In this document: positions 1 through 64,000 of the stretch, piece by piece
Layout of the letters: each line of letters starts with the position of its first letter
How positions within the stretch are numbered: the stretch's first letter is position 1
From: a virus
Lineage: Duplodnaviria > Caudoviricetes
Direction: 5' to 3' (one strand)
DNA length: 64,000 nucleotides
IMG/VR virus record: IMGVR_UViG_3300025389_001063
Translations under genes and position numbers: made by a program
Notes under the pieces: model-generated
Databases searched by the model: none
What the model saw: the letters and a program-made list of their open reading frames with translations, nothing else
Told to the model about the DNA's origin: nothing

Positions 1-91
1 CGTTGCTGCTAGAGCAAGAGCAGCAGGTTATATGGTTCTTTGGAAAGTAAAAGGCCACTTTAATCATATGCATATCGAAGCAAGAAGATAA
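1..91 (+). CDS. 3' end of a truncated gene, possibly a peptidase M15-like/extensin-like protein
   Basis: Frame from nt 2 reads VAARARAAGYMVLWKVKGHFNHMHIEARR*. The W..GH..HxH motif resembles M15-type Zn peptidases. Only 29 aa are visible. Confidence 0.35.
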   Translation, partial: VAARARAAGYMVLWKVKGHFNHMHIEARR

Positions 92-96
92 TCAAG

Positions 97-125
97 AAGG
101 GCGGTATGTCCGTTGCCGCCCTTTT
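97..125 (+). terminator. Rho-independent terminator-like hairpin
   Basis: AAGGGCGGTA-tgtccgt-TGCCGCCCTT followed by TT, directly after the stop codon at 89-91. Confidence 0.7.
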
Positions 126-134
126 AAATACTCT

Positions 135-578
135 ATGATTAAGATCTTAATTATGGGGTTACCCGGGGCAGGTAAGACTACATTTGCTCATAAGTTAATT
201 GACCGATTTCAAAAAGAAAATAAATCTTTTTCTTGGTACAATGGTGATCATATACGCAAGATGTATAACGATTGGGATTTTTCCGAAAAGGGAAGATTGA
301 GACAAACAAAAAGAATAACCAAAAAAGCAAATATATGTAAGGAAAATAAGATTATCGCTATTTGTGATTATGTCTGTCCAACTGAAGAATTACGTAAAAT
401 ATTTGATGCTGATATAACTGTGTGGATTGATACTATTAACAAAGGAAGATTTGAAGATACAAATAAACTATTTGAACCCCCCACTAAATACGACATTAAA
501 GTAACAGATTATAATATAGAAAAATGGATTGAAGATCTTATATTAAGGATTAATAATGAAGACAATAACAAAGAATGA
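135..578 (+). CDS. Adenylylsulfate (APS) kinase-like P-loop protein
   Basis: GLPGAGKTT Walker A, NGDHIR..DWDFSEKGRLRQ, and CDYVCPT as in CysC-like kinases. Confidence 0.7.
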   Translation: MIKILIMGLPGAGKTTFAHKLIDRFQKENKSFSWYNGDHIRKMYNDWDFSEKGRLRQTKRITKKANICKENKIIAICDYVCPTEELRKIFDADITVWIDTINKGRFEDTNKLFEPPTKYDIKVTDYNIEKWIEDLILRINNEDNNKE

Positions 579-1209
579 TCGATGGTTAGTATTAAGTCCA
601 GGAAGAACAGGTAGCGTAGTGTTATCTAATACTATATTAGAAGTTTATAGGGCAAATAATTTAAGTTTAAAGTTTTTGTGGACTGATCTTGATAAAATAA
701 AAGAAGCACCAAATGGATCATTAGTACATTGTCATGCAGAACCTTTTCCTTTTTCAACAGATATGTATTGTATTCTTAATGTTCGAGATCCAATCGATAT
801 TACATTTAGCCAACTTATTAGACCTTATATAGGAAGATGGCATTTACATAAAAGACATTTAAATGATGTTAAGATTACACCATTTCATTTAAATCCTTTA
901 GATTTTTTCAATCAATATACAGAAACACTAAGATGGTATAGAAATATTCCTAAAGATTTTTTACAAGTTGCACAAATAATAAATTATGAAAATTATTCAA
1001 AAGATCCTCTTCGTTTAGTACCTAAGTTATTAGAAATACCAGAATTAGATGAAGAAAATTTTAAAAGAGCAGATGAAATCAATTTGGTTAAAAATCCTGG
1101 ACCACATAAATCTTGGATTTCAAATTGGGATTTAATAGATCAAATAATTAAAAGTATTGAAAAAGAAAACAAAGAATTTTTCCAATCTTTATTGACAAAA
1201 ACTTTGTAA
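556..1209 (+). CDS. Sulfotransferase-like protein
   Basis: LVLSPGRTGS (5'-PSB-like loop) and NVRDPIDITFS (3'-PB-like motif). Overlaps the APS-kinase-like gene. Confidence 0.55.
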   Translation: MKTITKNDRWLVLSPGRTGSVVLSNTILEVYRANNLSLKFLWTDLDKIKEAPNGSLVHCHAEPFPFSTDMYCILNVRDPIDITFSQLIRPYIGRWHLHKRHLNDVKITPFHLNPLDFFNQYTETLRWYRNIPKDFLQVAQIINYENYSKDPLRLVPKLLEIPELDEENFKRADEINLVKNPGPHKSWISNWDLIDQIIKSIEKENKEFFQSLLTKTL

Positions 1210-1220
1210 TACTTTACTAT
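1192..1220 (+). promoter_or_regulatory. Sigma70-like (early) promoter
   Basis: TTGACA-17 nt-TACTAT, 12 nt upstream of tRNA-Asn. Confidence 0.65.
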
Positions 1221-1232
1221 ATATAAAGTTGT

Positions 1233-1308
1233 TTCCCGATAGCTCAGCTGGTAGAGCAAGCGACTGTTAATCGCTGGGTCCCTGGTTCGAGTCCAGGTCG
1301 GGGAGCCA
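1233..1308 (+). tRNA. tRNA-Asn(GTT)
   Basis: Complete cloverleaf, anticodon loop CTGTTAA, T-loop TTCGAGT, encoded CCA. Confidence 0.97.
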
Positions 1309-1322
1309 CCCTAGGAAATATA

Positions 1323-2171
1323 ATGACTGTTACATTTACCTTAGAGAATTTAGATAATAGTAAAATCGATATAAACTATGAACCTCTTCCTTATGAACAT
1401 TCACAATTGTGGTTGCAAGGAATTAAAGATTTTTTAGATACCGGAAATCCTTTAATTGATAACGAGAGGCTTTTTAATTTTGGTTCACATCAAAATGTAA
1501 TAGATTATTTAGATAAAACTAATAAACTTATCGACGAAATAAATTCTTATCTTCAAGGCATTGTAATGCCTAATATTAGATATGAAAATATACAGCAAGA
1601 TGTAAATTTTGTTCATATTAATTTTGCAGAAACTGATAGAGGTGCCGAATATACTAAATTCTGTAGACAAGAATTATGGAATGATCTAAATTCACGTTTA
1701 CACGGATTAGAAACTATTATGAGACATAATAATTCATATCCTCAAGGACAGATATTCGTTGAGTTAAATTGTCAAAGATATGTGTTACCCGAAAACGCAT
1801 ACAAGCATTTTACAGTAAAAGATACATTCGGTATTTGCTATGCCAACTATGCTCATATTGGACGTCATATACAAGAAGTAGTTTATGCAGAAGATGAATT
1901 AGCATATGATACTCACATTTTGCCTATGAGTAAAATATCAGGAAGTAGCAGACTATGGTTTGGAGACACTCTTCCAGCAGTTGTAGAACGATATCAAATG
2001 TTTCGAATAAAAAGATGGTTTGACAAACATAATATATCTAACATAGTTAATATGGAATGGGGTGACCCTCATCTAGCTATAGGATGGCTACCTGTAGCAA
2101 AAATGACAAATAATATTACTAAAGAAGATTTGCGAAATGTTGTAAAGATAAAGGAAATATCTTTACAATGA
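1323..2171 (+). CDS. Hypothetical protein (282 aa)
   Basis: Long ORF with AGGA RBS. No family recognised. Confidence 0.75.
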   Translation: MTVTFTLENLDNSKIDINYEPLPYEHSQLWLQGIKDFLDTGNPLIDNERLFNFGSHQNVIDYLDKTNKLIDEINSYLQGIVMPNIRYENIQQDVNFVHINFAETDRGAEYTKFCRQELWNDLNSRLHGLETIMRHNNSYPQGQIFVELNCQRYVLPENAYKHFTVKDTFGICYANYAHIGRHIQEVVYAEDELAYDTHILPMSKISGSSRLWFGDTLPAVVERYQMFRIKRWFDKHNISNIVNMEWGDPHLAIGWLPVAKMTNNITKEDLRNVVKIKEISLQ

Positions 2172-2890
2172 AATTCGAAATAGGAATGCCTCATTTAAAT
2201 TATAATGGCTTAGATCCTGTTTGGTTAGCAAAAACACTAGCAGAAATCCATTGGAATTTTTTAAAACATATCTCATCTATCAACGAAAATAATCAACGAT
2301 TATATGCTAGTGTTTTTGCTTTCGAAATTGATTTTAATAAAGGACAGGATTCTTTTAAAGAATTCGACGAAGCAGAGATTGTTAGTAAAATCTACAAATT
2401 TAACAATCAAATTTATAGATCTAAACATTCAATAATATGTACTGGAAATGTTGCTAGTGCAATTGTGGATACTATTTTTGTTAAAAAAGATTTAACATCT
2501 GGTTCTTTAATCAGAGATAATCCTATAGGATTTTCTAAAGGATTTGAAACAACTGATACTGTTTTTTTAAAAGAACATAAAGAATTAAAAAGAGAATTTT
2601 CTGTTATTAAAAACAAAGAAGATTATAAAGAATTACCATTTAGTTCTGAAGCATATTTTAATGGAGTTAAATTATTATACTTTGCTAATTTTTTAAATTT
2701 AGTTTATCTAAGTGAATCACTGACATTTAATAAAATTTTAAATCCCATCAAAAAAATTAAAACCTATTATTTTGGTAATATAACACCCGAAGAAAAAGTA
2801 TACGGATTAACTACAAAAATAGAAGAAAAATATCAAACAATATTACGATCAGATGATAGAATTATAGCATTCTGTGAAATAATAAGATAA
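2168..2890 (+). CDS. LnmK/Pnap_2097-family double-hotdog acyltransferase/decarboxylase-like protein
   Basis: IGMPHL..NGL...WLAKTLAEIHW, RLYAS.F and FNGVKLLYFANF match the remembered family pattern (GMPQL..GGL...WL.K..GD.HW; NGVGLLYFA.Y). Confidence 0.6.
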   Translation: MKFEIGMPHLNYNGLDPVWLAKTLAEIHWNFLKHISSINENNQRLYASVFAFEIDFNKGQDSFKEFDEAEIVSKIYKFNNQIYRSKHSIICTGNVASAIVDTIFVKKDLTSGSLIRDNPIGFSKGFETTDTVFLKEHKELKREFSVIKNKEDYKELPFSSEAYFNGVKLLYFANFLNLVYLSESLTFNKILNPIKKIKTYYFGNITPEEKVYGLTTKIEEKYQTILRSDDRIIAFCEIIR

Positions 2891-2932
2891 ATTATTAAAA
2901 GTGCGGAAAAAAACGTTCATAAGGAACATATC

Positions 2933-4747
2933 ATGAAAAAATGGAAAAGATATATACCATGGATTACTTTTGCTGTAGTTGCAGGTTTACTATTTGCAAT
3001 GTGGCAAAACCAAGAAAAACACCCAGATATTAGAGAAATTAATTTTAGTGATTTCTTAGTTCAAATCGATGAAGGGCGTGTACACGATGTCACAATTGAA
3101 GGAAATGAAGTTACAGGTCATTTTACTGACAATCGTACATTTGAAACATATCTACCAAGCGGACACACAATTATACCTAAACTAGAAGCAAAGAAAGTTC
3201 AAATTACAGCAAAACCTATAGGTGGAGAAAGTATATGGACTACTCTAGCATCTAACATTTTACCTTTAATTATTTTTATGTTTGTTTGGTTCTGGCTAGC
3301 AAGATCAATGACTGGTCGAGGAGGCGGCGGCGCTATGGGATTTGGAAAATCTAAAGCGAAATTACTCGAAACACAAGGAACAGTTAAATTTGACGATGTT
3401 GCTGGTGTTGATGAAGCAAAAGAAGATTTACAAGAAGTTGTTGAATTTCTTCGTGAACCTAATAAATTCCAATTAGTTGGTGGAAAAATACCGAGAGGCG
3501 TTCTGCTAGTCGGACCACCTGGTACAGGTAAAACATTACTTGCTAGAGCAGTAGCAGGTGAAGCAGGTGTACCATTCTTTAGTATTTCTGGTTCAGACTT
3601 TGTAGAAATGTTTGTTGGTGTTGGTGCTAGTCGTGTTCGTGACATGTTTGAACAAGCAAAGAAAAATGCTCCATGCATTATCTTTGTTGACGAAGTTGAT
3701 GCTGTTGGTAGACATCGCGGCGCGGGATTAGGCGGAGGAAACGACGAACGTGAACAAACACTTAATCAATTACTTGTTGAGATGGATGGCTTTAATGAAA
3801 ATGAAGGAATTATTATTATTGCAGCAACAAACAGAGTTGACGTATTAGATCCTGCCCTACTTCGTCCAGGTCGCTTTGATCGTCAAATTACTGTTCCTAA
3901 TCCAGACTTTATCGGACGTGAAAAGATCTTAAAGGTTCATACACGTAAAGTTCCTTTGTCTCCAGATGTTGATCTTAAAGTTGTAGCAAGAGGAACACCT
4001 GGATTTAGTGGTGCTGACTTAATGAATCTTGTTAATGAGGCTGCATTACTTGCTGCTCGTCGTGGTAAAAGAATTGTTATGAAGAAAGAGTTTGAAGATG
4101 CTCGAGATAAGATTCTTATGGGAGCAGAACGTCGTACACTATTAATGACTGAAGAAGAAAAGAAAATGACTGCTTATCACGAAGGTGGACATGCTCTTGT
4201 TAGTCTTAACATGCCAGGTTCTACGCCAATTCATAAAGCAACGATCATTCCACGTGGTCGTGCTTTAGGTATGGTCCAGTCATTACCTGAACGTGATGAG
4301 ATTAGTCAAACATATGAACAATTTATTGCTATGTTAGCAATGGCAATGGGAGGGCGTGTTGCTGAAGAATTAATTTTTGGACACGATAAGGTAAGTTCAG
4401 GTGCTGCTGGTGATATCCAACAAGCAACCAAGATTGCTCGTGCTATGGTTACACAACTTGGATTTAGTGACAAACTTGGAACAGTTGCTTATAGTGAACC
4501 ACAACACGAACAGTTCCTTGGATACTCAATGGGTCGTGAACAATCTGTATCACAAGAAACCCAAAAGACTATCGATCATGAAGTTCGTCGCTTTATTCAA
4601 GAAGGATATGAAACAGCAAAGAAGATCTTAACTGAGAAGAGAGATCAACTTGACAAACTTGCAGAAGCTCTTATAATGTATGAGACACTAAGCGGTCAAG
4701 AGATAATCGATCTTTTGGACGGTAAGGAACCAGTCAGGGAGTCTTAA
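2933..4747 (+). CDS. ftsH: ATP-dependent zinc metalloprotease FtsH
   Basis: Two TM segments, GPPGTGKT Walker A, IIFVDEVD Walker B, SRH ([20 protein letters not shown]), HEGGH Zn motif. Confidence 0.98.
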
Positions 4748-5241
4748 TGACTATCTTTGTAATTTCGGACACACACTTTGGACATGCTAACATTCTGAAA
4801 TTTACAAGACAGGATGGCAGTCCAATGCGTGTCTTTGAATCAGTGGAGCATATGAATGAAACAATGGTTGAAAACTGGAATCGAGTTGTCACCGACAGCG
4901 ATATTGTCTATCATCTTGGCGATGTTTATTTTGGGAAGGGTCACGAGATACTTGGTCGGCTAAAAGGTCGTAAGCGTCTTATCCTCGGAAATCATGATAA
5001 CGGCAAGTGCCAGAATTTACACAAACATTTCCAGAAGATTATGATGTGGAGAATGTTTCCAGAATTTAATTGTCTGCTAACTCATGTACCTGTTCATGCA
5101 AGTGTACTTTATAAGACAAAGTATAACCTACACGGACATGTACATCATAATAGTCTTCCTGAAGAAAACTACATTAATTGTTGTGTAGAACCCTTAAACT
5201 TTACTCCTACTCCTTTGGAATCTTTAATTCCAAAGGAATAA
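4747..5241 (+). CDS. Calcineurin-like metallophosphoesterase
   Basis: SDTHFGH, HLGDV, GNHD and HGHVH motifs. Confidence 0.9.
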   Translation: MTIFVISDTHFGHANILKFTRQDGSPMRVFESVEHMNETMVENWNRVVTDSDIVYHLGDVYFGKGHEILGRLKGRKRLILGNHDNGKCQNLHKHFQKIMMWRMFPEFNCLLTHVPVHASVLYKTKYNLHGHVHHNSLPEENYINCCVEPLNFTPTPLESLIPKE

Positions 5242-5248
5242 ATACCAT

Positions 5249-5374
5249 ATGAAAAGATTAATTTTAGTTACATCAATATTATCGTTCGGAGCAGGTCTTA
5301 TTGTTGGGTGGAATCTTCTACCTCAACCACAATGGCTATTTGATGCTTACGGATATTTGATATTATTCAAATAA
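5249..5374 (+). CDS. Small membrane protein (41 aa)
   Basis: Read by hand: MKRLILVTSILSFGAGLIVGWNLLPQPQWLFDAYGYLILFK. Below the ORF-track length cutoff. Confidence 0.55.
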   Translation: MKRLILVTSILSFGAGLIVGWNLLPQPQWLFDAYGYLILFK

Positions 5375-5382
5375 ATAAAAGT

Positions 5383-5826
5383 ATGAAAAAACTACTACTT
5401 TTATTCTTTCTATTCACTTCTTCTGCATTTGCTGTAGACTTACCTATTTTACCAAATCCCAAACTTACTCCTGGTGATATAGATCATAATGCTTCAACTA
5501 AAGAATTTTGTACTCCTGGGTATACTCGTAAAGTTAGAAATGTTCCACTGTCTGTAAAAAGACAGGTTTTTGTTCTTTATGGAATTGATCCAACATCTAG
5601 CGATTTCGAAGTAGATCATCTTATTAGTTTAGAATTAGGCGGATCTAATGATATTAAGAATTTATGGCCACAAAGTTATGATACACAACCATGGAATGCT
5701 TATAAGAAAGATGGTTTAGAGCATAGATTACATGCTTTAGTTTGTAATGGCAAAATAGACGTAAGAGAAGCACAAAAAGCCATTGCATCTGATTGGATTT
5801 CAGCGTATAACAAATATATGAATTAA
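5383..5826 (+). CDS. Secreted HNH-like protein
   Basis: Signal peptide MKKLLLLFFLFTSSAFA, then EVDHLISLELGGSNDIKNLWPQ (HNH-like core). Confidence 0.65.
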   Translation: MKKLLLLFFLFTSSAFAVDLPILPNPKLTPGDIDHNASTKEFCTPGYTRKVRNVPLSVKRQVFVLYGIDPTSSDFEVDHLISLELGGSNDIKNLWPQSYDTQPWNAYKKDGLEHRLHALVCNGKIDVREAQKAIASDWISAYNKYMN

Positions 5827-5832
5827 TAGAAA

Positions 5833-5909
5833 GGCTTGGTATCTCAGTTGGTTAGAGTGCTGCCCTGTCACGGCAGAGGTCGCCGGTTCGAGCCCGGTCC
5901 AGGTCGCCA
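5833..5909 (+). tRNA. tRNA-Asp(GTC)
   Basis: Cloverleaf, anticodon loop CTGTCAC, encoded CCA. Confidence 0.97.
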
Positions 5910-5922
5910 GTTTGTTAAATAG

Positions 5923-5944
5923 TTGTAGTTAACGGAGACTACAA
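5923..5944 (+). promoter_or_regulatory. RBS/AUG-occluding hairpin downstream of a late promoter-like TAAATA
   Basis: TTGTAGT (5923-5929) pairs with ACTACAA (5938-5944, ending on the A of ATG). GGAG lies in the loop; TAAATA at 5916-5921. Confidence 0.5.
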
Positions 5945-6219
5945 TGAAAAAGAAACTTCTTACACTATTAACGGTGCTTGGACTTACTATTGCTACAGTT
6001 GCTCCTGCTAATGCTTGGTACCGTGGATATTATGGCGGATATTATGGCGGATGGGGTTACGGTGGTGCAATGGCTGGGGCTGCTATTGCAGGTGCTCTTG
6101 CTGGGGCTGCTATTGCTAATTCATATGCTTATCCATATGGAGGATATTATTATGTACCACAATATTATTATCCTGCGCCAACATACTACTATTACCCAAA
6201 TTATTACTATGGATGGTAA
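5944..6219 (+). CDS. Secreted Gly/Tyr-rich low-complexity protein
   Basis: Signal peptide ending ANA, then YRGYYGGYYGGWG, a GAAIAGALAGAAIA glycine zipper and a Tyr/Pro-rich tail. Confidence 0.75.
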   Translation: MKKKLLTLLTVLGLTIATVAPANAWYRGYYGGYYGGWGYGGAMAGAAIAGALAGAAIANSYAYPYGGYYYVPQYYYPAPTYYYYPNYYYGW

Positions 6220-6654
6220 ATGTTACACATAATAAATGATATTTCAGATCCTTTATTAGAATTAGTAAAGGATGATCCTGTTCGATCAGATATCTATCCT
6301 ATAGAAAGAATTATGGGTAATAAAGAAATTATGGTTTTGTTGGATCCTATTAGTAAAGAACCACAATCGGTAATTTGTGTATCTTATCAAGATCATATAC
6401 CTGCAGATATAAGAGATTTAATATCTTCTGATTCTCCTATATTTGCTGTATTCTATACTATCTGGAGTTACAAAACAGGTTCAGGAAGAAGATTGCTCTT
6501 TAAGGCAAAAGATTATATAAAAGAACATAGACCAGAAATTAAACGTTTCATAACTCTTAGTCCAAAAACATTTACTGCTAGTAGATTTCATACTGACAAT
6601 GGTGCTAAAATATTAAGAGTTAACACAGACAGCGTCAATTATGAATACCAATAA
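6220..6654 (+). CDS. Hypothetical protein, possibly GNAT-like
   Basis: FYTIWSYKTGSGRRLL...RFITLSP...RFHTDNGA resembles acetyltransferase motif A/B. Confidence 0.45.
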   Translation: MLHIINDISDPLLELVKDDPVRSDIYPIERIMGNKEIMVLLDPISKEPQSVICVSYQDHIPADIRDLISSDSPIFAVFYTIWSYKTGSGRRLLFKAKDYIKEHRPEIKRFITLSPKTFTASRFHTDNGAKILRVNTDSVNYEYQ

Positions 6655-6655
6655 C

Positions 6656-6745
6656 GGAGAGGTGGCCGAGTGGTTTAAGGCAGCGGTCTTGAAAACCGCC
6701 GTAGGTGAAAGCCTACCGTGAGTTCGAATCTCACCCTCTCCGCCA
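6656..6745 (+). tRNA. tRNA-Ser(TGA)
   Basis: Cloverleaf with long variable arm, anticodon loop CTTGAAA, encoded CCA. Confidence 0.97.
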
Positions 6746-6775
6746 TACGATATATAATATATTAGGAGAATTAAT

Positions 6776-6946
6776 ATGCGTATAATTTTATCTTTACTAA
6801 CTATTATGGCTTTAGGAAATTCCGCTTTTGCTGGTCCTATTCCAAGAGTTGATCATTCATCGAAATCAAAATCAACACAAGAATGGAAACCACCACTAGA
6901 GATTCAGAAAAAAGAAAGTATTGTTGTTGCTCCTACAAAGAAATAA
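6776..6946 (+). CDS. Small secreted protein (56 aa)
   Basis: AGGAG RBS; MRIILSLLTIMALGNSAFAGPIP... signal-peptide-like start. Read by hand. Confidence 0.6.
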   Translation: MRIILSLLTIMALGNSAFAGPIPRVDHSSKSKSTQEWKPPLEIQKKESIVVAPTKK

Positions 6947-6947
6947 T

Positions 6948-7289
6948 ATGAGATATATTTTTCTTGCAATGTTTGCAGGAGTAATAATCTATAGTATAGT
7001 CAACACTAAACTAAGCGTTGACTATCAATGTTATAGTAAAGAAGGCCTTAATAAATTAATCGACGAGAAAAAATATCAAACTCTAATTCAAACTTTTACC
7101 GATGATGGTAAAATAAATGAAACAATGTTTACACCTTACTATGATAAAGAAACAATTATTGTTGAATATAAAAAACCAAATACAGAAAAATATTGTATTA
7201 AATCAATAACACACGGTACAATGGTAAATGAATATTCTGTTGAAATGCTTTATGAGGCTCTTGAAAAATATAAAGGAAAACGAGCATGA
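6948..7289 (+). CDS. Hypothetical membrane-anchored protein
   Basis: ORF track 6921-7289. Probable ATG start at 6948 (MRYIFLAMFAGVIIYSIV, TM/signal). Confidence 0.65.
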   Translation: MRYIFLAMFAGVIIYSIVNTKLSVDYQCYSKEGLNKLIDEKKYQTLIQTFTDDGKINETMFTPYYDKETIIVEYKKPNTEKYCIKSITHGTMVNEYSVEMLYEALEKYKGKRA

Positions 7290-7492
7290 GATACATAATT
7301 CTTTTATCACTATTTCTAGCAGGATGTAATTCGTTAGCCCCAGTTAACGCTGGATTAGATATTGTCGACGTTGCGGGCAAATTAGGTCTTGACGCAGATA
7401 CTAATGGTGTCTATTATAAACATAGAGGACCAATAGAACATGTATGTGAATATAAGGTTAAACAGAATTTTACAGCATTTCGTCCTTGCTAA
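7286..7492 (+). CDS. Putative lipoprotein
   Basis: MRYIILLSLFLAGC lipobox (LAGC). Confidence 0.65.
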   Translation: MRYIILLSLFLAGCNSLAPVNAGLDIVDVAGKLGLDADTNGVYYKHRGPIEHVCEYKVKQNFTAFRPC

Positions 7493-7506
7493 TAATGGAG
7501 ATTTAA

Positions 7507-7647
7507 ATGTTTAATATTTCAGACGAAACTAAAGCAGAAGCAGTTGCACAGATGAAGGAAATTCTTGGACATGACATTCCAGAAGAAAAACTACAAGAAG
7601 CATTTGATGCTGCTGTTAAAGTAGTTGCTAGAAGTTTTGGAATGTAA
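7507..7647 (+). CDS. Small hypothetical protein (46 aa)
   Basis: GGAG RBS; MFNISDETKAEAVAQMKEILG... Read by hand. Confidence 0.55.
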   Translation: MFNISDETKAEAVAQMKEILGHDIPEEKLQEAFDAAVKVVARSFGM

Positions 7648-7846
7648 TTATGGATAAGTGGGACGAATTGAAACTATTATTAGAGGCAGATTTGTCTCAC
7701 ACCGTCCATTATTCTCATGATAAAAATTATGAACATGGGCAATTATTACGTGTCAAGGAATGGATGGAGTATCTTGAGAAGAAAGAATTAACTAAAGAAA
7801 ATTCATCATAATTTACGATAAATACTATCTTTGTTAGGAGTATAGT

Positions 7847-8017
7847 ATGAAAACATTCGTTATGGCCACACTTTTAATGTGCCTAAATAGTGGCCCATGT
7901 GAACAAAAACAAGTTCAGATTGAAAGTAGAGCCTGCACAATAGGAACACTAGATGCAAAAGTTCCTATGAACGGTGAATATGAAGATGCAAAAATTCATG
8001 TGAAGTGCCACAAATAA
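7847..8017 (+). CDS. Small secreted 4-Cys protein
   Basis: AGGAG RBS; MKTFVMATLLMCLNSGPCEQKQVQIESRACTIG...IHVKCHK. Read by hand. Confidence 0.65.
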   Translation: MKTFVMATLLMCLNSGPCEQKQVQIESRACTIGTLDAKVPMNGEYEDAKIHVKCHK

Positions 8018-8087
8018 CACTAAATATATTTGGCTTTTGCCAAAAATGATTGTAGTATACAATTATACACACACAAGGAGAGACACA

Positions 8088-8267
8088 ATGAAGACCCTAA
8101 TCGCAGCCACTCTATACACATGTCTTAATATCAGCGGAACAAATGTTTGTCAATACAAAGATGTTCAGTTAGAAAAAGATACTTGTAAGACTGGTGTTAT
8201 TGAACAGACCCTTCCAAGAGGTACTGAACTTACTAAGATTAAAGTCGCTACTATATGTAAGGGTTAA
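8088..8267 (+). CDS. Small secreted 4-Cys protein
   Basis: AAGGAG RBS before ATG 8088; MKTLIAATLYTCLNISGTNVCQYKDVQLEKDTC...ATICKG. Confidence 0.65.
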   Translation: MKTLIAATLYTCLNISGTNVCQYKDVQLEKDTCKTGVIEQTLPRGTELTKIKVATICKG

Positions 8268-8269
8268 TA

Positions 8270-8497
8270 TTGATAAAATATATTCCAATAATTTTGATTT
8301 GTCATGTTAGCGTTCCTTCGTATGACTGTAAATCAGAACATAAAAATGTAACAACTGCTATTGGGGAATTTCAGAATACCCCGATGGCTTGTTTAGTTGA
8401 GGGGCAAACTAGACTTGCGAGTCTAGCATTTGCTCCAAAACTAGGAGATCCTTACTATGCTAAAATTAAATGTGTTCCAAAGATGTTTATCGATTAA
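8270..8497 (+). CDS. Small secreted 4-Cys protein (Rhizobiales-type)
   Basis: IILICHVSVPSYDC...TPMACLVEGQTRLAS...YAKIKC. Confidence 0.6.
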   Translation: MIKYIPIILICHVSVPSYDCKSEHKNVTTAIGEFQNTPMACLVEGQTRLASLAFAPKLGDPYYAKIKCVPKMFID

Positions 8498-8507
8498 AGG
8501 ACAAAAA

Positions 8508-8720
8508 ATGAACTTGTTTGAACTGTCGACTGGCGAAACTATAGTTGTAGAAAAAATTGAATCTATCACTAATGTTGATCACAAAAATGGATATAAAGGT
8601 TCTTTATATGAATTTACCATCTTTATGGATTCTGGACGAACAATTCATGTATCTAACGAAGATAATAAACCACTCATCAAAGAACAAGAAAAACTACTAT
8701 ACATAATCAAGAGAACTTGA
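8508..8720 (+). CDS. Hypothetical protein
   Basis: AAGGA RBS before ATG 8508 within track ORF 8457-8720. Confidence 0.6.
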   Translation: MNLFELSTGETIVVEKIESITNVDHKNGYKGSLYEFTIFMDSGRTIHVSNEDNKPLIKEQEKLLYIIKRT

Positions 8721-8745
8721 CAAGTATCACTTAACCTGTTAAATT
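8717..8745 (+). promoter_or_regulatory. Sigma70-like promoter
   Basis: TTGACA-17 nt-TAAATT upstream of tRNA-Leu and kdsC. Confidence 0.6.
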
Positions 8746-8753
8746 AATATCAT

Positions 8754-8838
8754 GCGCTTGTGGTGGAATTGGTAGACACGGCAGACTTAGAATCTGTTGC
8801 TTCACGGCGTGGGAGTTCAAGTCTCTCCAGGCGCACCA
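8754..8838 (+). tRNA. tRNA-Leu(TAG)
   Basis: Cloverleaf with variable arm, anticodon loop CTTAGAA, encoded CCA. Confidence 0.96.
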
Positions 8839-8859
8839 AAATATTGAAGGTTTAATAAA

Positions 8860-9369
8860 ATGCCGTTCAAATCAAAATTATCTAAATGTAAATTAGTTAT
8901 TACCGATGTAGATGGGGTACTTACAGATGGTAGAATCTATTATACAGAGCATGGTGAAACAATGAAGGAGTTTCATGCTCGAGATGGTTTTGGTGTTATA
9001 ATGTTACAAAAGATGGAAATTAAAACGGCAGTTATAAGTGGACTCGGTTCTGAGGCTTTACAAAAACGAGTTTCCGATTTAGGTATTGAATATAGTTTTT
9101 ATCATGTAAAAGATAAATCTGCGATATGTAAAACACTTATGGAAAATTTATCTCTTCATCCAAATGAGGTAATTTGTATTGGTGATGAAATAATAGATCT
9201 TCCAATGTTTGAAGTTTGTGGAACATCTTTTGCTGTAAATGATGCTCCAATATACATAAAAGAAAAAGCCGAAAGAGTTCTTTTTTCGAATGGTGGAAGA
9301 GGAGCGTTTCGAGAAGTAGTAGATGAGATAGTAAAAGCAAAAGGGTTGCCTTTCGAACACTTTGTTTAA
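8860..9369 (+). CDS. kdsC: 3-deoxy-D-manno-octulosonate 8-phosphate phosphatase (YrbI/KdsC, HAD family)
   Basis: ITDVDGVLTDG, F.ARDGFG, AVISG, IGDEIID and GGRGAFREVVD.I motifs. Confidence 0.88.
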   Translation: MPFKSKLSKCKLVITDVDGVLTDGRIYYTEHGETMKEFHARDGFGVIMLQKMEIKTAVISGLGSEALQKRVSDLGIEYSFYHVKDKSAICKTLMENLSLHPNEVICIGDEIIDLPMFEVCGTSFAVNDAPIYIKEKAERVLFSNGGRGAFREVVDEIVKAKGLPFEHFV

Positions 9370-9380
9370 GGGACCTTTTG

Positions 9381-9456
9381 GATCCCTTAGCTCAGTAGGT
9401 AGAGCACTCGACTTTTAATCGAGTTGTCCTGGGTTCGAATCCCAGAGGGATCACCA
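9381..9456 (+). tRNA. tRNA-Lys(TTT)
   Basis: Cloverleaf, anticodon loop CTTTTAA, encoded CCA. Confidence 0.97.
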
Positions 9457-9459
9457 TTT

Positions 9460-9485
9460 TGGGGTATCGTCTAATGGTAGGACAG
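9460..9485 (+). pseudogene. 5' fragment of a tRNA (Gln-like): acceptor 5' strand plus D-arm only
   Basis: TGGGGTA-TC-GTCTAATGGTAGGAC-AG resembles the start of bacterial tRNA-Gln (TGGGGTATCG...). It stops at the base of the anticodon stem. Confidence 0.7.
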
Positions 9486-9493
9486 TATAAATA
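9486..9493 (+). promoter_or_regulatory. T4-type late promoter
   Basis: Exact TATAAATA, 4 nt before the HNH ATG. Confidence 0.65.
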
Positions 9494-9497
9494 CTAT

Positions 9498-10037
9498 ATG
9501 TTATCCAAAAATATTGATGAAAATTTAATTAAAGAATTATTAGATAGCGGAAAGACTAATAAAGAGATTTCTTTTATTCTAGATATTTCGGCACCAACTG
9601 TTACATATTGGAGAAAGAAACTTAAAAAAGGATTATCAATAAAAAGATACAATTGGAAAGAAATACAAGAAGCACACAATAATGGATCTTCTTATTCAAA
9701 TTTAAGAAAAGAATTTGGTGTAACTAAACGGTCAATCGAAATGGCTAAGAAGAGGGGAGATTTTAGTACAAGAAAAATTCCTTGTATGGATCCGGAACAA
9801 GCAAAATTAAGAAAAAGAAATAGAAGAGAAGCATGGATGAGATATCATAGCCGAAAGAAATATCAGACTCCCGCCGACGAAGATATAAAAAAACTACAAG
9901 AATTTTATGCTAACTGTCCACCTGGATACGAAGTCGATCATATTATACCAATTTCTAAGGGAGGATTACATTCAATATCTAATTTACAATATTTAACAAA
10001 ATCTGAAAATCGTGCTAAAAGTAATAAAATAATTTAA
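9498..10037 (+). CDS. HNH homing endonuclease with N-terminal HTH-like region
   Basis: CPPGYEVDHIIPISKGGLHSISNLQYLTKSENRAKSN HNH core. N-terminal EISFILDISAPTVTYW is HTH-like. Probable ATG 9498. Confidence 0.85.
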   Translation: MLSKNIDENLIKELLDSGKTNKEISFILDISAPTVTYWRKKLKKGLSIKRYNWKEIQEAHNNGSSYSNLRKEFGVTKRSIEMAKKRGDFSTRKIPCMDPEQAKLRKRNRREAWMRYHSRKKYQTPADEDIKKLQEFYANCPPGYEVDHIIPISKGGLHSISNLQYLTKSENRAKSNKII

Positions 10038-10112
10038 TGGGGAGTGGTGCAATGGTAGTCACGTCGGACTTTGACTCCGAAAATGATCGTTCGAGTCGAT
10101 CCTCCCCAGCCA
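10038..10112 (+). tRNA. tRNA-Gln(TTG)
   Basis: Cloverleaf starting immediately after the HNH stop codon, anticodon loop CTTTGAC, encoded CCA. Confidence 0.93.
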
Positions 10113-10114
10113 AA

Positions 10115-10122
10115 TATAAATA
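10115..10122 (+). promoter_or_regulatory. T4-type late promoter
   Basis: Exact TATAAATA, 6 nt upstream of the interrupted tRNA-Gly. Confidence 0.55.
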
Positions 10123-10128
10123 CCTCAT

Positions 10129-10227
10129 GCGGGTGTAACTCAGAGGTAGAGTTCTTGCTTGCCTGAAGACATTAAGGTGTCTTGAATAAGCAAGATGTCG
10201 AGGGTTCGAATCCCTTCGCCCGCTCCA
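10129..10227 (+). tRNA. tRNA-Gly(GCC) with a 24-nt insertion (possible intron) in the anticodon loop
   Basis: GCGGGTG/CGCCCGC acceptor stem with U73 and CCA (Gly identity); intact D and T arms; stem CTTGC/GCAAG. Removing 10164-10187 restores loop TTGCCAA. Confidence 0.85.
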
Positions 10228-10238
10228 AAATCTCCAGG

Positions 10239-10266
10239 TTGACATATCTATAATAGACTGTATAGT
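10239..10266 (+). promoter_or_regulatory. Sigma70-like promoter
   Basis: TTGACA-16 nt-TATAGT with TG just upstream of the -10 element. Confidence 0.6.
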
Positions 10267-10311
10267 TATAATTGTAAGGTGAGTGAAAGACTTACTATTA
10301 TGGAGATTGAG

Positions 10312-11667
10312 ATGAGCAAGTCTAAAGACATAACGAAGACTCCGTTTGACCCTAGTGAAGGTTGGAAAAGTCGCAAAGTGCCTTTGGTTCAGGTTGCTAG
10401 AAATATTAATAAAAGATTAAAAATTAAAAAGCCAAATACTTCTTTTAATTATAAAGATGTGTTAAAATTTGATTGGGTACCTGTTAAGAAATGTATTCTT
10501 AATTATGACCGGCAGAGATATCCAGAGCCAACTCACATTGAAAAATTGTTGATTAAATGGAATATTATTTGTGCTACCCCTTTACAGGCTAGATATAGTA
10601 AAGAAGAAGATTTGTATTATATTGCAGACGGGCAACAACACGGTATTGGTTGGGTTTTGCAATATGGTGAAGATAGTCTTGTTCCAGTTTGTTATGTTGA
10701 GAGTGAAGATGAAAATATTGAATCTATTCAACTTCTTGCTCTCAATACTGATTCTGAACCTATGGCAAAGTATTTTATCCATAAGCAGAAATGTATAATG
10801 GGAGATGCTGAGTCTATTGCTCTCGAGAATACAGTCGTTAATGCCGGATGTTCAACTGGATATAACAAGAGGGCGCCTGGCGTTATTACTCTTATCAATG
10901 ACTTACTGATTGCTCAAAAGGATTATGGATTAGAAGATCTAGGAAAAGTTCTTTCTTTTATGAGGAGACATTTTCCTACTGAAAAAATTCATACTGCTAA
11001 TATGTTAGGGTTTCTTAAAGTTAAAGAACTTCTTACACTCGAACAGAAGTATAGTGATACACTGTTTGAGGATATCTTTAATGCATCTACTGATTACTTC
11101 GATGCAGGTGATGCCTTACATAACAATATTAAAAGAGAATTTGAAATTTTATATCCAACAAATTACAGAGGCATGGGAGTTAGAGAAAAAGTTGCTAGTG
11201 GAATTATTAGTATCTATGAAAAAATCGAAGGGAAAGAACTTTGTTCAAAACCCTTTAATGTAGATATGCCTTATAATAAAAATATACCTAACTACGATCC
11301 TAGCACTTATCATACTTGGAAATTATATCGTACCGTTTGTAAAACTGAGGACTTCCGTCCAGTTTGGGCTCACAAAAATGCAGATAAATGGGGGGTAGAA
11401 TACAATGACTTTCTTCCTCTTTGTCACGATACTTGTTCTTGCTGTGGTAGTGAACTTGACTATGGTTTAGGGAAAAATAATAATAATAAGTTAGATGAAA
11501 ATACTCCTTCAACTGATCATCGTATTCCTCGTAGTAAGGGAGGAACAAATGATGTAACTAATCTTCAGGTTATATGTATGAAATGTAACACATTAAAAAG
11601 TAATTCTACTCCTGATGATATTCCACGATACAAGAAGATTATCGAGATGCACGAGAGTGTCAACTAA
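10312..11667 (+). CDS. ParB/Srx-like (DUF6551-type) N-terminal domain fused to a C-terminal HNH nuclease
   Basis: NYDRQR...YYIADGQQH in the N-terminal part. CSCCG..STDHRIPRSKGGTNDVTNLQVICMKCNTLKS at the C-terminus. Track start 10279 (GTG); GGAG RBS favours ATG 10312. Confidence 0.65.
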   Translation: MSKSKDITKTPFDPSEGWKSRKVPLVQVARNINKRLKIKKPNTSFNYKDVLKFDWVPVKKCILNYDRQRYPEPTHIEKLLIKWNIICATPLQARYSKEEDLYYIADGQQHGIGWVLQYGEDSLVPVCYVESEDENIESIQLLALNTDSEPMAKYFIHKQKCIMGDAESIALENTVVNAGCSTGYNKRAPGVITLINDLLIAQKDYGLEDLGKVLSFMRRHFPTEKIHTANMLGFLKVKELLTLEQKYSDTLFEDIFNASTDYFDAGDALHNNIKREFEILYPTNYRGMGVREKVASGIISIYEKIEGKELCSKPFNVDMPYNKNIPNYDPSTYHTWKLYRTVCKTEDFRPVWAHKNADKWGVEYNDFLPLCHDTCSCCGSELDYGLGKNNNNKLDENTPSTDHRIPRSKGGTNDVTNLQVICMKCNTLKSNSTPDDIPRYKKIIEMHESVN

Positions 11668-11723
11668 AAATGTGTTAAATCTGCAACACCGTTAATAAAG
11701 ATTAACAATATGTGAAAAAACAC

Positions 11724-11753
11724 ATTGACGTTAACCATTATAACCGCTAAAGT
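11724..11753 (+). promoter_or_regulatory. Sigma70-like promoter of the omp gene
   Basis: TTGACG-17 nt-TAAAGT upstream of an AGGAG RBS. Confidence 0.5.
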
Positions 11754-11781
11754 AGAAAATGTAACAAAGAGGAGAAGTTAT

Positions 11782-12570
11782 ATGAAAAAGACAGTTACTA
11801 CTTTGCTTGCTTCGGCAGCATTAATTAGCGCAGCTCAGGCAGCCGATCTTCCAAGCAGGAAGGCACCTGTTGCTCCGCCTCCACCAGTTTTTACTTGGAC
11901 TGGTGCTTATGTAGGTGCTAATGTCGGCGGTGGATGGAAGTCCAACGGCAATGGCAACGTTTATGCTTTTAATCCAAATACATGGCAGAATGTTCTTTGG
12001 TCACGCAACGGCAATGGTAATGCTGGTGTTGTTGGAGGCATTCAGGCTGGTTATAACTACCAGATCGGTTCGATGTTTGTTGTTGGTGCTGAAACTGACT
12101 TTCAAGGCTCAACAATCAGCGGCGGTTCAAATAGTGCTTATAACGTAGCAGCCGTTAACGCAGTTTACCCAGGTTGGGTTGCTGGATATACAGGCGGTAA
12201 CAACCTTAATTGGTTTGGTACTGTTCGTGGTAGAGTTGGTGTTGTTCCGCTAATGCCTACTTTACTTGTTTATGGTACAGGTGGTTTTGCTTACGGCAAC
12301 GTTTCAAGCAATGGTACATATGGTTCACAGAATGCTACACAGACGGGCTGGACAGCCGGCGGCGGCGTCGAGTGGGCTTTTGCTCCTGCTTGGTCCGTTA
12401 AGGCAGAATACCTCTACACAGATATTAGCGGTGGCAATCAGAACAAATTGTTTAACAGTCCTGCTTCTTTAAACAATGTTAATAACAGCACAAAGTTCAA
12501 TACAGTACGTGCTGGTGTTAACTATCACTTTAATGCAAGTGATGTTCTTCCAGTACTTGCTAAGTACTGA
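11782..12570 (+). CDS. Omp25/RopB/Omp31-type outer-membrane beta-barrel protein
   Basis: Signal peptide, then AADLPSRKAPVAPPPPVFTWTGAYVGANVGGGW, GGIQAGYNYQ, GTVRGRVG, GWTAGGGVEWAF, SVKAEYLY and VRAGVNYHF...LAKY. ATG 11782 with AGGAG RBS. Confidence 0.9.
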   Translation: MKKTVTTLLASAALISAAQAADLPSRKAPVAPPPPVFTWTGAYVGANVGGGWKSNGNGNVYAFNPNTWQNVLWSRNGNGNAGVVGGIQAGYNYQIGSMFVVGAETDFQGSTISGGSNSAYNVAAVNAVYPGWVAGYTGGNNLNWFGTVRGRVGVVPLMPTLLVYGTGGFAYGNVSSNGTYGSQNATQTGWTAGGGVEWAFAPAWSVKAEYLYTDISGGNQNKLFNSPASLNNVNNSTKFNTVRAGVNYHFNASDVLPVLAKY

Positions 12571-12578
12571 GTTAAAAA

Positions 12579-12600
12579 GAGTAGCCCTACGGGGCTACTC
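12579..12600 (+). terminator. Terminator-like hairpin
   Basis: GAGTAGCCC-TACG-GGGCTACTC, a 9-bp stem. A-tract upstream, weak T-tract downstream. Confidence 0.6.
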
Positions 12601-12615
12601 ACTTAAATATTCCGC

Positions 12616-12690
12616 GGGCGGTTGGCACAGTGGAAGCGCATCTGGTTTACACCCAGAGGGTCGGGAGTTCGAACCTCTCACCGCCCACCA
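12616..12690 (+). tRNA. tRNA-Val(TAC)
   Basis: Cloverleaf, anticodon loop TTTACAC, encoded CCA. Confidence 0.95.
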
Positions 12691-12704
12691 TAACTAAATA
12701 CAAT

Positions 12705-13094
12705 ATGAGAGAATTAAGAAAACTTGCCCAACTAGTTGAGGCTAACAGCGGATCAATGCAACAAGATGTTGCTGCGGCTATTCCAGCACTCTATGTTGTA
12801 CCATCTTTAACAAACGGAAATCCTTATTATCAATACAGAGTGGGATTGGCATTTGCTGCTGCTCGTGCTAACGAACAAGGATTAGTTCCCGAAGTAGATA
12901 AATCTAGTGTGTATGGAGAAAATATGGTTCTCGTGGCAGATACCGAAGAAGAACGAAGAACTCTCGAACTAGCATTTAAAATGATGGGTGTTACCGATGC
13001 TAAAATGATCACAACTTCTACTAGCGATGAGGCAAAAGATGTTTCTAAAGTTAGTCCGGTTGCTAAATTTGTTCCAACTAAACGCCCTAGGTAA
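12705..13094 (+). CDS. Hypothetical protein, possibly virion-internal
   Basis: ATG 12705, 4 nt after TAAATA; begins MRELRKLAQLVE. Confidence 0.7.
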   Translation: MRELRKLAQLVEANSGSMQQDVAAAIPALYVVPSLTNGNPYYQYRVGLAFAAARANEQGLVPEVDKSSVYGENMVLVADTEEERRTLELAFKMMGVTDAKMITTSTSDEAKDVSKVSPVAKFVPTKRPR

Positions 13095-13102
13095 ATAGGT
13101 TT

Positions 13103-13642
13103 ATGAACCTCAAAGATGAAGATTGTTTTTATCCCATAAACGGAGACACTTCAGTTGTTGAAAATTATTGTAAAAATAATTTCAATAATTTTGATTTTGT
13201 ATGTCCTAACGAAAATTTCAATGTTTGGAAATGTTATCATTTTAAATATGATGAGGTTAGAAAATTAATTAGTAGTGATCCAACACTTTCAAAAATCGAT
13301 CAAGTACTAGAAATTTCTCATTGTTTTGTTATGGAAATTTCTAAAAATTCTTGGGTTGGGTGGCATTTTGATTACCCTAGGAAGGGACCAGCATTAAACT
13401 TATTATTAACACCTGATGCAAGAAGTTTTTCTTTATTCACCGATACACTTTATGATATGTCAAATATTGTTGAATGTAAATATCAACCACATCAATACCT
13501 TTTATATAATACAGATTTAATTCATTCTATTGTAAACTTTGATCAACCAAGATATCTATTTTCTGCTCTCTTTAAACGAGGAAAAGAAAATCTAGTTTGG
13601 CAAGAAGCTATAATGTTACTAGATAATATAAAATATGATTAA
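13103..13642 (+). CDS. Cupin/2OG-Fe(II)-like (double-stranded beta-helix) protein
   Basis: WVGWHFD...ALNLLL...LLYNTDLIHSIVN...RYLFS (HxD...H). Confidence 0.55.
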   Translation: MNLKDEDCFYPINGDTSVVENYCKNNFNNFDFVCPNENFNVWKCYHFKYDEVRKLISSDPTLSKIDQVLEISHCFVMEISKNSWVGWHFDYPRKGPALNLLLTPDARSFSLFTDTLYDMSNIVECKYQPHQYLLYNTDLIHSIVNFDQPRYLFSALFKRGKENLVWQEAIMLLDNIKYD

Positions 13643-14147
13643 TCAACGAGATTGTTTTTACAAACTTACTACAGATACAAAAAATATTACAGATTATTTT
13701 AAAAATAATTTTAATAATTTAAATTGGCACGAGCATGAATCACTTTGGAATTTATCGTTTGTACCATTAGAAACTTTATTAGAAAATAAAACACTTGCAA
13801 AAATTCACAAACAATTCGAAATAGAAGGTGCTGGATTTATAAAAATGGATCCAGAACAATGTTATAAATGGCACGTAGACTATAGTAGAGGACCTGCTAT
13901 TAATATGCAAATGAATCCAGAAATTCAAAGTCTTTGTTTATTTGAAACAGAAGAATTAAACAAAGAAAGAATAAGATATCTCGAATTAAAATATCAACTA
14001 GATACTTTTTATCTATTCAATACTCAAATTAATCATACCATTATAACTTTTTCTGAAACAAGATATTTGTTTACACTACAATTTAAAAAAACAAAAGAAG
14101 AACTTTCCTATTATGATGTCCTAAAATTTTGGACCGACTTGACATAA
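13635..14147 (+). CDS. Cupin/2OG-Fe(II)-like protein, paralogue of the preceding gene
   Basis: CYKWHVD...GPAINMQM...YLFNTQINHTII...RYLFTL. Confidence 0.55.
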   Translation: MINQRDCFYKLTTDTKNITDYFKNNFNNLNWHEHESLWNLSFVPLETLLENKTLAKIHKQFEIEGAGFIKMDPEQCYKWHVDYSRGPAINMQMNPEIQSLCLFETEELNKERIRYLELKYQLDTFYLFNTQINHTIITFSETRYLFTLQFKKTKEELSYYDVLKFWTDLT

Positions 14148-14166
14148 TTTGTAACTAGTGTATACT
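14139..14166 (+). promoter_or_regulatory. Sigma70-like promoter
   Basis: TTGACA-16 nt-TATACT with TG extension. Confidence 0.6.
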
Positions 14167-14188
14167 GTTACAGTAATAGGAGAGACGC

Positions 14189-15430
14189 ATGGCAAGAGCA
14201 GCAACTAAAAAAAGTTCGGGTGGTAAAATTAATTTGGCTCCGAGAGCCAAAAAGAAAAAGGTTACTCGAAACCCTCTCTTTATGGATGAAAAATATACAG
14301 GTCCAGAACCAGAATGGGATGGGTGGGAATCTTGGTCATTTGAAAAATTCAAAAAGGTTCGTCACTGGGGCTACTTCTATTACAACTACTTTAGCAATGC
14401 TAAAGAAATGATTCCACAAATCACAAAATGGATGGGAGAAAATGGATATTCAAAAGACGATATCAAAGCGTTCAAGACTGCTCCAGATCATCGCTGTTCC
14501 GTTACAATGGGATCCGCTGCTAGTATGCTACTCCGCGGCATGCCTGCTAATCATCCTGAAGATTCTGATAATGATACAGCATCTTGGTTAAAGAATAAAA
14601 TTACTCCTATTATCGAAGAAGGACAAGAAATCTTAAAAACACAGAAATCAGAAGAAAAGGTAGGAGGCTATGTTCCTTCGATTCAAGAACGTATCCGTGA
14701 GGCTACTTATACTCACATGGAAGATATTATTGACTGGTTGGAGACTTGGTTGGTTGATCCTACAAAGTTTGATTCAAAAGAAATGAACATAATCAACTAC
14801 TTTAAAGGTAAAGAAATTAACCAATCTCATGCTCGTATTATTCGAGATTTTTACGAACCTATACATAAAGAATTTACACTACTTGTTAATCCTCCAAAAA
14901 TTAAAGATGAGGAGTATGCTCAATTAGTAGAAGGTTATCGTGTTTATACAAAGCCTCAGTTAAAAAGTATGTTAGAGGCACTTGAGTCTATTATGAGTGC
15001 TACTAATATGTTCTTACAACAGGCTAAAGTTAACCGCAAGCCTCGTGCTAAAAAGTCTCCTAGTAAGGAAAAACTTGTTAGCAAACTCAAATTTAAGACA
15101 CATGACGATCGTTATAAACTTGTCAGCATTAAACCTGAAGAAGCAGCACAGGCTCTTGAACTTTGGGTATTTAATACAAAAACCCGTAAATTAGGGGTAT
15201 ATGTAGCAAGTGACGCTGCGGCACTTAGCGTTAAAGGTACAACTATAATTAACTTCAATGAGCAGAAGAGTATTGCTAAGACACTCCGCAAGCCCGAAGA
15301 ACAGTTGAAAGATGTTAATAAACTGCCAAAGACTAAGTTACGTAAACTATTTGATGATGTGAATAGCGTAGAAACTAAGATGAACGGACGTATAAACGCA
15401 GATGTAATCTTGCTCAAAAGTTATACTTAA
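14189..15430 (+). CDS. Hypothetical protein (413 aa)
   Basis: Long ORF with GGAGA RBS. No function recognised. Confidence 0.8.
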   Translation: MARAATKKSSGGKINLAPRAKKKKVTRNPLFMDEKYTGPEPEWDGWESWSFEKFKKVRHWGYFYYNYFSNAKEMIPQITKWMGENGYSKDDIKAFKTAPDHRCSVTMGSAASMLLRGMPANHPEDSDNDTASWLKNKITPIIEEGQEILKTQKSEEKVGGYVPSIQERIREATYTHMEDIIDWLETWLVDPTKFDSKEMNIINYFKGKEINQSHARIIRDFYEPIHKEFTLLVNPPKIKDEEYAQLVEGYRVYTKPQLKSMLEALESIMSATNMFLQQAKVNRKPRAKKSPSKEKLVSKLKFKTHDDRYKLVSIKPEEAAQALELWVFNTKTRKLGVYVASDAAALSVKGTTIINFNEQKSIAKTLRKPEEQLKDVNKLPKTKLRKLFDDVNSVETKMNGRINADVILLKSYT

Positions 15431-15438
15431 CCCCACTA

Positions 15439-15480
15439 AAGGGCATGATAAATATTGTTAACGATAGGAATCATGCCCTT
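15439..15480 (+). promoter_or_regulatory. Late promoter (ATAAATA 15448-15454) inside an AUG-occluding inverted repeat
   Basis: AAGGGCATGAT (15439-15449) is the exact reverse complement of ATCATGCCCTT (15470-15480), which contains ATG 15473. Confidence 0.75.
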
Positions 15481-17113
15481 GTCTGATCAATCTTTTAAGA
15501 ATATACCCGACGACTCTATAAGTGGGGATAAAATTCACGGAGGAGAAATTAGTTCTTTTTCAAGTACAGGTATTTCTGATCTTTCTTCTAAAACTACATT
15601 AACAGTTACAGATGGTCGTATAATTGTCGATGCTGTTAGAACAAATTCTTTAGAAGGAAATATAACAGTTAATGGCAGTATAACTGTACAAAAACATGTT
15701 TCTATATATGAAGATAGTATATTTCATCATAATTTAACTGTAGGGAACGACATTATTGTTCAAGGAGAACTTAGAGTACCCACTCTATATGCCGATAAAA
15801 TAATTACAAAAACAAAATTAGATCAAAAAGATCCTGTTATATTTTCAATCAAAGATGGCGGTATCGATAATAAAGGACTAATTTGGAAAAGATCTGACGA
15901 GGATACAAGTTTACTTGTTTACAAAAAAGATCCAGATAGACTCTTTACTAATTTAGACATAGATTTATACCGTGATAATTCATACCATATAGATGGCACT
16001 TCTGTTATAACCAAAGATACATTAGGACCAACTGTTATTAAAAGTAGTTTAAGAAAACTTGGAAGACTATCAAATCTTATTGTAGACGGAGAAGTATCAC
16101 TAGGTGAACATTTCTTTTATAATCCTTTATCAAATAGAATAGGAATAGGAACAGACAAAGCCTCTGCTGCTTTAAGTTTAGTCGACGAAGGTATTGAATT
16201 TGTTATAGGAACACTTGAAGACAATGTAGGTAACTTTGGAACATTTACTAGTCATGACTTAGGTATAATTACAGATGGCGTTACTAGGGTTAAAATATCA
16301 AGAACCGGAAGAATAACATTTGGTGATCCAAAAGCATCAAATGCCGATGTTATAGTAAATGGAAAATTATTTGTAAAAGAATTAATAATTGATAAAAAGA
16401 ATGAAAGATCAGATGCTTTAGATTTTAAAGCAGAACCAAATACTTCAAATTATGGAAAAGGTATGATCTTTACAGGTGACGGAATAACAAAACAATTTGT
16501 TTTAGCAGCACAACCTGATCAATTATACAGTACAGAAAATATTAATATACAAAGAGGAAAAAGTTATTATATAAACAGAAATGAAGTATTATCAGAAACA
16601 GAATTAGGAAACACAGTTACAAAAAGCAGTTTAACAGAATTAGGCACTCTCAAATTTCTTACAGTCGACGGTACTACTAGTTTCAGTGGAGTATTAGGTG
16701 TTGTTAATAAAAAAGTTTATATAGGTAAAACTTTATTTGATACTAGTAATGGTCTTAATATAATTGGAGAAAATCTTAAATTAACAACAAACGATCAAAC
16801 AATTTCTTTATCAAATGATTATATTTCTTTTGGTGATAAAGATTCTCCTAATGCAAATGTTATAGTAAATGGTAAACTAGGTGTAGGAATACAAAAAATT
16901 AGCAATGATGCTCAATTTGAAGTTGCTGGAAATATTAGATTTACAGATAAATTATTTGCTGTAGGATCGCAAGCACCTAAAGATGGCAATTATAAACAAG
17001 GCGATATTGTTTGGAACGATTCTCCGAAAGAAACCGGTTACGTTGGTTGGGTATGTATTAGAAGTGGTAACCCAGGTATATGGAGAGGGTTCGGACAAGT
17101 TGGGGTTGAATAG
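15473..17113 (+). CDS. Putative virion structural/fibre protein
   Basis: Beta-rich internal repeats (KGLIW/KGMIF...NIDL...SYHIDG/SYYINR...TVIKSSL..LG.L..L.VDG twice). C-terminal GDIVWN..P..GYVGWVC..G.PG.W. Late promoter upstream. Confidence 0.6.
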   Translation: MPLSDQSFKNIPDDSISGDKIHGGEISSFSSTGISDLSSKTTLTVTDGRIIVDAVRTNSLEGNITVNGSITVQKHVSIYEDSIFHHNLTVGNDIIVQGELRVPTLYADKIITKTKLDQKDPVIFSIKDGGIDNKGLIWKRSDEDTSLLVYKKDPDRLFTNLDIDLYRDNSYHIDGTSVITKDTLGPTVIKSSLRKLGRLSNLIVDGEVSLGEHFFYNPLSNRIGIGTDKASAALSLVDEGIEFVIGTLEDNVGNFGTFTSHDLGIITDGVTRVKISRTGRITFGDPKASNADVIVNGKLFVKELIIDKKNERSDALDFKAEPNTSNYGKGMIFTGDGITKQFVLAAQPDQLYSTENINIQRGKSYYINRNEVLSETELGNTVTKSSLTELGTLKFLTVDGTTSFSGVLGVVNKKVYIGKTLFDTSNGLNIIGENLKLTTNDQTISLSNDYISFGDKDSPNANVIVNGKLGVGIQKISNDAQFEVAGNIRFTDKLFAVGSQAPKDGNYKQGDIVWNDSPKETGYVGWVCIRSGNPGIWRGFGQVGVE

Positions 17114-17416
17114 TTGGATACAAAATATATATTATGGCAAATCAAATTATGGGATAGATTTGCCAAATTAACCCCCTTTATTATAGCAATTTCTGCAACA
17201 GTATTTTATTTTTTAGGATATACTGATTGGGAATTAATAACAAATGTATGTATAACATTTTTTGTTTCACTAGCTATTGCTTGGTGGTTTTGGGTAATTT
17301 ACACTATGGCATCTATTGTAGTAGTATTAAATCATTCTGGAAAAAGTTTAGAAGAAGTTATCGACGAATTGAAAGAAATAAAAAAAATTATTCGTCAAGA
17401 AAAAGAAAAATTATAA
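17114..17416 (+). CDS. Hypothetical membrane protein (2 TM)
   Basis: TTG start, two hydrophobic segments, charged C-terminus. Confidence 0.6.
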   Translation: MDTKYILWQIKLWDRFAKLTPFIIAISATVFYFLGYTDWELITNVCITFFVSLAIAWWFWVIYTMASIVVVLNHSGKSLEEVIDELKEIKKIIRQEKEKL

Positions 17417-17623
17417 TTTTGGCCATTTATTAATAGGACAATCTGTAAAATAAAGATAAGTTTTAACTGGAAGAAAACATTTACATATTTTACACATTTT
17501 AAATCCAGTTATATTAGGACACTTTTCACATATTTCTATACGCTGTTGCCGAATAGATTTTTCTACCTCCCGATTTCCAGTAGGTCTATGTTCTTGATCA
17601 TTCCAATCAGGTATACCAACCAT
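17411..17623 (-). CDS. Small Cys-rich protein (DUF6171-like)
   Basis: RIEICEKCP...CKICKCFL..KT......CPINKW. Probable ATG at 17623 within track ORF 17411-17779. Confidence 0.6.
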   Translation of the reverse strand: MVGIPDWNDQEHRPTGNREVEKSIRQQRIEICEKCPNITGFKMCKICKCFLPVKTYLYFTDCPINKWPKL

Positions 17624-17686
17624 AAAATTATTTAATTGATTTTTTAAAATACATATATTATAATTGTAAATATTCAGGAGTTCTTT

Positions 17687-18163
17687 ATGGCAAAATACAT
17701 CTCTACAAAAACTTATAGGCAAATAGGGCCAGTAGCATATAGACAATGGCGTGCCGATAGTCATTGTAATCTTATTCACGGATACGCACTAAGTTTTCAT
17801 TTTGAATTTGAGTGCGATACGCTAGATACTCGCAACTGGTGTATGGACTTTGGCGGTCTTAAACCACTAAAAGCATTGCTGGAGGATTGGTTTGACCATA
17901 CGCTATTAGTTGCTGAAGATGACCCACAACGTGATGAACTATTGCGACTCGGTACGCTGGGACTTGCAAAAATCACTGAGGTATCTAAAACTGGATGTGA
18001 AGGTCTAGCGGACTTCCTCTACGAATATGTAAATACGATCTTTTTGCCGAACTACGGTGCTGAAGAAGCAAAACGTATTTGGTGTTGTAAAGTAGAAGTG
18101 AGAGAGACTGATTCCAACATGGCTATGCGTGTTGGACATAGAGAGGACAAAGAATTTGATTGA
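17687..18163 (+). CDS. queD: 6-carboxytetrahydropterin synthase (QueD/PTPS)
   Basis: HCNLIHGY, MDFGGLKPLK..LEDWFDHTLLV and VEVRET motifs. Confidence 0.88.
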   Translation: MAKYISTKTYRQIGPVAYRQWRADSHCNLIHGYALSFHFEFECDTLDTRNWCMDFGGLKPLKALLEDWFDHTLLVAEDDPQRDELLRLGTLGLAKITEVSKTGCEGLADFLYEYVNTIFLPNYGAEEAKRIWCCKVEVRETDSNMAMRVGHREDKEFD

Positions 18164-18971
18164 TATTCACAGTACTCTTGTAGATAATACATTACCATTT
18201 GTTCTTATAGCAGGTCCTTGTCAAATAGAAAGCAGAGATCATGCTCACTTCACCGCGGCTGCTATTAAAGAGATTTGTAAAGAATTAGATATTAAACTTA
18301 TCTATAAGAGTAGTTATGATAAAGCGAATCGCAGTAGTATTAAAGGAAAAAGAGGAATTGGTATTGAAGCAGGATTAGAAATTCTTCTCGAGATTAAAAA
18401 AGAACATAATCTTCCTATTATAACCGATGTTCATGAAGTTTGGCAAGTTGATATGGTTAAACATGTTGTTGATGTTATACAAATTCCTGCTTTTCTTTGC
18501 CGTCAAACAGATTTGTTAATAGCATGTGGTAATACAGGACTTCCTATCAATGTTAAAAAAGGACAATTCTTATCACCATATGATATGAAAAATGTTGCTG
18601 ATAAAATTGCCAGCACAGGTAATAACAAAATTATGCTATGTGAACGTGGAACTAGTTTTGGTTATAATAATCTTGTTGTAGATTTTCGTGGTATTGAAAT
18701 TATGAAAGAAACAGGTTATCCTGTTATCTTTGATGCTACACACTCTGTTCAACATCCTGGAGCAAACGGCGAGAGTAGTGGTGGTGATCGTCGTATGGTT
18801 TGGCCACTAGCAAAAGCAGCATGTTCTTTAGGTATTTCTGGATTATTTATGGAGATGCACGAAGACCCCGATCGTGCTCCTAGCGACGGTGCTAATATGA
18901 TACATATTAAAGATGCTAAACATATTTTAACAGACTTAAGAAAGTTAGATAGATTAGTAAAAAACAATTAA
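18156..18971 (+). CDS. kdsA: 2-dehydro-3-deoxyphosphooctonate (KDO8P) synthase
   Basis: IAGPCQIES, KSSYDKANRSS, QIPAFLCRQTDLL, VKKGQF, CERGTSFGYNNLVVD, FDATHSVQ, HEDPDRAPSDG. TTG 18156 has a GAGG RBS (track start 18129). Confidence 0.96.
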   Translation: MIDIHSTLVDNTLPFVLIAGPCQIESRDHAHFTAAAIKEICKELDIKLIYKSSYDKANRSSIKGKRGIGIEAGLEILLEIKKEHNLPIITDVHEVWQVDMVKHVVDVIQIPAFLCRQTDLLIACGNTGLPINVKKGQFLSPYDMKNVADKIASTGNNKIMLCERGTSFGYNNLVVDFRGIEIMKETGYPVIFDATHSVQHPGANGESSGGDRRMVWPLAKAACSLGISGLFMEMHEDPDRAPSDGANMIHIKDAKHILTDLRKLDRLVKNN

Positions 18972-18979
18972 GAAAAAAT

Positions 18980-19678
18980 ATGGATCGAACTATAGCATGT
19001 CTAAAATGGGGGAACAAATATTCTCCTCATTACGTTAATGTATTGTATAATATGTGCAGACGTCACAACTCTGAATATTTTAATTTTATTTGTTTTACTG
19101 ATAATTCAGATGGATTAGATAAAGAAATTATTATTAAATCTTTGCCAAATTCATCATTGCACGGATGGTGGTATAAACCATTTGTTTTTTGTAAGGAAAA
19201 TAATATAAAAGGAACTGTTTTATTTTTAGATCTAGATGTCATTGTCTATGATAATATTGATAAACTTTGGAATTATAGAAAAAATGATTTTTTAATTATT
19301 AGAGATTTTACAAAACATATGAATCCAGCATGGGACAAATTTAACAGTAGTGTTTTTAGATTTGAGGCAGATAATTGTTATTGGATATGGGAAAAATTTT
19401 ATAAAGAAAAAACACAAATTATGTCTAAGATGCACGGAGACCAAGATTATCTATATTCTATATTAAAGAATAATGCATTTCATTGGCCAGATAACTGGAT
19501 ACAAAGTTATAAATGGGAAATGAGAGATAAACATGATATAATATTAATAGATGGAAAACGTAATTTTAAAGATATTAAAGATCCTAAATTAACAGAAGAA
19601 TGCTCTATTGCTGTATTTCACGGTGAACCCAATCCTCACGAAGTTAAAGATCCTTGGGTTATTAAAAATTGGAAGTAG
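18980..19678 (+). CDS. GT-A fold glycosyltransferase-like protein
   Basis: CLKWGNKYS..YVN.LYNM, LFLDLDVIV (DxD), NSSVFRF, GDQDY, VFHGEPNPHE. Confidence 0.7.
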   Translation: MDRTIACLKWGNKYSPHYVNVLYNMCRRHNSEYFNFICFTDNSDGLDKEIIIKSLPNSSLHGWWYKPFVFCKENNIKGTVLFLDLDVIVYDNIDKLWNYRKNDFLIIRDFTKHMNPAWDKFNSSVFRFEADNCYWIWEKFYKEKTQIMSKMHGDQDYLYSILKNNAFHWPDNWIQSYKWEMRDKHDIILIDGKRNFKDIKDPKLTEECSIAVFHGEPNPHEVKDPWVIKNWK

Positions 19679-19707
19679 TTGACTATATCCATAAAGACAA
19701 CTATACT
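19679..19707 (+). promoter_or_regulatory. Sigma70-like promoter
   Basis: TTGACT-17 nt-TATACT. Confidence 0.6.
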
Positions 19708-19713
19708 ATAAAT

Positions 19714-20739
19714 ATGACTAAGAAGATAGGCTTTTGTTGCAAATACGTAACTCACGATTCTAAAAAAGGCATTGTTTCAATTCCCGAATTGAATACCTCT
19801 ACTACTACTGTAGCATGGCTCAAAAGGCAAACTCAACAGGTTGCAGAACAAAAACTTTGGGATCTTATGGTCCATAATATTGAATCAATTAAATTGTTGG
19901 TTCAAAAAGTAGGAATGTTAAATGAACAATTACGTATGGTTAGGCTATCCAGTGATATTCTTCCTGTATACACTGAATCTAACTTTTCTTATTTTTGGCG
20001 CCAAAACGATATTAAATCTTATGCAGAACGAGCTTTTGCCGACGTGGGTATGCTTGCTCGTAAACTGGACGTCAGGCTTAGTTTTCATCCTGGCCAGTTC
20101 TGCGTATTGGCTAGTGATTCAGAAGATATTGTAAAACGTTCAATAGAAGAATTTGAGTACCATGCAGATATGGCTCGTTGGATGGGCTATGGTAAATATT
20201 TCCACGATGAAGGTTTTAAAATTAATGTTCATATTGCTGGCAGGCGTGGTGCCGCTGGCGTTATTGCTGCTCTTCCCCTTCTTAGTAGTGAAGCTCGCAA
20301 CCTTATTACCATAGAAAATGAGGAAATGGCTCACGGCCTAGATGATGTTTTAGAATTAGAGAAGTATTGTGCTATTGTTCTCGACATACACCACCACTGG
20401 GTTAAGACTGGCGAGTATATTGATCCTAACGATAATAGAGTTAAACGTGTCATTGACAGTTGGCGCGGTACTCGTCCAGTTCTTCATTACTCCATTAGTA
20501 GAGAAGAACACTTACACGAAACAGTACTTCGTAATAACGAAATGTTATTAGATCTTAATGAACTATTAGAAACAGGACATAAGAAACAAAAACTCCGAGC
20601 ACATTCTGATTATTATTGGAATAGCGCAGTTAACGAATGGGCGTTAGGGTTCTGGGATAATTTTGATATTTGTTGCGAAAGTAAGGCTAAGAATTTAGCA
20701 AGTTTTGCATTGTTTGAACAATCTAAAAATTTATGTTGA
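19714..20739 (+). CDS. uvsE: UV-damage endonuclease (UvsE/UvdE)
   Basis: IGFCCK, RLSSDILP, RLSFHPGQFCVLAS, EFEYHAD, INVHI, IENEE, VLDIHHHW, HYS.SR, AHSD, CESKAKNLA. Confidence 0.92.
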   Translation: MTKKIGFCCKYVTHDSKKGIVSIPELNTSTTTVAWLKRQTQQVAEQKLWDLMVHNIESIKLLVQKVGMLNEQLRMVRLSSDILPVYTESNFSYFWRQNDIKSYAERAFADVGMLARKLDVRLSFHPGQFCVLASDSEDIVKRSIEEFEYHADMARWMGYGKYFHDEGFKINVHIAGRRGAAGVIAALPLLSSEARNLITIENEEMAHGLDDVLELEKYCAIVLDIHHHWVKTGEYIDPNDNRVKRVIDSWRGTRPVLHYSISREEHLHETVLRNNEMLLDLNELLETGHKKQKLRAHSDYYWNSAVNEWALGFWDNFDICCESKAKNLASFALFEQSKNLC

Positions 20740-20763
20740 CATCACATATTTAGAGTGTATTAT
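20736..20763 (+). promoter_or_regulatory. Sigma70-like promoter
   Basis: TTGACA-16 nt-TATTAT with TG extension. Confidence 0.55.
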
Positions 20764-20786
20764 TAAAATTATAAATGGAGATTGAT

Positions 20787-21335
20787 ATGTTAACAGATGC
20801 AGTTATTAACGATCTTAAATCATTTGATTGGAAGAAAATTCTTGGAATGGATTTAAAAGATTTAGATAATTCACAATGGCGTTTTCTAAAAGGACTAGTA
20901 GTTGAACGTACTGTAGAAAAATACAGTGGTAAAGATGGATTAGTTTATGTTGGTGATATTCATAAAGATTATAATTGGCCAAAACATAATGTAACAGTTG
21001 AGTTAAAAAGTCAACTTAGCAATGATATGTACGGTGTAAGAGGACTACCTTGTAAGAATTTCACAATAAAACTGAATAATAGTAACGGTACTAATAATAA
21101 AGATACTCTTTCTCCTAGTGATGTTGCTGATATACTTCTTGTTGTTCGAAATAACGGTGCATTTGCTATTGATAGAGATACTGTAATGAAAAAGGCAAAA
21201 AAGGGAGGAGATGGTTTTGAAGTTAAAGTTCACAGAGATGAAATAACCGAGATAACTGGAAAATTGATCGTAGAAGACAAAACTAAACCTAATTTTAGAG
21301 CCGCGGTAGATGACCTTGTTAAATCACGAATATAA
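20787..21335 (+). CDS. Putative PD-(D/E)xK nuclease (restriction endonuclease-like)
   Basis: KGLVVE...HKDY...VTVELKS spacing fits E..D..ExK. Overlaps the adjacent methylase gene. Track start 20775. Confidence 0.45.
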   Translation: MLTDAVINDLKSFDWKKILGMDLKDLDNSQWRFLKGLVVERTVEKYSGKDGLVYVGDIHKDYNWPKHNVTVELKSQLSNDMYGVRGLPCKNFTIKLNNSNGTNNKDTLSPSDVADILLVVRNNGAFAIDRDTVMKKAKKGGDGFEVKVHRDEITEITGKLIVEDKTKPNFRAAVDDLVKSRI

Positions 21336-22197
21336 AGTTTATAACCAATCTTGTATAGAAGGTATGCGTGAGCATATAGCAGATGGCTCTGTTGATCTTA
21401 TTTTCACAGATCCACCATATGGCATCGATGGTGATCAATTAGATGCTCATTATCATAGAGATGAATCTAACGTAGTTCCAGGTTATATCGATGTTCCTTT
21501 AAAAGAATATGCAAAATTTAGTAAAGAGTGGATCGACGAATGTGCTAGAATTTTACGTCCGGGTGGTAGCATTTATATTGTTAGCGGATATACCAATTTA
21601 CATCATATTTTAAATGCTTTACACGACACTGATCTTGTAGAAATAAATCATATCATTGCCAAATATAGTTTTGGAGTTAGCACAAAGAATAAATTTGTAT
21701 CAAGTCATTATCATGTTTTGTTTTGGCAAAAACCCGATAAAGGGAAACAAAAGAGGACATTTAATTCAAATTGGAAATATACTGATCAAAAAGATAGTTA
21801 TCATGACAGATTAACTGTTCAAGATATGCCACGTGATTATAAGCCTGGTCAAGTTAAAAATAAAAATCAATTAAGTGAAGAATTCATTATGAAGTTTATT
21901 ATGTACTCTAGCAATAGAGAAGATATTGTACTAGATTGTTTTGGTGGAGGTTTAACTACTGCTAGAACTGCCTTACGATATGGAAGAAAATTTGTGGGTT
22001 TTGAACTTAATAAAAATGCGTATGATACATTTCTTCCTACTTTAGATGATGTTGAAGTTCTTCCAGATCCTGTCCCAATTTCACCCAGTGCTGAAGAATT
22101 AGCAAAAAGGGAAAAAATGAGACAAGGATGGAAGAACGATAGAGTAAAAAGAAAACAAAAAAATACACTTAATTCAAAAAACTGGGACGTTTCTTAA
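21310..22197 (+). CDS. DNA N6-adenine/N4-cytosine methyltransferase (beta class)
   Basis: VDLIFTDPPY (motif IV) precedes VLDCFGGGLTT..ALRYGRKFVGFELN (motif I). Confidence 0.92.
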   Translation: MTLLNHEYKVYNQSCIEGMREHIADGSVDLIFTDPPYGIDGDQLDAHYHRDESNVVPGYIDVPLKEYAKFSKEWIDECARILRPGGSIYIVSGYTNLHHILNALHDTDLVEINHIIAKYSFGVSTKNKFVSSHYHVLFWQKPDKGKQKRTFNSNWKYTDQKDSYHDRLTVQDMPRDYKPGQVKNKNQLSEEFIMKFIMYSSNREDIVLDCFGGGLTTARTALRYGRKFVGFELNKNAYDTFLPTLDDVEVLPDPVPISPSAEELAKREKMRQGWKNDRVKRKQKNTLNSKNWDVS

Positions 22198-22424
22198 ACA
22201 GGATTTTTCTTAGGGCGACCACCTTTTTTCTTTGGAGCAATTACTTCAACCGCAGAATCAACTTCTGATATTGCTGTTTCTTTCTTTTTTCTAGGGGTTT
22301 TTTCTTTCTTTACTACTGGCTTCTTATCAACAGCCTTTTTAGCAGTTCTTTTTGCTTTAGGAGGTGGCGGAATTACTACCTCTTCTGGCTTAGAACCAAA
22401 TAAACTTTTTAACCATCCAAACAT
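22194..22424 (-). CDS. Small Lys/Pro-rich protein
   Basis: AGGAG RBS and ATAAATA on the minus strand; MFGWLKSLFG...KKKGGRPKK. Confidence 0.7.
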   Translation of the reverse strand: MFGWLKSLFGSKPEEVVIPPPPKAKRTAKKAVDKKPVVKKEKTPRKKKETAISEVDSAVEVIAPKKKGGRPKKNPV

Positions 22425-22444
22425 ATCTGTCTCCTTTGGTAGGA

Positions 22445-22486
22445 ATATTTATTAAGGTAAATACGATATCCGCACAATAATAAATA
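22445..22486. promoter_or_regulatory. Divergent late promoters
   Basis: ATAAATA at 22480-22486 (+) and TATTTAT around 22446-22452 (ATAAATA on the minus strand). Confidence 0.55.
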
Positions 22487-22524
22487 TAATAAATTGCTAA
22501 AAATGGTATTTGATTGGAGCCAAG

Positions 22525-25500
22525 ATGGTTAAACAGATTATTAATATAGGTGTTGAAGGTAATGATGCTTCTGGTGATCCTATTAGAGAAGCATTTAATA
22601 AGGTAAATGAAAACTTCAACGAACTTTATGCTGTATTTGGTAAGGGTGGCCAAATATCAATAACTTCTTTATCTGATGGTCCAAGTCAAGTTCTTCCAGA
22701 ATCAATATTAATTGCAAATGCAAATGCTAGTCAATATATTTCTAAAACCTTAGAAGGTGACGGAATTAGTATTGATAATACTGATCCAGAAATTTTAAAA
22801 TTTACTGTAACAGCATCTAAACTTATTAGTGATAAAAATCCTATTCTTTCAAATCACTTAGATGCTTCTAATTTTGATATTTTTAGAGTAGGAAACCCGA
22901 ATTCAACAGTAGCAGCACATTATGCAGTACCTTTAGACTCATTTGCAATTAATAAAGGATATGCAGATTCTAATTATGTAAATAACACCGGCGACACTAT
23001 GACCGGTCCACTTATTGTTCCTGCAGGACAAACTGGAACAGGCGTTGCTAGAGCAAATGAAACTGTTTTAAAAACAGGCGGAACTAGTAATCAATTACAA
23101 GGTCCTCTTATACTTTTTGAAGATCCATTAGAAACAGACAATCCACTAACAGCAACAACTAAAAATTATGTCGATAGTTCAACATATTATAGTAAAATTA
23201 ATTTATATGTTAATACAAAAGGAACAGATAATCAATTTATCTATCCAACAGACAAGCAAGGAAGATCCCCTTCATATGCTTTTGCATCTATTGGTGCTGC
23301 ATGTAGATATGGCGAAACTTTAATTAATTCTGCTCCAGTAACAATTGGTCCATATAGAAAAAGAATTACCTATAATAATGGTGCAAACTTTTCTACCGTT
23401 GCTTCAATAACACAAACAAGCGGAAGTTATTATCTTTATATAACAAATGCTGGTCCTCAAACTGATCCTAGAAACGGAAACAATATTACCCCAGGACAAT
23501 TAATACACGGTATACTAAGTGATGCCTATGCTTTTATTGTTAGCCTCGGCGCCGTGAGTGGAAATCAAGAATTATATATTGTTCAATATACTGGAACTAA
23601 TACTTTCCAAGTTGGAGAAGGTTTAGAATGGGGCAATAGTATAAAGAACTTACAATTAACTGTATTAATCGAAGCCGGAGATTATTACGAACACTATCCT
23701 ATACGTGTTCCAGAAAATACTACTATACTCGGCGATGAGATGAGACGTGTAGTTGTACATCCAAAATCTGGAAGAAGTGCTGGTTTTCATGTCGATACAT
23801 ATTTTAGAAGAGATACTACATTTGACTCTACTCTAACAATTGCCACACAAAATTATGGTCGTCATTATCTTACAGATTCTACAAAACCCTTATACACTGG
23901 AACAATTTCTAATCCCGGATACTACAATAATTCTGCATCATTAATTATTGCAAATAAAAATTTCTTAATTGCAGAGACTATTGGATATGTTAATCAAGTA
24001 TGGAATGGGTTGGATTACAATCAAACCACATGTGCTAGAGATTTAGGATATATTATCGATGCTTTAGCATATGACATGGCGTTTGGAAGCAATTACCAAT
24101 CTATTATGGCAGGAAAAGCATATTTTAGAGGATTAGAAGCAGCAGTCGTTTTAGGTGCAGAAAAAACAGCAACACTAGATTCTCTTACTTATTTGAGTGG
24201 GTTACTATCTAATCAAGTAATTGGTGCAAACTCAAAACTTAGCATCACAAATAATATTACAGTTATTAAAAATATTATTACAAATGGAATATCATCAACA
24301 CCTACAATATCATGGACATCTCCATCTTGGATAGATACAGGATTTTCTAATGCTAGACAGATTCTTATAGATAATATTTCATTTATCCAGGCTGAAACTA
24401 TTGCATATCTAACAGCAAATTACTCATCATTGAATTATAATTTAACAACATGTGAACGAGATATTCTTTATATTATTAATGCTATAGTATATGACTTAAC
24501 ATATGGTGGTAATAGCATGAGTATTCAAGCAGGATATGCTTATTATTCAGGCAACTCTTTAATCATAAATTCATCAGAAATAACTCCTATATATCAAACT
24601 TATGGATATATGGAAAATGTAATTGGAAGTATTATAAATGGAACAGCATTTACACCATTACAAACCAATGTGCAACGTTATGCTGACGTTCCTGGATCTC
24701 CTGCTGCTGCAACTGCCGCAGAAACTTTAGTTGAAGATATTAGAAATATTATTCAATCTAATTCTTCTCCAACAGTAATTAATCCTAGTGTTAATTTACA
24801 ATCATCTGACATTGTAACTAATTTTAGTGCTATAGAATCTGTTAAAACTTCTACAATATCATCTGTAATATCTTATATTAATAGCAACTATTTCCTATAT
24901 AATTCTACTTTATGTAAAAGAGATTTAGGATTAATAATCGATGCATTAACATACGATCTAATCAATGGTGGATATTATAAAATACTCGAAGCAGGAAATG
25001 CTTATTTTAAAGATGTTAGTGGATTAAGAGTTATTGATAATACTACAACTGTAGTTACTATAGGAGGTAATCCTGTCACTGAACTACAAATAACTGTTGC
25101 TGCTATGTCTTATCTCAGTGGACTTGCTGTAAGAATTATTCAAAATTTTGCACCTTTAACTGATTATCAAAATGCATATGGAAGTTCTGTTAGTCAAGTA
25201 ATCGATAATTCAATAATATACGAAACTGGATCAGATACTGCTATTTCAGGATTGTTTACTTTTATAAATCATATTCTAAGCCAAGACTCGTCATTTAATC
25301 CTCCAAAAAATAATGAAGACATTGACGTATTCCTTATGAATAATGCCACTACCATGAGAAATATAAGTGGGCAAGGACATGGCGGATTTATGGTTGTATT
25401 AGATCCATTAGGACAAATTGCAACTAAATCACCTTATATAGAAAATTGTGCATCTTTTGCAAGAAGTATTAATGCTAAACATTTTGCTGGTGGTATGTTT

Positions 25501-28500
25501 ATCGACGGCTTTGTTGGAAATTTAACAGCAACTATTGTATCTAGAATTAGCTCAACTCAAATTACTGTTAGTGGTTTAACTGTTAGAGCACCACAAACAC
25601 CTTGCAGTTTCTATATTACAGGTGTAAGATTTGAAGTTGATACTGTTACTAATTACGACCCGATAGCAGGAACAGCAACAATTAATTTAGATCCATTAAC
25701 CCCAGATACTTCTTCATATACAGGTTCGTCAAATAGTTTTCTTATTAGTACATTAGGAATAGAATTTATTTCTCCAGGAAATAATTCAATGTGTACATCT
25801 AACTTTACTCAAGTTAACGATTTAGGATATGGAGTTGCAGCAGTAAACTTAGGACTTGTTGAAGCAGTTAGTGTGTTTACATATTACGCTCAAGTTGGTT
25901 ATTATGTAGATACTGGTGCTCAAATTAGATCAGCCAACGGTTCTTGCGGTTATGGTGCATTTGCGTTACAAGCAAACGGAGCAAGTCCACTTGAAGTACC
26001 GAACGCTGTAACAATTAGATACGATATGTCTATAGGAGCCTCAGTATATTCACCTGATGATTATTATTCAGCAATAACAGGTTCTAACGTTAGTGGATCA
26101 GGAATAAATGCCTCATTTAATGTTAGAGTAACAAGTACATCTTATATTGTGTATCTTAGTTCGGGTGGTACTAGTTATGCTAACGGAAATCAAATAACTC
26201 TTCTTGGAACATTATTTCAAGGTATAGCTGTTACTAATGATATTACTATTACTGTTACATCAGTTTCAAGTGGTTCTATAACTGGATTCACTTATTCAGG
26301 AACTGTACCAACAGGTGCACCTTTCAATACGTATCATAATAATGCTACAAGTCTTATATTCTATGTCGATAGTCTAACTACTGATTATATTCCAGTTAAC
26401 GGATCAGAAGTAGAGATTATTCAAGGAACTGCTCCACAAAGAATTAGTAATCGATATACAATGAATAACGCCCAGGTAGTCACAGACACCGGAGTTCCAA
26501 GACCATACAATAAAACACTTTATAGAATAGTTTTGCAGAGCCTTGGATTAACTAGTACAGGTTATCAAGGATTACTTGCAGCGATTCCGGATGGAACAAA
26601 AGTTGTATTTAGACAAAACAATTCAGTTTGGTTACAAGGTATCAACAAGGATACTGCAACAAGACCTTCAACTGCTTTATTCTTATCACAAGATCCAACA
26701 TACATTTATCGTGTTATTGCTATTTCAAACATTGCTGTTCACACAGGCACGTACGTTTGGTTGAATAATACTGTTACTGTTACTACTCCTGGTCACGGAT
26801 TAATAGATGGGGAAACAATCTCCATTACTTTTTCTAACGGAAATCCAACCGACCCGCTAAGAGGATTATATAATATAACTTATATTTCAACTTCTCAATT
26901 TAGTATAAGTTCTCAAGTTCCTACAAATTTAGAAGTAGACGGAAACGTTTCATTCTCTACTAACATTAACGAAGGTCAAACAGCATTAAAAGAAGGATTT
27001 AGAGCAATCAATGCAAACCTTTATTATGATGCTTATGCCCAACCTTACCAACCACGTACAGTTATTGTTGTATCTCTTAACTCTTCAACTAACCTTATTA
27101 CTTGCTATTCAACTGCTGCATTATCTCTTAATCAAGCAGTTGTTTTTACCGGAACAGTAGGTGGCATAACAGCAGGTACAACCTATTATGTAAAGAGTAT
27201 ACCAAGTACTACTACTTTCAGTATATCTACATCATCGGGTGGATCAACTTTATCATTAACTTCATTCTCAACAAGTACTCTTACTGCAACTGCTACTACT
27301 GCTACAACTAATTTAATAACTGTTTCAAGTACATCATTATTGTATAGCGGACAAATTATTAGATTTAGTGGCATTATGCAGGGAGGTTTAATCACTGATA
27401 CACTTTATTATGTTCTACCAGGATTTACATCAACTCAGTTCCAAGTAAGTTTAACAAAAGGTGGTTCTGCTGTTACATTAACTACATCTGTATGTTCAAT
27501 GACAATAACTCCAGATCCACTATATGGAACTACAGATATAAGTGGATCTAACTATTATACATGGGGTGTAACAGGAAGTTTAAGGGTTGCTATTAGAGAT
27601 TTGTCTGACTATGATCGTACAAGATTAAATGCTGCTATTAGCATAGGAGAATATTATATATTTGCATGGAATGGTAAACCTCATAGCATTACAAATTATG
27701 TTCCAAGTACTTCAAGTTCAATAGGAATCGGCTATTTGGAATTCGATAATTTAACAGGTACTGGATTAGCTGCTCCTATTGGACTTTTAGAAGGTGGATT
27801 CAAAAATTCACCAACCATTAGAGCTAATTTACAAGGAAGTTCCGCTGGTAATATTACAATTAATATTTCAACCCTAAGAGCAACTAACCACGATATGTTA
27901 TCAATCGGTACTGGTGGATATTCTACATCAAATTTCCCTAATATCATATACGGACAGCCAGATATTACAAAAAATCAAGCAGCAGAAGTTGTAGAATTAG
28001 GTAAAGGTCGTGTATTCTATGTAACTAGTGACCAAGATGGTAATTTCAGAGTTGGATCATTCTTCAGTGTTGACCAAGGTACTGGTACTGTAACGTTTGC
28101 ATCATCGATAGCAATTTCAAACTTAGATGGTTTAGGATTTAAAAGAGGTGTTGCTGTCAGTGAATTCTCTGTAGACGATACTATGTTCGATAATGCTACT
28201 GACGAAGTTCCTGTACAACAGGCTATTCGCGGTTACATTGATCGTCGATTAGGACTAACTCATAACGGATCAATTGTTGTAGCATCAAACTTAATTCCTG
28301 GTATCAATTCAGGTTATATGAGTTTAGATGGAAGATTGGCGATGAAAGCCAATATGAATTTAAATGGTTATGCTATTAATAATCTTTTAGATCCAGTAAA
28401 CGCTAGCGATGCTGCAACAAAAGAATATGTTGATTTATTCTTAAGAAGATCGGCTGGAACTAGAAGCAGTATAGATAATTTCCAGATGAGTACAAACACA

Positions 28501-30261
28501 TACACTAGTACAACTGCAAATGTTACTAATCTAAATGGCACCGGTCCATATACTGCAACTATTACTGGACTTACTTCTTCAACAACTCTTCTACCTTCTA
28601 ATATATTAGAACTCATTGTTATAGCCACTCCTGGTACAGGTAGTTTAGGATCTGGATATGTTACAGTTACATCAATAACTTCTGGAAATAGTATTAATGT
28701 ATCTTCATCATTGCCAATGACTTCTGGTACTATCACTAACCTATATGTTCTAAGTGGCACAATTGATATGAATAATAATAATATTATCAATGTTGCTACT
28801 CCAGTTAATGCCAATGATGCTGTAAACAAATCATATGTAGATGTTGGTAAAACAATTCAAGGGCAAACTGGAGTAAATTTACCAACACCATTAGCAGGTA
28901 ATGTTACTAATAATAGTTTATTTGTGTTTAATGGAACAGCGTTTACTTGGGGATCAATGACTGGAGACGTCAATGTATCGTTATCTGGAAATACATTAAC
29001 AGCATCAATTCAACCAAGTAAAATTGTTAATTCAATGGTTAGTTCTTCTGCTGCTATTTCTCAATCTAAACTTAATTTATCATCATCAACAGCAGGAACT
29101 TCTGGCACAGCCGTTAGTGGTATATGTTCTTTTGATCAAACTTACTTTACATCTAATAGTGGATTTATAAGCCTTGCTGCTAATTCTATTACTTTATCAA
29201 GTTTGGGAGCAATTTCTTCTAATACAGTTATAGGAAATAATTCCGCATTACCTGCTAATCCAACTGCACTTTCGTTCTCAACTATTGTACAAAGTGGTGG
29301 TGGATTATATCAATCACAATTCACCAGTAACGGTGCATTAGTTAGAACAGGATCAAATACTTTTAGCACAGTCGCATACGGAACAACTACAGACTTTGGT
29401 ACTCTTGTACAAAGAGATTCATCAAATGGTGGTTTTAGTGCTACAATTATTAACGCATCAACACAATTGAATATTGCAGGTAATAAAGTCTTCGATAATA
29501 CAGGTTCTGCTCCTAATCAAATATTAGAAATGTTTACTCCACAAGGTAATCTTTCTATAGCAACTTCAACTTCAGGTGGAACAGTTACTGGAACATTATA
29601 CGGTAATTGGACTCTTAATGGAACAAGTTTAACATTAGGAACAACTGGTACAAGCGGACTATTTAACGGTAATTGGTCCGGAACAGGTAACTGGACATTA
29701 GGTGGAACTAGTTCTACAGGAACACTTGCGGGAACTTGGGGTATAACTGGATCATGTACAATTAGTGGTACAACAACATTGTCTGCCGCTTCAATTGCAT
29801 TAGGTAATTCTGCAGGAGGAACAACTGGTACTATTTACGGTGCATGGGCCCTAGGTACAGGTGCTACTTTAGAATCAACATATGCTGCTGATATTGCAGA
29901 GTATTATCAAGGTGATAAGACTTATGACGTTGGTACTGTTGTAATGATCGGTGGTGATTTTGATGTAACTCTTGCTAGTGGTTCTGGAACTACAAAAGTT
30001 GCAGGTGTTATTAGTAATAATGCTGCTTATATAATGAACGGTTCCTGCCCAGGTCTAAAAAATCTTGTAGCATTACAAGGTCGCGTACCATGTAAAGTTA
30101 TTGGTAAAGTTGAAAAAGGTGATCTAATGGTAGTTGGTATTGTTCCAGGTGTTGCTATGGCATCTAGTGATCCAAAACCAGGTAGTATTATTGGTAAAGC
30201 CTTACAAAATTATGATTCAGATCATGTTGGTATGATTGAGATTATGGTTGGTAAACACTAA
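22525..30261 (+). CDS. Very large virion structural protein (baseplate/fibre, about 2578 aa)
   Basis: T4 gp9/gp10-like N-terminus (KQIINIGVEGNDASGDPIREAFNKVNENFNELY), pectin-lyase-like segments, Ser/Thr/Gly-rich stalk. C-terminal ADIAEYY...VALQGRVPCKV...IIGKAL resembles peptidase-G2/chaperone-type tails. Confidence 0.85.
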   Translation: MVKQIINIGVEGNDASGDPIREAFNKVNENFNELYAVFGKGGQISITSLSDGPSQVLPESILIANANASQYISKTLEGDGISIDNTDPEILKFTVTASKLISDKNPILSNHLDASNFDIFRVGNPNSTVAAHYAVPLDSFAINKGYADSNYVNNTGDTMTGPLIVPAGQTGTGVARANETVLKTGGTSNQLQGPLILFEDPLETDNPLTATTKNYVDSSTYYSKINLYVNTKGTDNQFIYPTDKQGRSPSYAFASIGAACRYGETLINSAPVTIGPYRKRITYNNGANFSTVASITQTSGSYYLYITNAGPQTDPRNGNNITPGQLIHGILSDAYAFIVSLGAVSGNQELYIVQYTGTNTFQVGEGLEWGNSIKNLQLTVLIEAGDYYEHYPIRVPENTTILGDEMRRVVVHPKSGRSAGFHVDTYFRRDTTFDSTLTIATQNYGRHYLTDSTKPLYTGTISNPGYYNNSASLIIANKNFLIAETIGYVNQVWNGLDYNQTTCARDLGYIIDALAYDMAFGSNYQSIMAGKAYFRGLEAAVVLGAEKTATLDSLTYLSGLLSNQVIGANSKLSITNNITVIKNIITNGISSTPTISWTSPSWIDTGFSNARQILIDNISFIQAETIAYLTANYSSLNYNLTTCERDILYIINAIVYDLTYGGNSMSIQAGYAYYSGNSLIINSSEITPIYQTYGYMENVIGSIINGTAFTPLQTNVQRYADVPGSPAAATAAETLVEDIRNIIQSNSSPTVINPSVNLQSSDIVTNFSAIESVKTSTISSVISYINSNYFLYNSTLCKRDLGLIIDALTYDLINGGYYKILEAGNAYFKDVSGLRVIDNTTTVVTIGGNPVTELQITVAAMSYLSGLAVRIIQNFAPLTDYQNAYGSSVSQVIDNSIIYETGSDTAISGLFTFINHILSQDSSFNPPKNNEDIDVFLMNNATTMRNISGQGHGGFMVVLDPLGQIATKSPYIENCASFARSINAKHFAGGMFIDGFVGNLTATIVSRISSTQITVSGLTVRAPQTPCSFYITGVRFEVDTVTNYDPIAGTATINLDPLTPDTSSYTGSSNSFLISTLGIEFISPGNNSMCTSNFTQVNDLGYGVAAVNLGLVEAVSVFTYYAQVGYYVDTGAQIRSANGSCGYGAFALQANGASPLEVPNAVTIRYDMSIGASVYSPDDYYSAITGSNVSGSGINASFNVRVTSTSYIVYLSSGGTSYANGNQITLLGTLFQGIAVTNDITITVTSVSSGSITGFTYSGTVPTGAPFNTYHNNATSLIFYVDSLTTDYIPVNGSEVEIIQGTAPQRISNRYTMNNAQVVTDTGVPRPYNKTLYRIVLQSLGLTSTGYQGLLAAIPDGTKVVFRQNNSVWLQGINKDTATRPSTALFLSQDPTYIYRVIAISNIAVHTGTYVWLNNTVTVTTPGHGLIDGETISITFSNGNPTDPLRGLYNITYISTSQFSISSQVPTNLEVDGNVSFSTNINEGQTALKEGFRAINANLYYDAYAQPYQPRTVIVVSLNSSTNLITCYSTAALSLNQAVVFTGTVGGITAGTTYYVKSIPSTTTFSISTSSGGSTLSLTSFSTSTLTATATTATTNLITVSSTSLLYSGQIIRFSGIMQGGLITDTLYYVLPGFTSTQFQVSLTKGGSAVTLTTSVCSMTITPDPLYGTTDISGSNYYTWGVTGSLRVAIRDLSDYDRTRLNAAISIGEYYIFAWNGKPHSITNYVPSTSSSIGIGYLEFDNLTGTGLAAPIGLLEGGFKNSPTIRANLQGSSAGNITINISTLRATNHDMLSIGTGGYSTSNFPNIIYGQPDITKNQAAEVVELGKGRVFYVTSDQDGNFRVGSFFSVDQGTGTVTFASSIAISNLDGLGFKRGVAVSEFSVDDTMFDNATDEVPVQQAIRGYIDRRLGLTHNGSIVVASNLIPGINSGYMSLDGRLAMKANMNLNGYAINNLLDPVNASDAATKEYVDLFLRRSAGTRSSIDNFQMSTNTYTSTTANVTNLNGTGPYTATITGLTSSTTLLPSNILELIVIATPGTGSLGSGYVTVTSITSGNSINVSSSLPMTSGTITNLYVLSGTIDMNNNNIINVATPVNANDAVNKSYVDVGKTIQGQTGVNLPTPLAGNVTNNSLFVFNGTAFTWGSMTGDVNVSLSGNTLTASIQPSKIVNSMVSSSAAISQSKLNLSSSTAGTSGTAVSGICSFDQTYFTSNSGFISLAANSITLSSLGAISSNTVIGNNSALPANPTALSFSTIVQSGGGLYQSQFTSNGALVRTGSNTFSTVAYGTTTDFGTLVQRDSSNGGFSATIINASTQLNIAGNKVFDNTGSAPNQILEMFTPQGNLSIATSTSGGTVTGTLYGNWTLNGTSLTLGTTGTSGLFNGNWSGTGNWTLGGTSSTGTLAGTWGITGSCTISGTTTLSAASIALGNSAGGTTGTIYGAWALGTGATLESTYAADIAEYYQGDKTYDVGTVVMIGGDFDVTLASGSGTTKVAGVISNNAAYIMNGSCPGLKNLVALQGRVPCKVIGKVEKGDLMVVGIVPGVAMASSDPKPGSIIGKALQNYDSDHVGMIEIMVGKH

Positions 30262-30267
30262 TAAATA
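30261..30267 (+). promoter_or_regulatory. Late promoter
   Basis: ATAAATA upstream of an AAGG RBS and ATG 30285. Confidence 0.55.
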
Positions 30268-30284
30268 TTATAAAGGTAAAAAAT

Positions 30285-31016
30285 ATGGCTCTACAAGTTA
30301 TTAATTTAGGTAGTTTTGTAAACGACGGTACAGGAGATGACCTTCGTACGGCGTTTTCCAAAGTCAATGATAACTTTACAGAACTTGAATTACGAGGCGG
30401 ACAAGCAAATACCATTTCAAACATAGGTACTGGCGTAGGATTATATAAAGAAAAAATTGGTGTTGACCTTAGATTAAAGTCTATAAAAGGTGGCACTGGT
30501 ATTACAGTTGTATCTAATCCTAATGATGTAACTATTGAAGGTGTTTTAGCAAATGCTATTGTTACAGTTAACGGTGATGATGGAAGTATACATGCTACAA
30601 TAAACAATCAAGCAATTAATGTTGTGGGCGGAAATGGTATAGGAACTCATGTTTCTGGAACAACGTTAACAATTAATGGATATACATTAGAAACAGATAC
30701 AAATCCAAGATTAAATGCAAATTTACAACTTAACGGTCATAATATTGTAGGTGGTTCAGGAACCACAATTACCGCAACAAATTTTGTGGGCAATTTAACT
30801 GGTAATGTTACTGGTAATTTAACTGGGAATGTTACTGGTTTAGTAAATGGACTAGATATTAGAGAAGTTTATAACGGTTTTGATGGATTTGATTTTGGGT
30901 ATATAACTCAGATTGTAAAAACTTTCCCTCAATTATACTTGACTACTAATTTAATTGATTTAGGGTCTTTTGTTAGTCCTTTAAGTATTACTATAGATGG
31001 GGGTACTATAATATAA
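30285..31016 (+). CDS. Baseplate/tail-fibre connector-like structural protein
   Basis: gp9-like N-terminus (LQVINLGSFVNDGTGDDLRTAFSKVNDNFTEL) and GNLTGNVTG repeats. Confidence 0.75.
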   Translation: MALQVINLGSFVNDGTGDDLRTAFSKVNDNFTELELRGGQANTISNIGTGVGLYKEKIGVDLRLKSIKGGTGITVVSNPNDVTIEGVLANAIVTVNGDDGSIHATINNQAINVVGGNGIGTHVSGTTLTINGYTLETDTNPRLNANLQLNGHNIVGGSGTTITATNFVGNLTGNVTGNLTGNVTGLVNGLDIREVYNGFDGFDFGYITQIVKTFPQLYLTTNLIDLGSFVSPLSITIDGGTII

Positions 31017-31027
31017 TTTCTAATGCG

Positions 31028-31034
31028 ATAAATA
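31028..31034 (+). promoter_or_regulatory. Late promoter
   Basis: cgATAAATA upstream of ATG 31055. Confidence 0.55.
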
Positions 31035-31054
31035 TTGCATAGGGATTATAAAAT

Positions 31055-34000
31055 ATGGCAAAACCACAGTGGACTTATCCTTCAAATACTAACTTAGCAA
31101 CGATTAAGGAAAGAATACAGACTACAGTACCTATTCTCGTATTTGATAACGAAGATAGAAGTACAGTAGAAACTAAAAACTTCACCACAGAAGTTGATTC
31201 CACAATCTTGCCAATTTATAGCAATAGTTCTTTTTTCTGGGTTAAAAGCAAAGGACTTGCACAAACAGCCTGGATTGGAGAGCCTTCAGGATATAATAGA
31301 TATACTCCTCTTGCACAAAATTATGTTTTTAAATTTCCTAGGGATCAAATCACAATTAACGGTGATCATACTACTGTTGTTCCAAGATTACATACTAATA
31401 CACCTACAAATGGATTTTTTGGTGTAGCAATAGATGGTGTTCCATTTAAAAGTACTAATTCTGGAAAACAGATAGTAATGAATCAAAAAACATATACTGA
31501 AAATTCGTATATATACCCATTACAAGATTTTTTTACTGACGGGTCTGGTATTATTGGTCCCGACAGACAGTTTTATTATCAAACTGATCCACGTTTAATT
31601 TATACAAAAGATTCATCTAAACACAGTCCAATTATCGGATATGCTTTTGATGGTAATCCTATATATGGACCTTATGGTTATGTTGATCCATTGCCACATA
31701 CTGTAACAGGACCTGATGGTAAACTTATAATCGAAGGAAATCCTGCTTTAAAGGTTATGGAATCTAGTTACAGAATAACAGAAGTTCAAAGATCTAACGG
31801 AACACTACCTGACGGAACTTATATTGAAGATTTTGTTTATGAAAACGGATTAGGAGACCTCGACGAACATAATGGTCGTTATTGTAAAACTCCAGAATAT
31901 CCAGGTGGAACATATGCTTATTTTATAACTGTTGATCCTTACGATGTTACTTTACCAAGATATCCTTACATTATTGGTCCTACTTATTATCAAGAGCCAT
32001 TAATACCTAATGGCAGTCTTCCTTTTCCTGGAGAAATAACTTTAGAAGTTATTTCAGGAACTATTCCTAGAGGAATGAGAATACAAGATTTAACAATTAC
32101 TGGAGTTCCTTTTGAAGTTGACATTCTTGAAAAATATAGATTTGTTTTAAGAGCAATAAATGCTGACGGATTTTCTGATAGAACTTATTCTATAACTGTA
32201 GATGGTCCAACTATTCCTGCATGGGAAACACCAGCGGGAGACTTAGAAATAGGAGCCTCCGGCCAAAGATCAACATTAAATGTTCAATTGTTAAAGACCG
32301 AAGCAACTTCAGGATCTACTAGATTACAATTAGCTTCAGTTTTTGGTTTAAAAGTAGATAGTGTTGTTACTTGTGACAATTATCCTGGAGCTATATTAAC
32401 AGATACCAAAATAATAAAAATAGATTATGTTAATAAGTTCATATATTTAGATAAACCTTTACAAAGTATAATACCAACCTTGTATTATCCTCCTAGTCCT
32501 TTATATAAATTTACCGTATACTCAGTTGGCAGTAATCTTGGTTTGCAAAATACTCTAGTAGTAAACTCAATTGATAATTTGTTAGTGGGAGATATTATTG
32601 TTGATTCTTCACTTACCAAATATCTCGCATTAGGTACTATTATTCAATCTATTGATTTTGAAGGTAAAATTCTTACACTCAGTAAACCACTACTGCAAAC
32701 AATTCCGAATGGAACAAAATTCTTTGCAAGTCACCCTAATAATACAGAAATTAATTGCACTTATACTTTTTATCATACAAATTTGTTTGTTTTAGATAAT
32801 CAATATGTTGATTATCAACTCAACGCCATTGATAGTGATACTGCTGCTGGTGCTACATTAACATATTCTATTCCTCCAAACGGTGGTACATTACCTTTAG
32901 GATTATCATTATCATCCGACGGTGTAATATCTGGTTTTACTTCGGCATTATTAGCTAACGAACAAGTAGAAGATAATGGAAATTATGATATGCAACTTTA
33001 CGACAAGTATGCATACGATTACGGTGTTAGACCTTATAACGGCTTTGATAGTTTTCTATATGACACTACAATTTATGATTATTGGAATAATACAATAACT
33101 CCAAGAAAACTTAATCGATATTATGAATTTAAAGTTAGGATCACTGACAGTGCTAATGGTTTATATTCTGATAGAAAATTTCGAATATTTGTCATAGGAG
33201 ATACTTATTTTAGAGCAGATACTACAGTATTACAAGTAGGTAATAGCATTTATACAACTGACGTTTCTGCTATACGTTCTCCTTACTGGCTCAGTCCATC
33301 ATATTTAGGAAAGAGAAGAGCTAATAATTATATAACAACATTATTAGAAGTATTTGTATCACCAACATTATCGGGTGTTTTAGGATTTGTTTTAGACCCT
33401 GTTAACGACGATGGAACTCCTAGTATTCTTCCTCCGGGTATGCAACTAGATCAAATTGCAGGATACATCTATGGTGATGTTCCTTACCAACCGGCGGTAA
33501 CTAAAACGTATAAATTTACTGTTAGAGCAATAAATTATGATCCTGCTAATCCAATCTATAGTCATGCTGCATTTACAACTCAAAATATTTCAGCTGGCCA
33601 ATATACATTATATGTAGATTCTGTTTCAGATATTGAAATCAATAGTTTAATTACACAACCACCAGGAACATCATATATAACTCCAGGTTCTGTCATATCT
33701 GGAATTGATGTACATAATAAAACAATTACACTCAATACACCGATATTAACAACTATACCATCAGGAACAAGATTCTTATTCAGTTATCTTGCTAGTACGG
33801 CTAAAACCTTTACTATAGATATACTTGGTCAAGTTGACAGTACTATCCAATTTATTACTCCTGGAAATCTTGGAACTATACCTGCTAACTTTATTAGCCA
33901 ATTATCAGTTGTAGCTAAAACAACTGTTCCAAATGCTGTATTAAATTATACATTAATGGGAGGAAGTTTACCACCTGGACTAACTTTAGTTAATGACGGT

Positions 34001-35062
34001 ACTATACAAGGAAAAGTTAATCAATATGCTACAACAAGTAATCCCGGATTAACTAGTTTTGATGGCAACAAAACAACTTTTGACAAATTTAATACTACTA
34101 TAGATCGAGACTATAAATTTATTGTTCTCGCACAAGATCAATTTAAACTTAGTGCAGTTACAAAAGTCTTTACTGTATCTATAACTACTCCTAATAATTT
34201 ACTTTATAGTAATCTTTATGTGAAACCATTTTTAACTTCTACTAAAAGATCTGAGATTGCTTCATTTTTTAGTAACACAAGTATTTTTGATCTAAGTATG
34301 ATTTATAGATCAAGCGATCCCGAGTTTGGTATACAATCACAATTAAAGATGCTCTTATATGCAGGTATTCAGACAAAAGATGCTGCCGAATATGCTGCTG
34401 CTTTAAATCGAAGTTCTAAAAAAAGATATCGTTTTGGAAGTGTTAAAAAAGCAATAGGAAAAACTCCAGGAACTAACAATATTGTATATGAAGTCATTTA
34501 TGTGGAAATTCTCGATGATTTAGAAAATAGTAATGGTAGTGTTTCTAGCCAGATTTCTACTAGATTTTTAGATAAAAAACAATCTGTAAATCAAGGAAGA
34601 AGAGATACGTGGGACGCTCATCCAGATACCAATGTATCTGACAATTTATTATCATCAGCAGAAGACACATTGCCTAGAATCTGGATGCAAGATAAGATCT
34701 TATCTACTGATCAAGGAAGTCAAAAAGTTAGTGATATCAATAAAACATCAGTTTTTGGAAATAGTACTACAAATATTAGAACTAATATTTCTAATATTGG
34801 TGATACTGAAAGAAACTTTTTACCACTCTGGATGAGAACTGCACAAACATATAGCGGTGTAGCACAAGGTTTTACAAAAGCAGTGGTTCTTTGTTATGCC
34901 TTACCCGGGTATGGTGACACAATTATTAATAATATAAAGAATTTAGGTATAGATTTTAAAAACATAGACTTTACAGTTGATCGTGTCATAATTGACTCAG
35001 TTGAAGGGCAAGTCGGCGATAAATATATCGCATTTGGAGCAAGAGAGATTATAAATGGCTAG
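31055..35062 (+). CDS. Baseplate wedge-like protein with a YHYH-type domain and putative Ig repeats
   Basis: GVAIDGVPF..HSPIIGYAFDGNPIYGPYG..GDLDEHNGR..TPEYP..YAYF (YHYH family). Several G.LP.GL.L..DG.I.G Ig-like repeats. C-terminal IDFTVDRVII. Confidence 0.7.
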   Translation: MAKPQWTYPSNTNLATIKERIQTTVPILVFDNEDRSTVETKNFTTEVDSTILPIYSNSSFFWVKSKGLAQTAWIGEPSGYNRYTPLAQNYVFKFPRDQITINGDHTTVVPRLHTNTPTNGFFGVAIDGVPFKSTNSGKQIVMNQKTYTENSYIYPLQDFFTDGSGIIGPDRQFYYQTDPRLIYTKDSSKHSPIIGYAFDGNPIYGPYGYVDPLPHTVTGPDGKLIIEGNPALKVMESSYRITEVQRSNGTLPDGTYIEDFVYENGLGDLDEHNGRYCKTPEYPGGTYAYFITVDPYDVTLPRYPYIIGPTYYQEPLIPNGSLPFPGEITLEVISGTIPRGMRIQDLTITGVPFEVDILEKYRFVLRAINADGFSDRTYSITVDGPTIPAWETPAGDLEIGASGQRSTLNVQLLKTEATSGSTRLQLASVFGLKVDSVVTCDNYPGAILTDTKIIKIDYVNKFIYLDKPLQSIIPTLYYPPSPLYKFTVYSVGSNLGLQNTLVVNSIDNLLVGDIIVDSSLTKYLALGTIIQSIDFEGKILTLSKPLLQTIPNGTKFFASHPNNTEINCTYTFYHTNLFVLDNQYVDYQLNAIDSDTAAGATLTYSIPPNGGTLPLGLSLSSDGVISGFTSALLANEQVEDNGNYDMQLYDKYAYDYGVRPYNGFDSFLYDTTIYDYWNNTITPRKLNRYYEFKVRITDSANGLYSDRKFRIFVIGDTYFRADTTVLQVGNSIYTTDVSAIRSPYWLSPSYLGKRRANNYITTLLEVFVSPTLSGVLGFVLDPVNDDGTPSILPPGMQLDQIAGYIYGDVPYQPAVTKTYKFTVRAINYDPANPIYSHAAFTTQNISAGQYTLYVDSVSDIEINSLITQPPGTSYITPGSVISGIDVHNKTITLNTPILTTIPSGTRFLFSYLASTAKTFTIDILGQVDSTIQFITPGNLGTIPANFISQLSVVAKTTVPNAVLNYTLMGGSLPPGLTLVNDGTIQGKVNQYATTSNPGLTSFDGNKTTFDKFNTTIDRDYKFIVLAQDQFKLSAVTKVFTVSITTPNNLLYSNLYVKPFLTSTKRSEIASFFSNTSIFDLSMIYRSSDPEFGIQSQLKMLLYAGIQTKDAAEYAAALNRSSKKRYRFGSVKKAIGKTPGTNNIVYEVIYVEILDDLENSNGSVSSQISTRFLDKKQSVNQGRRDTWDAHPDTNVSDNLLSSAEDTLPRIWMQDKILSTDQGSQKVSDINKTSVFGNSTTNIRTNISNIGDTERNFLPLWMRTAQTYSGVAQGFTKAVVLCYALPGYGDTIINNIKNLGIDFKNIDFTVDRVIIDSVEGQVGDKYIAFGAREIING

Positions 35063-35867
35063 TAATATTAATTATATCAGTATTGATGCAACATACCCTA
35101 TCGCAGGACAAGATAACGATAGTCAAGGTTTTAGAGATAATTACACAGTTATCAAAAACAACTTTCAAGTAGCACAGGGTGAAATCACCGATTTACAGCT
35201 TAATACTGCTAGACTTGACCAAGGTAACGTTAATTTTAATAATAATACAATTAGTTATGTAAATCTCAGCATATTTACTCAAGGTGTATATAATGGTGGA
35301 TTAGTTAGTTCTTCACCACTATTAGTTGATTATAGAAGTGGGCCTTATCAAATCTTCAACATCAGCAATGATGTTATTTTTAATATATCTGGATTTCCTA
35401 ATCTAACTAATTTGTCTAAACTAACAATGGAATTAACTGCTGATGACACTCTAAGAAATGTTACATTTTCATTTGCTGGATCAACTGCTGTTAAATATAG
35501 CGGTCGCTGGTATTCAAAAACTGTCGGAACAGTTAGTAATGTATTAGGTAGTGGCCCATGGACTGCAACTATTTCTGGATTGATTTCAACTACTGGTTTT
35601 TCCGTTGGTCAAACAATAACTGCTGTTTCTGAAACTGGTTCAATAGGAACTGGCACTGTTACTGTAACAGGTATTCCAACTTCTTCATCTATAACAATTC
35701 AAGTTGCTGCCGGTGGAACTACTCCTGTTCCTGGAATAGTTAGTTCTATTACATCATCATCGACCACAATTCCTGTAATAAGTTCAGTCAATCCTGTAAT
35801 TTTTGAATTTTGGACACATGATGGCGGAAATACGTTTTATGCAGATTATAGAGGACAATATACATAA
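35055..35867 (+). CDS. Virion structural protein
   Basis: MASNINY..ID..YP.AGQDNDSQGFRDN start. Lies in the structural operon and shares a module with the 2578-aa protein. Confidence 0.7.
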   Translation: MASNINYISIDATYPIAGQDNDSQGFRDNYTVIKNNFQVAQGEITDLQLNTARLDQGNVNFNNNTISYVNLSIFTQGVYNGGLVSSSPLLVDYRSGPYQIFNISNDVIFNISGFPNLTNLSKLTMELTADDTLRNVTFSFAGSTAVKYSGRWYSKTVGTVSNVLGSGPWTATISGLISTTGFSVGQTITAVSETGSIGTGTVTVTGIPTSSSITIQVAAGGTTPVPGIVSSITSSSTTIPVISSVNPVIFEFWTHDGGNTFYADYRGQYT

Positions 35868-35868
35868 T

Positions 35869-36102
35869 ATGCATCCTCTGCAATCTGATATTACTGACTT
35901 AACTGATCAAGAACTAGAAAATAAAATTCAGGAACTTAGTAAAAAATATTTTCAAGCTCTTAGATTTGTTCCAGGTGCTGCTTACCAAGTTTCAATGATA
36001 TTAGAAGGATATCGTTGGGAACAACAAAGAAGAATAATTAACAAAGAAAAACAAAAAGGCCCCGACGATCCGTCATTTGATGATCTTATTAATGTTGATT
36101 AG
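35869..36102 (+). CDS. Small coiled-coil hypothetical protein
   Basis: GAGG RBS before ATG 35869; DLTDQELENKIQELSKKY. Confidence 0.65.
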   Translation: MHPLQSDITDLTDQELENKIQELSKKYFQALRFVPGAAYQVSMILEGYRWEQQRRIINKEKQKGPDDPSFDDLINVD

Positions 36103-36131
36103 TTGACTTTTTTCAAAACATCTGTTAAATT
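36103..36131 (+). promoter_or_regulatory. Sigma70-like promoter
   Basis: TTGACT-17 nt-TAAATT, with the same TGTTAAATT -10 context as at 8737. Confidence 0.5.
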
Positions 36132-36137
36132 AAGATT

Positions 36138-36791
36138 ATGACAGACGAAATTATACCTCACGCATGGCCTACTGAATTTTCATGTTTAATTTATGTAGAT
36201 GATCTTATCTTAATAAACAATTACAAATTTGAAGTTGGATTTGATACAGCAAGTTCTAATCCAATTTTACACGACGTAGCATTTGAAAAGGTACAAATGT
36301 TTTTTGACATTCTTATGAATAATAGTATCCTTATTTCTAAGACGTCTTTTAGAGAGAAGAAATTTAATTTTGGCAATAATTATGTTGAATTGCCAGATAT
36401 GCTTAATGATCAGACATTAGGTGCTGTTATATTTTCAAAACTTATATCTTTAGTAGGAGAAGATTTAATAATAAGTTATGTTAAAGTGTCTAGTGAATTA
36501 GGTAGAAATATACGTTTTACTATTGACGATAATTCTCCCGAATTACATATTCTTCTTCCTAATAAAGAAGATTGGTGGGAAAATGATGAAATTAAAAATC
36601 AACCATGGTGGATGAGACCAGATACTGCAACATATGATGAAGTATTATCAGGAGAAGACATTTATAAGGGAGAATTTGATTGGAACGAACACTTTGGTGA
36701 AGATTTAGAAAGAGCAAAGAATTTAGATATTAAAAAAACTAAGTTTGAAATTATACATGGCGGAAAAGATGAAATTAAACCAAATAAGTGA
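36138..36791 (+). CDS. Hypothetical protein
   Basis: 217-aa ORF. No family recognised. Confidence 0.75.
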   Translation: MTDEIIPHAWPTEFSCLIYVDDLILINNYKFEVGFDTASSNPILHDVAFEKVQMFFDILMNNSILISKTSFREKKFNFGNNYVELPDMLNDQTLGAVIFSKLISLVGEDLIISYVKVSSELGRNIRFTIDDNSPELHILLPNKEDWWENDEIKNQPWWMRPDTATYDEVLSGEDIYKGEFDWNEHFGEDLERAKNLDIKKTKFEIIHGGKDEIKPNK

Positions 36792-37296
36792 GCCAATATT
36801 TACAAGTCAAGATCTTATACAAGAAATATATCATGGAAATTTAAAAAAATTAAGTCTATCTAAAGTAGACGAACACGATCTTGATTATATGTCATATATA
36901 GAATTTGTAAATAATAATAAATTAAGGGACTGGCCTTGTCCAGATGCTTATTTAGGAGAAAATAGAACTCAAAAAGAGTATGATTCTTTATTGCAATCAC
37001 AATGGTTTATGCCTGAGAAATATAAAAACTTTGATATTGAAGAATATGTTCTATCTTTGTGTGAGAATAAAATACAAACAGATAGAATAAATTTAGAACT
37101 AAAATTATTTAAAAAATACAACATGATTCCACTATTAAGATTCCTTAAATATCTGGTTGAAAAAATGAGGGAAGATAAAATAGTATGGGGAGTTGGAAGA
37201 GGTTCTAGTGTTGCTAGTTATTGTCTCTATCTTTTAGGAGTTCACAAAATAGATTCGATTAAATACAACCTAGATATTAAAGAATTCTTAAAATAG
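36769..37296 (+). CDS. Stand-alone fragment of DNA polymerase III alpha (DnaE-like)
   Basis: RINLELKLF..YNMIPLLRFLKYLV..IVWGVGRGSSVASYCLYLLGVHKIDSIKYNL..EFLK matches the DnaE GRGS region. Confidence 0.75.
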   Translation: MKLNQISEPIFTSQDLIQEIYHGNLKKLSLSKVDEHDLDYMSYIEFVNNNKLRDWPCPDAYLGENRTQKEYDSLLQSQWFMPEKYKNFDIEEYVLSLCENKIQTDRINLELKLFKKYNMIPLLRFLKYLVEKMREDKIVWGVGRGSSVASYCLYLLGVHKIDSIKYNLDIKEFLK

Positions 37297-37306
37297 GAGA
37301 TTTACA

Positions 37307-37606
37307 GTGGTTAGAAAAACATATAGAAGTCTACAAGGAAAAATAGTAGACATGGAATTACTTGCTCAGAAAAACGAATTAACTCCAGCAATTGGAAATG
37401 TTCGCGTTAATGCCAGAGGTGATGAGTTAGGCCCTGGTGGAAAAATTATACGTAAAAGAGAGGATATCATAGCAGAATACTATGAGAATAATCCTAATGC
37501 TGTTAAAGATGAGATGTATGTAAAACCAAGAAATAAAGATACTGAGTTAGAAACTCCACCTAAAGAGATTGAATCTACTAATAAAACTAGAGAAAAAAAG
37601 AACTAA
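37307..37606 (+). CDS. Hypothetical protein
   Basis: AGGAG RBS, GTG start; ...VRVNARGDELGPGGKII... Confidence 0.7.
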   Translation: MVRKTYRSLQGKIVDMELLAQKNELTPAIGNVRVNARGDELGPGGKIIRKREDIIAEYYENNPNAVKDEMYVKPRNKDTELETPPKEIESTNKTREKKN

Positions 37607-37615
37607 TTTACAAAA

Positions 37616-39115
37616 ATGCATCATGCATTAATATTTAACGTACATATATTTCACCGTCGTGTGCCCGGTGCTTACAGGATTGCAACCTTCTTAAGAGAAG
37701 AAGGTTGGGATGTTGAAGTTATTGATTGGGCTAACGAGTGGCCTGGAGAAGAAATAAAAGAATTATGTAGATCAAGAATTACAAAAGATACTGTTTTTTG
37801 TGGATTTAGTTGCTTTTTTGGCTATTGGCCCGATCATATGGAAGAACTATCACAATGGATTAAAAAAACATACCCAGATGTAAAATTAATTCTTGGTGGT
37901 TCAAGTACTCCAAGAATGAAATCAACTTCTATAGACTATTTTATTCACGGTTATGGTGAAAAAGCATTATTAGAACTAATATCAAGTATCATAGGAAATA
38001 CCCCTGGAAAAGGAATTAAATTTGATAAATCTTTTGGAAGAAAAAAAGTAATTAGAGCAATAGACGATTATCCTTCTTTCCCTATGAAAAAATTAATGAT
38101 AAAATATGAAAAACGAGATTTCATAGATCATAAAGAATGGCTCGGAATTGAATTTAGTCGAGGTTGTAAATTTAAATGTCTCTATTGTAATTTTCCTGTA
38201 TTAGGAGTCAAAGGAGATTATACTAGAGATGCTGACGATTTTTATTATCAGATGAGAGATGCTTATGATCGTTGGGGAGTTACTGGATATGTTTGTGCAG
38301 ACGAAACATTTAACGATTCCACCGAAAAACTTATTAAATTTGCCGATGCTGCTGAAAAACTTCCATTTGATCCATGGTTTAGTGGATTTATAAGAGCCGA
38401 TTTATTAGTTTCAAGACCACAAGACCAAGAACACCTTGCAAGATTGGGATTCTTAGGACACTTTTATGGTATTGAAACTATGAATTATCAGACTGCTAAA
38501 GTAATTGGTAAAGGTATGCATCCAGATAAATTATTATCGGGATTATTAGAAGCAAAAAAGTACTTTCTTAATAATGGGCAAAAAAGATATAGAGGAGAAA
38601 TTGCATTAGTATTAGGCTTACCACATGAAACTGAAGAAACTATACAAAAGTCTTTAAAATGGATTTCTGATAATTGGCAAGACGAATCACATAAAATTTG
38701 GCCTTTAGAAATACCCACTGACATTAAAGAAGATGTATTATCTGGATTGAGTTTAAATTATGAAAAATATGGATATAGAAAGTCTTCGAAAAGAATAAAA
38801 AAAGAAATTAATCTTCCTCGCGAAGTTACACATGTCTCTAAAAATATGAACTGGGAAAACGACGATTTAAGTTTAATACGTTGTAAAGAAATTATCGACA
38901 ACTGGTTTAATCATTCTATAAAAATGAAATATAATTTTCGACTTACTCCTTGGGAATTAGATTTGTATCTCAGTCACGGAAAAAATATAGACAATGTTTT
39001 AAACTTGACATTGCAAGAAATATATCCTAAAATATTAGAAAAATCATGGGAAATACATAATTCTAGAGTTAAAAAATATATTAAGAAAAAACTTAATGTG
39101 AAAGGTAAAAAATGA
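37616..39115 (+). CDS. B12-binding domain radical SAM protein
   Basis: EFSRGCKFKCLYC (CxxxCxxC). N-terminal RIAT.LR..GWDVEV and LILGG segments resemble a cobalamin-binding domain. DETF, GIET and GLPHET also present. Confidence 0.8.
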   Translation: MHHALIFNVHIFHRRVPGAYRIATFLREEGWDVEVIDWANEWPGEEIKELCRSRITKDTVFCGFSCFFGYWPDHMEELSQWIKKTYPDVKLILGGSSTPRMKSTSIDYFIHGYGEKALLELISSIIGNTPGKGIKFDKSFGRKKVIRAIDDYPSFPMKKLMIKYEKRDFIDHKEWLGIEFSRGCKFKCLYCNFPVLGVKGDYTRDADDFYYQMRDAYDRWGVTGYVCADETFNDSTEKLIKFADAAEKLPFDPWFSGFIRADLLVSRPQDQEHLARLGFLGHFYGIETMNYQTAKVIGKGMHPDKLLSGLLEAKKYFLNNGQKRYRGEIALVLGLPHETEETIQKSLKWISDNWQDESHKIWPLEIPTDIKEDVLSGLSLNYEKYGYRKSSKRIKKEINLPREVTHVSKNMNWENDDLSLIRCKEIIDNWFNHSIKMKYNFRLTPWELDLYLSHGKNIDNVLNLTLQEIYPKILEKSWEIHNSRVKKYIKKKLNVKGKK

Positions 39116-39441
39116 AAATTAGACCAATTCTTGATCATGTAATTGTGGAAGATATGGAATTCGGTGAGCAACGAACTGCTAGCGGAATTATTATTGTTGA
39201 CGATGATGGGAAACAACATGGTATTAAACCTCGTTGGGGTAAAGTTTATGCTGTTGGACCTAAACAAGAAGATGTTAAGCCGGGCGATTGGATCCTTATA
39301 GAACATGGTCGTTGGACTAGAGGATTTAATTTTACAAACGACGATGGCTCTATTTTTACTTTGCGTAGAGTGGACACTGATGCTATTATAATGTCAAGTG
39401 ATAGAAAACCCACTGACACTTATACAGCAGGTGAAATATGA
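39112..39441 (+). CDS. groES: Co-chaperonin GroES-like protein
   Basis: MKIRPILDHVIV...RTASGIII...GKVYAVGP...VKPGDWIL. Confidence 0.85.
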   Translation: MKIRPILDHVIVEDMEFGEQRTASGIIIVDDDGKQHGIKPRWGKVYAVGPKQEDVKPGDWILIEHGRWTRGFNFTNDDGSIFTLRRVDTDAIIMSSDRKPTDTYTAGEI

Positions 39442-39872
39442 GCAATATTGATCTAAACAAGTATAGAGAATTTGTAGAAGCAGTAACAAGTAAAGAAAGT
39501 AAAGATCTAACTTCATTTATGAATAGGTTAGATGACATCGACGCAAATTATATCGGTGATGGTGTTCATGGTCCCGACATAAACGTTCCACTAATGCTAA
39601 CAGCCGCAATTGGTATGGCTGCTGAGTGTGGAGAATTTTGTGAACTCCCAAAGAAAATCATCTTTCAAGGTAAACCTCTCAATGAAGATACACTCTTTCA
39701 TATGAAACGTGAACTTGGAGACATTATGTGGTATTGGGTTAATGCTTGTAATGCTTTAAGACTCGATCCTAATGAAGTTATTGCTGAAAATGTTCGCAAA
39801 CTTGAAGCAAGATATCCAGGCGGACACTTCGATGCTTTCTATAGTGAGAACCGTAAGGAAGGCGATCTCTAA
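39438..39872 (+). CDS. MazG-like nucleotide pyrophosphohydrolase
   Basis: GMAAECGEFCELPKK..KRELGDIMWY..NVRKLEARYP. Confidence 0.85.
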   Translation: MSNIDLNKYREFVEAVTSKESKDLTSFMNRLDDIDANYIGDGVHGPDINVPLMLTAAIGMAAECGEFCELPKKIIFQGKPLNEDTLFHMKRELGDIMWYWVNACNALRLDPNEVIAENVRKLEARYPGGHFDAFYSENRKEGDL

Positions 39873-40031
39873 ATGAAACTACCTACTGCTCCGTCGGGGC
39901 TTAGTACACTAGGAGTTACTGGTGTGGCTCTTATGGTACTTCATGTGTTAGGACATCTCAACGGTTGGGGTTGGCCTATTCTTTATGTTATATTAATTCT
40001 AATGGGAATCGGACAGGAGAATCGTAAATGA
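39873..40031 (+). CDS. Small membrane protein (52 aa)
   Basis: Read by hand: MKLPTAPSGLSTLGVTGVALMVLHVLGHLNGWGWPILYVILILMGIGQENRK. Its TGA overlaps the next ATG. Confidence 0.6.
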   Translation: MKLPTAPSGLSTLGVTGVALMVLHVLGHLNGWGWPILYVILILMGIGQENRK

Positions 40032-40303
40032 AGTGGCTCGATAAATGGTTTGCTAAAAAATGTCGTCAGGCTTGGAACGAAGAACCATCGCCAAGCATAA
40101 TAAAAGTAAATGAAATTAGCAACGGACCTTCTTCTGATGGTATGAACATTAAAGTATGGGGTGCTACTGGCGGACATATTGTTGAATTCCGTAAGTATGA
40201 TCATACAACAGATCGCAACGATAATAGAATGTATATTATTCCAGCAGATAAGGATTTTAGCGAAAGTCTAACTAAAATTATTTCTATGGAGATGCTACGT
40301 TGA
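40028..40303 (+). CDS. Hypothetical protein
   Basis: 91-aa ORF overlapping both neighbours by 4 nt. Confidence 0.65.
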   Translation: MKWLDKWFAKKCRQAWNEEPSPSIIKVNEISNGPSSDGMNIKVWGATGGHIVEFRKYDHTTDRNDNRMYIIPADKDFSESLTKIISMEMLR

Positions 40304-41229
40304 AAGATCTCTGGGTAGAAAAGTATAGACCAAAAGAGATTAAAGACTATGTGTTTCGTGATGAAAACCAAAAAGCACAGGTAGAATCTTGGGTTAAGGA
40401 AGGTACTATTCCTCACTTATTGCTAAGTGGATCACCAGGTATTGGTAAAACAACACTTGCTAAAATGTTAATTCATGCTATTGACGTTAATGACTTTGAC
40501 GTATTAGTTGCTAATGGTTCTAAAGAGGGTAGAAAAGTAGAGTGGATTGACAAACTTATATCTTTTTGCCAAACTATTCCCTTTGGACCATACAAAGTTG
40601 TACTAATCGATGAGGCAGATTATATGAATCCTCATAGTACACAGCCAGCACTTCGCAATCTTATGGAAGAATATCATTCTACTGTAAGATTTATCTTAAC
40701 TTGTAACTATCCACACAAAATTATTCCAGCATTACACTCACGTTGTCAGGGATTTCATGTTGAAACTGTAGATAAAGACGAGTTTACAGCGAGAGTAGCA
40801 ACAATTCTTGTTAGTGAGAATATCGATTTAGATCTCGATACACTTGATACATTTGTTAAGGCAACATATCCAGATATGAGGAAATGTATTAATCTTGTTC
40901 AAATGAATTCATCTAGCGGTAAACTTGTGGAACCAGATAAAAATGATAAAAATGCTGCTGATTGGCATTTGAATATGGTTCAATTGTTTAAGGCTGGAAA
41001 AATTAGTGAAGCAAGAAAACTTGTTTGTAAAAATGCTCAGCCAGATGAAATGGAAGATATCTATCGTTGGTTGTATGATAATTTAGATATTATCAGTGAG
41101 GATGAATCTGTACAAGATAAGGCAATCTTACACATTAAACAGGGTCTTGTGGATCATACTCTAGTTGCTGATCCTGAAATCAATTTAGCAGCGACGTTAA
41201 TACGAATTGCTAATTTAGTAGAGAAGTAA
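40300..41229 (+). CDS. Sliding-clamp loader AAA+ subunit (RFC small/gp44-like)
   Basis: LWVEKYRP, GSPGIGKTT, VLIDEADYM, RFILTCNY, SRC. Confidence 0.92.
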   Translation: MKDLWVEKYRPKEIKDYVFRDENQKAQVESWVKEGTIPHLLLSGSPGIGKTTLAKMLIHAIDVNDFDVLVANGSKEGRKVEWIDKLISFCQTIPFGPYKVVLIDEADYMNPHSTQPALRNLMEEYHSTVRFILTCNYPHKIIPALHSRCQGFHVETVDKDEFTARVATILVSENIDLDLDTLDTFVKATYPDMRKCINLVQMNSSSGKLVEPDKNDKNAADWHLNMVQLFKAGKISEARKLVCKNAQPDEMEDIYRWLYDNLDIISEDESVQDKAILHIKQGLVDHTLVADPEINLAATLIRIANLVEK

Positions 41230-41245
41230 GGGCCGAAGCCCTTAC
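41226..41245. terminator. Terminator hairpin between convergent genes
   Basis: GTAAGGGC-CGAA-GCCCTTAC, an 8-bp stem. Reads as a C(UUCG)G tetraloop on the minus strand, as is typical of T4-like phages. Confidence 0.75.
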
Positions 41246-41246
41246 A

Positions 41247-41984
41247 TTAATCTCCATAAATGTCTAATATCTCCTTAACCGCAGGATGTCTCTCAATATC
41301 CTTTTGACCAAAATTGACTATGTCAACATATTTTAGGTTCTCTTTGCTCTTGAGTAGTCTGATAAATTCGATCAAACCGTTGTCCTCAATGCGGTCAGCC
41401 TGCTTCAAATCGCCAGTTACTACCATTCTACTATTATCGCCTATGCGAGTTAGTAGCATTTTCATCTGGTTAGGTGTAGCATTCTGCATTTCGTCTGCTA
41501 TGATAAAAGCGTTCTTAAATGTTCTCCCTCTCATATAGGCTAAAGGACTTACTTCAATAACACCCTCTACGAGCATGTTTTGTATTTCCTTTGCGTAATA
41601 GTATTCCGCGAACACATCAAATATCGGGCGTGTCCAAGGTTCCATTTTCTTATTAAGATCCCCGGGTAAAAATCCGTGCTGTTCGTCAACACTTACTGCT
41701 GGGCGTGTTACAATGATCTTATCGATCTGCTTCTCTTTGAGCAATTTTATGGCTGTTTGAGTCGCTAGTAAAGTTTTGCCGGTTCCGGCAGGCCCAACTG
41801 CAAATAATACACTATTGTCTGGATTTTGTAGTTTAAGGAAATAAAGTTCCTGTGATCTATTGCGGGGTACTATTCGTACTTGTTTTTTCTTTTCTGGGAT
41901 ATATTCTTGTAAATCTATTACATTATTATTATTTCTATTATGATGTTGATTTTGTGCTTTTTTCTGTGCTCTTTGTCTGGACAA
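41247..41984 (-). CDS. phoH: PhoH-like ATPase
   Basis: GPAGTGKT, TRPAV, GFLPGDL..KM.PW, PLAYMRGRTF, DEMQN, KMLLTRIG, GDLKQAD, RHP.V. AGGAG RBS favours a TTG start at 41984 (track start 42050). Confidence 0.93.
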   Translation of the reverse strand: MSRQRAQKKAQNQHHNRNNNNVIDLQEYIPEKKKQVRIVPRNRSQELYFLKLQNPDNSVLFAVGPAGTGKTLLATQTAIKLLKEKQIDKIIVTRPAVSVDEQHGFLPGDLNKKMEPWTRPIFDVFAEYYYAKEIQNMLVEGVIEVSPLAYMRGRTFKNAFIIADEMQNATPNQMKMLLTRIGDNSRMVVTGDLKQADRIEDNGLIEFIRLLKSKENLKYVDIVNFGQKDIERHPAVKEILDIYGD

Positions 41985-42130
41985 ATGCAATGCTCCTTCA
42001 AATTGCTTTGTAGGACTACATATCCAAACCAGGACATGCGTCCCACACAATTATTTAAGTCCTACAAGAAAATCATAAGTGGATATATTAACTTTTGAAG
42101 CGATAAATAACTAGTACAAGGGCCTATAAA

Positions 42131-42682
42131 ATGTTTGACGAAAAAGACATTATACGTAATATATCTACTATCTATGACAGCAATACTAGCCTTAAAGTTT
42201 TAAAAGATTTTGAGCGTGTTTTAGATGAATTGAACCTCTATGTTTTTAAAAACTGGGAAGATGGCGAACTTATAAGAGGTCCTAAGATCAGTCGTCACTG
42301 GGTTGAATGTTCTTTTATGTGGTTAGAAGACAATATGCCAGATCCTATGGGCGGTAAAAGATTATTAGATTATAACTGCAAAGTTGCATTTAAAAAAGAT
42401 ACTATAGAATCTCCACGCCTTATTAAAAAACCAAGCGATATACGTCCTAATAGTAAAAAAGGTAAATTAGAAGAACATCCAATTTGGATTGTTACTATTA
42501 AAATGCCAAAAACTTTAATGTTTGATATATTCAAAGGTTCAGTTCGTGGCCAAAAAGATAATAAAGTAGACTTAGAAAGTTTTTATCAAGATATAGATAC
42601 TGAACAAAATATGGGCGAAGAATCAGTTGAGATGCCACAAAATGAACAACCCATGGCCGGAGATATAAATGCAACTCAATGA
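42131..42682 (+). CDS. Hypothetical protein
   Basis: Follows cgATAAATA (42103-42109); 183-aa ORF. Confidence 0.75.
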   Translation: MFDEKDIIRNISTIYDSNTSLKVLKDFERVLDELNLYVFKNWEDGELIRGPKISRHWVECSFMWLEDNMPDPMGGKRLLDYNCKVAFKKDTIESPRLIKKPSDIRPNSKKGKLEEHPIWIVTIKMPKTLMFDIFKGSVRGQKDNKVDLESFYQDIDTEQNMGEESVEMPQNEQPMAGDINATQ

Positions 42683-43394
42683 AGGCCTTAAATCAAAAGA
42701 TCTTAGCGATCTTGTAAAATCTGTATTCGAAGTAGATGCTTACAAGAGCAAAATGGGCGACGACGAAAATGTTGTTGTATTATCATTCGAAGTTACCGGA
42801 CATCAAGCAGCATTAGACTTAGTTGACTTTATCGAAAAAGGTTATGATTATGTTTTAGATGCTGATACTAGCAGTGGCGAAGATGATAACGGAAACTATA
42901 AAGTATTTGTTGAGATTGAAAGAGGACGTAAGATAGGTCAACAAATTCACGAAATTATGTATGGCTTAAATGAACTAACTGGTTGTTCTGATTGGAAATT
43001 TCGTTATTATAAAGATTATCATAGTCGACCATTAAATGAAATCGGAAGTATACCTAGTAGTGCTGAAGATTATCAAAAGAAGATGGAAGGTATATTTGAA
43101 AACGAGATGCGTTTCTTTTTTCGTAAAACTCCTCTCGATTACTTACTTGCTGAAAACAATATATTAACTTTCAAAAGACCGTTTACTAGTCCTATTAAAT
43201 TTAAATTAATTGAACACGGAACTAGAACTAATGTTATAAACAAACTTGCAGGGACTATACGTGTTGACGAAAGTTCTGTTAGTGAAACAATGTGGTTGAC
43301 AAAATATTTTGGTAACTATAATATTACAAAATACGGGAACCATTTTGTTTTTGAAAACGAAAATGTCGTTTTTGTTTTAGATCTCATAAAATAG
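42669..43394 (+). CDS. Hypothetical protein
   Basis: 241-aa ORF starting MQLNEG. Confidence 0.75.
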   Translation: MQLNEGLKSKDLSDLVKSVFEVDAYKSKMGDDENVVVLSFEVTGHQAALDLVDFIEKGYDYVLDADTSSGEDDNGNYKVFVEIERGRKIGQQIHEIMYGLNELTGCSDWKFRYYKDYHSRPLNEIGSIPSSAEDYQKKMEGIFENEMRFFFRKTPLDYLLAENNILTFKRPFTSPIKFKLIEHGTRTNVINKLAGTIRVDESSVSETMWLTKYFGNYNITKYGNHFVFENENVVFVLDLIK

Positions 43395-43427
43395 TTCCCT
43401 TAACTATTTGGAGAGATAAGTATTGTC

Positions 43428-44312
43428 ATGAATTATTATGCTACATTAGGCGTAGAAAGAACTGCGTCACCCGAAGAAATTAAAGCAGCTTATCGTAAAT
43501 TAGCAATGAAACATCATCCTGATCGCGGCGGTGATGAAAAAATGTTTCAAGAAATTACACAAGCATATGAAATATTAAGCGACCCTTCTAAGAAATCTCA
43601 GTATGATATGGGTGGAATGAATAATAACCCCCAATGGCAACAATTTCATAGCGGACATCCATTTACTGGGGATCCTTTTGGAAATCCTTTTGGTGGTACA
43701 GGCGGTGGACATCCCTTTGAAGATATTTTTGCACAATTTGGATTTGGATTTCCGCATGGAAGACCTCAACCAAAAAATAATGATTTACAAATCAAAATAA
43801 AAGTTAGCCTTAGAGATAGTTTTCTTGGTAAATCTATGAATGTTAGTTACCCTTTACCTAGTGGTAAACAAGAGAATACAGAAATTAGAATCCCCCCTGG
43901 AGTAATTCCAGGTCAATCTATTAAATTAGGCGGACTTGGGGACGATAGTATACATGGTATTCCTAGAGGAGATCTTATTATTCATATCGAAGTCGATCGA
44001 GATAATAATTTTCATCGAGAAGATTTGTCATTAGTAACAAAAACAACTATCGATGTTTTTGATGCTATGCTAGGTTGCAAAAGAATAATAAAAAATATAG
44101 ACGATTCTGAAGTTGAAGTTACAATTAGACCAGGTACACAAAATGGTCAAAAATATTCTTGTAAAGGGCTGGGTTTTCCTAATATTAGATTTCCATCCGA
44201 TAGAGGAGATCTCGTCGTACAAGTTATAGTAACTACTCCAGTAATTACAGATACATCGTCAATAGAGAAAGTAAAAGAGATGGCAGAATATATCCGTAGA
44301 ACAAAAAAATAA
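43428..44312 (+). CDS. dnaJ: DnaJ-class co-chaperone without zinc finger (CbpA/type II-like)
   Basis: J domain YYATLGV..AYRKLAMKHHPD, G/F-rich linker, C-terminal domain (RGDL; no CxxCxGxG repeats). Confidence 0.9.
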   Translation: MNYYATLGVERTASPEEIKAAYRKLAMKHHPDRGGDEKMFQEITQAYEILSDPSKKSQYDMGGMNNNPQWQQFHSGHPFTGDPFGNPFGGTGGGHPFEDIFAQFGFGFPHGRPQPKNNDLQIKIKVSLRDSFLGKSMNVSYPLPSGKQENTEIRIPPGVIPGQSIKLGGLGDDSIHGIPRGDLIIHIEVDRDNNFHREDLSLVTKTTIDVFDAMLGCKRIIKNIDDSEVEVTIRPGTQNGQKYSCKGLGFPNIRFPSDRGDLVVQVIVTTPVITDTSSIEKVKEMAEYIRRTKK

Positions 44313-44315
44313 CTA

Positions 44316-44344
44316 TTGATAATGTTCAATATCTGCTTTATATT
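44316..44344 (+). promoter_or_regulatory. Sigma70-like promoter of def-clpA
   Basis: TTGATA-17 nt-TATATT. Confidence 0.45.
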
Positions 44345-44350
44345 AATGAT

Positions 44351-44845
44351 ATGTTAGACCTTAAATACGAACCTTACCCACTGTTACATATGCCACTGGC
44401 AAAATATGAATTTGATCAAGACACAAAAGAACTTGAGAAATTAATGATCGAAACTATGAAAAAATATCGTGGTATCGGTCTTGCTGCTAGTCAAGTCGAT
44501 ATCCCATATCAAATGTTTGTAATGGGAACTGATTTAGTTGAAGGATTTATTGAACCAACAATATTCATTAATCCTTCTATTACTAAAGTTAGTGAAGAGA
44601 GAACTCTCGACAAAGAAGGATGTTTAAGTTTTCCAAATTTATGGCTAAAGGTTGAAAGACCTTCTTGGATTGAAGCAATATATCAAAGTGTCGACGGTAA
44701 ATGGAATGAGATTAGAGTTGAAGGATATATGGCTAAATGCTTTCAACATGAGTTTGATCATCTACACGGAGTATGCTATACTGATAGAGTAGGTAGATTG
44801 AAATTAGAAATGGCTATCAAAAAGATGCGAAAGGGTAAGAAATGA
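44351..44845 (+). CDS. def: Peptide deformylase
   Basis: GIGLAASQV, EGCLS and QHEFDHL motifs. Confidence 0.95.
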   Translation: MLDLKYEPYPLLHMPLAKYEFDQDTKELEKLMIETMKKYRGIGLAASQVDIPYQMFVMGTDLVEGFIEPTIFINPSITKVSEERTLDKEGCLSFPNLWLKVERPSWIEAIYQSVDGKWNEIRVEGYMAKCFQHEFDHLHGVCYTDRVGRLKLEMAIKKMRKGKK

Positions 44846-47109
44846 TTTTAGAGCCAAGTGAAGACTTACAAATTATCTATGATCGGGCAATAGAGATTGC
44901 TAATTCACACCAACATGAATATCTTACCTTAGAACATCTTGTTTTATCTATTGCTAGTGATGAAAAATTTGCTACATTCTTAAATTCATATTCAGGAGAT
45001 CTAGATTATGTTCGCGTAAATCTAGAACATTTCATTAAAACTAATCTTAATGACATTGTAAATGACAGTAAAAAAATTAATCCTCAAAAAACACAGACAG
45101 TTGATCGTTGTCTTAATAGAGCATTTACACAAGTATTATTTCAAGGTCGTCAAAAAATAGAAGTTAACGATCTATTTCTTAGTATTCTAAATGAAAGAAA
45201 AAGTTACTCAGTTTACTATCTTAATAAAGCAGGGTTTACTAAAGAAAAATTTAGTGATTATGTCGATGAAGAAACAATCCAAGTAGACGACGAAACAGTT
45301 AATCCAGGTCAAGTTGATAAACTATTATCACAATTTACAACTAATATGAATCAACAAGTTCAGAAAAATAAAATTGATCCTGTTATTGGCCGTGAAACCG
45401 AAATTGAAAGTATTATTCTTGCTCTTGGACGTCGTAATAAAGCAAACGTGATTCTAGTAGGTGATCCAGGTGTTGGTAAAACTGCTATTGCTGAAGGACT
45501 TGCCTTTGAAATTGTTAATGGTGATGTTCCAGAATTTATTCAAGATAATACGATTTATAATTTAGATATCGGTGCTATGATTGCTGGATCAAAGTATCGC
45601 GGTGAATTTGAAGAAAGGCTTAAAGCAGTTCTCAAAGCTATCGAAAAGAAAGGTAAGGCAATCATCTTTATCGACGAAGCTCATATGATGAGTGGTGCTG
45701 GATCAAGTAGTAGCAATCCAAATGATATGGCTAATATGTTAAAGCCTGCTCTAAGTAAAGGTGCTATTAAAGTTATTGCTTCCACAACTTGGGAAGAATA
45801 TCGTAAACACTTTGAAAAGGATCGTGCTTTAATGCGTCGATTCCAACGTGTAACTGTTGATGAACCAACAGCAGAAGTTGCTATAGATATTCTTAAAGGT
45901 ATTAAGAAGTATTACGAAAAGTTTCACAAGGCAGAAATTACAGATGCTGCTATCGAGGACGCTGTTAAATTATCAGTTAAGTACCTCACTGATAAGAAGT
46001 TACCGGATAAGGCAATTGATCTTATTGACCTTGCTTGTTCTAGATTTAAACTTGATGCTAGTAAAGCACGAGTTGTTACAAAGAAAAGTATTGAATTTGA
46101 ATTAAGTAAGATGGTTAAACTTCCTATCGAAGCAGTTGCTGAAACAGAAAGCGAAGGACTTGCTAATCTTGAAGAAAATATGAAGCATAAAGTCTTTGGA
46201 CAGGACAAAGCAATCGACGATGTTTTAGATAAAATCTTTATTGCTCGTGCTGGACTTAAAGATCCTACTAAACCAATTGGTAGTTTCTTGTTTGTTGGCC
46301 CAACTGGATGCGGTAAGACCGAGACAGCAAAGCAACTAGCAGATAATCTTGCTGTGAACTTAATTCGCTTTGATATGAGTGAATATCAAGAGAAACATAG
46401 TGTTGCTAAGTTGATCGGCTCGCCACCAGGTTATGTTGGCTACGAAGAAAACGCAGGTATGTTAATCACTAAGGTTCAAGAACATCCACATTGTGTTCTA
46501 CTTCTTGACGAGATTGAAAAGGCTCATCCAGATGTTAGTAATGTACTACTCCAGTTAATGGATAATGGTATGGTTACTGGATCAAATGGCAAGGTTGCTG
46601 ATTGCCGTAATGTTATCTTAATTATGACATCTAATCTTGGTGCCAAGGATAGTGAAAGACAAACTATTGGCTTCTCTACAGAAGAGCGATACAACGACGG
46701 CGAAGATGCGATGACAAACTTCTTTGCTCCAGAGTTTCGCAATAGATTAGACGGTGTTATTAAGTTTAACAAGTTGGGCAAAGAGAGTATGGAACATATT
46801 GTTAAGAAGTTCATTAAGGATCTTAACAACTTGCTTGCCGAGAAAAATGTAAAGGTAGAAGTTAACGATAATGGAATGGCTCTACTCGTTAAGAGAGGAT
46901 TCAATCCAAAGATGGGTGCTCGTCCGTTAGCAAGAATTATTGATACTGATATTAAGAAACCACTTAGTCGAGAAATGCTATTTGGTAAACTTAAGAACGG
47001 TGGCATAGTTGATGTTGACGCAGAAGGAAAAGATGTTATACTGAACTTCAGAGGATCTAATGAGAATACACAAGACGGACAAACTCTTTTACCGCTCTTT
47101 TCCATATAA
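44842..47109 (+). CDS. clpA: ClpA-type two-ring AAA+ unfoldase
   Basis: HEYLTLEHL N-domain, GDPGVGKT, KYRGEFEERLK, second GPTGCGKT, LIGSPPGYVG, LLLDEIEKAH, IGF loop, PEFRNRLD, MGARPL. No ClpB-type coiled-coil M-domain. Confidence 0.93.
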   Translation: MILEPSEDLQIIYDRAIEIANSHQHEYLTLEHLVLSIASDEKFATFLNSYSGDLDYVRVNLEHFIKTNLNDIVNDSKKINPQKTQTVDRCLNRAFTQVLFQGRQKIEVNDLFLSILNERKSYSVYYLNKAGFTKEKFSDYVDEETIQVDDETVNPGQVDKLLSQFTTNMNQQVQKNKIDPVIGRETEIESIILALGRRNKANVILVGDPGVGKTAIAEGLAFEIVNGDVPEFIQDNTIYNLDIGAMIAGSKYRGEFEERLKAVLKAIEKKGKAIIFIDEAHMMSGAGSSSSNPNDMANMLKPALSKGAIKVIASTTWEEYRKHFEKDRALMRRFQRVTVDEPTAEVAIDILKGIKKYYEKFHKAEITDAAIEDAVKLSVKYLTDKKLPDKAIDLIDLACSRFKLDASKARVVTKKSIEFELSKMVKLPIEAVAETESEGLANLEENMKHKVFGQDKAIDDVLDKIFIARAGLKDPTKPIGSFLFVGPTGCGKTETAKQLADNLAVNLIRFDMSEYQEKHSVAKLIGSPPGYVGYEENAGMLITKVQEHPHCVLLLDEIEKAHPDVSNVLLQLMDNGMVTGSNGKVADCRNVILIMTSNLGAKDSERQTIGFSTEERYNDGEDAMTNFFAPEFRNRLDGVIKFNKLGKESMEHIVKKFIKDLNNLLAEKNVKVEVNDNGMALLVKRGFNPKMGARPLARIIDTDIKKPLSREMLFGKLKNGGIVDVDAEGKDVILNFRGSNENTQDGQTLLPLFSI

Positions 47110-47761
47110 AGCAACACTAGCAGGTGATTGGGCCTTTGCGGCCCGTTACTTTAAAAATAAAGATATCCCCCGAATCCAAAGTAAAGATCTTACTGATTGG
47201 GGGAGATCCAATCGTGCTGCTATGCGTTATCCAAATGAAGTTACTAAACTAATCCAACTCCTTTCTCAATATGACCGAGAACAATTGAGAATGAGACAAG
47301 AAGGATATATCCTTAATGTTTTTTTCAAGGATCGCAATATTCTTAATCAACTTCAAGCAGTTTCTAGTGATGAATTTGTTGTTGAATTTTGGGAACCAGA
47401 GAGTGACGACGCACTCAATTATTTGTTAACAAATCAAAGAATTGAAGTTAAGAAAGCACTTACACACGGTTGCCGTTATAAGGTTGTTCTAAAAGGAGAT
47501 GCTGCTAAAATTAGTAATCAATCTAGAATAAACTTTATAAATTTATGCGATAGAAATCCTATACAGTTTAGGTTAACAGAGTCTATGAAGATTGCTATTA
47601 GAAGTAAACCTAAATACTTCTGGGGTACTAGTTATTTCTATGTAAAAGAAGAGAAATTCTTGCTAATGGCACAAATGATTCTGCAACCCATTATCAAGGA
47701 AGTAGTAAAAATTGTAACTTATGATGAAGTCAAACAGGAAGAGGCACTAAATGGCAAGTAA
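47060..47761 (+). CDS. Hypothetical protein
   Basis: 233-aa ORF overlapping the end of clpA. Confidence 0.7.
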   Translation: MRIHKTDKLFYRSFPYKATLAGDWAFAARYFKNKDIPRIQSKDLTDWGRSNRAAMRYPNEVTKLIQLLSQYDREQLRMRQEGYILNVFFKDRNILNQLQAVSSDEFVVEFWEPESDDALNYLLTNQRIEVKKALTHGCRYKVVLKGDAAKISNQSRINFINLCDRNPIQFRLTESMKIAIRSKPKYFWGTSYFYVKEEKFLLMAQMILQPIIKEVVKIVTYDEVKQEEALNGK

Positions 47762-48041
47762 CTTTATTGATCTGGCAAAAATACTCGCAGAGCGTAAACT
47801 TCTGCGTGAAGGCATAACAATATCTGCTAAAGTTCCAGTACGTGGCTTTGGTGGTGCTCCGATGACTGCTATCCGTAAAGGTATGATTACCAAAATAAAT
47901 GAAGATGGTTTTGATGCTTTGTATGAAGATCGCAAGAATAGATCCACTAAGTATGAAGATCTTACCGAAGTTGAAGGTATGGAACTTCCCCGTTACGCAC
48001 AAGCATACCGCGTTAAAGTAGTTCTTAAGAAGCCTAAATAA
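47751..48041 (+). CDS. Hypothetical protein
   Basis: GAGG RBS; 96 aa. Confidence 0.7.
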   Translation: MASNFIDLAKILAERKLLREGITISAKVPVRGFGGAPMTAIRKGMITKINEDGFDALYEDRKNRSTKYEDLTEVEGMELPRYAQAYRVKVVLKKPK

Positions 48042-48052
48042 GCACATAAGCG

Positions 48053-48089
48053 TCTTCCTGCTCTAAAGATAAATATTGGAGCAGGAAGA
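48053..48089 (+). promoter_or_regulatory. Late promoter (GATAAATA 48068-48075) in the loop of an RBS-occluding hairpin
   Basis: TCTTCCTGCTC (48053-48063) is the exact reverse complement of GAGCAGGAAGA (48079-48089), which carries the SD of ATG 48095. Confidence 0.78.
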
Positions 48090-48094
48090 TTCTC

Positions 48095-48508
48095 ATGGCC
48101 GCAAATAGCACAGTAATAATACCATCAACAAGTCACAATTCCACAGACGCTAATCCTATTTCTCTTGTCGGCAGTAAGTATAAAGGTGCTGGCTTTTATG
48201 GGTTAGGCGACGGATTTCATACCGTTCAGATACAAACCACAACATTTTCAGGAACAATTCAAATACAGGGAACACTAGCATCTAATCCAACCGATGAAGA
48301 TTGGATTAATGTTAGGTTTGGTGCTGTTGGTGGATTCGCAGTTGATACTACAGGACTTATTACAACTGGTGAATATTTAGATTTTATTGGTTTAACTACT
48401 GCTTCAGTTAATACTGTTTATAATTTCACAGGTAATTTTGTATGGATTAGAGCCAATATTAGTAATTGGACTGCCGGTACTGTAAATCAAGTGTTACTTA
48501 ATTTTTAA
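48095..48508 (+). CDS. Putative structural protein
   Basis: Late promoter upstream; beta-rich 137 aa; heads the fibre cassette. Confidence 0.65.
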   Translation: MAANSTVIIPSTSHNSTDANPISLVGSKYKGAGFYGLGDGFHTVQIQTTTFSGTIQIQGTLASNPTDEDWINVRFGAVGGFAVDTTGLITTGEYLDFIGLTTASVNTVYNFTGNFVWIRANISNWTAGTVNQVLLNF

Positions 48509-48519
48509 GGGTACTATAA

Positions 48520-50469
48520 ATGACACAACAAATTATTAATATAGGTAGCGGAGAATTAGCAGGTGACGGAGAAACACTTCGTTCGGCATTTTCAAAGATT
48601 AATGAAAACTTTAACGATCTCTATTCGAATGAATTTAATGTAATAGTAAGTGATATTACTCCTAATAATTCAAGTACAGGTGAATTGTGGTTTAGTAGTC
48701 TCGATGGTAGATTGTATGTTTATTACGACACTACTTGGGTTGATGCTAATCCATCATCAAATGTTACAAATAAATTAACTAGTCCAGACACTAGCAAAAT
48801 TGTAGTTTTAGATAATAGTGGTAATTTAACGTTGCCAAGTGGTGGTATTATTAAAAATCACGATGGTACACAATATGGCAGTAGTATTGATACTGGATCA
48901 TTCCATTTTGATGGAAACACTCTAAACAGTAGCGGCATTAGTATGCAGTTAGTACCAGACGACGAAGGTGCTACATATATTGTTATTCCATCAAACGCTT
49001 ATGGAGAATTACAGCCTCTTACTATTGCTAATGGCTTAGGAGAGGTTGATATTGTATCCGCAGGAGGACAGTGGACATTTGGACATGATGGTGTATTAGC
49101 ATTAGCAGGCGATTTAAACTTTATATACGGTGGTGCTATATTTGAAGGCGGACATGGTATAGCAGGTCGTAGTTGGAGAACAGGATTAAACATTGTAGGT
49201 AGTCAGACTACACCAACAGACCCAATACGCATTTATCCAGCAGGCGAAGACGGCAAAGGTTTTGGCATGGGCACAGTCAATGTTAAAAACGATTGTGTTG
49301 AGATTTATGGTAATAATCAAGGCGACGGCAATGGTGTTAAGTGGACATTTGCTCATGATGGTACATTAACATTACCATCTAACGGTAATTTGAATTTTGG
49401 ACAACCTTCTATAAGAGCACCTAATGTTTCATATAAAAACGAATTAATAACATTATATGATTTTCAAAATTTAGGACATGAAATAAATTACGGTATCGGA
49501 GTTGAGAATCACAATATATGGATGGCGGTTGATGCTTCAACAGCAGGATTTAAATGGTATGCTGGTGAAACTTCAATATTACAACTAAACGGTGACGGAA
49601 CTATTTCGTTCTTAAACAATACATTAAAGACACCTGTAAGTTCTGGGGCATATATTGATGGTATATCCTCAATATCTTTAGAAACACCATTTACTAATCC
49701 TTTAATATTTGCGGGACAACCTGCTACATGGGTTACTAATGGCTTAAAGATTGTAATATCTGGAGTTTCAATACCTAGTGAAGTAAATGGAACTTGGTAT
49801 ATTCAAAGTTATAATAGTTATGGATTTAGAATATTCCACGATGCGGCACTAACACAGCCAGTTGACGCAAGTAGTTGGTCAGGATATACTGGCGGTGGAC
49901 AAATTTTTTACGCCCCAACTTCATCAAACCTTAACGTAGATATAAATTCAAATGTTTGGACATTTGGCACAGACGGTACACTTAATCTTCCACTATTAGT
50001 AACTAGTAACGCAATTATTCAAACACCAGGCACTATAACTCTTAAAGCCATAAATGCTAATTTCAACTTTGGGTGGGATGGTAGTTTAACACTTCCTGGA
50101 TTAATTTTAGCCAAACAGGGATTACCAGGTACTAATGCTGGTTATAGTTTCGGCGGTACTGAAGGTGGTAGCGATACTGGTATGTTTAGTAACCAAGATG
50201 GACACTTAAAATTCTACACTAATAATAGATTAGTGTCTGAACTTACAGATAATGATACTCATTTATATGTTTACTCTGCTGATTATAATACTACTTACGA
50301 TTGGCATTTTGATAGAACAGGTGAATTAACCGTACCAACAGGTGGAACTATTTCATATTCACCAACAACTCCAAGTAATTGGAACGGTACCGCACCCACT
50401 ACAATACAAGAAGCATTAGATAGAATAGCCGCACTACTTAAAACACTAAATGGTGGTGTTGGTGCTTAA
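48520..50469 (+). CDS. Tail fibre-like protein
   Basis: gp9-like N-terminus (QQIINIGSGELAGDGETLRSAFSKINENF), GELWF..DGRLYVYY..WVDA and repeated W.F..DG.L.LP motifs. Confidence 0.75.
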   Translation: MTQQIINIGSGELAGDGETLRSAFSKINENFNDLYSNEFNVIVSDITPNNSSTGELWFSSLDGRLYVYYDTTWVDANPSSNVTNKLTSPDTSKIVVLDNSGNLTLPSGGIIKNHDGTQYGSSIDTGSFHFDGNTLNSSGISMQLVPDDEGATYIVIPSNAYGELQPLTIANGLGEVDIVSAGGQWTFGHDGVLALAGDLNFIYGGAIFEGGHGIAGRSWRTGLNIVGSQTTPTDPIRIYPAGEDGKGFGMGTVNVKNDCVEIYGNNQGDGNGVKWTFAHDGTLTLPSNGNLNFGQPSIRAPNVSYKNELITLYDFQNLGHEINYGIGVENHNIWMAVDASTAGFKWYAGETSILQLNGDGTISFLNNTLKTPVSSGAYIDGISSISLETPFTNPLIFAGQPATWVTNGLKIVISGVSIPSEVNGTWYIQSYNSYGFRIFHDAALTQPVDASSWSGYTGGGQIFYAPTSSNLNVDINSNVWTFGTDGTLNLPLLVTSNAIIQTPGTITLKAINANFNFGWDGSLTLPGLILAKQGLPGTNAGYSFGGTEGGSDTGMFSNQDGHLKFYTNNRLVSELTDNDTHLYVYSADYNTTYDWHFDRTGELTVPTGGTISYSPTTPSNWNGTAPTTIQEALDRIAALLKTLNGGVGA

Positions 50470-50501
50470 CGATAAATATCGAATAACAAGGACAACTAAA
50501 G

Positions 50502-52055
50502 ATGGCCATATTAAATTTTCCAAGTAATCCAAATGTAGGAGATCAGTATACTGGCGATAACGGTACTACATATATTTGGGATGGTGTTAAATGGGTAGGT
50601 CATGCTGCTGCTGGAACTGCTGGCACAAATAGCATTTATAGTGGATCAAATGTTTTACAAGTAGATTCAGGTGGTAATCTTATTGCTCCAGCATATACAT
50701 TTCCTAATACAACAGGTACAACTGGACAAGTATTATCTTGGCCCGGTAGCGGAACTACCCTAGTATGGACTACTCAAAGCGGAGGAAGTGGTGGACCAAC
50801 AGATAGATTAATCAGTCCAGATACTACAAAAACATTTATATTAGACAATACTGGCACATTAACATTACCAAGTGGCGGATCCCTAACAAATGACAACGGA
50901 CTATTAGGACCAGAAGGTGGTTATAGTTATATCAGTGATTACAATCAAAACAATTACTTCTATGTAGATGAAAATAGTTCTCAAATTGTTACACTTTATG
51001 GTCAATGGACATTTGATAACGATGGAAATATAACATTACCACTAGTAACAAAAATGAATTCAGGTGGTATTAATACTACCAATTCTGTAGAATTTGGTAC
51101 AGAAGTAGCAACTGATCCTTATCCACCGTTTGGTATTGCTAATATCACTAACAGTGAAATTTATATGAGTGGTGGTTCAGCAGAAAGTCGCATCATCACA
51201 AATGCTAGTACAGGCAGTTTAATTTATACAGGTGTTGAGAATGTTGAATTACCAGGATTTGCTGGTATGGTTGCTATTGATCCAAATGTCGATAGCCAAT
51301 ACAGCATCGATATAGATAGTAATGGAAATATATTATTAGGTGCTGTTCAAGAATATGGTACATTAACATCAACAGATGGATATACAGCAGGATTAGGTGT
51401 TCTTAATTATAATTATACAATAAATGGTATATTGGCTAATCAAAGTATAACAGCATTAACTGGATCAATAGGTATTTCAATGAAGACTGATCGTGGGCAG
51501 ATATGGTTTGGTAATCAACCAGAACCAGGCGGACCTACACACTTCCACATAATGAAAGGTTCGCTTAGTTATGGAAATATGGATCTTATCTTCGGAGACG
51601 ACTTTAACTTCATCAAATTACCTTATTCAGAAGACAATGTAACAATTACAGCAACAACTTCTGGTATTCAAGCAACATGGCAATTTAGTGGGGACGAAGG
51701 TACTTTAACTTTACCAAATGGTTCAGAAATTTATGCGCTCTCTCCTACTAACACCGTTATTGCTGGTCCACAGAATTTCTCAATTTATACAACAGAATCT
51801 CCAGGATGGACTTTCCAAACTGATGATGGTTTACGTTTTCCAGATAATACTGTACAGACTACTGCTTGGGATTATCGTAATTTAGAAAATATTGATATGG
51901 ATGGCGGAGCAGCCAGCACAGTATACAGCGTGAATGTTAGATTTGCTGAAGGTGGTGCGGCTGGTACGAGATTTAGCAACACAGATCCTAACTACAATGG
52001 TGCTAGCGCATACGGTGCTGAACCAGAATTTACTTTAGACGGCGGAAGAGCATAA
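50502..52055 (+). CDS. Tail fibre-like protein
   Basis: LNFPSNPNVGDQY..YIWDGVKW N-terminus, GQVLS, W.F..DG repeats and C-terminal DGG repeats. ATAAATA at 50472. Confidence 0.75.
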   Translation: MAILNFPSNPNVGDQYTGDNGTTYIWDGVKWVGHAAAGTAGTNSIYSGSNVLQVDSGGNLIAPAYTFPNTTGTTGQVLSWPGSGTTLVWTTQSGGSGGPTDRLISPDTTKTFILDNTGTLTLPSGGSLTNDNGLLGPEGGYSYISDYNQNNYFYVDENSSQIVTLYGQWTFDNDGNITLPLVTKMNSGGINTTNSVEFGTEVATDPYPPFGIANITNSEIYMSGGSAESRIITNASTGSLIYTGVENVELPGFAGMVAIDPNVDSQYSIDIDSNGNILLGAVQEYGTLTSTDGYTAGLGVLNYNYTINGILANQSITALTGSIGISMKTDRGQIWFGNQPEPGGPTHFHIMKGSLSYGNMDLIFGDDFNFIKLPYSEDNVTITATTSGIQATWQFSGDEGTLTLPNGSEIYALSPTNTVIAGPQNFSIYTTESPGWTFQTDDGLRFPDNTVQTTAWDYRNLENIDMDGGAASTVYSVNVRFAEGGAAGTRFSNTDPNYNGASAYGAEPEFTLDGGRA

Positions 52056-53119
52056 TGGCAAACAGAATACAACTAAGACGAGATCACAGCACAAACTGGA
52101 CTAGGATAAATCCCGTCCTTAGCGACGGTGAACCAGGTTTAGAAATAGACACTAATAAGGTCAAATATGGCAATGGAGCCACAGCCTGGCGTGATTTAGG
52201 TTATGCTGGTGCTGGGTTTCGCTATGCCCGCATACAAGAAGGAATTCCATCAACACCCTTAACCAGCATCACAGGCATAGATGACGATGGCCTAAGTCTA
52301 ACCAGCAATAATTTCGCACAGTTAATGTGGGTACCTAATACCGATACTGTAACACTAGTTGATATCAACGGAGACACTGGAGGTCCCGCTCATTTCAGTT
52401 GGGCCTATGTGGATGATACGGGATTTAATGTAGAAAACAAGCAACCAAGTTCGAATTTTAATTGGCAGTTTAATTTCGACGGCTCCACGCAGTTCCCTTA
52501 TTATAAATTTCCAACCGCAGATGGTTCGGCCAATCAGGTATTAAAGACCGACGGCAATGGAACATTGAGCTGGACTACTATATCTGCCACCACAAATCAA
52601 CTGGTCAGCGGCAGTTTTACAGTAAGTTTAGATAGTGGCACAGGTGTATTAACCGTACCTGGATTTATGAATTTAACCTACAGCCAAGGTGGCGCCGATA
52701 CAATGAACTTTGGCACAGGCCCTGGAGGTGGAAGTATCAATGCCACGTCAGGCAAAAGCATTTATCTAACCACCAATGGAGGTGACGAACAGTGGGTTTT
52801 TGGCACAGATGGTGTTTTAACTCTAAGCACCTCAAGTACAATCCTAGGTAATAATGTTGATCCTAATGTCTATATCGAAACAGTCAGTGGCGGTACAACA
52901 AATACTTGGACATTTAGTACAACTGGTACATTAACATTACCAGACGGTGGTACATTAAGAATCAAAGGATCACCACCAAACACTAGCAAAGGTGTAGCAG
53001 GTGATAAGGCAGGTATGATAGCATTTAGCACAGGATTTATCTATCATTGTTACAATGATTACACAGACGGTACTGGAGATATCTGGGGTCGCGTTGCTAT
53101 AGATAACGGTACTTTCTAA
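52055..53119 (+). CDS. Fibre/adhesin with an Mtd-N (hyaluronidase-N)-type N-terminus
   Basis: RIQLRRD..NW...NPVL..GE.GLE.DT.K.K.G.G.TAW..L.Y. Confidence 0.75.
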   Translation: MANRIQLRRDHSTNWTRINPVLSDGEPGLEIDTNKVKYGNGATAWRDLGYAGAGFRYARIQEGIPSTPLTSITGIDDDGLSLTSNNFAQLMWVPNTDTVTLVDINGDTGGPAHFSWAYVDDTGFNVENKQPSSNFNWQFNFDGSTQFPYYKFPTADGSANQVLKTDGNGTLSWTTISATTNQLVSGSFTVSLDSGTGVLTVPGFMNLTYSQGGADTMNFGTGPGGGSINATSGKSIYLTTNGGDEQWVFGTDGVLTLSTSSTILGNNVDPNVYIETVSGGTTNTWTFSTTGTLTLPDGGTLRIKGSPPNTSKGVAGDKAGMIAFSTGFIYHCYNDYTDGTGDIWGRVAIDNGTF

Positions 53120-53120
53120 T

Positions 53121-54476
53121 ATGTCAATAACTATTCGTTCAGCACAGACTATACGAAACGGAGTAACTCTGCGGGGAAATAGAGGAGACTATATTTTATA
53201 CCTAGATGCAGCCAATCCTGCCAGTTATCCAGGAACAGGCGGTACTTGGTATGATCTCAGTGGTTACGGACGTGATGCCACTCTAGTGAACGCTCCTACT
53301 TTTAACTACAATTCTATCGATTTTGATTATAACAGCAGTCAATTCGCTGTGATAGGTCCAACCGATATGTTTAGCGGTGGAGATATGACTGCTATTGGTT
53401 GGGTCTATATCCGCAGTTACCAAAGCTGGAGCAGATTATTTGATTTTGGTAATGGCGAACTACAAAATAATGTCTTAATAGCCATCAGTGAAGGAACATT
53501 TGGTCTTCCTGTTTATAGCACTATTGGGGGGGATGACATATACAGTAGTCAAACACTTCCCTTAAATCAATGGGTACAATTAGTGGCTGTACAATCAGGT
53601 TCTAATGGTTTAATATACATTAACGGAACACAGGTTGCTAATGCTACTAACACAGGAATAGCTAGTGTTACAAGAAATTACAATTATATAGGTCGCAGTA
53701 ACTGGCCTAGTGATGCTTATCTAGACGGCAAAGTGTCTAGTCTAAAGATATGGAACCGTGCCCTAACTGTTAGTGAAATCCTAGCAGACTATAATAACAA
53801 TCGACCTACTTCACTTCCTATATTATTTGAACTAGATGCCAAACACTATTCCGGCTCTGGCACAGACTGGGTGGATCTTAGCAACCATGGACGAGATGCT
53901 ACCATATATGGCAATCCTTCCTGGGACAACAGCGATGCGGGTGGCAGTTTCGTCTTTACACACGATACCACTCAATATATTGAAGTACCAGGTAGTAGTA
54001 GCGGTTGGGGGTTAAACACCGCCAGTAACAATCCCAATGCTAGTTTTAGCGTATGGGCCAAGATTTCTCCTTTTGGATATTTTCAACACATTGCTGGATG
54101 GCGTGGTGGACTAAACTTCTGGTTCCTTATATCACCCACTGGCCAAGTAGAAGCCAGATTTGATGGCGGAACACCTCTAGATATAAATCTAGATTATACT
54201 CCCTATTACAACACATGGACTCAGGCTACATTTGTCGTTGATTCTGCTAACAGCCAAACTAGGATTTATATCAATGGTACACTGGTAGGAAGTCACGATA
54301 GCATCACGGGTGTATTTGGAACAGGATCTACTAACTTTAGATTAGGTTGTGATGCTGTGGGTGATAACTTTGCTATGAATGGTAAAATAGGTGGGGCTAT
54401 AGCCTATAGCCGAGCCCTTACACAAGAGGAAATTACCGAGGAATTTAATAGAACCAAGACAAGGTACGGACTATGA
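53121..54476 (+). CDS. Tandem LamG/concanavalin-A-like lectin domain protein
   Basis: Two repeats of L.LDA..SY.G.G..W.DLS..G..ATL...YING......G.I.....RAL...EI...YN. Confidence 0.8.
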   Translation: MSITIRSAQTIRNGVTLRGNRGDYILYLDAANPASYPGTGGTWYDLSGYGRDATLVNAPTFNYNSIDFDYNSSQFAVIGPTDMFSGGDMTAIGWVYIRSYQSWSRLFDFGNGELQNNVLIAISEGTFGLPVYSTIGGDDIYSSQTLPLNQWVQLVAVQSGSNGLIYINGTQVANATNTGIASVTRNYNYIGRSNWPSDAYLDGKVSSLKIWNRALTVSEILADYNNNRPTSLPILFELDAKHYSGSGTDWVDLSNHGRDATIYGNPSWDNSDAGGSFVFTHDTTQYIEVPGSSSGWGLNTASNNPNASFSVWAKISPFGYFQHIAGWRGGLNFWFLISPTGQVEARFDGGTPLDINLDYTPYYNTWTQATFVVDSANSQTRIYINGTLVGSHDSITGVFGTGSTNFRLGCDAVGDNFAMNGKIGGAIAYSRALTQEEITEEFNRTKTRYGL

Positions 54477-54513
54477 ACCTAACTAACATAAATACGAATA
54501 TCGGAGATATCAA

Positions 54514-56964
54514 ATGGCAAGTAAAATTCAACTAAGAAGAGACCTAGCCGCAAGTTGGGGAAATATAAACCCAATACTAGCGCAGGGCGAACCTGGTGCG
54601 GAACTAGATACGGGTAAAATGAAGTTGGGAGACGGGATAACAGCCTGGAATCAACTGCCCTACACTAGTTCAAATGATTACGAAGACAAGTTTGTTTTCT
54701 TATTTTCAGGAGGCGATTATTATGCCGCAGGAAACAGCACCAGCCGTGATGGCTTACACTGGACTGGAACTGATATCAACAGCGAATTTTGGAATGGCGA
54801 TTACAACAGTTCCTATGCTTATGACCTAGCAGTAGGCAATGGTCGTGTGGCTTATCTAGTTTATAATGAAATCTTTGATCGTAACCTTGTGATGTACAGC
54901 GAAACTCCAGGTAGTGCCTTAGTGGATCCAAACATCACTAGATTCCTAGAAGAACAAGGAGCCAACATACAGCGCAGTTGGGTTACCAGCCAAGACTTCT
55001 ATAACTATCTGTTTAGCAACAGTGGTAATCAAAACTGGGTCACAGTGTTCGGTCCAAACGGTGAACCTATCAATTGGCAAGGTATCAAATTCCAAGGCGG
55101 TTATTTCATAGCCTATGGTAGTTATTTAGACTCAGTAATCAATGATGGTCGCGAGCGTCCTTACTTTGTCTACAGCACAGATGCTGTACATTGGACACGC
55201 GGTTATGTGGATTTGACTTTTGTTACCAACAAAATGGACGCATACGCCAATACCTACAATAACAACTCCAATGATTATGCCATTAGGGGTGTAAACTACA
55301 ACGGTCATGGTTGGTTGTTTAACATGAAGTACTGGTGGGACAGTATCGACAATGATACATCTACTGGTGCTTTTTACTTGACCGATCTTTCAATGGGATT
55401 CACCAGCGACAGTTGGTTCCCAATGAACGGCGCCTACAGCATGAATTTTGATGGACAAGGTTGGGGCGGATACATGGGTGATGACCGCATGATATTCAAC
55501 AGCAACACAGATCCACGAGTGGGTGGTTGGCGAGAAGTCAATATTAGCGATGCCCAACAGGAAGTATGGGGAGATCATGCTAGTACCAATTGGAGCGGCA
55601 GTCGTTCATTTGTAGCTGGTCCTCTAGCAGATGGTACTCCTATGTTCATGGTACCACTCGGTAATGGTCGTGTTCTGACCACTACCAATCAAGGCGCCAG
55701 TTTTGGTGGATCAACTCCTGCCGCTCGTGTAGACAGCATCGTAGACTTCTACGGTGCCAGTCCTGCTGAGATACTTACATACAATGAAAACAACAGTGGC
55801 AATACTGGTATACAACAGGTAGTGATCACCGGATCACTGAATGGTCAGGCAGATGGAACATTCTATGCCCAGCAATATGATGACTATGCTTATAAACTTT
55901 ATCATGACTATGCTCTAAGTTATCCAGTCGACGGCACAGGTTGGACTAATGGTAATTTATTCGATAATGCCTATATCACATTTACACAGCAAGGTATAGA
56001 ACTAATTTATATTACCTACGGTGGTGGCAAGTTCGTAGCATTCAGCGATAACTGTGCCAACAACTACATGACCGAAGATGGCTATAACTGGAAATATGGT
56101 TTTGCGTGGAATGTGGTAGGTGATTTTGATTTTAACGCAGAACATATCGCCTATGGTCGTGTTAGCACAGATGGACAGATTGTAGTCAATGATGAAACTT
56201 ACCCAGGTGGTGCTAACAGCCTTACATTGGGCAACAACTTTGATGTACAGGTCAACAGCGGAGATCCATTATCATCTGAGACACAGAATAATGGCAATGG
56301 TCGAGATTTGTCGGATGGTACTGGCTATCTAAGCATCCGTCCTTATAACGCTCAGTGGCGTATTGGCGCTTATGGTAGAACCGACGGAGGCCCAAACCCA
56401 TACAGTTTCCTAGGTTCAGATGACTACTATGATACATTTAATGGTCCAGATTACAGCGGTCAGCCATCATATTTTCCTGGAGGTCCAGACATACGACTAA
56501 CCACATTCTGGGGTGACTGGTATTTTACATCTAATCCTACTCACGATTATAATCAACTTATAATGTCAAACGATGCCGATATCGTAACGGTAGATCAAGA
56601 AAGTTTCTTGAAAGATATACCTCGTAATTATCAAACCAGTGCTACAAGTTATACATTGGCATTGACTGATCGTGGTAGATTTGTTTGGTTTGATGGTACA
56701 GCAGGCAATGTCACTGTAACCCTTCCGGCCAATGCCACTACAAATTTCCCTATTGGTGCTAGGATACAGTTAGGCATCTCAGGTGTTACTGACAACAGTA
56801 GGCAGATAACTGTAACACCCGCAGGAGGAGTAACACTAAGAGGCAGAGAAGACAACAACAGTCCAGGTGCTGGTTCGTTGATCATCCGTAGCGATATGTT
56901 AGTAACTTTGACACAGGTTGATACAGACTTTTGGATCCTAAGCGGCCCATACATAACAGATTAA
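54514..56964 (+). CDS. Fibre/adhesin with an Mtd-N-type N-terminus
   Basis: KIQLRRD...W..INPILAQGEPG.ELDTGKMKLGDG.TAWNQLPY, aromatic-rich beta segments, C-terminal TSYTLALTDRG module. ATAAATA at 54488. Confidence 0.75.
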   Translation: MASKIQLRRDLAASWGNINPILAQGEPGAELDTGKMKLGDGITAWNQLPYTSSNDYEDKFVFLFSGGDYYAAGNSTSRDGLHWTGTDINSEFWNGDYNSSYAYDLAVGNGRVAYLVYNEIFDRNLVMYSETPGSALVDPNITRFLEEQGANIQRSWVTSQDFYNYLFSNSGNQNWVTVFGPNGEPINWQGIKFQGGYFIAYGSYLDSVINDGRERPYFVYSTDAVHWTRGYVDLTFVTNKMDAYANTYNNNSNDYAIRGVNYNGHGWLFNMKYWWDSIDNDTSTGAFYLTDLSMGFTSDSWFPMNGAYSMNFDGQGWGGYMGDDRMIFNSNTDPRVGGWREVNISDAQQEVWGDHASTNWSGSRSFVAGPLADGTPMFMVPLGNGRVLTTTNQGASFGGSTPAARVDSIVDFYGASPAEILTYNENNSGNTGIQQVVITGSLNGQADGTFYAQQYDDYAYKLYHDYALSYPVDGTGWTNGNLFDNAYITFTQQGIELIYITYGGGKFVAFSDNCANNYMTEDGYNWKYGFAWNVVGDFDFNAEHIAYGRVSTDGQIVVNDETYPGGANSLTLGNNFDVQVNSGDPLSSETQNNGNGRDLSDGTGYLSIRPYNAQWRIGAYGRTDGGPNPYSFLGSDDYYDTFNGPDYSGQPSYFPGGPDIRLTTFWGDWYFTSNPTHDYNQLIMSNDADIVTVDQESFLKDIPRNYQTSATSYTLALTDRGRFVWFDGTAGNVTVTLPANATTNFPIGARIQLGISGVTDNSRQITVTPAGGVTLRGREDNNSPGAGSLIIRSDMLVTLTQVDTDFWILSGPYITD

Positions 56965-56976
56965 GGAAGACATAAC

Positions 56977-57432
56977 ATGACATTAAGACAAGTAAAAAGA
57001 GCCAGCGATCTACATCCTAAAGCCGCAGGTCCCAAACCACAGGCTGTAGTATGGAGTGCTATAGGAGATGATACTGAAACCAAACTGAGTGTGGTCTTGT
57101 TAACTAAACACGGTGCCTCAGTTACAGTTAACAAGTTAGACAATAACCCTACACTAAAAACACAGTTTACTACCACTTATCCTGAACAGAAAAAATTACC
57201 TTATATTGTAGTTGACGGGACTGCTATCGGTGGATTTAAAGAACTAAAATTAAATCCTACTTACTCTTTAATTAAGGCACCTACTCCAAAGGCTGCTCCA
57301 GTTAAACCAACCAAATTTGGTAATGGTAGTGGTATAACTCCAATAGCAGAAGGACAAAAAGCATATAATTCAATTCGTGCTCCTAAGGCACCAGTTGTAC
57401 CAAAGACTCTACCAGAGGCACCAAAGAAGTAA
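56977..57432 (+). CDS. Glutaredoxin-fold protein lacking CxxC, with a Pro/Lys-rich tail
   Basis: KKLPYIVVDGTAIGGFKEL matches the Grx cis-Pro and IGG motifs. The protein contains no Cys. Confidence 0.55.
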   Translation: MTLRQVKRASDLHPKAAGPKPQAVVWSAIGDDTETKLSVVLLTKHGASVTVNKLDNNPTLKTQFTTTYPEQKKLPYIVVDGTAIGGFKELKLNPTYSLIKAPTPKAAPVKPTKFGNGSGITPIAEGQKAYNSIRAPKAPVVPKTLPEAPKK

Positions 57433-57434
57433 TT

Positions 57435-58250
57435 ATGTTAAAGAGAGAACCTAGATACCCAAACAGAACTTTAGCAATAAGTCCTACGCCAAGATATAAT
57501 TGGCGTCCGGATAAATCAGATTCAAGAGATTATATATTTGAAAAATTAAACACTATTCCGGCAACTTTGCCCCCTAGTGTTGACCTAAGATCTCATTGTC
57601 CACCTATTGTAGATCAAGGACAAGTTGGATCATGTACTGGTTGTGCTATTGCCGGTATTATTGGTTACTACGATAATACACATAATAAAAGCGGGATTGT
57701 TGTTAGTAGATTGTTTATCTATTATCAAGAACGCCTTTTAGAAGGTACTATTTATTATGATGCTGGTGCTTATATACGTGACGGTATTAAAGCATGTAAT
57801 CAATGGGGTGCTCCTCTAGAAACACTTTGGCCATATCTAGCAAATAAAGTAACTACTCGTCCTAGCACTGGAGCATATACTGATGCTGCTAAACGCAAAG
57901 CGGGTACTTATCAAAAAGTTACTACACAAGCGGCAGGTATTAAAGCCTCACTGAATCTTGGATTTCCTGTAGTGGTTGGATTTACTGTTTATGCAAGTTT
58001 TGAAGGTAATACAAATAATACAACAGGCATGATGCCTTATCCTAATACTTCTTCAGAACAAATATTAGGTGGACATGCTGTAGCAGTTGTAGGTTATGAT
58101 GATAACTTGAATGGTGGTAGATTTATTTGCCGTAATAGTTGGGGAACTAATTGGGGTGATCATGGTTACTTCTATATGCCTTACCAAGTTATTAACAATG
58201 CCAATATGAGTAGCGACTTCTGGGCAATCACTGGCGTAAGTAATCCATAA
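57435..58250 (+). CDS. Papain-like (C1A) cysteine peptidase
   Basis: VDLR..DQGQVGSCTG, GGHAVAVVGY and RNSWGTNWGDHGYFY catalytic motifs. Confidence 0.93.
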   Translation: MLKREPRYPNRTLAISPTPRYNWRPDKSDSRDYIFEKLNTIPATLPPSVDLRSHCPPIVDQGQVGSCTGCAIAGIIGYYDNTHNKSGIVVSRLFIYYQERLLEGTIYYDAGAYIRDGIKACNQWGAPLETLWPYLANKVTTRPSTGAYTDAAKRKAGTYQKVTTQAAGIKASLNLGFPVVVGFTVYASFEGNTNNTTGMMPYPNTSSEQILGGHAVAVVGYDDNLNGGRFICRNSWGTNWGDHGYFYMPYQVINNANMSSDFWAITGVSNP

Positions 58251-58262
58251 CACTTGACTTTG

Positions 58263-58290
58263 TTGACATAAGATATTATATTACTAATAT
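58263..58290 (+). promoter_or_regulatory. Sigma70-like promoter
   Basis: TTGACA-16 nt-TAATAT, immediately before ATG 58292. Confidence 0.5.
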
Positions 58291-58291
58291 T

Positions 58292-58480
58292 ATGTCAAAG
58301 AAGTGCGAACTTATTCATCCAGAAACTGGCAAGAAAATGCTTGCTGAAATCCTTCAGCAGGACAAGTTACGTATGACTGTTCGCCCAGATGGCACTAAAA
58401 TTGAGATCTTTTTAGTGCGTGGCGACACTACGATCCCCTATCGAGGACGCTTCAAAGGTCAGTACTTCACAGTCCAATAA
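58292..58480 (+). CDS. Small hypothetical protein
   Basis: 62-aa ORF. Confidence 0.6.
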   Translation: MSKKCELIHPETGKKMLAEILQQDKLRMTVRPDGTKIEIFLVRGDTTIPYRGRFKGQYFTVQ

Positions 58481-58484
58481 TTTG

Positions 58485-58506
58485 ATAAATATCCTATAGA
58501 AGGATA
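58485..58506 (+). promoter_or_regulatory. Late promoter with a short SD-occluding hairpin
   Basis: ATAAATA 58485-58491. TATCCT (58490-58495) pairs with AGGATA (58501-58506), which contains the SD. Confidence 0.5.
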
Positions 58507-58511
58507 GAACC

Positions 58512-58835
58512 ATGAAAATTCTTGAACTTATGGAAGCAGTTACTCAAAGCGACTTCATGAGAGAAGATTGGCAAAAAGTCAATAAGAAAGATAAAACAGA
58601 CGGTATGAGTAAAAAAGCCGTTAAAGCCTATCGCCGTGAACATCCTGGCAGTAAACTAAAAACTGCTGTTACTACCAAACCAAGCAAATTGAAAAAAGGT
58701 TCTAAGGACGCTAAAAGACGCAAGAGTTTCTGTGCTAGAATGAGTGGCATGAAAAAGAAAAATGCTAGTGCTAAAACTAAGAGAGATCCAGACAGCCCAA
58801 TCAATAAGGCATTGCGTCGTTGGAACTGTGAGTAA
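58512..58835 (+). CDS. Basic protein, DUF6321-like
   Basis: KRRKSFCARM..KTKRDPDSPINKALRRWNC; N-terminus MKILELMEA. Confidence 0.65.
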   Translation: MKILELMEAVTQSDFMREDWQKVNKKDKTDGMSKKAVKAYRREHPGSKLKTAVTTKPSKLKKGSKDAKRRKSFCARMSGMKKKNASAKTKRDPDSPINKALRRWNCE

Positions 58836-58837
58836 TT

Positions 58838-60871
58838 ATGTTTTTAAGAGAATTCTTTTATAGATCAAACCCAATTATTATTGAAGGTGGTAATGTACAA
58901 ATTGGCCCGCACAGTGCGGAAAGAATCAATTTGAAGAAAATTCCACGCAATCAAATTGTTCCGATTATTGACAATCTATTACATTCAGTCAATTCTGCTT
59001 TCCAATCAAAATTTAAGACTCCACTTTGGTCGCCACAACTACTACAGAAAAAAGAATTCCTCAGTGGATCGGCATTTCACTTTCTCAATCCAGGAATTCC
59101 AGATGAAAAATTTGTTCAACATAAACCTAGTGTTGGAGATATTGACACAATGGTTGATAAAAATAAAAGAGAACAAGTAGAACAATTTTTAAATTCAGTT
59201 ACAAACAAAAAGATTGGTCCTGCTACATTACTTGGCTTTAAACCTAATCCTGGAGGTGATCAATTTATTACATTATGGGAATTCAGTGAGCCACCAATCA
59301 AGATACAAATTGATTTAGAACTTGTAGAATTCCACGGTGCTGGTCCAAGTGAATGGTCAAAGTTTAGTCACTCTAGTGATTGGGCAGACCTCGAAGCAGG
59401 TGTTAAAGGAGTATTCCACAAATACTTATTAAGAGCATTTACTACAAATACTCTCAAAGATCGTCTCGTACAAATGAAAACAAAACTTAAACCAGTTAAG
59501 AGTACAGACGTTGCCTTTGCTGTTACTGGTGGTATGAGAGAAAAATATAAACCAGTTTTAGATGCTAATGGTAAACAAAAAGTTGTAGACGGGTTACCTG
59601 TATATACAGAAGTTCCAGCAAAAGACTCAACATATGTTAATTCAACAGAAGGCATGTTTGAATTAATATTTGGTAAACCACCGGTAGGAGGAGAAGAAAA
59701 ACTCCTCGGTTCATTTATAGGTGGATTACAATTAGCAAACAAATATCTTGATGATGAACATAAAAAGTTATTGCTAGATGGTTTTGTTAATACACTATTT
59801 GGACAAACTGCTCAAGAACTTTATAAAGGTGATCCAGAATCAGATCGTGCTGAAAAAGAAGTTGCTCTCAAAACTATGCTTGAAAAATTAGGCATGAAGA
59901 TGGACACAAATATACAGCAAATGGAAAAGTCTTTTTACAGTAATTATAAAATGGATGAAGAATTAGACGAAGAGGAAGTTGTTTCAAGTCGTCGTACAGG
60001 AATTAGCCATCTACAAGGTATGAAAGATTTAGAGTTTATTGAACTTATTAAGAAAATTAAAAACGAATATCAAGGTAAATTAAGCAACGTAAAGATGACT
60101 CTTAAAGTTGATGGTCTCGGTGCTCGCTTTGGTAAAGACGCAGAAGGTCGTCCATTTTTTGAAAGTTCAAGAAGCGGACCAATCTTTACAGCAGGTTCAT
60201 TTATATCACATGCTAAAAGCAGAGGATTTGAAGGTGAAAAACTTGCTCGTGCTGAAAAGTATGACGAAATTTATAACCTAGTCGTTAACAGTGACTTTGT
60301 TAAGAAGTTACCTAATGATATTAAAATTCATTGTGAGATACTTTATAATCCAATGGCAGAAGAAACAGAGAATGGCTTGAAGTTTGTCACAGTTTCTTAT
60401 GATAGAAAACTACTAGGCGAAGTAATGACTATTGTTCCATTCTACGCAGAAGTTGCTTCTACTGGACAAAAGTATTCTAAGAGTGAACAAATTAAAGACG
60501 AACTAATTAGATCTGGTAGTGGTAATGGTATTAAATTTGTTGATGACAGATTAATGTCAGACACTATCGATATTACTGGCGAAATTGATCCATTACTAAC
60601 AATGATCAACGATCGCTTTATTGCTAAACTTACATCAAGAACTAAAGCAGACGCTGAAGAAAAGTCGCAACTAAAGGCTATGGTTCAAAGTGTTAAGGAC
60701 AATTTGGCAGATTATATCTTTAGACATCCAAGCATTGCTGGTAAAGATAAATTGGGCAAAGACATTGAAGGTATTATACTTCATAGAGATAAAGAAGCCC
60801 CACTAAAGATCACTACTCCAGATTTTAAGCAAGCAATCGCAGCAAAGAAGAACCCAAATGTTGTTAAGTGA
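58838..60871 (+). CDS. Two-domain protein: Pol-beta-type nucleotidyltransferase plus ligase-like (KxDG) domain
   Basis: LSGS...VGDIDTMVD...IQIDLE in the N-half. TLKVDG, HCEILY, DIEGIIL and LKIT in the C-half. Acidic linker DEELDEEE. Confidence 0.55.
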   Translation: MFLREFFYRSNPIIIEGGNVQIGPHSAERINLKKIPRNQIVPIIDNLLHSVNSAFQSKFKTPLWSPQLLQKKEFLSGSAFHFLNPGIPDEKFVQHKPSVGDIDTMVDKNKREQVEQFLNSVTNKKIGPATLLGFKPNPGGDQFITLWEFSEPPIKIQIDLELVEFHGAGPSEWSKFSHSSDWADLEAGVKGVFHKYLLRAFTTNTLKDRLVQMKTKLKPVKSTDVAFAVTGGMREKYKPVLDANGKQKVVDGLPVYTEVPAKDSTYVNSTEGMFELIFGKPPVGGEEKLLGSFIGGLQLANKYLDDEHKKLLLDGFVNTLFGQTAQELYKGDPESDRAEKEVALKTMLEKLGMKMDTNIQQMEKSFYSNYKMDEELDEEEVVSSRRTGISHLQGMKDLEFIELIKKIKNEYQGKLSNVKMTLKVDGLGARFGKDAEGRPFFESSRSGPIFTAGSFISHAKSRGFEGEKLARAEKYDEIYNLVVNSDFVKKLPNDIKIHCEILYNPMAEETENGLKFVTVSYDRKLLGEVMTIVPFYAEVASTGQKYSKSEQIKDELIRSGSGNGIKFVDDRLMSDTIDITGEIDPLLTMINDRFIAKLTSRTKADAEEKSQLKAMVQSVKDNLADYIFRHPSIAGKDKLGKDIEGIILHRDKEAPLKITTPDFKQAIAAKKNPNVVK

Positions 60872-61532
60872 ATTATTTGAAGCAAGCACAGAAGTTGCTA
60901 TTATATTTGGAAGGTTTAATCCTCCACACAAAGGTCATAAGGCTGCGTGGGAAATTGCTGCCCAATCACCAATATGGTATATAGGTACCAATAAGTCCAC
61001 CATTGGACCAAAAGATCCTTTGCCTTATGATGTTAAGATTAAAGCAATGCAAGTAATTTGGCCAGATATTAAAGGACACATTGTTGCTGAACAAAGTTGG
61101 CTAACTCTTTGCTCAAGAGTATTCGAAGAACACGGTGATGTTATTCTTAATGTTGTTACTGACGAAGAATATGTTTTTAAACTCATTGCACAATATAACG
61201 GTGTAGAAGGTAAACAACATGGATTTTATAAATTTACAACAATAAATCCAAAACCTAGTCCAAGAATAAGTTCTGCTACTGACCTAAGAGCCGCAGTTAC
61301 TAACGATAATCCAGATGCGTTTGCTAAGGCTGCTGGTGTTCCTGCTGATACATTAATTGCTGGTGTTCCATATTTTGAACTTGTAAAAAAATATATGACC
61401 CCAGACCCTAAAGTTAAAACAAAGAAAACAAAAGAAGAATGTGCCGGCGTTGGTATTGTAACAAAACAAAACTCTACAGCAGATGTTGGATCTGGAACTA
61501 TTAAAAAGAATATGAAGGCGTTTAAATTATGA
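60858..61532 (+). CDS. Cytidylyltransferase-like (HIGH-motif) nucleotidyltransferase
   Basis: IIFGRFNPPHKGH, KDPLPYDVK and RISSATDLRAA. Confidence 0.75.
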   Translation: MLLSELFEASTEVAIIFGRFNPPHKGHKAAWEIAAQSPIWYIGTNKSTIGPKDPLPYDVKIKAMQVIWPDIKGHIVAEQSWLTLCSRVFEEHGDVILNVVTDEEYVFKLIAQYNGVEGKQHGFYKFTTINPKPSPRISSATDLRAAVTNDNPDAFAKAAGVPADTLIAGVPYFELVKKYMTPDPKVKTKKTKEECAGVGIVTKQNSTADVGSGTIKKNMKAFKL

Positions 61533-61732
61533 ACATTAAAGAACTTCAAAAATTAGCAGGTATTACATCTGAAGAAAAGACAGATGAAAATATTTCTACT
61601 GCTTATGCTGATAAACGCAAGAAAGAAAAAGAAGAAAACATATCACCAGGATCAGATGAATGGTTCAAACTCTGGTTCAAAAGAAAACCAGGTCTAGGCA
61701 TGCCCCCAGTATTTCGTGGAAGAAAAAAATGA
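61529..61732 (+). CDS. Small hypothetical protein
   Basis: MNIKELQKLAGI...PGSDEWFKLWF; 4-nt overlaps with both neighbours. Confidence 0.65.
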   Translation: MNIKELQKLAGITSEEKTDENISTAYADKRKKEKEENISPGSDEWFKLWFKRKPGLGMPPVFRGRKK

Positions 61733-62856
61733 GATTAAGAGAAGTATTTGAAGATATACAAGGACCAGGAGTTACAACTGCTCCATTCTTAAAGGATGGA
61801 CCTCTTAAGGTTTCTAAACACTTTACAAGTCGTCTTAAAGAGAGAGATTTAGATCTAAAAACTGTTGCTCGTTTTATTAGCAAAGCAATTAAAAAGAATA
61901 AAGCAGAGATAGAAGCACTTCCAGTTGATACATCATTTATTCTAAAATCTAAAATAGGTTTAGGTGTTGCTATTGTTAAACAAGAAACTCCAGATGGAAT
62001 TGTATACTTGATTAATACAGCTCATCCACAATTTAGTGTTGGAGCAAATCAAGAAGTATTTTTAGGTGATAGTAAACTACTTGATAAGAAGACTCCAACT
62101 ATCGGAGAACTTGCTGAAAAATATCACACAAGTCTTATTGCTGTTGAACTTCAACTTAAAAAAGGCATCAAGGTTGAAATGGAACACACTAAGAAACACA
62201 GTGTGGCAAAAGAAATTGCTTTAGACCATTTGGGAGAAGATTTATATTATTATGAAAAATTAGCCAAAGTAGAAAAAAATGAGTCTTGTGGACCTAGTTG
62301 TACCTGTCCAAAATGTAAAGCAACAAATGAAGGTCAATTTAGAGCAGATGATGTTGAGGAATTCAAACCGAGTAAAAGTCAATTAGGCGATCTAAAATCC
62401 AAATATCTCCCAGATTGGGAAATGTTAGATCATAGAATTCTACAAGCAGATTATAATGCTAAAGATCATAGACATGCTGAAAAGTTTATTGAGAGAATCA
62501 ATAAAATTAGTGAAGAAATGGATCATTTTTGTGAAGTAACTCAAGATGTTGCTGAAGTTACAGTAAAGACTACAACATCAGATGTTAAGGGGTTAACACT
62601 TTTAGATTTCCAAATTGCCATGCGTATAGATAACTTGGCAGAGAAAATGGATATTGAACAGATCCGTTCAAAAGGTAATTTTGATGAAAACTTTGCGGAC
62701 GGAAAAGGTCCAGGTAGACCAGGAGATAGTGCTAGACACGGCATACCTAAAGGTGCTACAATAGCACAGTTAGAAAAGGCATCAAAGGCAAAAGGACGCA
62801 AAGGTCAATTGGCACGTTGGCAATTGAATATGCGTAGAGGTAAAAAGAAAGGCTAA
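61729..62856 (+). CDS. Multidomain protein with a DUF5661-like segment and a pterin-4a-carbinolamine dehydratase-like domain
   Basis: GIKVEMEH..AKEIALDHL.ED..YY.KL, then LPDWE..F..I..I.EEMDH..V.V..TT.DV.GLT.LD...A..ID. Probable ATG 61729. Confidence 0.6.
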   Translation: MRLREVFEDIQGPGVTTAPFLKDGPLKVSKHFTSRLKERDLDLKTVARFISKAIKKNKAEIEALPVDTSFILKSKIGLGVAIVKQETPDGIVYLINTAHPQFSVGANQEVFLGDSKLLDKKTPTIGELAEKYHTSLIAVELQLKKGIKVEMEHTKKHSVAKEIALDHLGEDLYYYEKLAKVEKNESCGPSCTCPKCKATNEGQFRADDVEEFKPSKSQLGDLKSKYLPDWEMLDHRILQADYNAKDHRHAEKFIERINKISEEMDHFCEVTQDVAEVTVKTTTSDVKGLTLLDFQIAMRIDNLAEKMDIEQIRSKGNFDENFADGKGPGRPGDSARHGIPKGATIAQLEKASKAKGRKGQLARWQLNMRRGKKKG

Positions 62857-62858
62857 AA

Positions 62859-63209
62859 ATGTATAACAAAGTTGATGATAGATCTGAAGAAATGTTTATT
62901 GGATGTGAATGTAATTCCCCGGCACATATTATTCGTGTTAGTTATTGGGACTGGGGATTAAAAGATTCTCCTGAATTTTATTTTGAACTCCAAAGCGATA
63001 TGCCTCATAGTTTCTTTACACGAGTAAAGAAGGCTTTTAATTATATATTCTTTGGTACTCGTTTAGATTGGCACGATGTTATTCCTAAAGCAGATGATCT
63101 TCGTAAACTCCAGATTCTTATTTCTAAATATTTAGATCGCTATGATCATTATGAGGCTCATTGTAAGATTGAATGGAAAAAGAAAAAGGAGTCAAATGAA
63201 ACTATTTGA
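62859..63209 (+). CDS. Hypothetical protein
   Basis: 116-aa ORF with CxCx..H near the start. Confidence 0.65.
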   Translation: MYNKVDDRSEEMFIGCECNSPAHIIRVSYWDWGLKDSPEFYFELQSDMPHSFFTRVKKAFNYIFFGTRLDWHDVIPKADDLRKLQILISKYLDRYDHYEAHCKIEWKKKKESNETI

Positions 63210-63738
63210 ACTTAATCAAAACATAGGGAAACATGTTCCTGAAATCTATGTCGACATGGATGGTGTACTTGCTGATTTCTTTGGGGAGTGGGCAAAATTA
63301 GATGGTGTAGATCATTATAAAGATATTGATAATCCAGAAGCAAAATTAGCTCTAGTTAGAGAACATCCAAACTATTGGATTAATCTTCCTGTATTACCAA
63401 ACGCAGGTAAATTAATGGGATTTATTAAAAAGAATTTTGGACACTATAATATTTGTTCAAGTCCACTTGCTGGTGATCCACAATGCGAACCACAAAAGAG
63501 ATTGTGGGTTAAGAAACATCTAGCAGGCTTTCCACCAGATCATGTAATCATTACAGAAAACAAAGCAGCATATGCTACACAAGCAGACGGATCACCAAAT
63601 ATTTTAATTGATGACTTTGGTAAAAATATTGCCGCCTGGAATAACGCAGGCGGCATTGGTATCAAACATAAAGATCATAAATTAGATAGAACTTTAAATG
63701 AATTAGCAAATTATATAAATGCTAGATCTCAAGCATAA
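63196..63738 (+). CDS. 5'(3')-deoxyribonucleotidase-like HAD hydrolase
   Basis: IYVDMDGVLADF, ICSSP, KRLWV and ILIDD motifs. AAGGAG RBS before ATG 63196. Confidence 0.85.
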   Translation: MKLFELNQNIGKHVPEIYVDMDGVLADFFGEWAKLDGVDHYKDIDNPEAKLALVREHPNYWINLPVLPNAGKLMGFIKKNFGHYNICSSPLAGDPQCEPQKRLWVKKHLAGFPPDHVIITENKAAYATQADGSPNILIDDFGKNIAAWNNAGGIGIKHKDHKLDRTLNELANYINARSQA

Positions 63739-63956
63739 TCTGGATCAATATTATCTGGATCGATTTCAATAATGATTTTTCCGTCTTCGTCGTAAATCTT
63801 TACTTTATCTGCTTCTAGTTTCTTTGCAAATTCTAGTGCTTCTTCGTAAACTAAGAAAGAGAACAATTCAAGTTCTACTTCTTCACCTTCATGAAATTTA
63901 AAAGATTTCATCTTAAATGGGTACGTGTGATATCCCCAATCGATTTTTTTGGTCAT
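63729..63956 (-). CDS. Small acidic hypothetical protein
   Basis: AGGAG RBS on the minus strand; 75 aa. Confidence 0.65.
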   Translation of the reverse strand: MTKKIDWGYHTYPFKMKSFKFHEGEEVELELFSFLVYEEALEFAKKLEADKVKIYDEDGKIIIEIDPDNIDPDYA

Positions 63957-64000
63957 TTATTTTCTCCTATAATTATTATATATTTAAGCGTAAGTGGTAG

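Follow-up and report, generated by a model that had tools for sequence, protein, structure and literature searches.

A free-standing HNH endonuclease gene in a viral tRNA array lies between a 26-nt piece of a tRNA-Gln gene and a complete tRNA-Gln gene, and the question raised by this locus is whether the endonuclease gene has broken the one and supplied the other in its place. The locus was analysed within a window of 64,000 nt (the whole stretch of DNA under study, to which all unprefixed coordinates refer), which is part of a 107-kb IMG/VR virus record with a CheckV completeness estimate of 28%. The window has a G+C content of about 33%, almost every gene is on one strand, and a loose tRNA array spans positions 1233-12690. 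An identical copy of the HNH protein is also encoded on a 351-kb contig, which makes this a large phage. No close relative of the window was found in the phage GenBank collection. The answer that we consider likely is that the locus is a free-standing HTH-HNH homing endonuclease cassette, which targets tRNA-Gln genes and carries its own replacement for them.

Organization of the locus

The upstream neighbour is a tRNA-Lys(UUU) gene at 9381-9456 on the plus strand (ARAGORN; Rfam, 76.6 bits). It is followed by TTT and then by the stub, TGGGGTATCGTCTAATGGTAGGACAG, a 26-nt tRNA-Gln 5' end at 9460-9485 (+) that matches intact tRNA-Gln genes. The promoter-like motif TATAAATA occupies 9486-9493 (+) and stands 4 nt (CTAT) ahead of the ATG of the HTH-HNH gene. 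This gene, which is free-standing and encodes 179 aa, is located at 9498-10037 (+; ATG at 9498, TAA at 10035-10037) and matches the Pfam families HNH, HNH_4 and GerE. A complete tRNA-Gln(UUG) gene with encoded CCA extends from 10038 to 10112 (+; ARAGORN; Rfam tRNA, 58.1 bits). A second TATAAATA is found directly after the unit at 10115-10122 (+), 6 nt before G1 of tRNA-Gly. Re-reading of the sequence, together with ARAGORN, Rfam and Pfam, showed that the coordinates of the original prediction were all correct. Its claims that a 26-nt tRNA 5' fragment ends at 9485 with the motif and the HNH ORF directly after it, and that a complete, divergent tRNA-Gln(UUG) begins one base past the HNH stop codon (10038), were borne out.

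The tRNA-Gly(GCC) gene downstream (10129-10227) has a 24-nt hairpin-forming insert just after the anticodon; it scored 54.9 bits with the Rfam tRNA model and was missed by ARAGORN. The tRNA-Gly of locus L033 has the same anticodon stem (CTTGC/GCAAG) without the insert, which is also absent from L002. A second, larger HNH protein of 462 aa (10279-11667; HNH_5/HNH in the C-terminal part) is encoded directly after tRNA-Gly, and a strong sigma-70-like promoter, TTGACA-16-TATAGT, precedes its gene at 10239-10266. The sigma-70-like promoter is also present in L002 and L033, there ahead of other genes. An outer-membrane beta-barrel gene with a signal peptide (11725-12570; Pfam OMP_b-brl, 60 bits) is conserved in L002 and hints at a Gram-negative, possibly alphaproteobacterial, host.

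Identity of the stub

In tRNA numbering, the stub runs from the acceptor 5' strand through positions 8-9 and the complete D-arm to position 26, and ends with the first anticodon-stem base. In six viral contigs, tRNA-Gln(UUG) genes called by ARAGORN begin with exactly the first 24 nt of the stub. All 26 nt are identical in the tRNA-Gln genes of L003, L006 and L007, which continue ...GGACAG|CGGATTTTGATTCCG. Judged by these identities, the stub is a genuine piece of a tRNA-Gln gene and chance resemblance is ruled out.

The fragment's acceptor strand had been described as pairing imperfectly with the downstream 3' end, and indeed 5 of 7 bases pair (TGGGGTA with CTCCCCA). The acceptor of the carried tRNA-Gln pairs fully with itself (TGGGGAG with CTCCCCA). 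The mismatched stub and the self-consistent downstream tRNA must therefore derive from two separate genes. Group I introns with endonuclease ORFs can occur in phage tRNA genes, and the stub might accordingly be read as the 5' exon of an intron-containing or split tRNA-Gln, spliced to the 3' part of the downstream gene. However, that gene is complete and self-pairing, the 5/7 match leaves the supposed exons poorly paired, Rfam found no intron family in 1-14000 at E<=1, and the acceptor part of the stub is absent in five homologue loci (L033, L035, L038, L008 and L121). A spliced tRNA-Gln is thus extremely improbable.

Elsewhere the acceptor part varies by context. In the window it is that of the native L002/L003-type gene (TGGGGTATC); the variants are TGAGGGATC in L036 and L120/L125, TGAGAGATC in L123 and GGGGATC in L127. 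The D-stem (GTCT...AGGAC) is intact in the ten main-group loci, and the two most distant ones, L044 and L128 (50% identity), have a stub of another tRNA-Gln type (GCCAAGTTGGTCTAAGGC). A search of viral contigs with the junction pattern GGTAGGACA-N1-2-TATAAATAC returned only the contig of L008 itself and three unrelated, GC-rich chance matches.

Some predicted homologue N-termini (MVGQYKY) are the translation of the stub plus TATAAATA. A true start within or before the stub, at the D-loop ATG (9474) or a TTG (9459), which would make the stub coding, was considered and rejected, the frame being closed in L033 and shifted in L036. The in-frame D-loop ATG in particular is not the start, because it is followed by a stop in L033 and is out of frame in L036.

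In L041, the stub (TGAGAGATCGTCTAAAGGCAGGAC, within 2440-2500) matches at 23 of 24 positions the 5' end of an intact tRNA-Gln(CUG) gene located about 700 nt upstream (L041:1660-1733). A single phage can thus have a tRNA-Gln(CUG) that resembles the stub, in addition to the stub itself and the carried tRNA-Gln(UUG).

An empty site and a closely related occupied site

Alignment showed a tRNA-Lys upstream context common to the window, L002, L033 and L036. Locus L002, on a 40.9-kb viral contig, is syntenic with the window and fairly distant from it (about 70-72% nucleotide identity in flanking genes), and the two share the tRNA gene order Ser(UGA)-Leu(UAG)-Lys(UUU)-Gln(UUG)-Gly(GCC)-Val(UAC). After tRNA-Lys, L002 has an intact tRNA-Gln gene (TGGGGTATCG...) with a normal anticodon arm, in which 24 nt of the stub are identical (27/27 if the 3 nt before the stub are counted). 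No HNH homologue was found anywhere in the 40.9-kb record. Relatives without the HNH gene had been expected to carry an intact tRNA-Gln and not the fragment; L002 agrees on both points, having the intact gene at the syntenic site and no fragment. By this alignment, the ancestral site is shown to have held an intact tRNA-Gln gene, which in the window is cut off after the first anticodon-stem base. The HNH gene is thus present or absent at one and the same locus, the window and L033 being occupied and L002 being empty.

The HNH protein of L033/L034 is 81% identical to that of the window. The gene order there is HAD(KdsC)-tRNA-Lys-TTT-stub-TATAAATA-HNH-tRNA-Gln, followed by a 258-aa ORF and tRNA-Gly(GCC). 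Nucleotide identity between the window and L033 is 75.6% in the HAD gene, 83% in tRNA-Lys, 80.5% in the HNH gene and 76% in tRNA-Gln. Because cassette and flanks have diverged about equally, vertical descent is indicated here and not a recent jump, and the cassette looks vertically inherited in the window/L033 lineage.

The D-arm of the stub together with TATAAATA is identical in 25/25 positions, a run that we calculate to have a chance of roughly 0.002 if the background identity is about 78%; the stretch would be either constrained or recently converted. In L033, TAATAT stands in place of the nine acceptor-side bases of the window, a difference that is not well explained by a single ancestral insertion with neutral decay. 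The differing acceptor parts of the window, L033 and L036, all of which have the order Lys-Gln-Gly, suggest repeated re-invasion or replacement of one cassette by another. The D-arm of the stub appears to travel with the cassette or to be constrained, and so to be more than a local scar.

Recurrence of the cassette

About 35 full-length homologues (176-200 aa, 47-82% identity) were found in a search of 5.8 billion proteins. The DNA around homologues, obtained from protein look-ups and from viral and metagenome scans, gave 151 distinct loci for analysis. All 13 distinct full-length loci with flanking sequence (50-81% identity) contained a stub, a TAAATA-type motif, the HNH gene and a complete tRNA-Gln. 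In each of the 13 the stub is a tRNA-Gln 5' fragment that ends at about position 25-30 and is followed by the motif, TATAAATA or CTAAATA is located 4-10 nt before the start codon, and the tRNA-Gln(UUG) lies on the same strand between -65 and +40 nt from the HNH stop codon. A promoter-HNH-tRNA unit, as originally proposed, thus recurs with a tRNA-Gln stub at every full-length homologue locus, the motif being its putative promoter.

The tRNA arrays around the 13 loci are of at least 8 kinds: the upstream neighbours are Lys, Trp, Leu, Ile, Pro or ORFs, and the downstream neighbours Gly, Ile, Asn, Glu, Ser, Val or Met. Among cassettes in unrelated contexts, homology to the window starts at 9454-9469 and ends at 10113-10122, which defines a mobile unit bounded by tRNA-Gln on both sides. 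The best reading is a unit of four parts, namely the tRNA-Gln D-arm stub, the TATAAATA-type late promoter, the HNH gene and a complete tRNA-Gln. Phage tRNA arrays do hold duplicated and decaying tRNA genes, so the stub could in principle be left from an unrelated tandem duplication and decay of tRNA-Gln, with the HNH gene landing between the copies. Against such an origin, the stub adjoins the motif at the same tRNA position throughout the family and in different arrays, and 13 chance repeats are not credible; we consider it very improbable.

Several homologue C-termini are the translated 5' end of tRNA-Gln (IGE; GNGVTGNT...), and from these the linkage between the HNH gene and tRNA-Gln would be an old one. 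In L036:2501-3114, P0004 and P0034, the HNH frame continues through most of tRNA-Gln (C-terminal GNGVTGNT...), so RNase P processing would strip the message of its stop codon. In another locus with a Gln-type HNH gene (L126:440-900), tRNA-Gln has been replaced by a small ORF and only TTCCCCAGCCA is left of it; CCAAACACGGTTGACA is repeated on either side of the small ORF.

The promoter-like motif

The motif TATAAATA is the T4 late-promoter consensus, and we infer that the copy at 9486-9493 acts as a promoter. It is depleted in the window, where 3 copies were found against 13.7 +/- 3.7 expected. These are located at 9486, 10115 and 19707, and two of the three flank the HNH-tRNA-Gln unit. A related arrangement, TAAATA-N5-AT|G, immediately precedes G1 of tRNA-Gly in the window as well as in L033 and L002. 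A transcription signal is favoured, because a translation signal in front of G1 of tRNA-Gly would make no sense; the position suggests a promoter from which transcription would start at or near the mature 5' end of tRNA-Gly. TAAATA-N4/5-ATG was not enriched across the window (9 versus 5.3 expected; 11 of 100 shuffles reached 9). A sigma-70 promoter with the stub as its spacer was also considered and rejected, the -35 element being inconsistent and no promoter-like site being reported there.

The endonuclease

The HNH ORF matched PF01844 with 28.9 bits (cut-off 21.4) and PF13395 with 26.9 bits (cut-off 22), and Pfam placed a GerE-type HTH at its N-terminus. Only HNH and HTH families were among the Pfam matches; GIY-YIG was not. 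The catalytic residues D147, H148, N162 and N171 are invariant in 37 homologues, whose alignment has the invariant core YEVDHIIPxSKGGxH...NLQYLT..NR. The AlphaFold (AF2) model, with a mean pLDDT of 86.8, has three-helix bundles at 8-41 and 53-86, a long helix at 99-121 and a beta-beta-alpha HNH finger at 144-175 (strands 144-148 and 163-167, helix 168-175). In the model, a long helix links two HTH domains to an HNH nuclease domain at the C-terminus. A tandem HTH tethered to a small nuclease is the usual modular build of homing endonucleases such as I-TevI and I-HmuI, which bind in one place and cut nearby. Among solved structures, the HNH domains of Cas9 and of Cas8f-HNH fusions came closest by sequence profile. 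When the whole model was compared with the PDB by Foldseek, there was no match at E<=0.001; the HNH domain alone was matched, weakly.

The window and L033 are 88.3%, 86.5% and 76.1% identical at the three codon positions of the HNH gene, which points to purifying selection on the protein. This result, with the invariant catalytic residues, bears on whether the cassette might be a fixed relic, that is, an old invasion inherited vertically, whose nuclease is inactive or has been repurposed for excluding co-infecting phages or for regulating the tRNA operon. The equal divergence of cassette and flanks between the window and L033 would fit such a relic, and the D-arm and promoter, identical in 25/25 positions against a background of about 78%, hint at a regulatory role of the stub. 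Against a relic stand the invariant catalytic residues in 37 homologues and the codon-position pattern. Moreover, the presence of the unit in numerous arrays that are unrelated to each other means that the family is mobile or was so until recently, and marker exclusion is the homing mechanism seen from the other side. A fixed relic therefore seems quite improbable to us, and a functional homing endonuclease is preferred.

The Gln-type N-terminal domain formed its own BLAST cluster, apart from the Trp/Met/Arg/Cys and Pro types, at the better of two cut points; the first had merged everything, and the second separated Gln and Pro. This clustering does not establish a rule of one DNA-binding domain per tRNA, since the Trp, Met, Arg and Cys types share one cluster.

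A mirror arrangement in the wider family

Relatives that share only the C-terminal part of the protein (residues about 97-179) are encoded antisense to the tRNA array. At the stop codon they meet or run into the 3' end of a complete tRNA gene, for Trp, Met, Arg, Pro or Cys; for tRNA-Trp, the offset from the HNH stop is most often 0. On the start side, read in the orientation of the tRNAs, the sequence is CAT-N4-5-TATTTAT, the reverse of ATAAATA-N-ATG. It is adjoined by a 3' fragment of a tRNA of the same type, consisting of the variable loop, T-arm and acceptor strand with a matching discriminator base and CCA. By a rough raw count, the promoter-like motif was present in 49/53 mirror loci and the stub (T-loop plus N73-CCA, outside any called tRNA) in 25/53. 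One rule would then describe the sequences in both orientations: a stub, a promoter-like motif, the HNH gene and a complete tRNA of the type of the stub.

Mirror loci include those with tRNA-Trp (L011, L131, L144, L168, L061, L160, L054 and L145), Cys (L165, L177), Arg (L159), Pro (L181) and Met (L143, L161, L196, L167). At L011:95-170, two consecutive tRNA-Trp-like 3' stubs, each ending in GCCA, lie between the HNH start and tRNA-Tyr. This double stub may record two successive invasions.

The carried tRNA-Gln

The carried gene is the sole tRNA-Gln found by ARAGORN in the 107-kb record. It has U1-A72, G2-C71, G3-C70, G10, G73 and the UUG anticodon, and with these features it plausibly does the work of the destroyed gene. 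Carried tRNA-Gln genes are very diverse, and every one of them differs from its own stub; in alignment each stub and carried tRNA form a diverging pair, to which neighbouring tRNAs add T-arm noise. Avoidance of the stub-type D-arm by carried copies was not significant, this D-arm being present in 1/12 carried versus 3/17 unlinked tRNA-Gln genes (loci retrieved by means of the stub pattern were left out of the latter). That the carried copy is immune is presumed.

These data have to be weighed against a cassette that is mobile with a nuclease that does not recognise tRNA-Gln. The tRNA would then be cargo, either a spare against a host anticodon nuclease or a substrate for SegB-like amplification, and the stub would come from recombination between tRNA-Gln genes. 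The diversity of the carried genes and the lack of a statistical signal that they avoid one target sequence are compatible with cargo, and SegB promotes the amplification of neighbouring tRNA genes as an anti-defence measure (PMC13096335). On the other hand, the junction falls at tRNA position 25-30 with a Gln-type stub in 13/13 loci, the stub type matches the carried tRNA type in the other subfamilies, and the Gln cassettes have an N-terminal DNA-binding domain cluster of their own. This constant junction, the matching of types and the separate domain cluster are predicted by site-specific targeting and not by cargo linkage alone, so we hold the cargo explanation to be unlikely and keep to an enzyme that targets tRNA-Gln.

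Proposed mechanism

By analogy with SegB and other intronless homing, we infer that the enzyme cuts tRNA-Gln genes. In a mixed infection, its tandem HTH domains would bind an unoccupied tRNA-Gln gene, which would be cut or nicked near the junction of the D-stem and the anticodon stem. Repair of the break would use the genome with the cassette as its template. Of the old tRNA-Gln, the left end would remain as the stub and the 3' part would be replaced, because the incoming tRNA-Gln is both cargo and right-hand homology. The phage would retain a working tRNA-Gln, and for this reason the insertion would cost it little. The occupied site would no longer be a target, since the recognition region is split and the carried D-arm differs. 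RNase P probably cuts the tRNA out of the 3' end of the HNH transcript, and this cleavage would also limit expression of the nuclease or shorten the life of its message. An idea akin to this has been discussed for nuclease ORFs in tRNA clusters (PMC2330249).

A more speculative extension, possible though we doubt it, treats the D-arm stub as a working part. Together with the carried tRNA-Gln it would provide portable homology arms, with which the cassette could home into any tRNA-Gln gene irrespective of the surrounding genome. Placed directly beside the TATAAATA promoter, it may also act as an operator that the HTH domains bind to repress their own gene, and the wider family would be a set of tRNA-specific cassettes by which phage tRNA arrays are constantly overwritten and reshuffled. 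Self-repression has a precedent in I-TevI, which represses its own gene at its late promoter.

Implications

The cassette shows that a selfish nuclease can occupy an essential small RNA gene cheaply, by bringing a spare. Large phages turn over and duplicate their tRNA genes quickly and have them in mosaic order, and cassettes of this kind offer a concrete explanation of how this happens. They also account for orphan tRNA fragments beside HNH genes, which annotators need no longer treat as noise. The family supplies a set of natural enzymes, and since the stub beside each gene would reveal the DNA target of the enzyme, specificity is directly testable. Phage tRNAs counter the tRNA-cutting defences of their hosts, and for this reason cassettes that swap tRNA alleles may matter in the conflict between phage and host.

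Comparison with known systems

SegB of T4 is a free-standing GIY-YIG endonuclease in the T4 tRNA cluster, which cleaves inside the tRNA genes of phages lacking SegB, drives its own preferential inheritance along with that of the adjacent tRNA genes, and occurs in some related phages but not in others (PMC2330249). According to a 2026 paper, SegB associates broadly with tRNA genes and helps them to be amplified as a counter to defences (PMC13096335). Like SegB, the present gene is a free-standing endonuclease gene between phage tRNA genes. The present element is not of the SegB family, because the catalytic domain differs (HNH versus GIY-YIG), and SegB recognises a generic T-loop motif of many tRNAs, whereas the present HTH-HNH protein is tied to one tRNA type. 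Unlike SegB, the present gene lies inside its former target, leaves a stub and is fused base to base to a replacement; this stub-plus-replacement design is not described for SegB.

F-TflI/II/IV are site-specific HNH endonucleases of phage T5 (2004; cited in PMC2330249, PMC10644984). Like the present gene, they are encoded within a tRNA cluster, and T5-like phages differ in which of these ORFs they have. The citing papers mention no stub or replacement tRNA for them. Intronless homing that disrupts the target is represented in the citing literature by T4 SegF, SegG and MobE and by Aeh1 MobE, which splits nrdA (cited in PMC2330249, PMC2790892). As described there, such elements spread by cutting the empty allele and co-convert the flanks while the function of the broken gene is kept, and the same would apply here, with cleavage presumed. 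In the Aeh1-type split two halves work together; in the present cassette a whole second copy of the RNA gene keeps the function.

Integrase-borne elements insert into tRNA genes and repair them with a 3' segment that they bring along. As in the cassette, the insert ends up flanked by an intact tRNA on one side and a partial duplicate on the other. Unlike them, the present cassette has neither an integrase nor exact att repeats; it carries a complete, divergent tRNA, and what is left over is the 5' part of the old gene in the case of Gln and the 3' part in the case of Trp and others. No published description of the stub-plus-replacement design was found in a full-text literature search. The cassette works like SegB and F-TflI/II/IV and differs from them in its design, with a gene inside its former target, a stub and a fused replacement tRNA.

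Follow-up and report, generated by a model that had tools for sequence, protein, structure and literature searches.

An uncultured jumbo phage carries a true tRNA-Gly(GCC) gene whose anticodon loop is interrupted by a 24-nt palindromic insert, placed exactly between C36 and A37, fixed in one clonal phage lineage and absent from all relatives. The window (the whole stretch of DNA that was analysed, 64,000 nt in length) is part of a 107-kb IMG/VR viral record with a CheckV completeness of 28%, and its sequence is also found on two ENA contigs, one of 351 kb (ERZ27272004, k141_182421) and one of 198 kb. The G+C content of the genome is 35% and its nearest cultured relatives, for example PA5oct-like jumbo phages, are only ~30% identical at the protein level. 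A megablast search of the region against cultured phages returned no match, and distant blastn matched only generic tRNA pieces.

With no match to an intron class and no further copies, the insert is most likely a young, lineage-specific inactivating insertion, which has left a non-decoding but not yet decayed tRNA gene; we put the chance of this being the correct explanation at about even. An ordinary phage tRNA-Gly(GCC) gene gained, in its DNA, an imperfect palindrome of 24 bp precisely at C36|A37, and the event was recent and is restricted to one clonal jumbo-phage lineage. The setting appears to be a tRNA array that has been repeatedly cut and rebuilt by HNH endonuclease cassettes. The predicted transcript is a correct cloverleaf with an anticodon arm of 41 nt, and it should be unable to decode as encoded, because the anticodon would be buried in an internal loop. 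The insert would stay in the RNA, and nuclease-triggered repair may have produced it. If the insert is indeed not spliced, the gene would provide a dated snapshot of the death of a phage tRNA gene inside a nuclease-driven mosaic tRNA array, and a warning that an intron-like shape alone is no proof of an intron.

The interrupted tRNA-Gly(GCC) gene and its carriers

The gene (10129-10227, plus strand, 99 nt) consists of a 5' part with tRNA positions 1-36 and the anticodon GCC at its end (10129-10163), the insert (10164-10187) and a 3' part that runs from A37 through the CCA end (10188-10227); the limits of both tRNA parts come from alignments A2 and A4 and, for the 5' part, also from the exon match with two uninterrupted genes described below. 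The Rfam model RF00005 matches 10129-10224 over model positions 1-71 with 54.9 bits, for a gathering threshold of 29 bits, and leaves 28 nt unaligned, all of them in the anticodon loop. Every cloverleaf pair forms (21/21), and covariation in the tRNA-Gly family is strong, with 14 pairs double-changed across five distinct homologues and a score that none of 500 shuffles reached. The identity elements for bacterial GlyRS are U73, G1-C72, C2-G71, G3-C70, C35 and C36, all of which can be read from the sequence. A preliminary description of this DNA had recognised a tRNA-Gly(GCC) with intact arms and glycine identity, and that call is borne out. Phage-specific bases at flanking positions are A16 in the D loop and GAUGUCGAGGG following the anticodon stem. 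The codons of tRNA-Gly(GCC), GGU and GGC, make up 59% of the Gly codons of the phage. ARAGORN in its default run did not call the gene at 10129-10227; with introns allowed it proposed a tRNA-Val(TAC) with an 8-nt intron, which was rejected for its mismatched stems and because it contradicts both the Rfam alignment and the orthologues.

The minimum free energy (MFE) fold of the 99-nt RNA is a cloverleaf (-38.5 kcal/mol, z = -3.7) and none of 200 shuffles folded as well. Its anticodon arm is composed of an outer 7-bp stem (CUUGCUU/AAGCAAG), an internal loop of 5 nt x 4 nt (GCCUG/GAAU) and, at the tip, a second 7-bp helix that closes the hairpin AAGACAU-UAAG-GUGUCUU, the same hairpin that the preliminary description had drawn. 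A decoding-competent arm has a 7-nt anticodon loop on a 5-bp stem; here 24 nt interrupt the loop and extend the arm to 41 nt in the MFE fold.

Eleven separate JGI and ENA metagenome records, obtained from different samples, carry the identical 99-nt gene, which also lies on one Logan contig as far as 10221; samples with this phage include JGI 3300006120 and 3300003820 and ENA ERZ27272004. The insert is therefore genuine. An assembly or sequencing artefact, for which nothing speaks except that the insert is palindromic, is so improbable in the face of these records as to be negligible. The carrier records differ from the window at 0-1 positions across 1.3-6.5 kb and are thus clonal, the insert allele being fixed within one clonal jumbo-phage lineage. 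As clonal copies, these records contain no variation that would reveal selection on the insert. The earlier concern that the insert might be unique to a single assembly is in this way half answered: many assemblies carry it, but all of them belong to the one lineage.

Empty sites in relatives and the nature of the insert

Uninterrupted tRNA-Gly(GCC) genes of 74-75 nt are found in the syntenic relatives L111, L112 and L115, which have the gene order Lys-Gln-Gly ... OMP-Val in common with the window, and also in three contigs that carry the upstream HNH cassette (L119, L122 and L123). The anticodon arm of L122 is identical to that of the window minus the insert (CTTGC-TTGCCAA-GCAAG). A pattern search of IMG/VR and of genome contigs for the same anticodon arm, with 0-30 inserted nt allowed, gave matches with zero inserted bases throughout (14/14 in IMG/VR and 4/4 genome contigs). 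Alignment to uninterrupted genes with an identical anticodon arm places the insertion point uniquely between C36 and A37, and this placement cannot be shifted because the end bases of the insert differ from the adjoining exon bases. The same alignment reproduces the limits 10164-10187 that had been assigned to a structured 24-nt insert from the sequence alone. Excision of exactly 24 nt gives back the loop UUGCCAA, as in all relatives, and an alternative junction between the CTTG repeats, also put forward in the preliminary description, is contradicted by the empty-site alleles, which all read TTGCCAA. It had further been proposed to look in relatives for the same insert with a covarying stem; every relative examined has an empty site, and no stem covariation was found for the insert.

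The exons of the window match the uninterrupted genes of L147 and L154, two of the contigs matched by the pattern, both from jumbo phages and otherwise unrelated to that of the window, at 72/75 positions, and the three differences are all outside stems. With 3/75 exon differences, none of them in stems, the insertion is recent, and no selection since that event is required to explain the intact tRNA body. The compensatory changes seen at 10-25 and 50-64 were considered as lineage-specific and rejected, as they are common to L147 and L154 and predate the insert; being shared in this way, they are uninformative on post-insertion selection. As a separate observation, the two unrelated jumbo-phage contigs also contain a conserved 132-nt tRNA-like gene (L147:21-152 and L154:5329-5460), which has a good acceptor stem and T arm and a large internal insert, and which ARAGORN reads, doubtfully, as Thr(CGT) with a 42-nt intron.

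The insert (10164-10187, plus strand), an imperfect palindrome that folds into a hairpin of 7 bp capped by a UAAG loop, cannot be assigned to any intron class. The catalytic core of a group I intron is roughly 200 nt or more in length; the insert has 24 nt and gives no match to Rfam Intron_gpI, in agreement with the earlier judgement that it is too short for a group I/II intron. At the insert Rfam returned no ribozyme or intron, and nothing beyond tRNA even at E <= 1. A strict bulge-helix-bulge (BHB), that is, two 3-nt bulges with a 4-bp helix between them, is not formed, as had already been noted: the two 7-bp helices are separated by the 5 x 4 nt internal loop, the central helix could have at most two wobble pairs of the four possible, and those only if C31-G39 breaks. 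A 4-bp central helix is impossible because the loops are only 5 and 4 nt. The canonical site of protein-spliced tRNA introns is one nucleotide 3' of the anticodon (PMC4090602). The insert is located at 36/37 and not at the canonical 37/38.

A miniature mobile repeat (MITE/REP-like) is not indicated, as the insert is single-copy in 107 kb and in IMG/VR and lacks a flanking duplication. No second copy of the hairpin was found in the window, the 107-kb contig or IMG/VR; in exact scans the 18-nt hairpin core was absent from IMG/VR and the 5' half gave no match, and a loose pattern scan of IMG/VR (TTGCTTGCC, 12-40 nt, AAGCAAGA) returned chance matches only, none of them tRNA-like. Local duplication is the usual type of spontaneous insertion. 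Together with template switching it was rejected as the origin of this insert, whose matches of at least 11 nt elsewhere in 107 kb are single chance 11-mers: none of its 12-mers recurs in the 107-kb contig, the few 11-mers that do recur belong to the exons or match by chance, and its likeness to its flanks is weak.

The nuclease-rich tRNA array and the RNA-ligase-like protein

The tRNA-Gly gene is flanked by two HNH genes that are not present in syntenic relatives; the cargo of relatives at this hot spot includes other HNH genes and methylases. The upstream cassette begins with a 26-nt relic, the 5' fragment of an older tRNA-Gln (9460-9485, plus strand), recognised by sequence and by the occurrence of the same D-arm fragment in five other phage contexts. 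The relic is followed by a copy of the motif TATAAATA, by an HTH-HNH endonuclease gene (9498-10037, plus strand; Pfam HNH, HNH_4 and GerE) and by a complete, divergent replacement tRNA-Gln(UUG) (10038-10112, plus strand), which is called by both ARAGORN and Rfam, is divergent from the tRNA-Gln of L111 and is closer to that of L119. Homologues of the HTH-HNH gene lie directly 5' of a complete tRNA-Gln(UUG) in every context fetched, and the D-arm fragment GTCTAATGGTAGGAC precedes them in 5/5 contexts read upstream (L119, L121, L122, L124 and L126). Judged from this arrangement of sequences, the unit looks like a tRNA-Gln-targeting homing cassette, which would split the old tRNA-Gln near nt 26 and deliver a replacement with a changed D arm. 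From the relic fragment it follows that a tRNA gene 640 bp upstream has already been split by a cassette; in this region tRNA genes and their surroundings are routinely subject to breakage and repair of DNA. Breakage and repair linked to nucleases are a plausible origin of the foreign 24-bp palindrome. In contigs L125-L130, which represent another phage group, an 81-nt tRNA-Asn(GUU) whose variable region has 10 nt is found immediately upstream of the HNH/tRNA-Gln cassette (for example L126:596-676).

A motif 6 nt upstream of the tRNA-Gly gene, pointed out in the preliminary description, is indeed present as TATAAATA at 10115-10122 (plus strand). It is depleted in the window, with three copies observed in 64 kb (9486, 10115 and 19707, all on the plus strand) vs 13.7 expected, and two of these (9486 and 10115) bracket the HNH/tRNA-Gln cassette. 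The scarcity and strand bias fit a functional motif, and the copy at 10115-10122 is possibly a T4-late-type promoter of tRNA-Gly.

The ORF downstream of the tRNA-Gly gene (10279-11667, plus strand) combines a conserved domain of ~330 aa, to which no function is assigned, with a C-terminal HNH nuclease (Pfam HNH and HNH_5, residues 386-448). Over its N-terminal 70% the ORF shares 60-67% identity with hundreds of metagenome proteins that are ~330 aa in length and have no HNH. This family comprises hundreds of metagenome clusters, including Tara, has the common motif YYIADGQQHG and gave no match in Pfam, PHROG or NCBIfam. Among the homologues listed, the ORF of the window alone is long enough for a C-terminal HNH, and the 462-aa ORF as the query in the scan of IMG/VR relatives found none.

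Other protein genes among the tRNA genes of the window encode a small P-loop kinase, a calcineurin-like phosphoesterase and a HAD hydrolase (135-578, 4747-5241 and 8860-9369), which by their annotation are possible enzymes for the healing of RNA ends. A unit of 112 nt outside the window, situated between tRNA-Trp and tRNA-Cys (G000:C1:105969-106099, minus strand), ends in CCA and has an acceptor-like stem of 7 bp, but no T arm. A tRNA-Pro(TGG) called by ARAGORN at 50329-50409 (minus strand) is probably a false positive, with poor stems and no Rfam support.

The protein encoded at 58838, singled out in the preliminary description as a possible ligase for its KxDG motif, does have an RNA-ligase-like nucleotidyltransferase domain, which forms the C-terminal 293 aa of ORF 58838-60871 (59990-60871, plus strand). 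Direct searches with the ORF gave no Pfam or NCBIfam match and no significant match to a solved structure; two PHROGs were matched, both without an assigned function. The domain is nevertheless a member of a family of ~260 metagenome proteins. Scoring of ligase motifs I (KxDG), III, IV (EG) and V (K) in 49 homologues showed K39, D41 and G42 (KxDG), E260 and G261 (EG) and K273 to be invariant and E116 of motif III nearly so, and PF09414 (RNA_ligase) was matched by 7 of the 49. An alignment-based AlphaFold model of the domain has a pLDDT of 96; the single-sequence model, with a pLDDT of 45, was discarded in its favour. In a Foldseek search of the PDB the top 25 matches were all ATP-dependent RNA ligases, with a probability of 1.00 to Rnl5, Rnl3, Rnl1 and Rnl2 at TM scores of only 0.29-0.44. 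The motifs and the modelled fold place the C-terminal domain of this ORF in the ATP-dependent RNA ligase superfamily, with a predicted ligase activity, and the phage thus encodes a candidate RNA ligase. The N-terminal half of 58838-60871 is, as an atlas lead only, a probable Pol-beta-type nucleotidyltransferase. EndA (PF01974), RtcB (PF01139), PF09414 and PF09511 gave no match in the 107-kb record (CheckV 28% complete), so that the splicing endonuclease and RtcB genes for which a search had been advised were not encountered there. A search for RNA ligase families in fragments (6-46% complete) of the close relatives L111 and L112 and the distant relatives L113 and L114 was negative.

Alternative explanations and known systems

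An inactivating insertion agrees with the empty sites in relatives, with an insert that has no family and no known splicing signal, with its recent date and with the nuclease-rich setting. There are also observations that argue against inactivation. The insert lies in the anticodon loop, touches the anticodon and forms a clean hairpin stacked on the stem, all of which is intron-like; a random insertion is unlikely to put both junctions in one internal loop; and the insert did not arise by local duplication. In at least 11 metagenome records the allele is fixed, and as all relatives retain tRNA-Gly(GCC), the reader of 59% of Gly codons, its loss should carry some cost. Lastly, the phage has an RNA-ligase-like enzyme, with the kinase, phosphoesterase and HAD hydrolase within the array, and the enzyme searches covered 107 kb, about 30% of the genome. 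Such features lend some weight to the proposal of a new-born tRNA intron that is of a non-BHB, non-ribozyme kind and is spliced by proteins, with resealing by the ligase-like enzyme, although we consider this improbable, at perhaps one chance in five. Two staggered cuts would be made across the 5 x 4 internal loop, after C36 and before A37, by an RNase III-type enzyme or another phage or host nuclease, followed by Rnl-like sealing, a route that would be chemically coherent. In its favour, the junctions stand opposite one another in a single internal loop between two 7-bp helices, removal of exactly 24 nt restores the UUGCCAA of all relatives, a ligase-like domain and possible end-healing enzymes are encoded in the same phage, and the allele is fixed across many samples; unexplained tRNA inserts of jumbo phages have, moreover, been published (PMC6784885; PMC13037316). 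Against it, the insert is known from a single clonal lineage, with no covariation and no second example, it forms no BHB and lies at 36/37 instead of 37/38, EndA and RtcB were not found in the 107-kb record, and the cutting enzyme is purely hypothetical. RNA ligases are common tRNA-repair tools of large phages, and for this reason the ligase-like enzyme raises the probability of splicing only modestly. To our knowledge, splicing without either a BHB or a ribozyme is not known in bacteria or their viruses. If spliced, the insert would be the simplest example yet of such splicing of a tRNA in the bacterial world, and removal of a jumbo-phage tRNA 'intron' would be directly testable, with the empty allele known, a 99-nt substrate and a candidate ligase in the same genome.

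It is also conceivable, though less so than splicing, that the insert acts at the level of DNA by breaking the site of a homing or defence nuclease in the tRNA-Gly anticodon-arm sequence, tRNA function being sacrificed or rescued separately. The two HNH genes that flank tRNA-Gly, the other HNH genes of relatives at the same hot spot and the HTH-HNH family (HNH192), an example of nucleases that target tRNA genes in such arrays, are consistent with immunity of this type, and free-standing endonucleases are established in phage tRNA clusters, as in T4 SegB (PMC2330249). However, neither HNH has a known target site, HNH192 is linked to tRNA-Gln and not to tRNA-Gly, the downstream HNH, as part of a fusion with a widespread conserved protein, is not obviously a mobile cassette, and point changes would be a cheaper route to protection. 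Slightly more doubtful again is a function for the RNA in its unspliced form. With the shape of a tRNA but unable to decode, it could act as a decoy for anticodon nucleases of the host or for defences that sense tRNAs, or it could serve as a regulator. Splicing, a decoy and a conditionally activated tRNA had all been raised in the preliminary description, and all three are speculative. The intact tRNA body, the Gly identity bases, the possible promoter TATAAATA and the fixed allele are compatible with such a role, and phage tRNAs are described in PMC13096335 as targets and counter-measures in tRNA-cleaving defences. There is, however, no conservation outside one clone, and a recent insertion already explains the intact body. 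We know of no nuclease specific for tRNA-Gly(GCC). The inactivating insertion is thus retained as the preferred explanation.

The closest precedent is provided by the published 'introns' in jumbo-phage tRNAs. In Lak megaphages and other jumbo phages, tRNA introns termed 'enigmatic' are found repeatedly in different genomes, and a number of them are tRNA-like (Devoto et al. 2019, PMC6784885); jumbo-phage tRNA introns have also been reported in PMC13037316. Like these, the insert is a phage tRNA insert that is not of ribozyme size and occurs in some genomes but not in close relatives, and for both the point of excision has been deduced by alignment to the empty allele. Unlike the Lak inserts, which recur identically across cohorts, that of the window is a bare 24-nt hairpin of which all copies are clonal, and it shows presence and absence among relatives but neither recurrence in distinct genomes or tRNAs nor tRNA-likeness. 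Archaeal and eukaryal introns, removed by EndA/TSEN with RtcB or Trl1 (review PMC4090602), are similarly short, are placed beside the anticodon with a helix stacked on the anticodon stem, and resemble the insert in that an endonuclease and a ligase would be needed. The insert differs from them in its location at 36/37, in the lack of a BHB, in that EndA and RtcB were not found in the 107 kb searched, and in a host that belongs to the domain Bacteria. Group I introns of bacterial, plastid and phage tRNAs likewise interrupt a bacterial-type anticodon loop and are sporadic among relatives, unlike the insert in that this has 24 nt and no Rfam intron match.

In T4, the SegB system (PMC2330249) has nuclease genes located between phage tRNA genes, which cut the tRNA-gene DNA of relatives and lead to local gene conversion. 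The HNH192/tRNA-Gln cassette may behave like such a free-standing homing endonuclease and is comparable in logic, although SegB is a GIY-YIG enzyme and that of the window is an HNH. We are aware of no SegB-like system that leaves a hairpin within an anticodon loop. The Rnl1/Pnkp repair of T4 offers a parallel to the ligase-like enzyme and to the kinase and phosphoesterase genes of the phage, and the substrate would similarly be a nicked anticodon loop; T4 reseals one host-made cut, whereas the insert would call for two cuts and the removal of 24 nt. The ligase-like domain is common in viral metagenomes in a stand-alone form of ~300 aa, and in other proteins it forms part of fusion chains as long as 2000 aa.

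Follow-up and report, generated by a model that had tools for sequence, protein, structure and literature searches.

A short polymerase-like gene in a conserved phage gene string

The window, a 64,000-nt stretch of the IMG/VR virus record IMGVR_UViG_3300025389_001063 (Duplodnaviria; Caudoviricetes), is AT-rich (GC 30–44%) and carries a short ORF with homology to the alpha subunit of DNA polymerase III (Pol III), whose product we call the N-half (Table 1). The longest frame begins at a TTG at 36745 and gives 183 aa, and we prefer the ATG at 36769, counted from which the protein has 175 aa, because this length fits the homologues. The gene shares 23 nt with the end of the ORF before it, and the protein ends in ...VWGVGRGSSVASYCLYLLGVHKIDSIKYNLDIKEFLK-TAG (the same end can also be written ...IVWGVGRGSSVASYCLYLLGVHKIDSIKYNLDIKEFLK-TAG). 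Promoters and terminators near the gene were no more frequent than expected by chance, and no T4-type late promoter was found there.

Profile searches relate the N-half to a limited internal segment of Pol III alpha. Pfam PF07733 (DNA_pol3_alpha; E 5.2e-11, 43.1 bits against a cut-off of 23.9) matched residues 109–182 of the 183-aa form at positions 21–94 of its 260, so the match ends ahead of the DxD part of the profile. The PHROG of full-length phage DnaE, phrog_405, matched only at positions 365–429 of 1190. An end-to-end match was obtained with phrog_11127 (171 positions; E 2.6e-42), which groups short phage proteins. Within this segment lies the motif GRGSS, which we take to be the nucleotide-binding Gly-Ser motif of Pol-beta-like nucleotidyltransferases. 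The chain stops at EFLK with no DxD downstream in any frame, and all three catalytic carboxylates are absent from it. The N-half contains no PHP domain: Pfam reported PF07733 only, and residues 1–78 had no PHP-like structural match. First-pass annotation had described a DnaE fragment of ~175 aa that halts before the catalytic PDIDxD motif, near a clamp loader and free of intein motifs, and all three observations held up: Pfam scans of the N-half and of two partner proteins (the C-half, below) found no intein or Hint family at E ≤ 1.

The surrounding genes form a string shared with cultured jumbo phages. Gene order is kept in PA5oct, GAP32, Hallingskeid, RsoM2USA and XacN1, running from the N-half through a small ORF of ~100–125 aa, a GroES-like gene and one or two small genes to a clamp loader. 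The same N-half/GroES/clamp-loader string is present in the window, where the clamp-loader gene is co-directional with that of the N-half; it holds the same position in the string in Hallingskeid, GAP32 and XacN1. The window's string also carries an inserted B12-binding radical-SAM gene, the order being otherwise conserved.

Table 1. Features of the N-half locus (positions in the window)
Feature	Position	Strand	Basis
N-half of split minimal Pol III alpha (probable)	36769..37296	+	175 aa; PF07733 and phrog_11127
Phage-specific N-terminal alpha/beta domain, residues 1–78	36769..37002	+	AlphaFold2 model; not PHP
Predicted first half of Pol-beta-like palm, residues 79–175	37003..37296	+	Structural alignment to C-family polymerases
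Putative nucleotide-binding Gly-Ser motif (hG[GS]), G143-R144-G145-S146-S147	37195..37209	+	Invariant in 44 homologues
Small ORF after N-half	37307-37606		phrog_14844; frame differs from N-half; without polymerase match
GroES-like	39112-39441		Conserved gene string
MazG	39438-39872		Conserved gene string
RFC/gp44-like clamp-loader large subunit	40300..41229	+	AAA (PF00004) E 7e-16; DNA_pol3_delta2 (PF13177) E 2e-11; Gp44_lid E 1.5e-4
PhoH	41247-42050	-	

The N-half is a widespread protein with a polymerase fold

Homologues of the N-half are abundant and nearly constant in length. A search among 5.8 billion proteins returned at least 7,768 clusters at E ≤ 0.001; in the best 120 of these, nearly all proteins are 171–182 aa long and one has 160 aa. 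Some of the homologues listed lie on contigs of up to 351–363 kb, and a protein identical to the window's N-half (P0001) is encoded on a 351-kb contig. Among GenBank phages, tblastn found the gene in RaK2-, 121Q-, GAP32-, CBB-, PA5oct-, XacN1- and RsoM2USA-like jumbo phages. Across 44 aligned homologues with 38–77% identity, 21 columns are invariant, among them W140, G141, G143-R144-G145-S146-S147, S150, L153, L155, H159, Y166, E172 and F173, and GRGSS is likewise invariant in an alignment of the N-halves of six phages. Residues 1–78 are only weakly conserved between clades.

Structural comparison places the second part of the N-half in the palm of C-family polymerases. Its AlphaFold2 model has a mean pLDDT of 82, with block means of 79–93 over residues 1–80 and elsewhere except in the last 35 residues, where pLDDT drops to ~60. 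Both the IVWGVG strand and the Gly-Ser loop fall within this tail, and its low confidence would fit a segment that becomes ordered only against the sheet of a partner. When the model was compared with 48,161 PDB representatives, the top seven rows, which include every row with Z ≥ 5, were all C-family polymerases, and the next row had Z 3.1. With VIA-align, residues 77/79–175 superposed on E. coli alpha 277–393 (Z 8.1, rmsd 2.5 Å, 92 aligned residues) and on M. tuberculosis DnaE1 307–413 (Z 8.6, rmsd 2.5, 90 aligned); the model also superposed on Taq alpha 296–455. Neither profile nor single-sequence searches of PDB chains returned a DnaE match, so recognizing this kinship within the PDB depended on structure. 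Residues 1–78 had no structural relative among the same representatives, the sole row covering them reaching Z 2.4.

Relatives encode the missing catalytic part in a second gene

A separate gene for a protein of ~190–215 aa, the C-half, occurs in each of the five complete cultured relatives and in seven larger uncultured ones. In the cultured relatives it was detected with the DnaE finger model PF17657 and at positions 579–693 and 776–808 of phrog_405, a profile that in these genomes matches the N-half and C-half genes only. Weaker PF07733 matches in GAP32 and Hallingskeid were considered as further DnaE pieces and set aside as noise (E ~0.01, with two to four internal stops). The C-half has a PHROG of its own, phrog_11778 (E 7e-60 and 5.6e-79), and forms a family of at least 7,983 clusters, against at least 7,768 for the N-half. 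Its gene adjoins that for primase in cultured relatives. Matched pairs of N- and C-half are EST35_0288 and EST35_0220 in PA5oct, and GAP32_323 and GAP32_282 in GAP32.

The C-half carries the catalytic residues that the N-half lacks. In PA5oct, GAP32, Hallingskeid, RsoM2USA and XacN1 it starts M..(T)DIDID, and the five aligned cultured C-halves (188–216 aa) share invariant D7, D9, D11, K68 and D70 (in GYxKxDxL), R137-P138 and K140 (in IRPGK), and H170 and Y174 (in FKKxHAxxYA). Among 25 mostly uncultured C-halves D5, D7, D70, R137, P138, K140, K167, H170 and Y174 are invariant. The C-half profile is colinear with M. tuberculosis DnaE1 at PDIDIDFDDRR (414–424), GLLKMDFLG...ALYRPG (568–663) and YAFNKSHAAGY (774–787). 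We read these motifs as the pair of metal-binding aspartates, the third carboxylate and the finger motifs (D401, D403 and D555 being the carboxylates of E. coli alpha). The protein is compact: ~57 residues separate the DxD strand from the third aspartate, against ~150 in E. coli alpha, and nothing in it corresponds to E. coli alpha residues past ~780.

Modelled separately as single chains, the two halves divide the palm at one defined point. The C-half model (P0122, from marine genome G001) has a pLDDT of 90.5, and its residues 1–190 superpose on E. coli alpha 398–780 (Z 9.2), on Taq alpha 459–837 (Z 9.8) and on PolC; its top 14 rows are all C-family polymerases, and other folds reach at most Z 4.2. 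The N-half ends at residue 393 of E. coli alpha, 455 of Taq alpha and 413 of M. tuberculosis DnaE1, and the C-half starts at 398, 459 and 414–417, respectively. On these models the halves abut exactly, with the cut falling in the loop just ahead of the strand bearing D401 and D403. The break point is identical in all 10 genomes compared.

The halves occur together across jumbo phage genomes

Both halves are found in the complete genomes searched: in five of five cultured ones and in G001, a 100%-complete marine genome of 328 kb whose N- and C-half lie at 9.8 and 240.6 kb, respectively. Six further genomes (G014–G017, G026 and G027) also encode both. Three genomes of 55–67% completeness (G002, G013 and G018) have one half only, as do all small fragments, and incompleteness could be the reason for the single halves in those three. 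GenBank phages give equal counts of N- and C-halves by genus, for example Escherichia 34/34, Salmonella 8/8, Erwinia 8/8, Xanthomonas 4/4 and Yersinia 4/4. The identities of N-half pairs and of the corresponding C-half pairs are correlated (Pearson r = 0.90, Spearman 0.57, over 45 non-independent pairs), which reflects co-inheritance with the phage lineage and is no sign of interaction. A search of longer proteins found no fusion of N- and C-half, an absence that is weak evidence. One protein, P0121, a singleton on a 5.6-kb contig, consists of an N-half followed by a ribonucleotide-reductase barrel.

The record that contains the window is incomplete. It measures 107,488 bp with a CheckV completeness of 28%, so the full genome should be roughly 380 kb long. 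Single-protein, profile and Pfam searches of the 107-kb record did not find a C-half; L156, the closest long IMG/VR relative (60% identity, 129 kb, 36% complete), is also without one. In marine relatives the halves lie roughly 100–230 kb apart, and a 107-kb fragment would therefore often hold just one. Because the record itself lacks a C-half, we infer the partner from relatives whose N-halves are 37–69% identical to that of the window, and predict that it lies in the ~70% of the genome outside the record.

The jumbo phages that carry the two halves also encode a complete replicative polymerase of another family. A complete family B polymerase is present in five of five cultured and five of five uncultured relatives with both halves, and in the record it is a complete 890-aa frame outside the window (G000:C1:25.7-27 kb). 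Primase is present in relatives. The PHP domain (PF02811) was found in none of these 10 relatives and nowhere in the record, all 14 control genomes being positive. With a complete family B polymerase encoded in the record and in each of the ten relatives, the C-family protein is not "the replicase".

A probable split minimal Pol III alpha

Taken together, we conclude that the ORF very probably encodes the N-terminal subunit of a two-gene, split minimal Pol III alpha, whose C-terminal subunit is predicted to lie outside the record. In the assembly that we propose, the N-half would give the first half of the palm, comprising the helices that precede the sheet, the IVWGVG strand, the Gly-Ser loop and the helices leading to ...EFLK, and the loop would hold the triphosphate of the incoming nucleotide. 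The C-half, encoded tens to hundreds of kb away, would begin at the DIDID strand with its two metal-binding aspartates and would contribute another aspartate, the third, in FK[LI]D, together with reduced fingers (IRPxK, FKKSHAxxYA). Joined non-covalently, the two chains would form one active site with ~290 core residues. Such a core would be without PHP domain, clamp-binding motif, HhH and OB domain, and would have almost no thumb.

This mini-enzyme is most likely an auxiliary polymerase that fills gaps, takes part in repair or carries out a specialised step of synthesis, because the phage has a complete family B replicase of its own. Processive DNA synthesis by the split core is doubtful, since it has no thumb, no dsDNA-binding HhH and no clamp-binding elements. 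With those same parts missing, templated synthesis and other kinds of nucleotidyl transfer are both possible activities.

The first-pass proposal that the replicase is encoded in separate pieces thus survives in part. A C-family enzyme is indeed split without an intein, and the DIDID gene of relatives continues the predicted structure of the N-half; the enzyme is not the replicase, and no PHP piece exists in the 10 relatives or in the record. Of the complementary pieces that the annotation had proposed to look for elsewhere in the genome, the palm/finger part is a gene in relatives and was not found in the 107-kb record, and PHP was found in neither.

Other readings of the N-half

The truncated look of the N-half, and nothing more, suggests an artefact or relic, whether a frameshift, an assembly error, a DnaE pseudogene or a gene split by an intein or intron, and we give this reading practically no chance. 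Frameshift, pseudogene and assembly error are excluded by the conservation of length, sequence and gene order. Homologues keep the same length, some of them on contigs of 351–363 kb, their 21 invariant columns hold over 44 sequences, and the stop position is the same in 10 genomes; the idea that the ORF might be degenerate in relatives is thereby contradicted. Joining the N-half to the next ORF by a sequencing frameshift, another early suggestion, fails because that ORF lies in a different frame, is unrelated and not polymerase-like; read-through was rejected on the same difference of frame and the conserved stop. An intein-split gene fits poorly with Pfam scans without intein or Hint matches and with a C-half that has its own Met right at DIDID. 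The next ORF was also considered as a carrier of the missing aspartates, its N-terminus S.RG..[VI]D[MF][ED].L resembling R..MPDIDxDF, and was rejected on account of the DIDID partner encoded elsewhere in relatives and the lack of a polymerase match.

It is very improbable that the N-half acts alone as a decoy or regulator that mimics host Pol III alpha and either sequesters a replisome partner or poisons the polymerase, as first-pass annotation had offered in the form of a dominant-negative or regulatory mimic. A chain without any catalytic carboxylate, an extra N-terminal domain of unassigned function and a 107-kb record without a partner would all suit such a role. The suggestion founders on the company that the gene keeps: the N-half co-occurs with a C-half that retains every catalytic residue, including all three carboxylates, and starts where the N-half ends. 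Its Gly-Ser motif is invariant, and a pure mimic would not need a nucleotide-binding loop. Conservation of the protein follows the phage, even though the hosts belong to many phyla. What the N-half keeps, moreover, is the palm interior and not the known partner surfaces of alpha (PHP/epsilon, beta-clamp, tau).

More weight goes to the view that the two-piece enzyme is a nucleotidyltransferase other than a templated DNA polymerase, such as a terminal transferase, a nucleotide-signal synthase, a primer-extension factor or an enzyme that tails RNA or DNA ends, although we consider this unlikely. Many transferases that are not polymerases have the Pol-beta fold. Most of the DNA-handling parts of DnaE are missing from the split core, including everything past E. 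coli ~780, and the link from DxD to the third aspartate is short (~57 residues, E. coli ~150). The phage, furthermore, already has a complete family B polymerase and a clamp loader, and its relatives a primase. Pulling the other way, the C-half retains two invariant finger motifs, IRPxK and FKKSHAxxYA, that are hallmarks of C-family polymerases alone, DnaE and PolC are the only structures on which the entire C-half model superposes (other folds stay at or below Z 4.2), and Iyer et al. 2021 (PMC7824862) assign template binding to the C-half region.

A more speculative extension of the split polymerase, for which we see only a slim chance, is that the split itself is functional. The active site would form only when two separately regulated subunits meet, and the 78-residue domain would recruit the mini-polymerase to a replisome component or DNA structure, replacing the PHP, clamp-binding and tau-binding parts. 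The two genes have different surroundings, that of the N-half lying in the GroES/clamp-loader/MazG string and that of the C-half by primase in cultured relatives. If so, this would be a polymerase switched on by subunit assembly.

Relation to known polymerases

Catalytic subunits of the C family are known to come from two distant genes in cyanobacteria. In Synechocystis and Nostoc, dnaE-n and dnaE-c carry split-intein halves, and their products are trans-spliced into full-length alpha. The phage genes share the distant two-gene arrangement and differ at the break, where the N-half ends in EFLK and a stop, the C-half starts Met-...DIDID, and Pfam scans reported neither an intein nor a Hint family. 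Any assembly of the phage halves must therefore be non-covalent.

The palm fold and core motifs are those of DnaE (E. coli 2HNH, Taq 2HPI/3E0D, M. tuberculosis DnaE1 5LEW) and PolC: GRGS...Y..G...D..KY.L..E.FL in the N-half, and PDIDIDF, K.DFLG, RPG and KSHA.AY in the partner. Unlike these single chains of ~1,100–1,400 aa, the phage form consists of two chains of ~175 and ~190 aa. It dispenses with PHP, the greater part of the thumb, some of the fingers, the beta-clamp motif, HhH, OB fold and tau-binding tail, and has instead a phage-specific N-terminal domain of 78 residues. The split family ranks among the smallest predicted C-family polymerase cores, with ~290 conserved residues on two chains. 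It is also very common in metagenomes from aquatic habitats, where N- and C-half each number nearly 8,000 clusters, and coexists with a full family B replicase. The appropriate annotation is N-terminal subunit of split minimal Pol III alpha, in place of "DNA polymerase III alpha subunit", truncated gene or decoy. With the junction mapped (E. coli alpha 393|398) and matched pairs available from culturable phages, reconstitution is straightforward.

A split minimal DNA polymerase III alpha was described in group 2.2 jumbo phages by Iyer, Anantharaman, Krishnan, Burroughs and Aravind (2021, Viruses 13:63; PMC7824862, section 3.4.1, Fig. 3b), who suggested a possible cooperation with the family B polymerase in strand synthesis or repair. 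The enzyme is therefore already known in kind, and our analysis confirms it independently. The papers on CBB (PMC5259590) and Atu_ph07 (PMC6102473) noted only a "truncated" alpha subunit, the PA5oct omics paper mentions neither half, and in the literature searched we found no experimental report of an activity, a complex or a phenotype for any member of the split family. To the 2021 description we add the junction at residue level, the 78-residue domain without a structural relative, and the family sizes.

The window's gene agrees with group 2.2 at every level of comparison. Its product is a short, stand-alone N-terminal "NTP-binding" protein, relatives encode the distant C-terminal "Mg2+- and template-binding" protein, and neither PHP nor any other Pol III domain accompanies them; the genomes also encode a family B polymerase and a clamp loader of the RFC-like type. 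The phage itself resembles the group 2.2 (RaK2/PA5oct/GAP32-like, T4-related) jumbo phages in its family B polymerase, clamp loader, implied genome size of ~380 kb and shared gene order, from which it departs by the radical-SAM insertion. Cultured members of the group (PA5oct, GAP32, RaK2-like coliphages, XacN1 and RsoM2USA) have orthologues of 34–56% identity with the same neighbours. The window's copy, which comes from an uncultured marine relative and has its predicted partner outside the record, shows no difference in kind from the group 2.2 split enzyme.

A small gene lies next to the N-half, the first palm half of a split minimal Pol III alpha. In PA5oct, GAP32, Hallingskeid and XacN1, as here, the N-half is followed by a member of phrog_14844. 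At the N-terminus these proteins share the pattern S.RG..[VI]D[MF][ED].L..KNE...A.GN..VNARGD..G.GG.II, and their tail is rich in K/E; the window's member shows no polymerase likeness. Because its position beside the N-half is fixed, we suggest that the two have a linked role. RsoM2USA differs: its next annotated ORF past the N-half shows no homology to phrog_14844 (16% identity, poor alignment), and a 190-nt gap without annotation follows the N-half (L005, the RsoM2USA locus, 4429-4618). The polymerase halves of this phage lie only 4.2 kb apart; enterobacterial and Pseudomonas phages have 29–43 kb between theirs.

The N-half sits in a conserved string of genes. To the window's GroES, MazG, clamp loader and PhoH corresponds a comparable set around the N-half of PA5oct, comprising MazG, a chaperonin and PhoH. 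In GAP32 and Hallingskeid, the place upstream that the YHYH protein takes in the window belongs to the 'virion structural protein'. The radical-SAM gene, which has no PHROG match, looks like an insertion into this string, since its position is empty in PA5oct, GAP32 and Hallingskeid.

Features around the N-half in the window
Feature	Position	Strand	Description
YHYH protein	31055-35062	+	1,335 aa; YHYH domain (PF14240, E 5.6e-28) and He_PIG Ig-like domain
N-half N-terminal domain	36769-37002	+	residues 1-78; small alpha/beta domain, confidently predicted
Small ORF	37307-37606	+	99 aa; phrog_14844, function not assigned; directly 3' of N-half
B12-binding radical-SAM enzyme	37616-39115	+	499 aa; PF02310 and PF04055; between small ORF and GroES
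GroES/Cpn10	39112-39441
MazG	39438-39872
Clamp loader	40300-41229		RFC/gp44-like
PhoH	41247-42050	minus

P0121, a 666-aa metagenomic protein from one 5.6-kb contig, carries an N-half at residues 6-176 (42% identity to the window's, ending EFLE), after which the same frame encodes a ribonucleotide-reductase barrel domain (PF02867). The join is either a genuine but rare fusion or an artefact of gene calling or assembly. A match resembling the C-half, the separate gene that carries the DIDID and finger motifs, occurs in Alishewanella phages Slicko01 and Slickus01 (OQ508956.1 and OQ508957.1; 72% of the query, 39% identity), whose genomes of about 141 kb are far under jumbo size.

The N-half itself begins with a domain (block-mean pLDDT 79–93) that is poorly conserved across phage clades and has no structural relative among 48,161 PDB representatives (best Z 2.4). 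Where the phage N-half has this domain, cellular DnaE carries its PHP domain.

Follow-up and report, generated by a model that had tools for sequence, protein, structure and literature searches.

A candidate capsid-targeting propeptide on an array of late genes in an uncultured giant T4-like phage

INTRODUCTION

The prohead protease gp21 of phage T4 cleaves at the motif L/I-x-E, and a short N-terminal propeptide is removed by it from the packaged protein Alt (PMC9026906). As we read them, the T4 leaders (a slash marks the cut, and below the candidate cut) are MKTYQEFIAE/A for IPII and IPIII, MELITELFDE for Alt and MEGLIE/A for gp67. Glu-directed trimming extends to phiKZ, 201phi2-1 and SPN3US, where a diverged homologue of gp21 trims many proteins of the head interior, cutting after the Glu of a three-residue motif (PMC9026906). 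The polyvalent proteins form a further class, in which disparate enzymatic, nucleic-acid-binding and peptidoglycan-attacking domains are carried on late, virion-linked polypeptides that are predicted to be injected (Iyer et al. 2017, PMC5512222).

Here, we describe an uncultured, giant, T4-like phage in which about ten neighbouring late genes encode unrelated enzymes and proteins with a common short N-terminal tag. The window, a stretch of 64,000 nucleotides from IMG/VR record IMGVR_UViG_3300025389_001063, covers the first part of the array; the record as a whole spans 107 kb. Like the T4 capsid-targeting sequence (CTS), the tag is an N-terminal element of about 8 to 19 residues on otherwise unrelated late proteins, it has an E-F/L-hydrophobic-x-E core and ends in a gp21-type L/I-x-E/A site, and the lineage, judged from the genes of relatives, encodes a protease of the gp21 type and a capsid protein of the Gp23 type. 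Unlike the T4 sequence, it falls one or two residues short of the length of MKTYQEFIAE, has a variable linker between helix and cut site in some members, is found on about ten genes in one array, and precedes a predicted cargo made up mainly of large enzymes (the longest 677 aa here and 1602 aa in relatives) where T4 has small basic inhibitors. Alt, a head-packaged and injected ADP-ribosyltransferase (ART), has a parallel in a tagged ART-PolyVal gene inside the array of one close relative, starting MKVDELLAYHGS, although that protein belongs to a different ART clade and the window holds no ART gene.

RESULTS AND DISCUSSION

A shared leader on clustered late genes

The start M-x-[ILV]-x-[ED]-[LFV] is found at six genes within the window and at four just beyond its end (window-equivalent coordinates).

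58484..58491, plus strand: T4-type late promoter box GATAAATA, 20 nt upstream of the first array ATG
58512..58835, plus strand: 107-aa, very basic protein (net charge +20); leader MKILELME/A, then a DUF6321 domain
58838..60871, plus strand: 677-aa two-domain enzyme; 16-residue propeptide MFLREFF...IIE/GGN, Pol-beta-like nucleotidyltransferase, Glu-rich linker, ATP-dependent ligase-like domain (KVDG)
60858..61532, plus strand: 224-aa HxGH (cytidylyl/adenylyltransferase-like) enzyme; leader MLLSELFE/A
61529..61732, plus strand: 67-aa protein of a conserved small family; start MNIKELQKLAG
61729..62856, plus strand: 375-aa protein; leader MRLREVFE/D, an N-terminal domain without assignment, DUF5661, pterin-4a-carbinolamine dehydratase-like domain, basic tail
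62859..63209, plus strand: 116-aa Cys/His-containing protein, leaderless, conserved inside the array
63196..63738, plus strand: 180-aa NT5C-type 5'(3')-deoxyribonucleotidase; leader MKLFEL (start MKLFELNQ), linker, HAD motif I DMDGV
65328, past the window end: 89-aa gene, leader MKIKELIEA
65600, past the window end: leader MLLRDFVEQ
66646, past the window end: leader MNLSDLLSE
68596, past the window end: leader MKVDELIKT

A preliminary description of this DNA had proposed a tag common to the cluster, and all six of the in-window starts that it listed are present and fit M-x-[IL]-x-E-[LFV]; its full eight-residue motif, M-x-(I/L)-x-E-(L/F)-x-E, holds for 58512 and 60858 only and fails for the other four. 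The start MRELRKLAQLVE at 12705, which it had likened to these, does not fit the motif, sits after a tRNA-like sequence and was rejected as an array member. At 58512, 58838, 60858 and 61529 the leader begins at the first ATG of the ORF. The leader starts at 61729 and 63196 are in-frame ATGs inside longer ORFs; the former is likely the true start because its ATGA overlaps the upstream stop, and the latter because it overlaps the upstream gene by 14 nt and coincides with the start of an identical 180-aa database entry (P0149).

Shared Lys/Leu/Glu-rich starts could arise as a by-product of composition or of translation-start preference in an AT-rich phage; the genome has about 34% G+C, and its start codons are often followed by AAA and GAA. 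Enrichment contradicts this explanation: within the block, 10 of 13 plus-strand ORFs carry the motif compared to 2 of the remaining 120 in the 107-kb record (Fisher p = 5.3e-11), so that it is not equally common elsewhere, and internal Met residues match at a background rate of 1.0%. Specific positions are moreover kept in hundreds of homologues while the adjoining linker varies, and we regard a compositional origin as scarcely credible.

All ten array members have hydrophobic residues at positions 3 and 6, corresponding to T4 residues 4 and 7, likewise three apart. Among 301 tagged ORFs from 80 related loci, position 7 is F, I or L in 68% and E is over-represented at positions 8 and 9, none of these positions being part of the search pattern. 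We propose a layout in which a short amphipathic helix, M-[KR/L]-[LIA]-x-E-[FL]-[FIL], is followed, sometimes after a variable linker, by a hydrophobic-x-Glu site. Candidate cut sites in the array are LME/A, LFE/A, LIE/A, VFE/D, FVE/Q, LSE/S and IIE/GGN; four of the ten leaders (58838, 61529, 63196 and 68596) have no Glu at position 8 or 9 and would depend on downstream, less canonical sites.

The late promoter that had been reported ahead of the block is indeed present at 58484 to 58491, and boxes of the same type lie 19 to 24 nt upstream of 58512, 65328, 66646 and 68596. Plus-strand copies of ATAAATA are concentrated in the 60-nt zones upstream of gene starts (20 of 25 copies, in zones that make up 6.5% of the DNA), and the late box also precedes fibre and baseplate genes at 22510, 30285, 31055, 48095, 50502 and 54514. 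As far as promoter sequence can establish it, the tagged genes are thus transcribed late, along with virion genes.

Predicted cargo and the detachable leader

The nucleotidyltransferase, ligase-like, HIGH-NTase, pterin-dehydratase-like and nucleotidase domains recognized in the preliminary description were all confirmed by Pfam, PHROG or Foldseek, the HIGH-NTase less firmly than the others. An AF2 model of the 677-aa protein (mean pLDDT 88.7, dropping under 50 at residues 1-17 and 373-378) has a short helix at residues 2-8 ahead of two confident domains, and the Glu-rich linker that had been placed between domains is seen at about residues 366-380, encompassing the second low-confidence stretch. 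The N-terminal half matches the DNA polymerase beta palm and thumb (Foldseek probability 1.0), and G100, D101 and D103, which include candidates for the acidic metal-binding residues of the Pol-beta-like fold, are invariant in the family; a Pfam search with this half gave no match. The C-terminal half matches RNA and DNA ligases with probabilities of 0.97-1.0 at low TM-scores, and K423, D425 and G426 of motif I (KxDG, with the catalytic lysine) are invariant across 35 homologues. The halves are predicted to be a Pol-beta-like nucleotidyltransferase and a ligase-like enzyme.

The 224-aa enzyme matches the PHROG cytidyltransferase family (E = 1.6e-14) and contains an HKGH motif, with a score of 17 bits against Pfam CTP_transf_like that lies under the 21-bit cut-off. 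In relatives of about 900-1600 aa, its HxGH domain forms a C-terminal extension of the 677-aa family; here it is a separate gene with its own leader, and leaderless versions exist in YB07 and X1. The 375-aa protein matches Pterin_4a (E = 1.6e-17) and DUF5661 (E = 1.3e-9) in Pfam, and its ortholog in the related locus L116 has an identical leader. The nucleotidase is supported by Pfam NT5C (E = 4.7e-8; 33.5 bits, cut-off 24.8) and PHROG (E = 4.9e-26), with DMDGV, a DxDxV-type HAD motif I, at residues 20-24. In the 107-aa protein, the DUF6321 domain (Pfam E = 6e-13) begins ...EDWQK; in a relative (L088) the leader MRAREFINE stands immediately before DWQK of this domain, and in cyanomyophages the domain forms the C-terminus of a 430-470-aa protein whose gene lies between the terminase genes. 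The 67-aa protein gave no match in Pfam and PHROG searches and has homologues in the arrays of at least nine relatives (for example MDLSELKRLAGI...). The leaderless 116-aa protein, with weak PHROG matches only, has a 117-aa ortholog at the same place in L116. The predicted cargo would comprise the Pol-beta-like nucleotidyltransferase/ligase-like enzyme, the HxGH nucleotidyltransferase, the DUF5661/pterin-dehydratase-like protein, the NT5C nucleotidase and small basic DUF6321-type proteins; it is not obvious what a nucleotidase or a pterin dehydratase packaged in a few copies would do. As in polyvalent proteins, two enzymatic domains are combined in the 677-aa protein and DUF5661 is joined to Pterin_4a in the 375-aa protein, one relative contains an ART-PolyVal domain, and relatives have fusions to peptidoglycan-directed domains. 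In contrast to polyvalent proteins, domains in the window are mostly separate genes, each with its own leader, and entry into the virion is predicted to depend on a CTS-like propeptide rather than on fusion to MuF or portal domains.

Hundreds of homologues of the 677-aa enzyme and of the nucleotidase carry the leader, and others begin directly at the catalytic domain. Among extended homologues of the 677-aa enzyme, 104 of 105 have [LIVM]-x-E immediately before GGN (L/I-x-E in 97 of these), with GGN at residue 9-37 depending on linker length. Leaderless homologues start M-GGN (Stenotrophomonas YB07, Xanthomonas X1, Vibrio Va1 and P0066), and the [LIVM]-x-E of the tagged forms falls exactly where these untagged forms begin. 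The leader is present on 76 of 120 NT5C homologues; in tagged forms motif I is reached at residue 16-20, whereas untagged forms begin 6-10 residues nearer to it and have it at residue 10. By these comparisons the leader is a portable, apparently detachable N-terminal add-on that is conserved across very divergent homologues, and it seems fairly likely to be a propeptide of the T4 CTS kind. Leaderless homologues in other T4-like phages show, on the other hand, that the enzymes can do without packaging.

A start shared by so many genes might alternatively mark a recombination junction at which phages swap cassettes, the peptide itself being functionless. Array gene content does differ among relatives, with domains shuffled, fused or split and every cassette bearing the same start motif. 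The leader nucleotides, however, also differ: position 6 has Leu (encoded by CTT, TTA or CTG), Phe or Val, positions 2 and 4 vary freely, and the stretches of identity are shorter than homologous recombination would need. It is the peptide that is conserved, among homologues that are only 35-45% identical, which makes a junction very improbable.

Protease, capsid and virion evidence from relatives

The head genes of this genome lie outside the 107-kb record, in which we found neither a gp21-family protease nor a Gp23-type capsid gene, and the evidence on protease and capsid was therefore drawn from relatives. Peptidase_S77, the gp21-type protease, is encoded on three of five long related contigs with the same arrays, and the capsid protein of the relatives belongs to Pfam Gp23. 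In its alignment with T4 gp23, the predicted maturation site, YLAE/SATAGATS, falls at the position where gp23 is cut after E65. A small tagged family that includes the 89-aa gene at 65328 reads L-I-E/AATAGATSSGSIATV and so copies the predicted capsid maturation site together with the next ~15 residues. The gene directly after the portal gene in relatives starts MLLREFFYF, MLLNEFIYF or MFIVEMF. The ejection and inner-body proteins of phiKZ, 201phi2-1 and SPN3US are likewise trimmed at Glu by gp21-related proteases, but at S/A-x-E sites, with no described shared N-terminal leader and in a different phage lineage.

A homologue of the tagged 677-aa enzyme is already on a virion protein list. The product of gene 1-56 of the cultured T4-like Campylobacter phage IBB_35 begins MKLSELMFILE/GGN and shares 31% identity with the N-terminal half of the 677-aa protein (E = 7e-33); it is among 38 virion proteins identified by ESI-MS/MS, with 17% coverage (PMC3322345 Table S2), on a list where some contamination is possible because it also holds an ExsB/QueC-like protein. 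The Campylobacter homologue adjoins a radical-SAM gene.

Such a leader could instead dock each protein to a partner other than the prohead core, be it another part of the virion such as tail or baseplate, a chaperone or unfoldase such as the ClpB-like ATPase or DnaJ, or a modifying enzyme; a cut after Glu might also uncover Leu or Phe as a degradation signal. Genes for DnaJ, peptide deformylase and a ClpB-like ATPase closely precede the array in L008 and L009 and are found 11 kb upstream of it here, fibre genes flank the array in the window, and the radical-SAM neighbour would suit a modifying enzyme. The Clp/DnaJ linkage, however, may be merely conserved gene order, no radical-SAM gene occurs in the gene lists around the L008, L009 and L116 arrays, and three features point to the head protease: L/I-x-E is nearly invariant where the domain begins, a tagged protein copies the capsid maturation site, and the portal-adjacent gene has the leader. 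We therefore consider such a docking tag unlikely.

A proposed route into the head

Because of the clustering, late promoters, portable tag, L/I-x-E at domain boundaries, protease of relatives, copied capsid site, fusions and IBB_35 mass spectrometry, packaging of the tagged proteins into the virion head is on balance likely, and the analogy to T4 capsid targeting first proposed in the preliminary description is well supported. Head targeting followed by cleavage of the leader seems to us probable. We propose that late promoters transcribe the tagged genes together with virion genes, that the leader would dock each protein to the prohead scaffolding core, that the gp21-type protease would then cut after Glu, as we infer from the conservation of the site, leaving the mature enzyme free in the head, and that the enzymes would exit with the DNA at the next infection. 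This last step gains support since relatives fuse cargo to peptidoglycan-directed domains (NT5C with GH19 in one relative; the NTase-ligase family with LysM and lysozyme, in proteins of up to 1602 aa; PG_binding_1), and we judge the chances of delivery of the enzymes into the host to be about even. Once there, they may act against host defence, as the preliminary description had suggested.

More tentatively, and with doubt outweighing confidence, we suggest that T4-like jumbo phages of a large, uncultured freshwater clade may use a CTS-like propeptide to load heads with a DNA-delivered enzyme kit: an RNA-repair-like Pol-beta nucleotidyltransferase/ligase, an HxGH nucleotidyltransferase, NT5C and a pterin-dehydratase-like protein, and in relatives an ADP-ribosyltransferase, deaminase and lysozymes. 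A small basic protein that mimics the capsid maturation site and mature N-terminal arm might be loaded with them and have a function within the head, such as taking the place of the N-arm at its inner-shell binding site or competing for the protease.

CONCLUSION

A known T4 trick has probably been extended to new cargo here. If so, the leader with its L/I-x-E would offer a simple sequence rule for predicting injected proteins in metagenomes, the leaders suggest themselves as natural tags for loading foreign proteins into T4-like capsids, and the cultured Campylobacter phages, with one tagged homologue already listed in virions, offer a testable case. If the proteins are truly packaged, what was a three-protein trick in T4 would become a general delivery system, through which phages abundant in the environment would supply the cell, ahead of any phage gene expression, with ready-made enzymes of RNA repair, nucleotide metabolism and protein modification, and the set of phage genes counted as "early" weapons would change.

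Putative late gene array and its shared leader

The DNA belongs to an uncultured T4-like jumbo phage (~34% G+C in the window), readable for analysis as a 107-kb fragment estimated to be 28% complete, and a megablast search of cultured phages with 14 kb of query DNA gave no match. All six N-termini quoted in the preliminary description for the gene cluster from 58512 onward (the array) are present where it placed them; the full eight-residue motif proposed there fits only two of the six starts, whereas M-x-[IL]-x-E-[LFV] fits every one. The tagged ATGs at 61729 and 63196 are internal to longer ORFs, yet both are plausible starts: the first shows an ATGA overlap with the stop of the upstream gene, and the second overlaps its upstream neighbor by 14 nt and is the residue at which an identical 180-aa database entry begins. 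Tagged genes continue beyond the window (window-equivalent coordinates):

65328-65597 (minus strand of the phage's own record, L001:18372-18641), 89-aa basic tagged protein just past the window end, MKIKELIEA
65600, MLLRDFVEQ
66646, MNLSDLLSE
68596, MKVDELIKT

The enrichment proposed as a check was borne out, the loose pattern occurring in 10 of 13 plus-strand ORFs of the block versus 2 of the 120 ORFs elsewhere in the record (Fisher p = 5.3e-11). A shared start arising from base composition is a weaker explanation, and the motif follows only 1.0% of internal Met residues; a recombination junction would also leave a common start, but is likewise the weaker account, and the codons encoding the motif vary from gene to gene, so that it is the peptide that is conserved. 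A tag linked to a radical-SAM enzyme was weighed as a further reading and set aside. The start at 12705, offered previously as an extra example, does not match the motif and follows tRNA-like sequence: the plus-strand stretch directly upstream of its ATG (12630-12704) resembles a tRNA gene 3' end (GGTTCGAACC...CCACCA), which puts this gene outside the late-promoter context. The sole other strict leader match in the 107-kb record is a 70-aa ORF outside the block (8508-8720, plus strand), starting MNLFELSTGE. Basic C-terminal tails on array proteins were a weak trend only (p = 0.045), and this basicity may stem from purine-rich ribosome-binding sites that serve the gene downstream.

Many gene starts are preceded, at a distance of 17-29 nt, by boxes of the form NATAAATA, and of the 25 ATAAATA copies on the plus strand, 20 are located inside 60-nt upstream zones that make up 6.5% of the DNA. 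Box-bearing zones include those of the large fibre and baseplate genes and of the array starts at 58512, 65328, 66646 and 68596. The earlier claim of a late promoter ahead of the block is upheld, as the boxes match the T4 late promoter type, which predicts expression of the array together with virion genes. The surroundings of the array comprise the following:

22510-35062 and 48520-56964, baseplate and fibre genes upstream of the array
43428-47109, plus strand, DnaJ-like, peptide-deformylase-like and 755-aa ClpB/ClpA-like AAA+ genes
56977-57432, plus strand, 151-aa gene upstream of the array
57435-58250, plus strand, cysteine protease gene of the papain family (Peptidase_C1), located after the tail-fibre genes and before the array
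63729-64000, on to window-equivalent 65233, minus strand, three genes of 75, 62 and 352 aa with weak MazE-like and DAPDH_C hints only

Downstream, beyond the window end, the array is limited by a 1477-aa fibre-like gene. The three minus-strand genes (63729-65233) interrupt it and are missing at the same position in L116, a 347.5-kb scaffold of a close relative, and therefore look like an insertion. The DnaJ-like, deformylase-like and ClpB-like trio stands directly upstream of the leader array in two loci of related phages (L008 and L009), and here tail-fibre genes are inserted between trio and array. The papain-like peptidase at 57435 was set aside as the leader-processing enzyme since the arrays of L008, L009 and L116 have no gene of this kind nearby.

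Predicted cargo

Pfam and PHROG results, together with matches to an AF2 model, show that the domains had been correctly assigned:

58512, DUF6321, very basic protein
58838-60871, plus strand, two-domain enzyme of 677 aa (AF2 model, mean pLDDT 88.7)
60858, putative HxGH nucleotidyltransferase (PHROG E = 1.6e-14; under the Pfam cut-off)
61729, DUF5661 and pterin-4a-carbinolamine dehydratase
63196, NT5C nucleotidase
Beyond the window, NTP_transf_2 protein and a 560-aa multi-module protein

For the 677-aa enzyme, the model resembles the DNA polymerase beta palm/thumb as well as ATP-dependent RNA/DNA ligases, and both G-D-x-D and K-x-D-G are invariant in the family. The gene neighborhood of its leaderless homologue in Vibrio phage Va1, surrounded by RNA ligase and CCA-adding genes, hints at a putative role in RNA repair. 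No mention of DUF6321 or DUF5661 was found in the literature searched.

A detachable leader with a conserved putative cleavage motif

The leader is a separable N-terminal addition. Residues 1-17 of the modelled 677-aa enzyme have pLDDT < 50, with a short helix at 2-8, and two confident domains follow. Nearly all of its best 120 homologues begin M-[KRLF]-[LIA]-x-E-[FL]-[FL] (67 match the search pattern), and the homologue entry P0066 and those in cultured Stenotrophomonas YB07, Xanthomonas X1 and Vibrio Va1 are leaderless, starting straight at M-GGN, where GGN opens the catalytic part. For NT5C, 76 of 120 homologues carry the leader, and motif I lies at residue 16-20 when tagged and at residue 10 when untagged. 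Relatives of 900-1600 aa have the HxGH domain fused C-terminally to the 677-aa family with one leader per polypeptide, and here that domain is a separate gene with its own leader, consistent with a signal that every polypeptide must carry individually. In a set of 80 related viral contigs, found with an alignment as query (a single 677-aa protein gave no relatives), the leader stands on 301 of 1819 ORFs, in 86 sequence clusters, with 300 of the 301 on the strand of the family gene.

In T4, the capsid targeting sequence (CTS), a propeptide of 10-19 residues, brings internal proteins to the core of the prohead; its residues 4 and 7 matter for targeting and 8 and 10 for processing (PMC9026906, PMC3012670), and the prohead protease gp21 cleaves after L/I-x-E (PMC9026906). 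The T4 leaders read MKTYQEFIAE↓A (IPII/IPIII), MKTFKEF...ITE↓A (IPI), MELITELFDE (Alt) and MEGLIE↓A (gp67), arrows marking known or predicted cuts, and have an E-F/L-hydrophobic-x-E core in common with the present leaders, most of which end LME↓A, LFE↓A, LIE↓A, VFE↓D, FVE↓Q or LSE↓S. The strongest single result for a link to the head protease is that, among homologues of the 677-aa enzyme with an N-terminal extension, [LIVM]-x-E directly precedes GGN in 104 of 105 (L/I-x-E in 97 of 105), with GGN ranging from residue 9 to 37; leaderless homologues begin exactly at GGN. The gp21 family was searched for in the phage's own 107-kb record and not found, because this 28%-complete fragment is without head genes; 3 of 5 long related contigs carrying the same arrays encode a Peptidase_S77.

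Capsid-site copy and head module of relatives

The capsid protein of array-bearing relatives is Pfam Gp23; every relative retrieved in the search for it was at least 93% identical to the query, and none came from the 352-kb or 347-kb contigs. In an alignment with T4 gp23, YLAE↓SATAGATSAGNVATL is the counterpart of the T4 cut after E65, and this site is almost invariant among 120 capsid proteins of the clade. The small tagged family that includes the 89-aa protein at 65328, present in at least 16 related contigs, reads L-I-E↓AATAGATSSGSIATV and thereby copies the predicted capsid maturation site and ~15 following residues. In the two relatives in which both genes were seen, the residue after Glu is the same in capsid and small tagged protein (S/S in G001, A/A in G005). 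A tblastn search of cultured phages with the 89-aa protein gave no match.

In the head modules of all three relatives, the gene next downstream of the portal gene (the T4 67/68 position) starts MLLREFFYF, MLLNEFIYF or MFIVEMF; a BLAST comparison of its small product with T4 gp68 fell short of significance (E = 0.39), so this product is a positional analogue only of gp67/gp68. A 232-aa gene (L093:11068-11766, G001 head module) lies between this small leader-bearing gene and the core and protease genes.

Leader core, L/I-x-E at the domain boundary and capsid-site copy support the targeting half of the preliminary description: the tag is probably a CTS-like propeptide, which would send late-made proteins to the prohead core and would be trimmed there by a gp21-type protease. 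That the leader docks instead to another partner, such as the products of the syntenic ClpB-like and DnaJ genes, is a weaker proposal.

Virion association and possible delivery

The single experimental observation concerns a homologue in Campylobacter phage vB_CcoM-IBB_35, gene 1-56, which begins MKLSELMFILE↓GGN and matches the first half of the 677-aa protein at 31% identity (E = 7e-33). Its product was among 38 virion proteins detected by ESI-MS/MS (17% coverage), alongside gp23, gp20 and the gp21 protease (PMC3322345 Table S2); an ExsB-like protein on that list means that it may include contaminants. In cyanomyophages, DUF6321 forms the C-terminal end of a protein of 430-470 aa whose gene is flanked by the terminase genes, and in Synechococcus phage S-RIM8 the adjoining 108-aa gene (L113:5237-5563) starts MKSYNEFISE, almost the T4 CTS, so CTS-like leaders exist in cultured cyanomyophages too. 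In the literature searched, only a T4 review mentions cyanophages and the CTS together.

Relatives also carry peptidoglycan-directed fusions of the cargo (NT5C with GH19; the nucleotidyltransferase-ligase family with LysM and phage lysozyme; a PG_binding_1 protein) and a dCMP deaminase with leader. The array recurs in L116 (NT5C 76% identical) with an additional tagged gene that is missing from the window, a 161-aa ART-PolyVal ADP-ribosyltransferase (L116:2529-3014) with leader MKVDEL (MKVDELLAYHGS), flanked by the orthologs of 62859 and 63196. The ART-PolyVal domain and mixed architectures of this kind typify "polyvalent proteins", which are predicted to be injected (PMC5512222). We put the chances of delivery of the tagged proteins into the host, the other half of the earlier proposal, at about even, and an anti-defence or takeover role for them is likewise an inference.

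T4-like phages have been suggested to use the CTS for packing varied proteins (review, PMC9026906), and no description of CTS-like gene arrays outside T-even phages was found in the literature searched. The principle is already known from T4; new here are the clade itself, its predicted cargo of enzymes, a putative cleavage site conserved at a domain boundary and the mimic of the capsid site.
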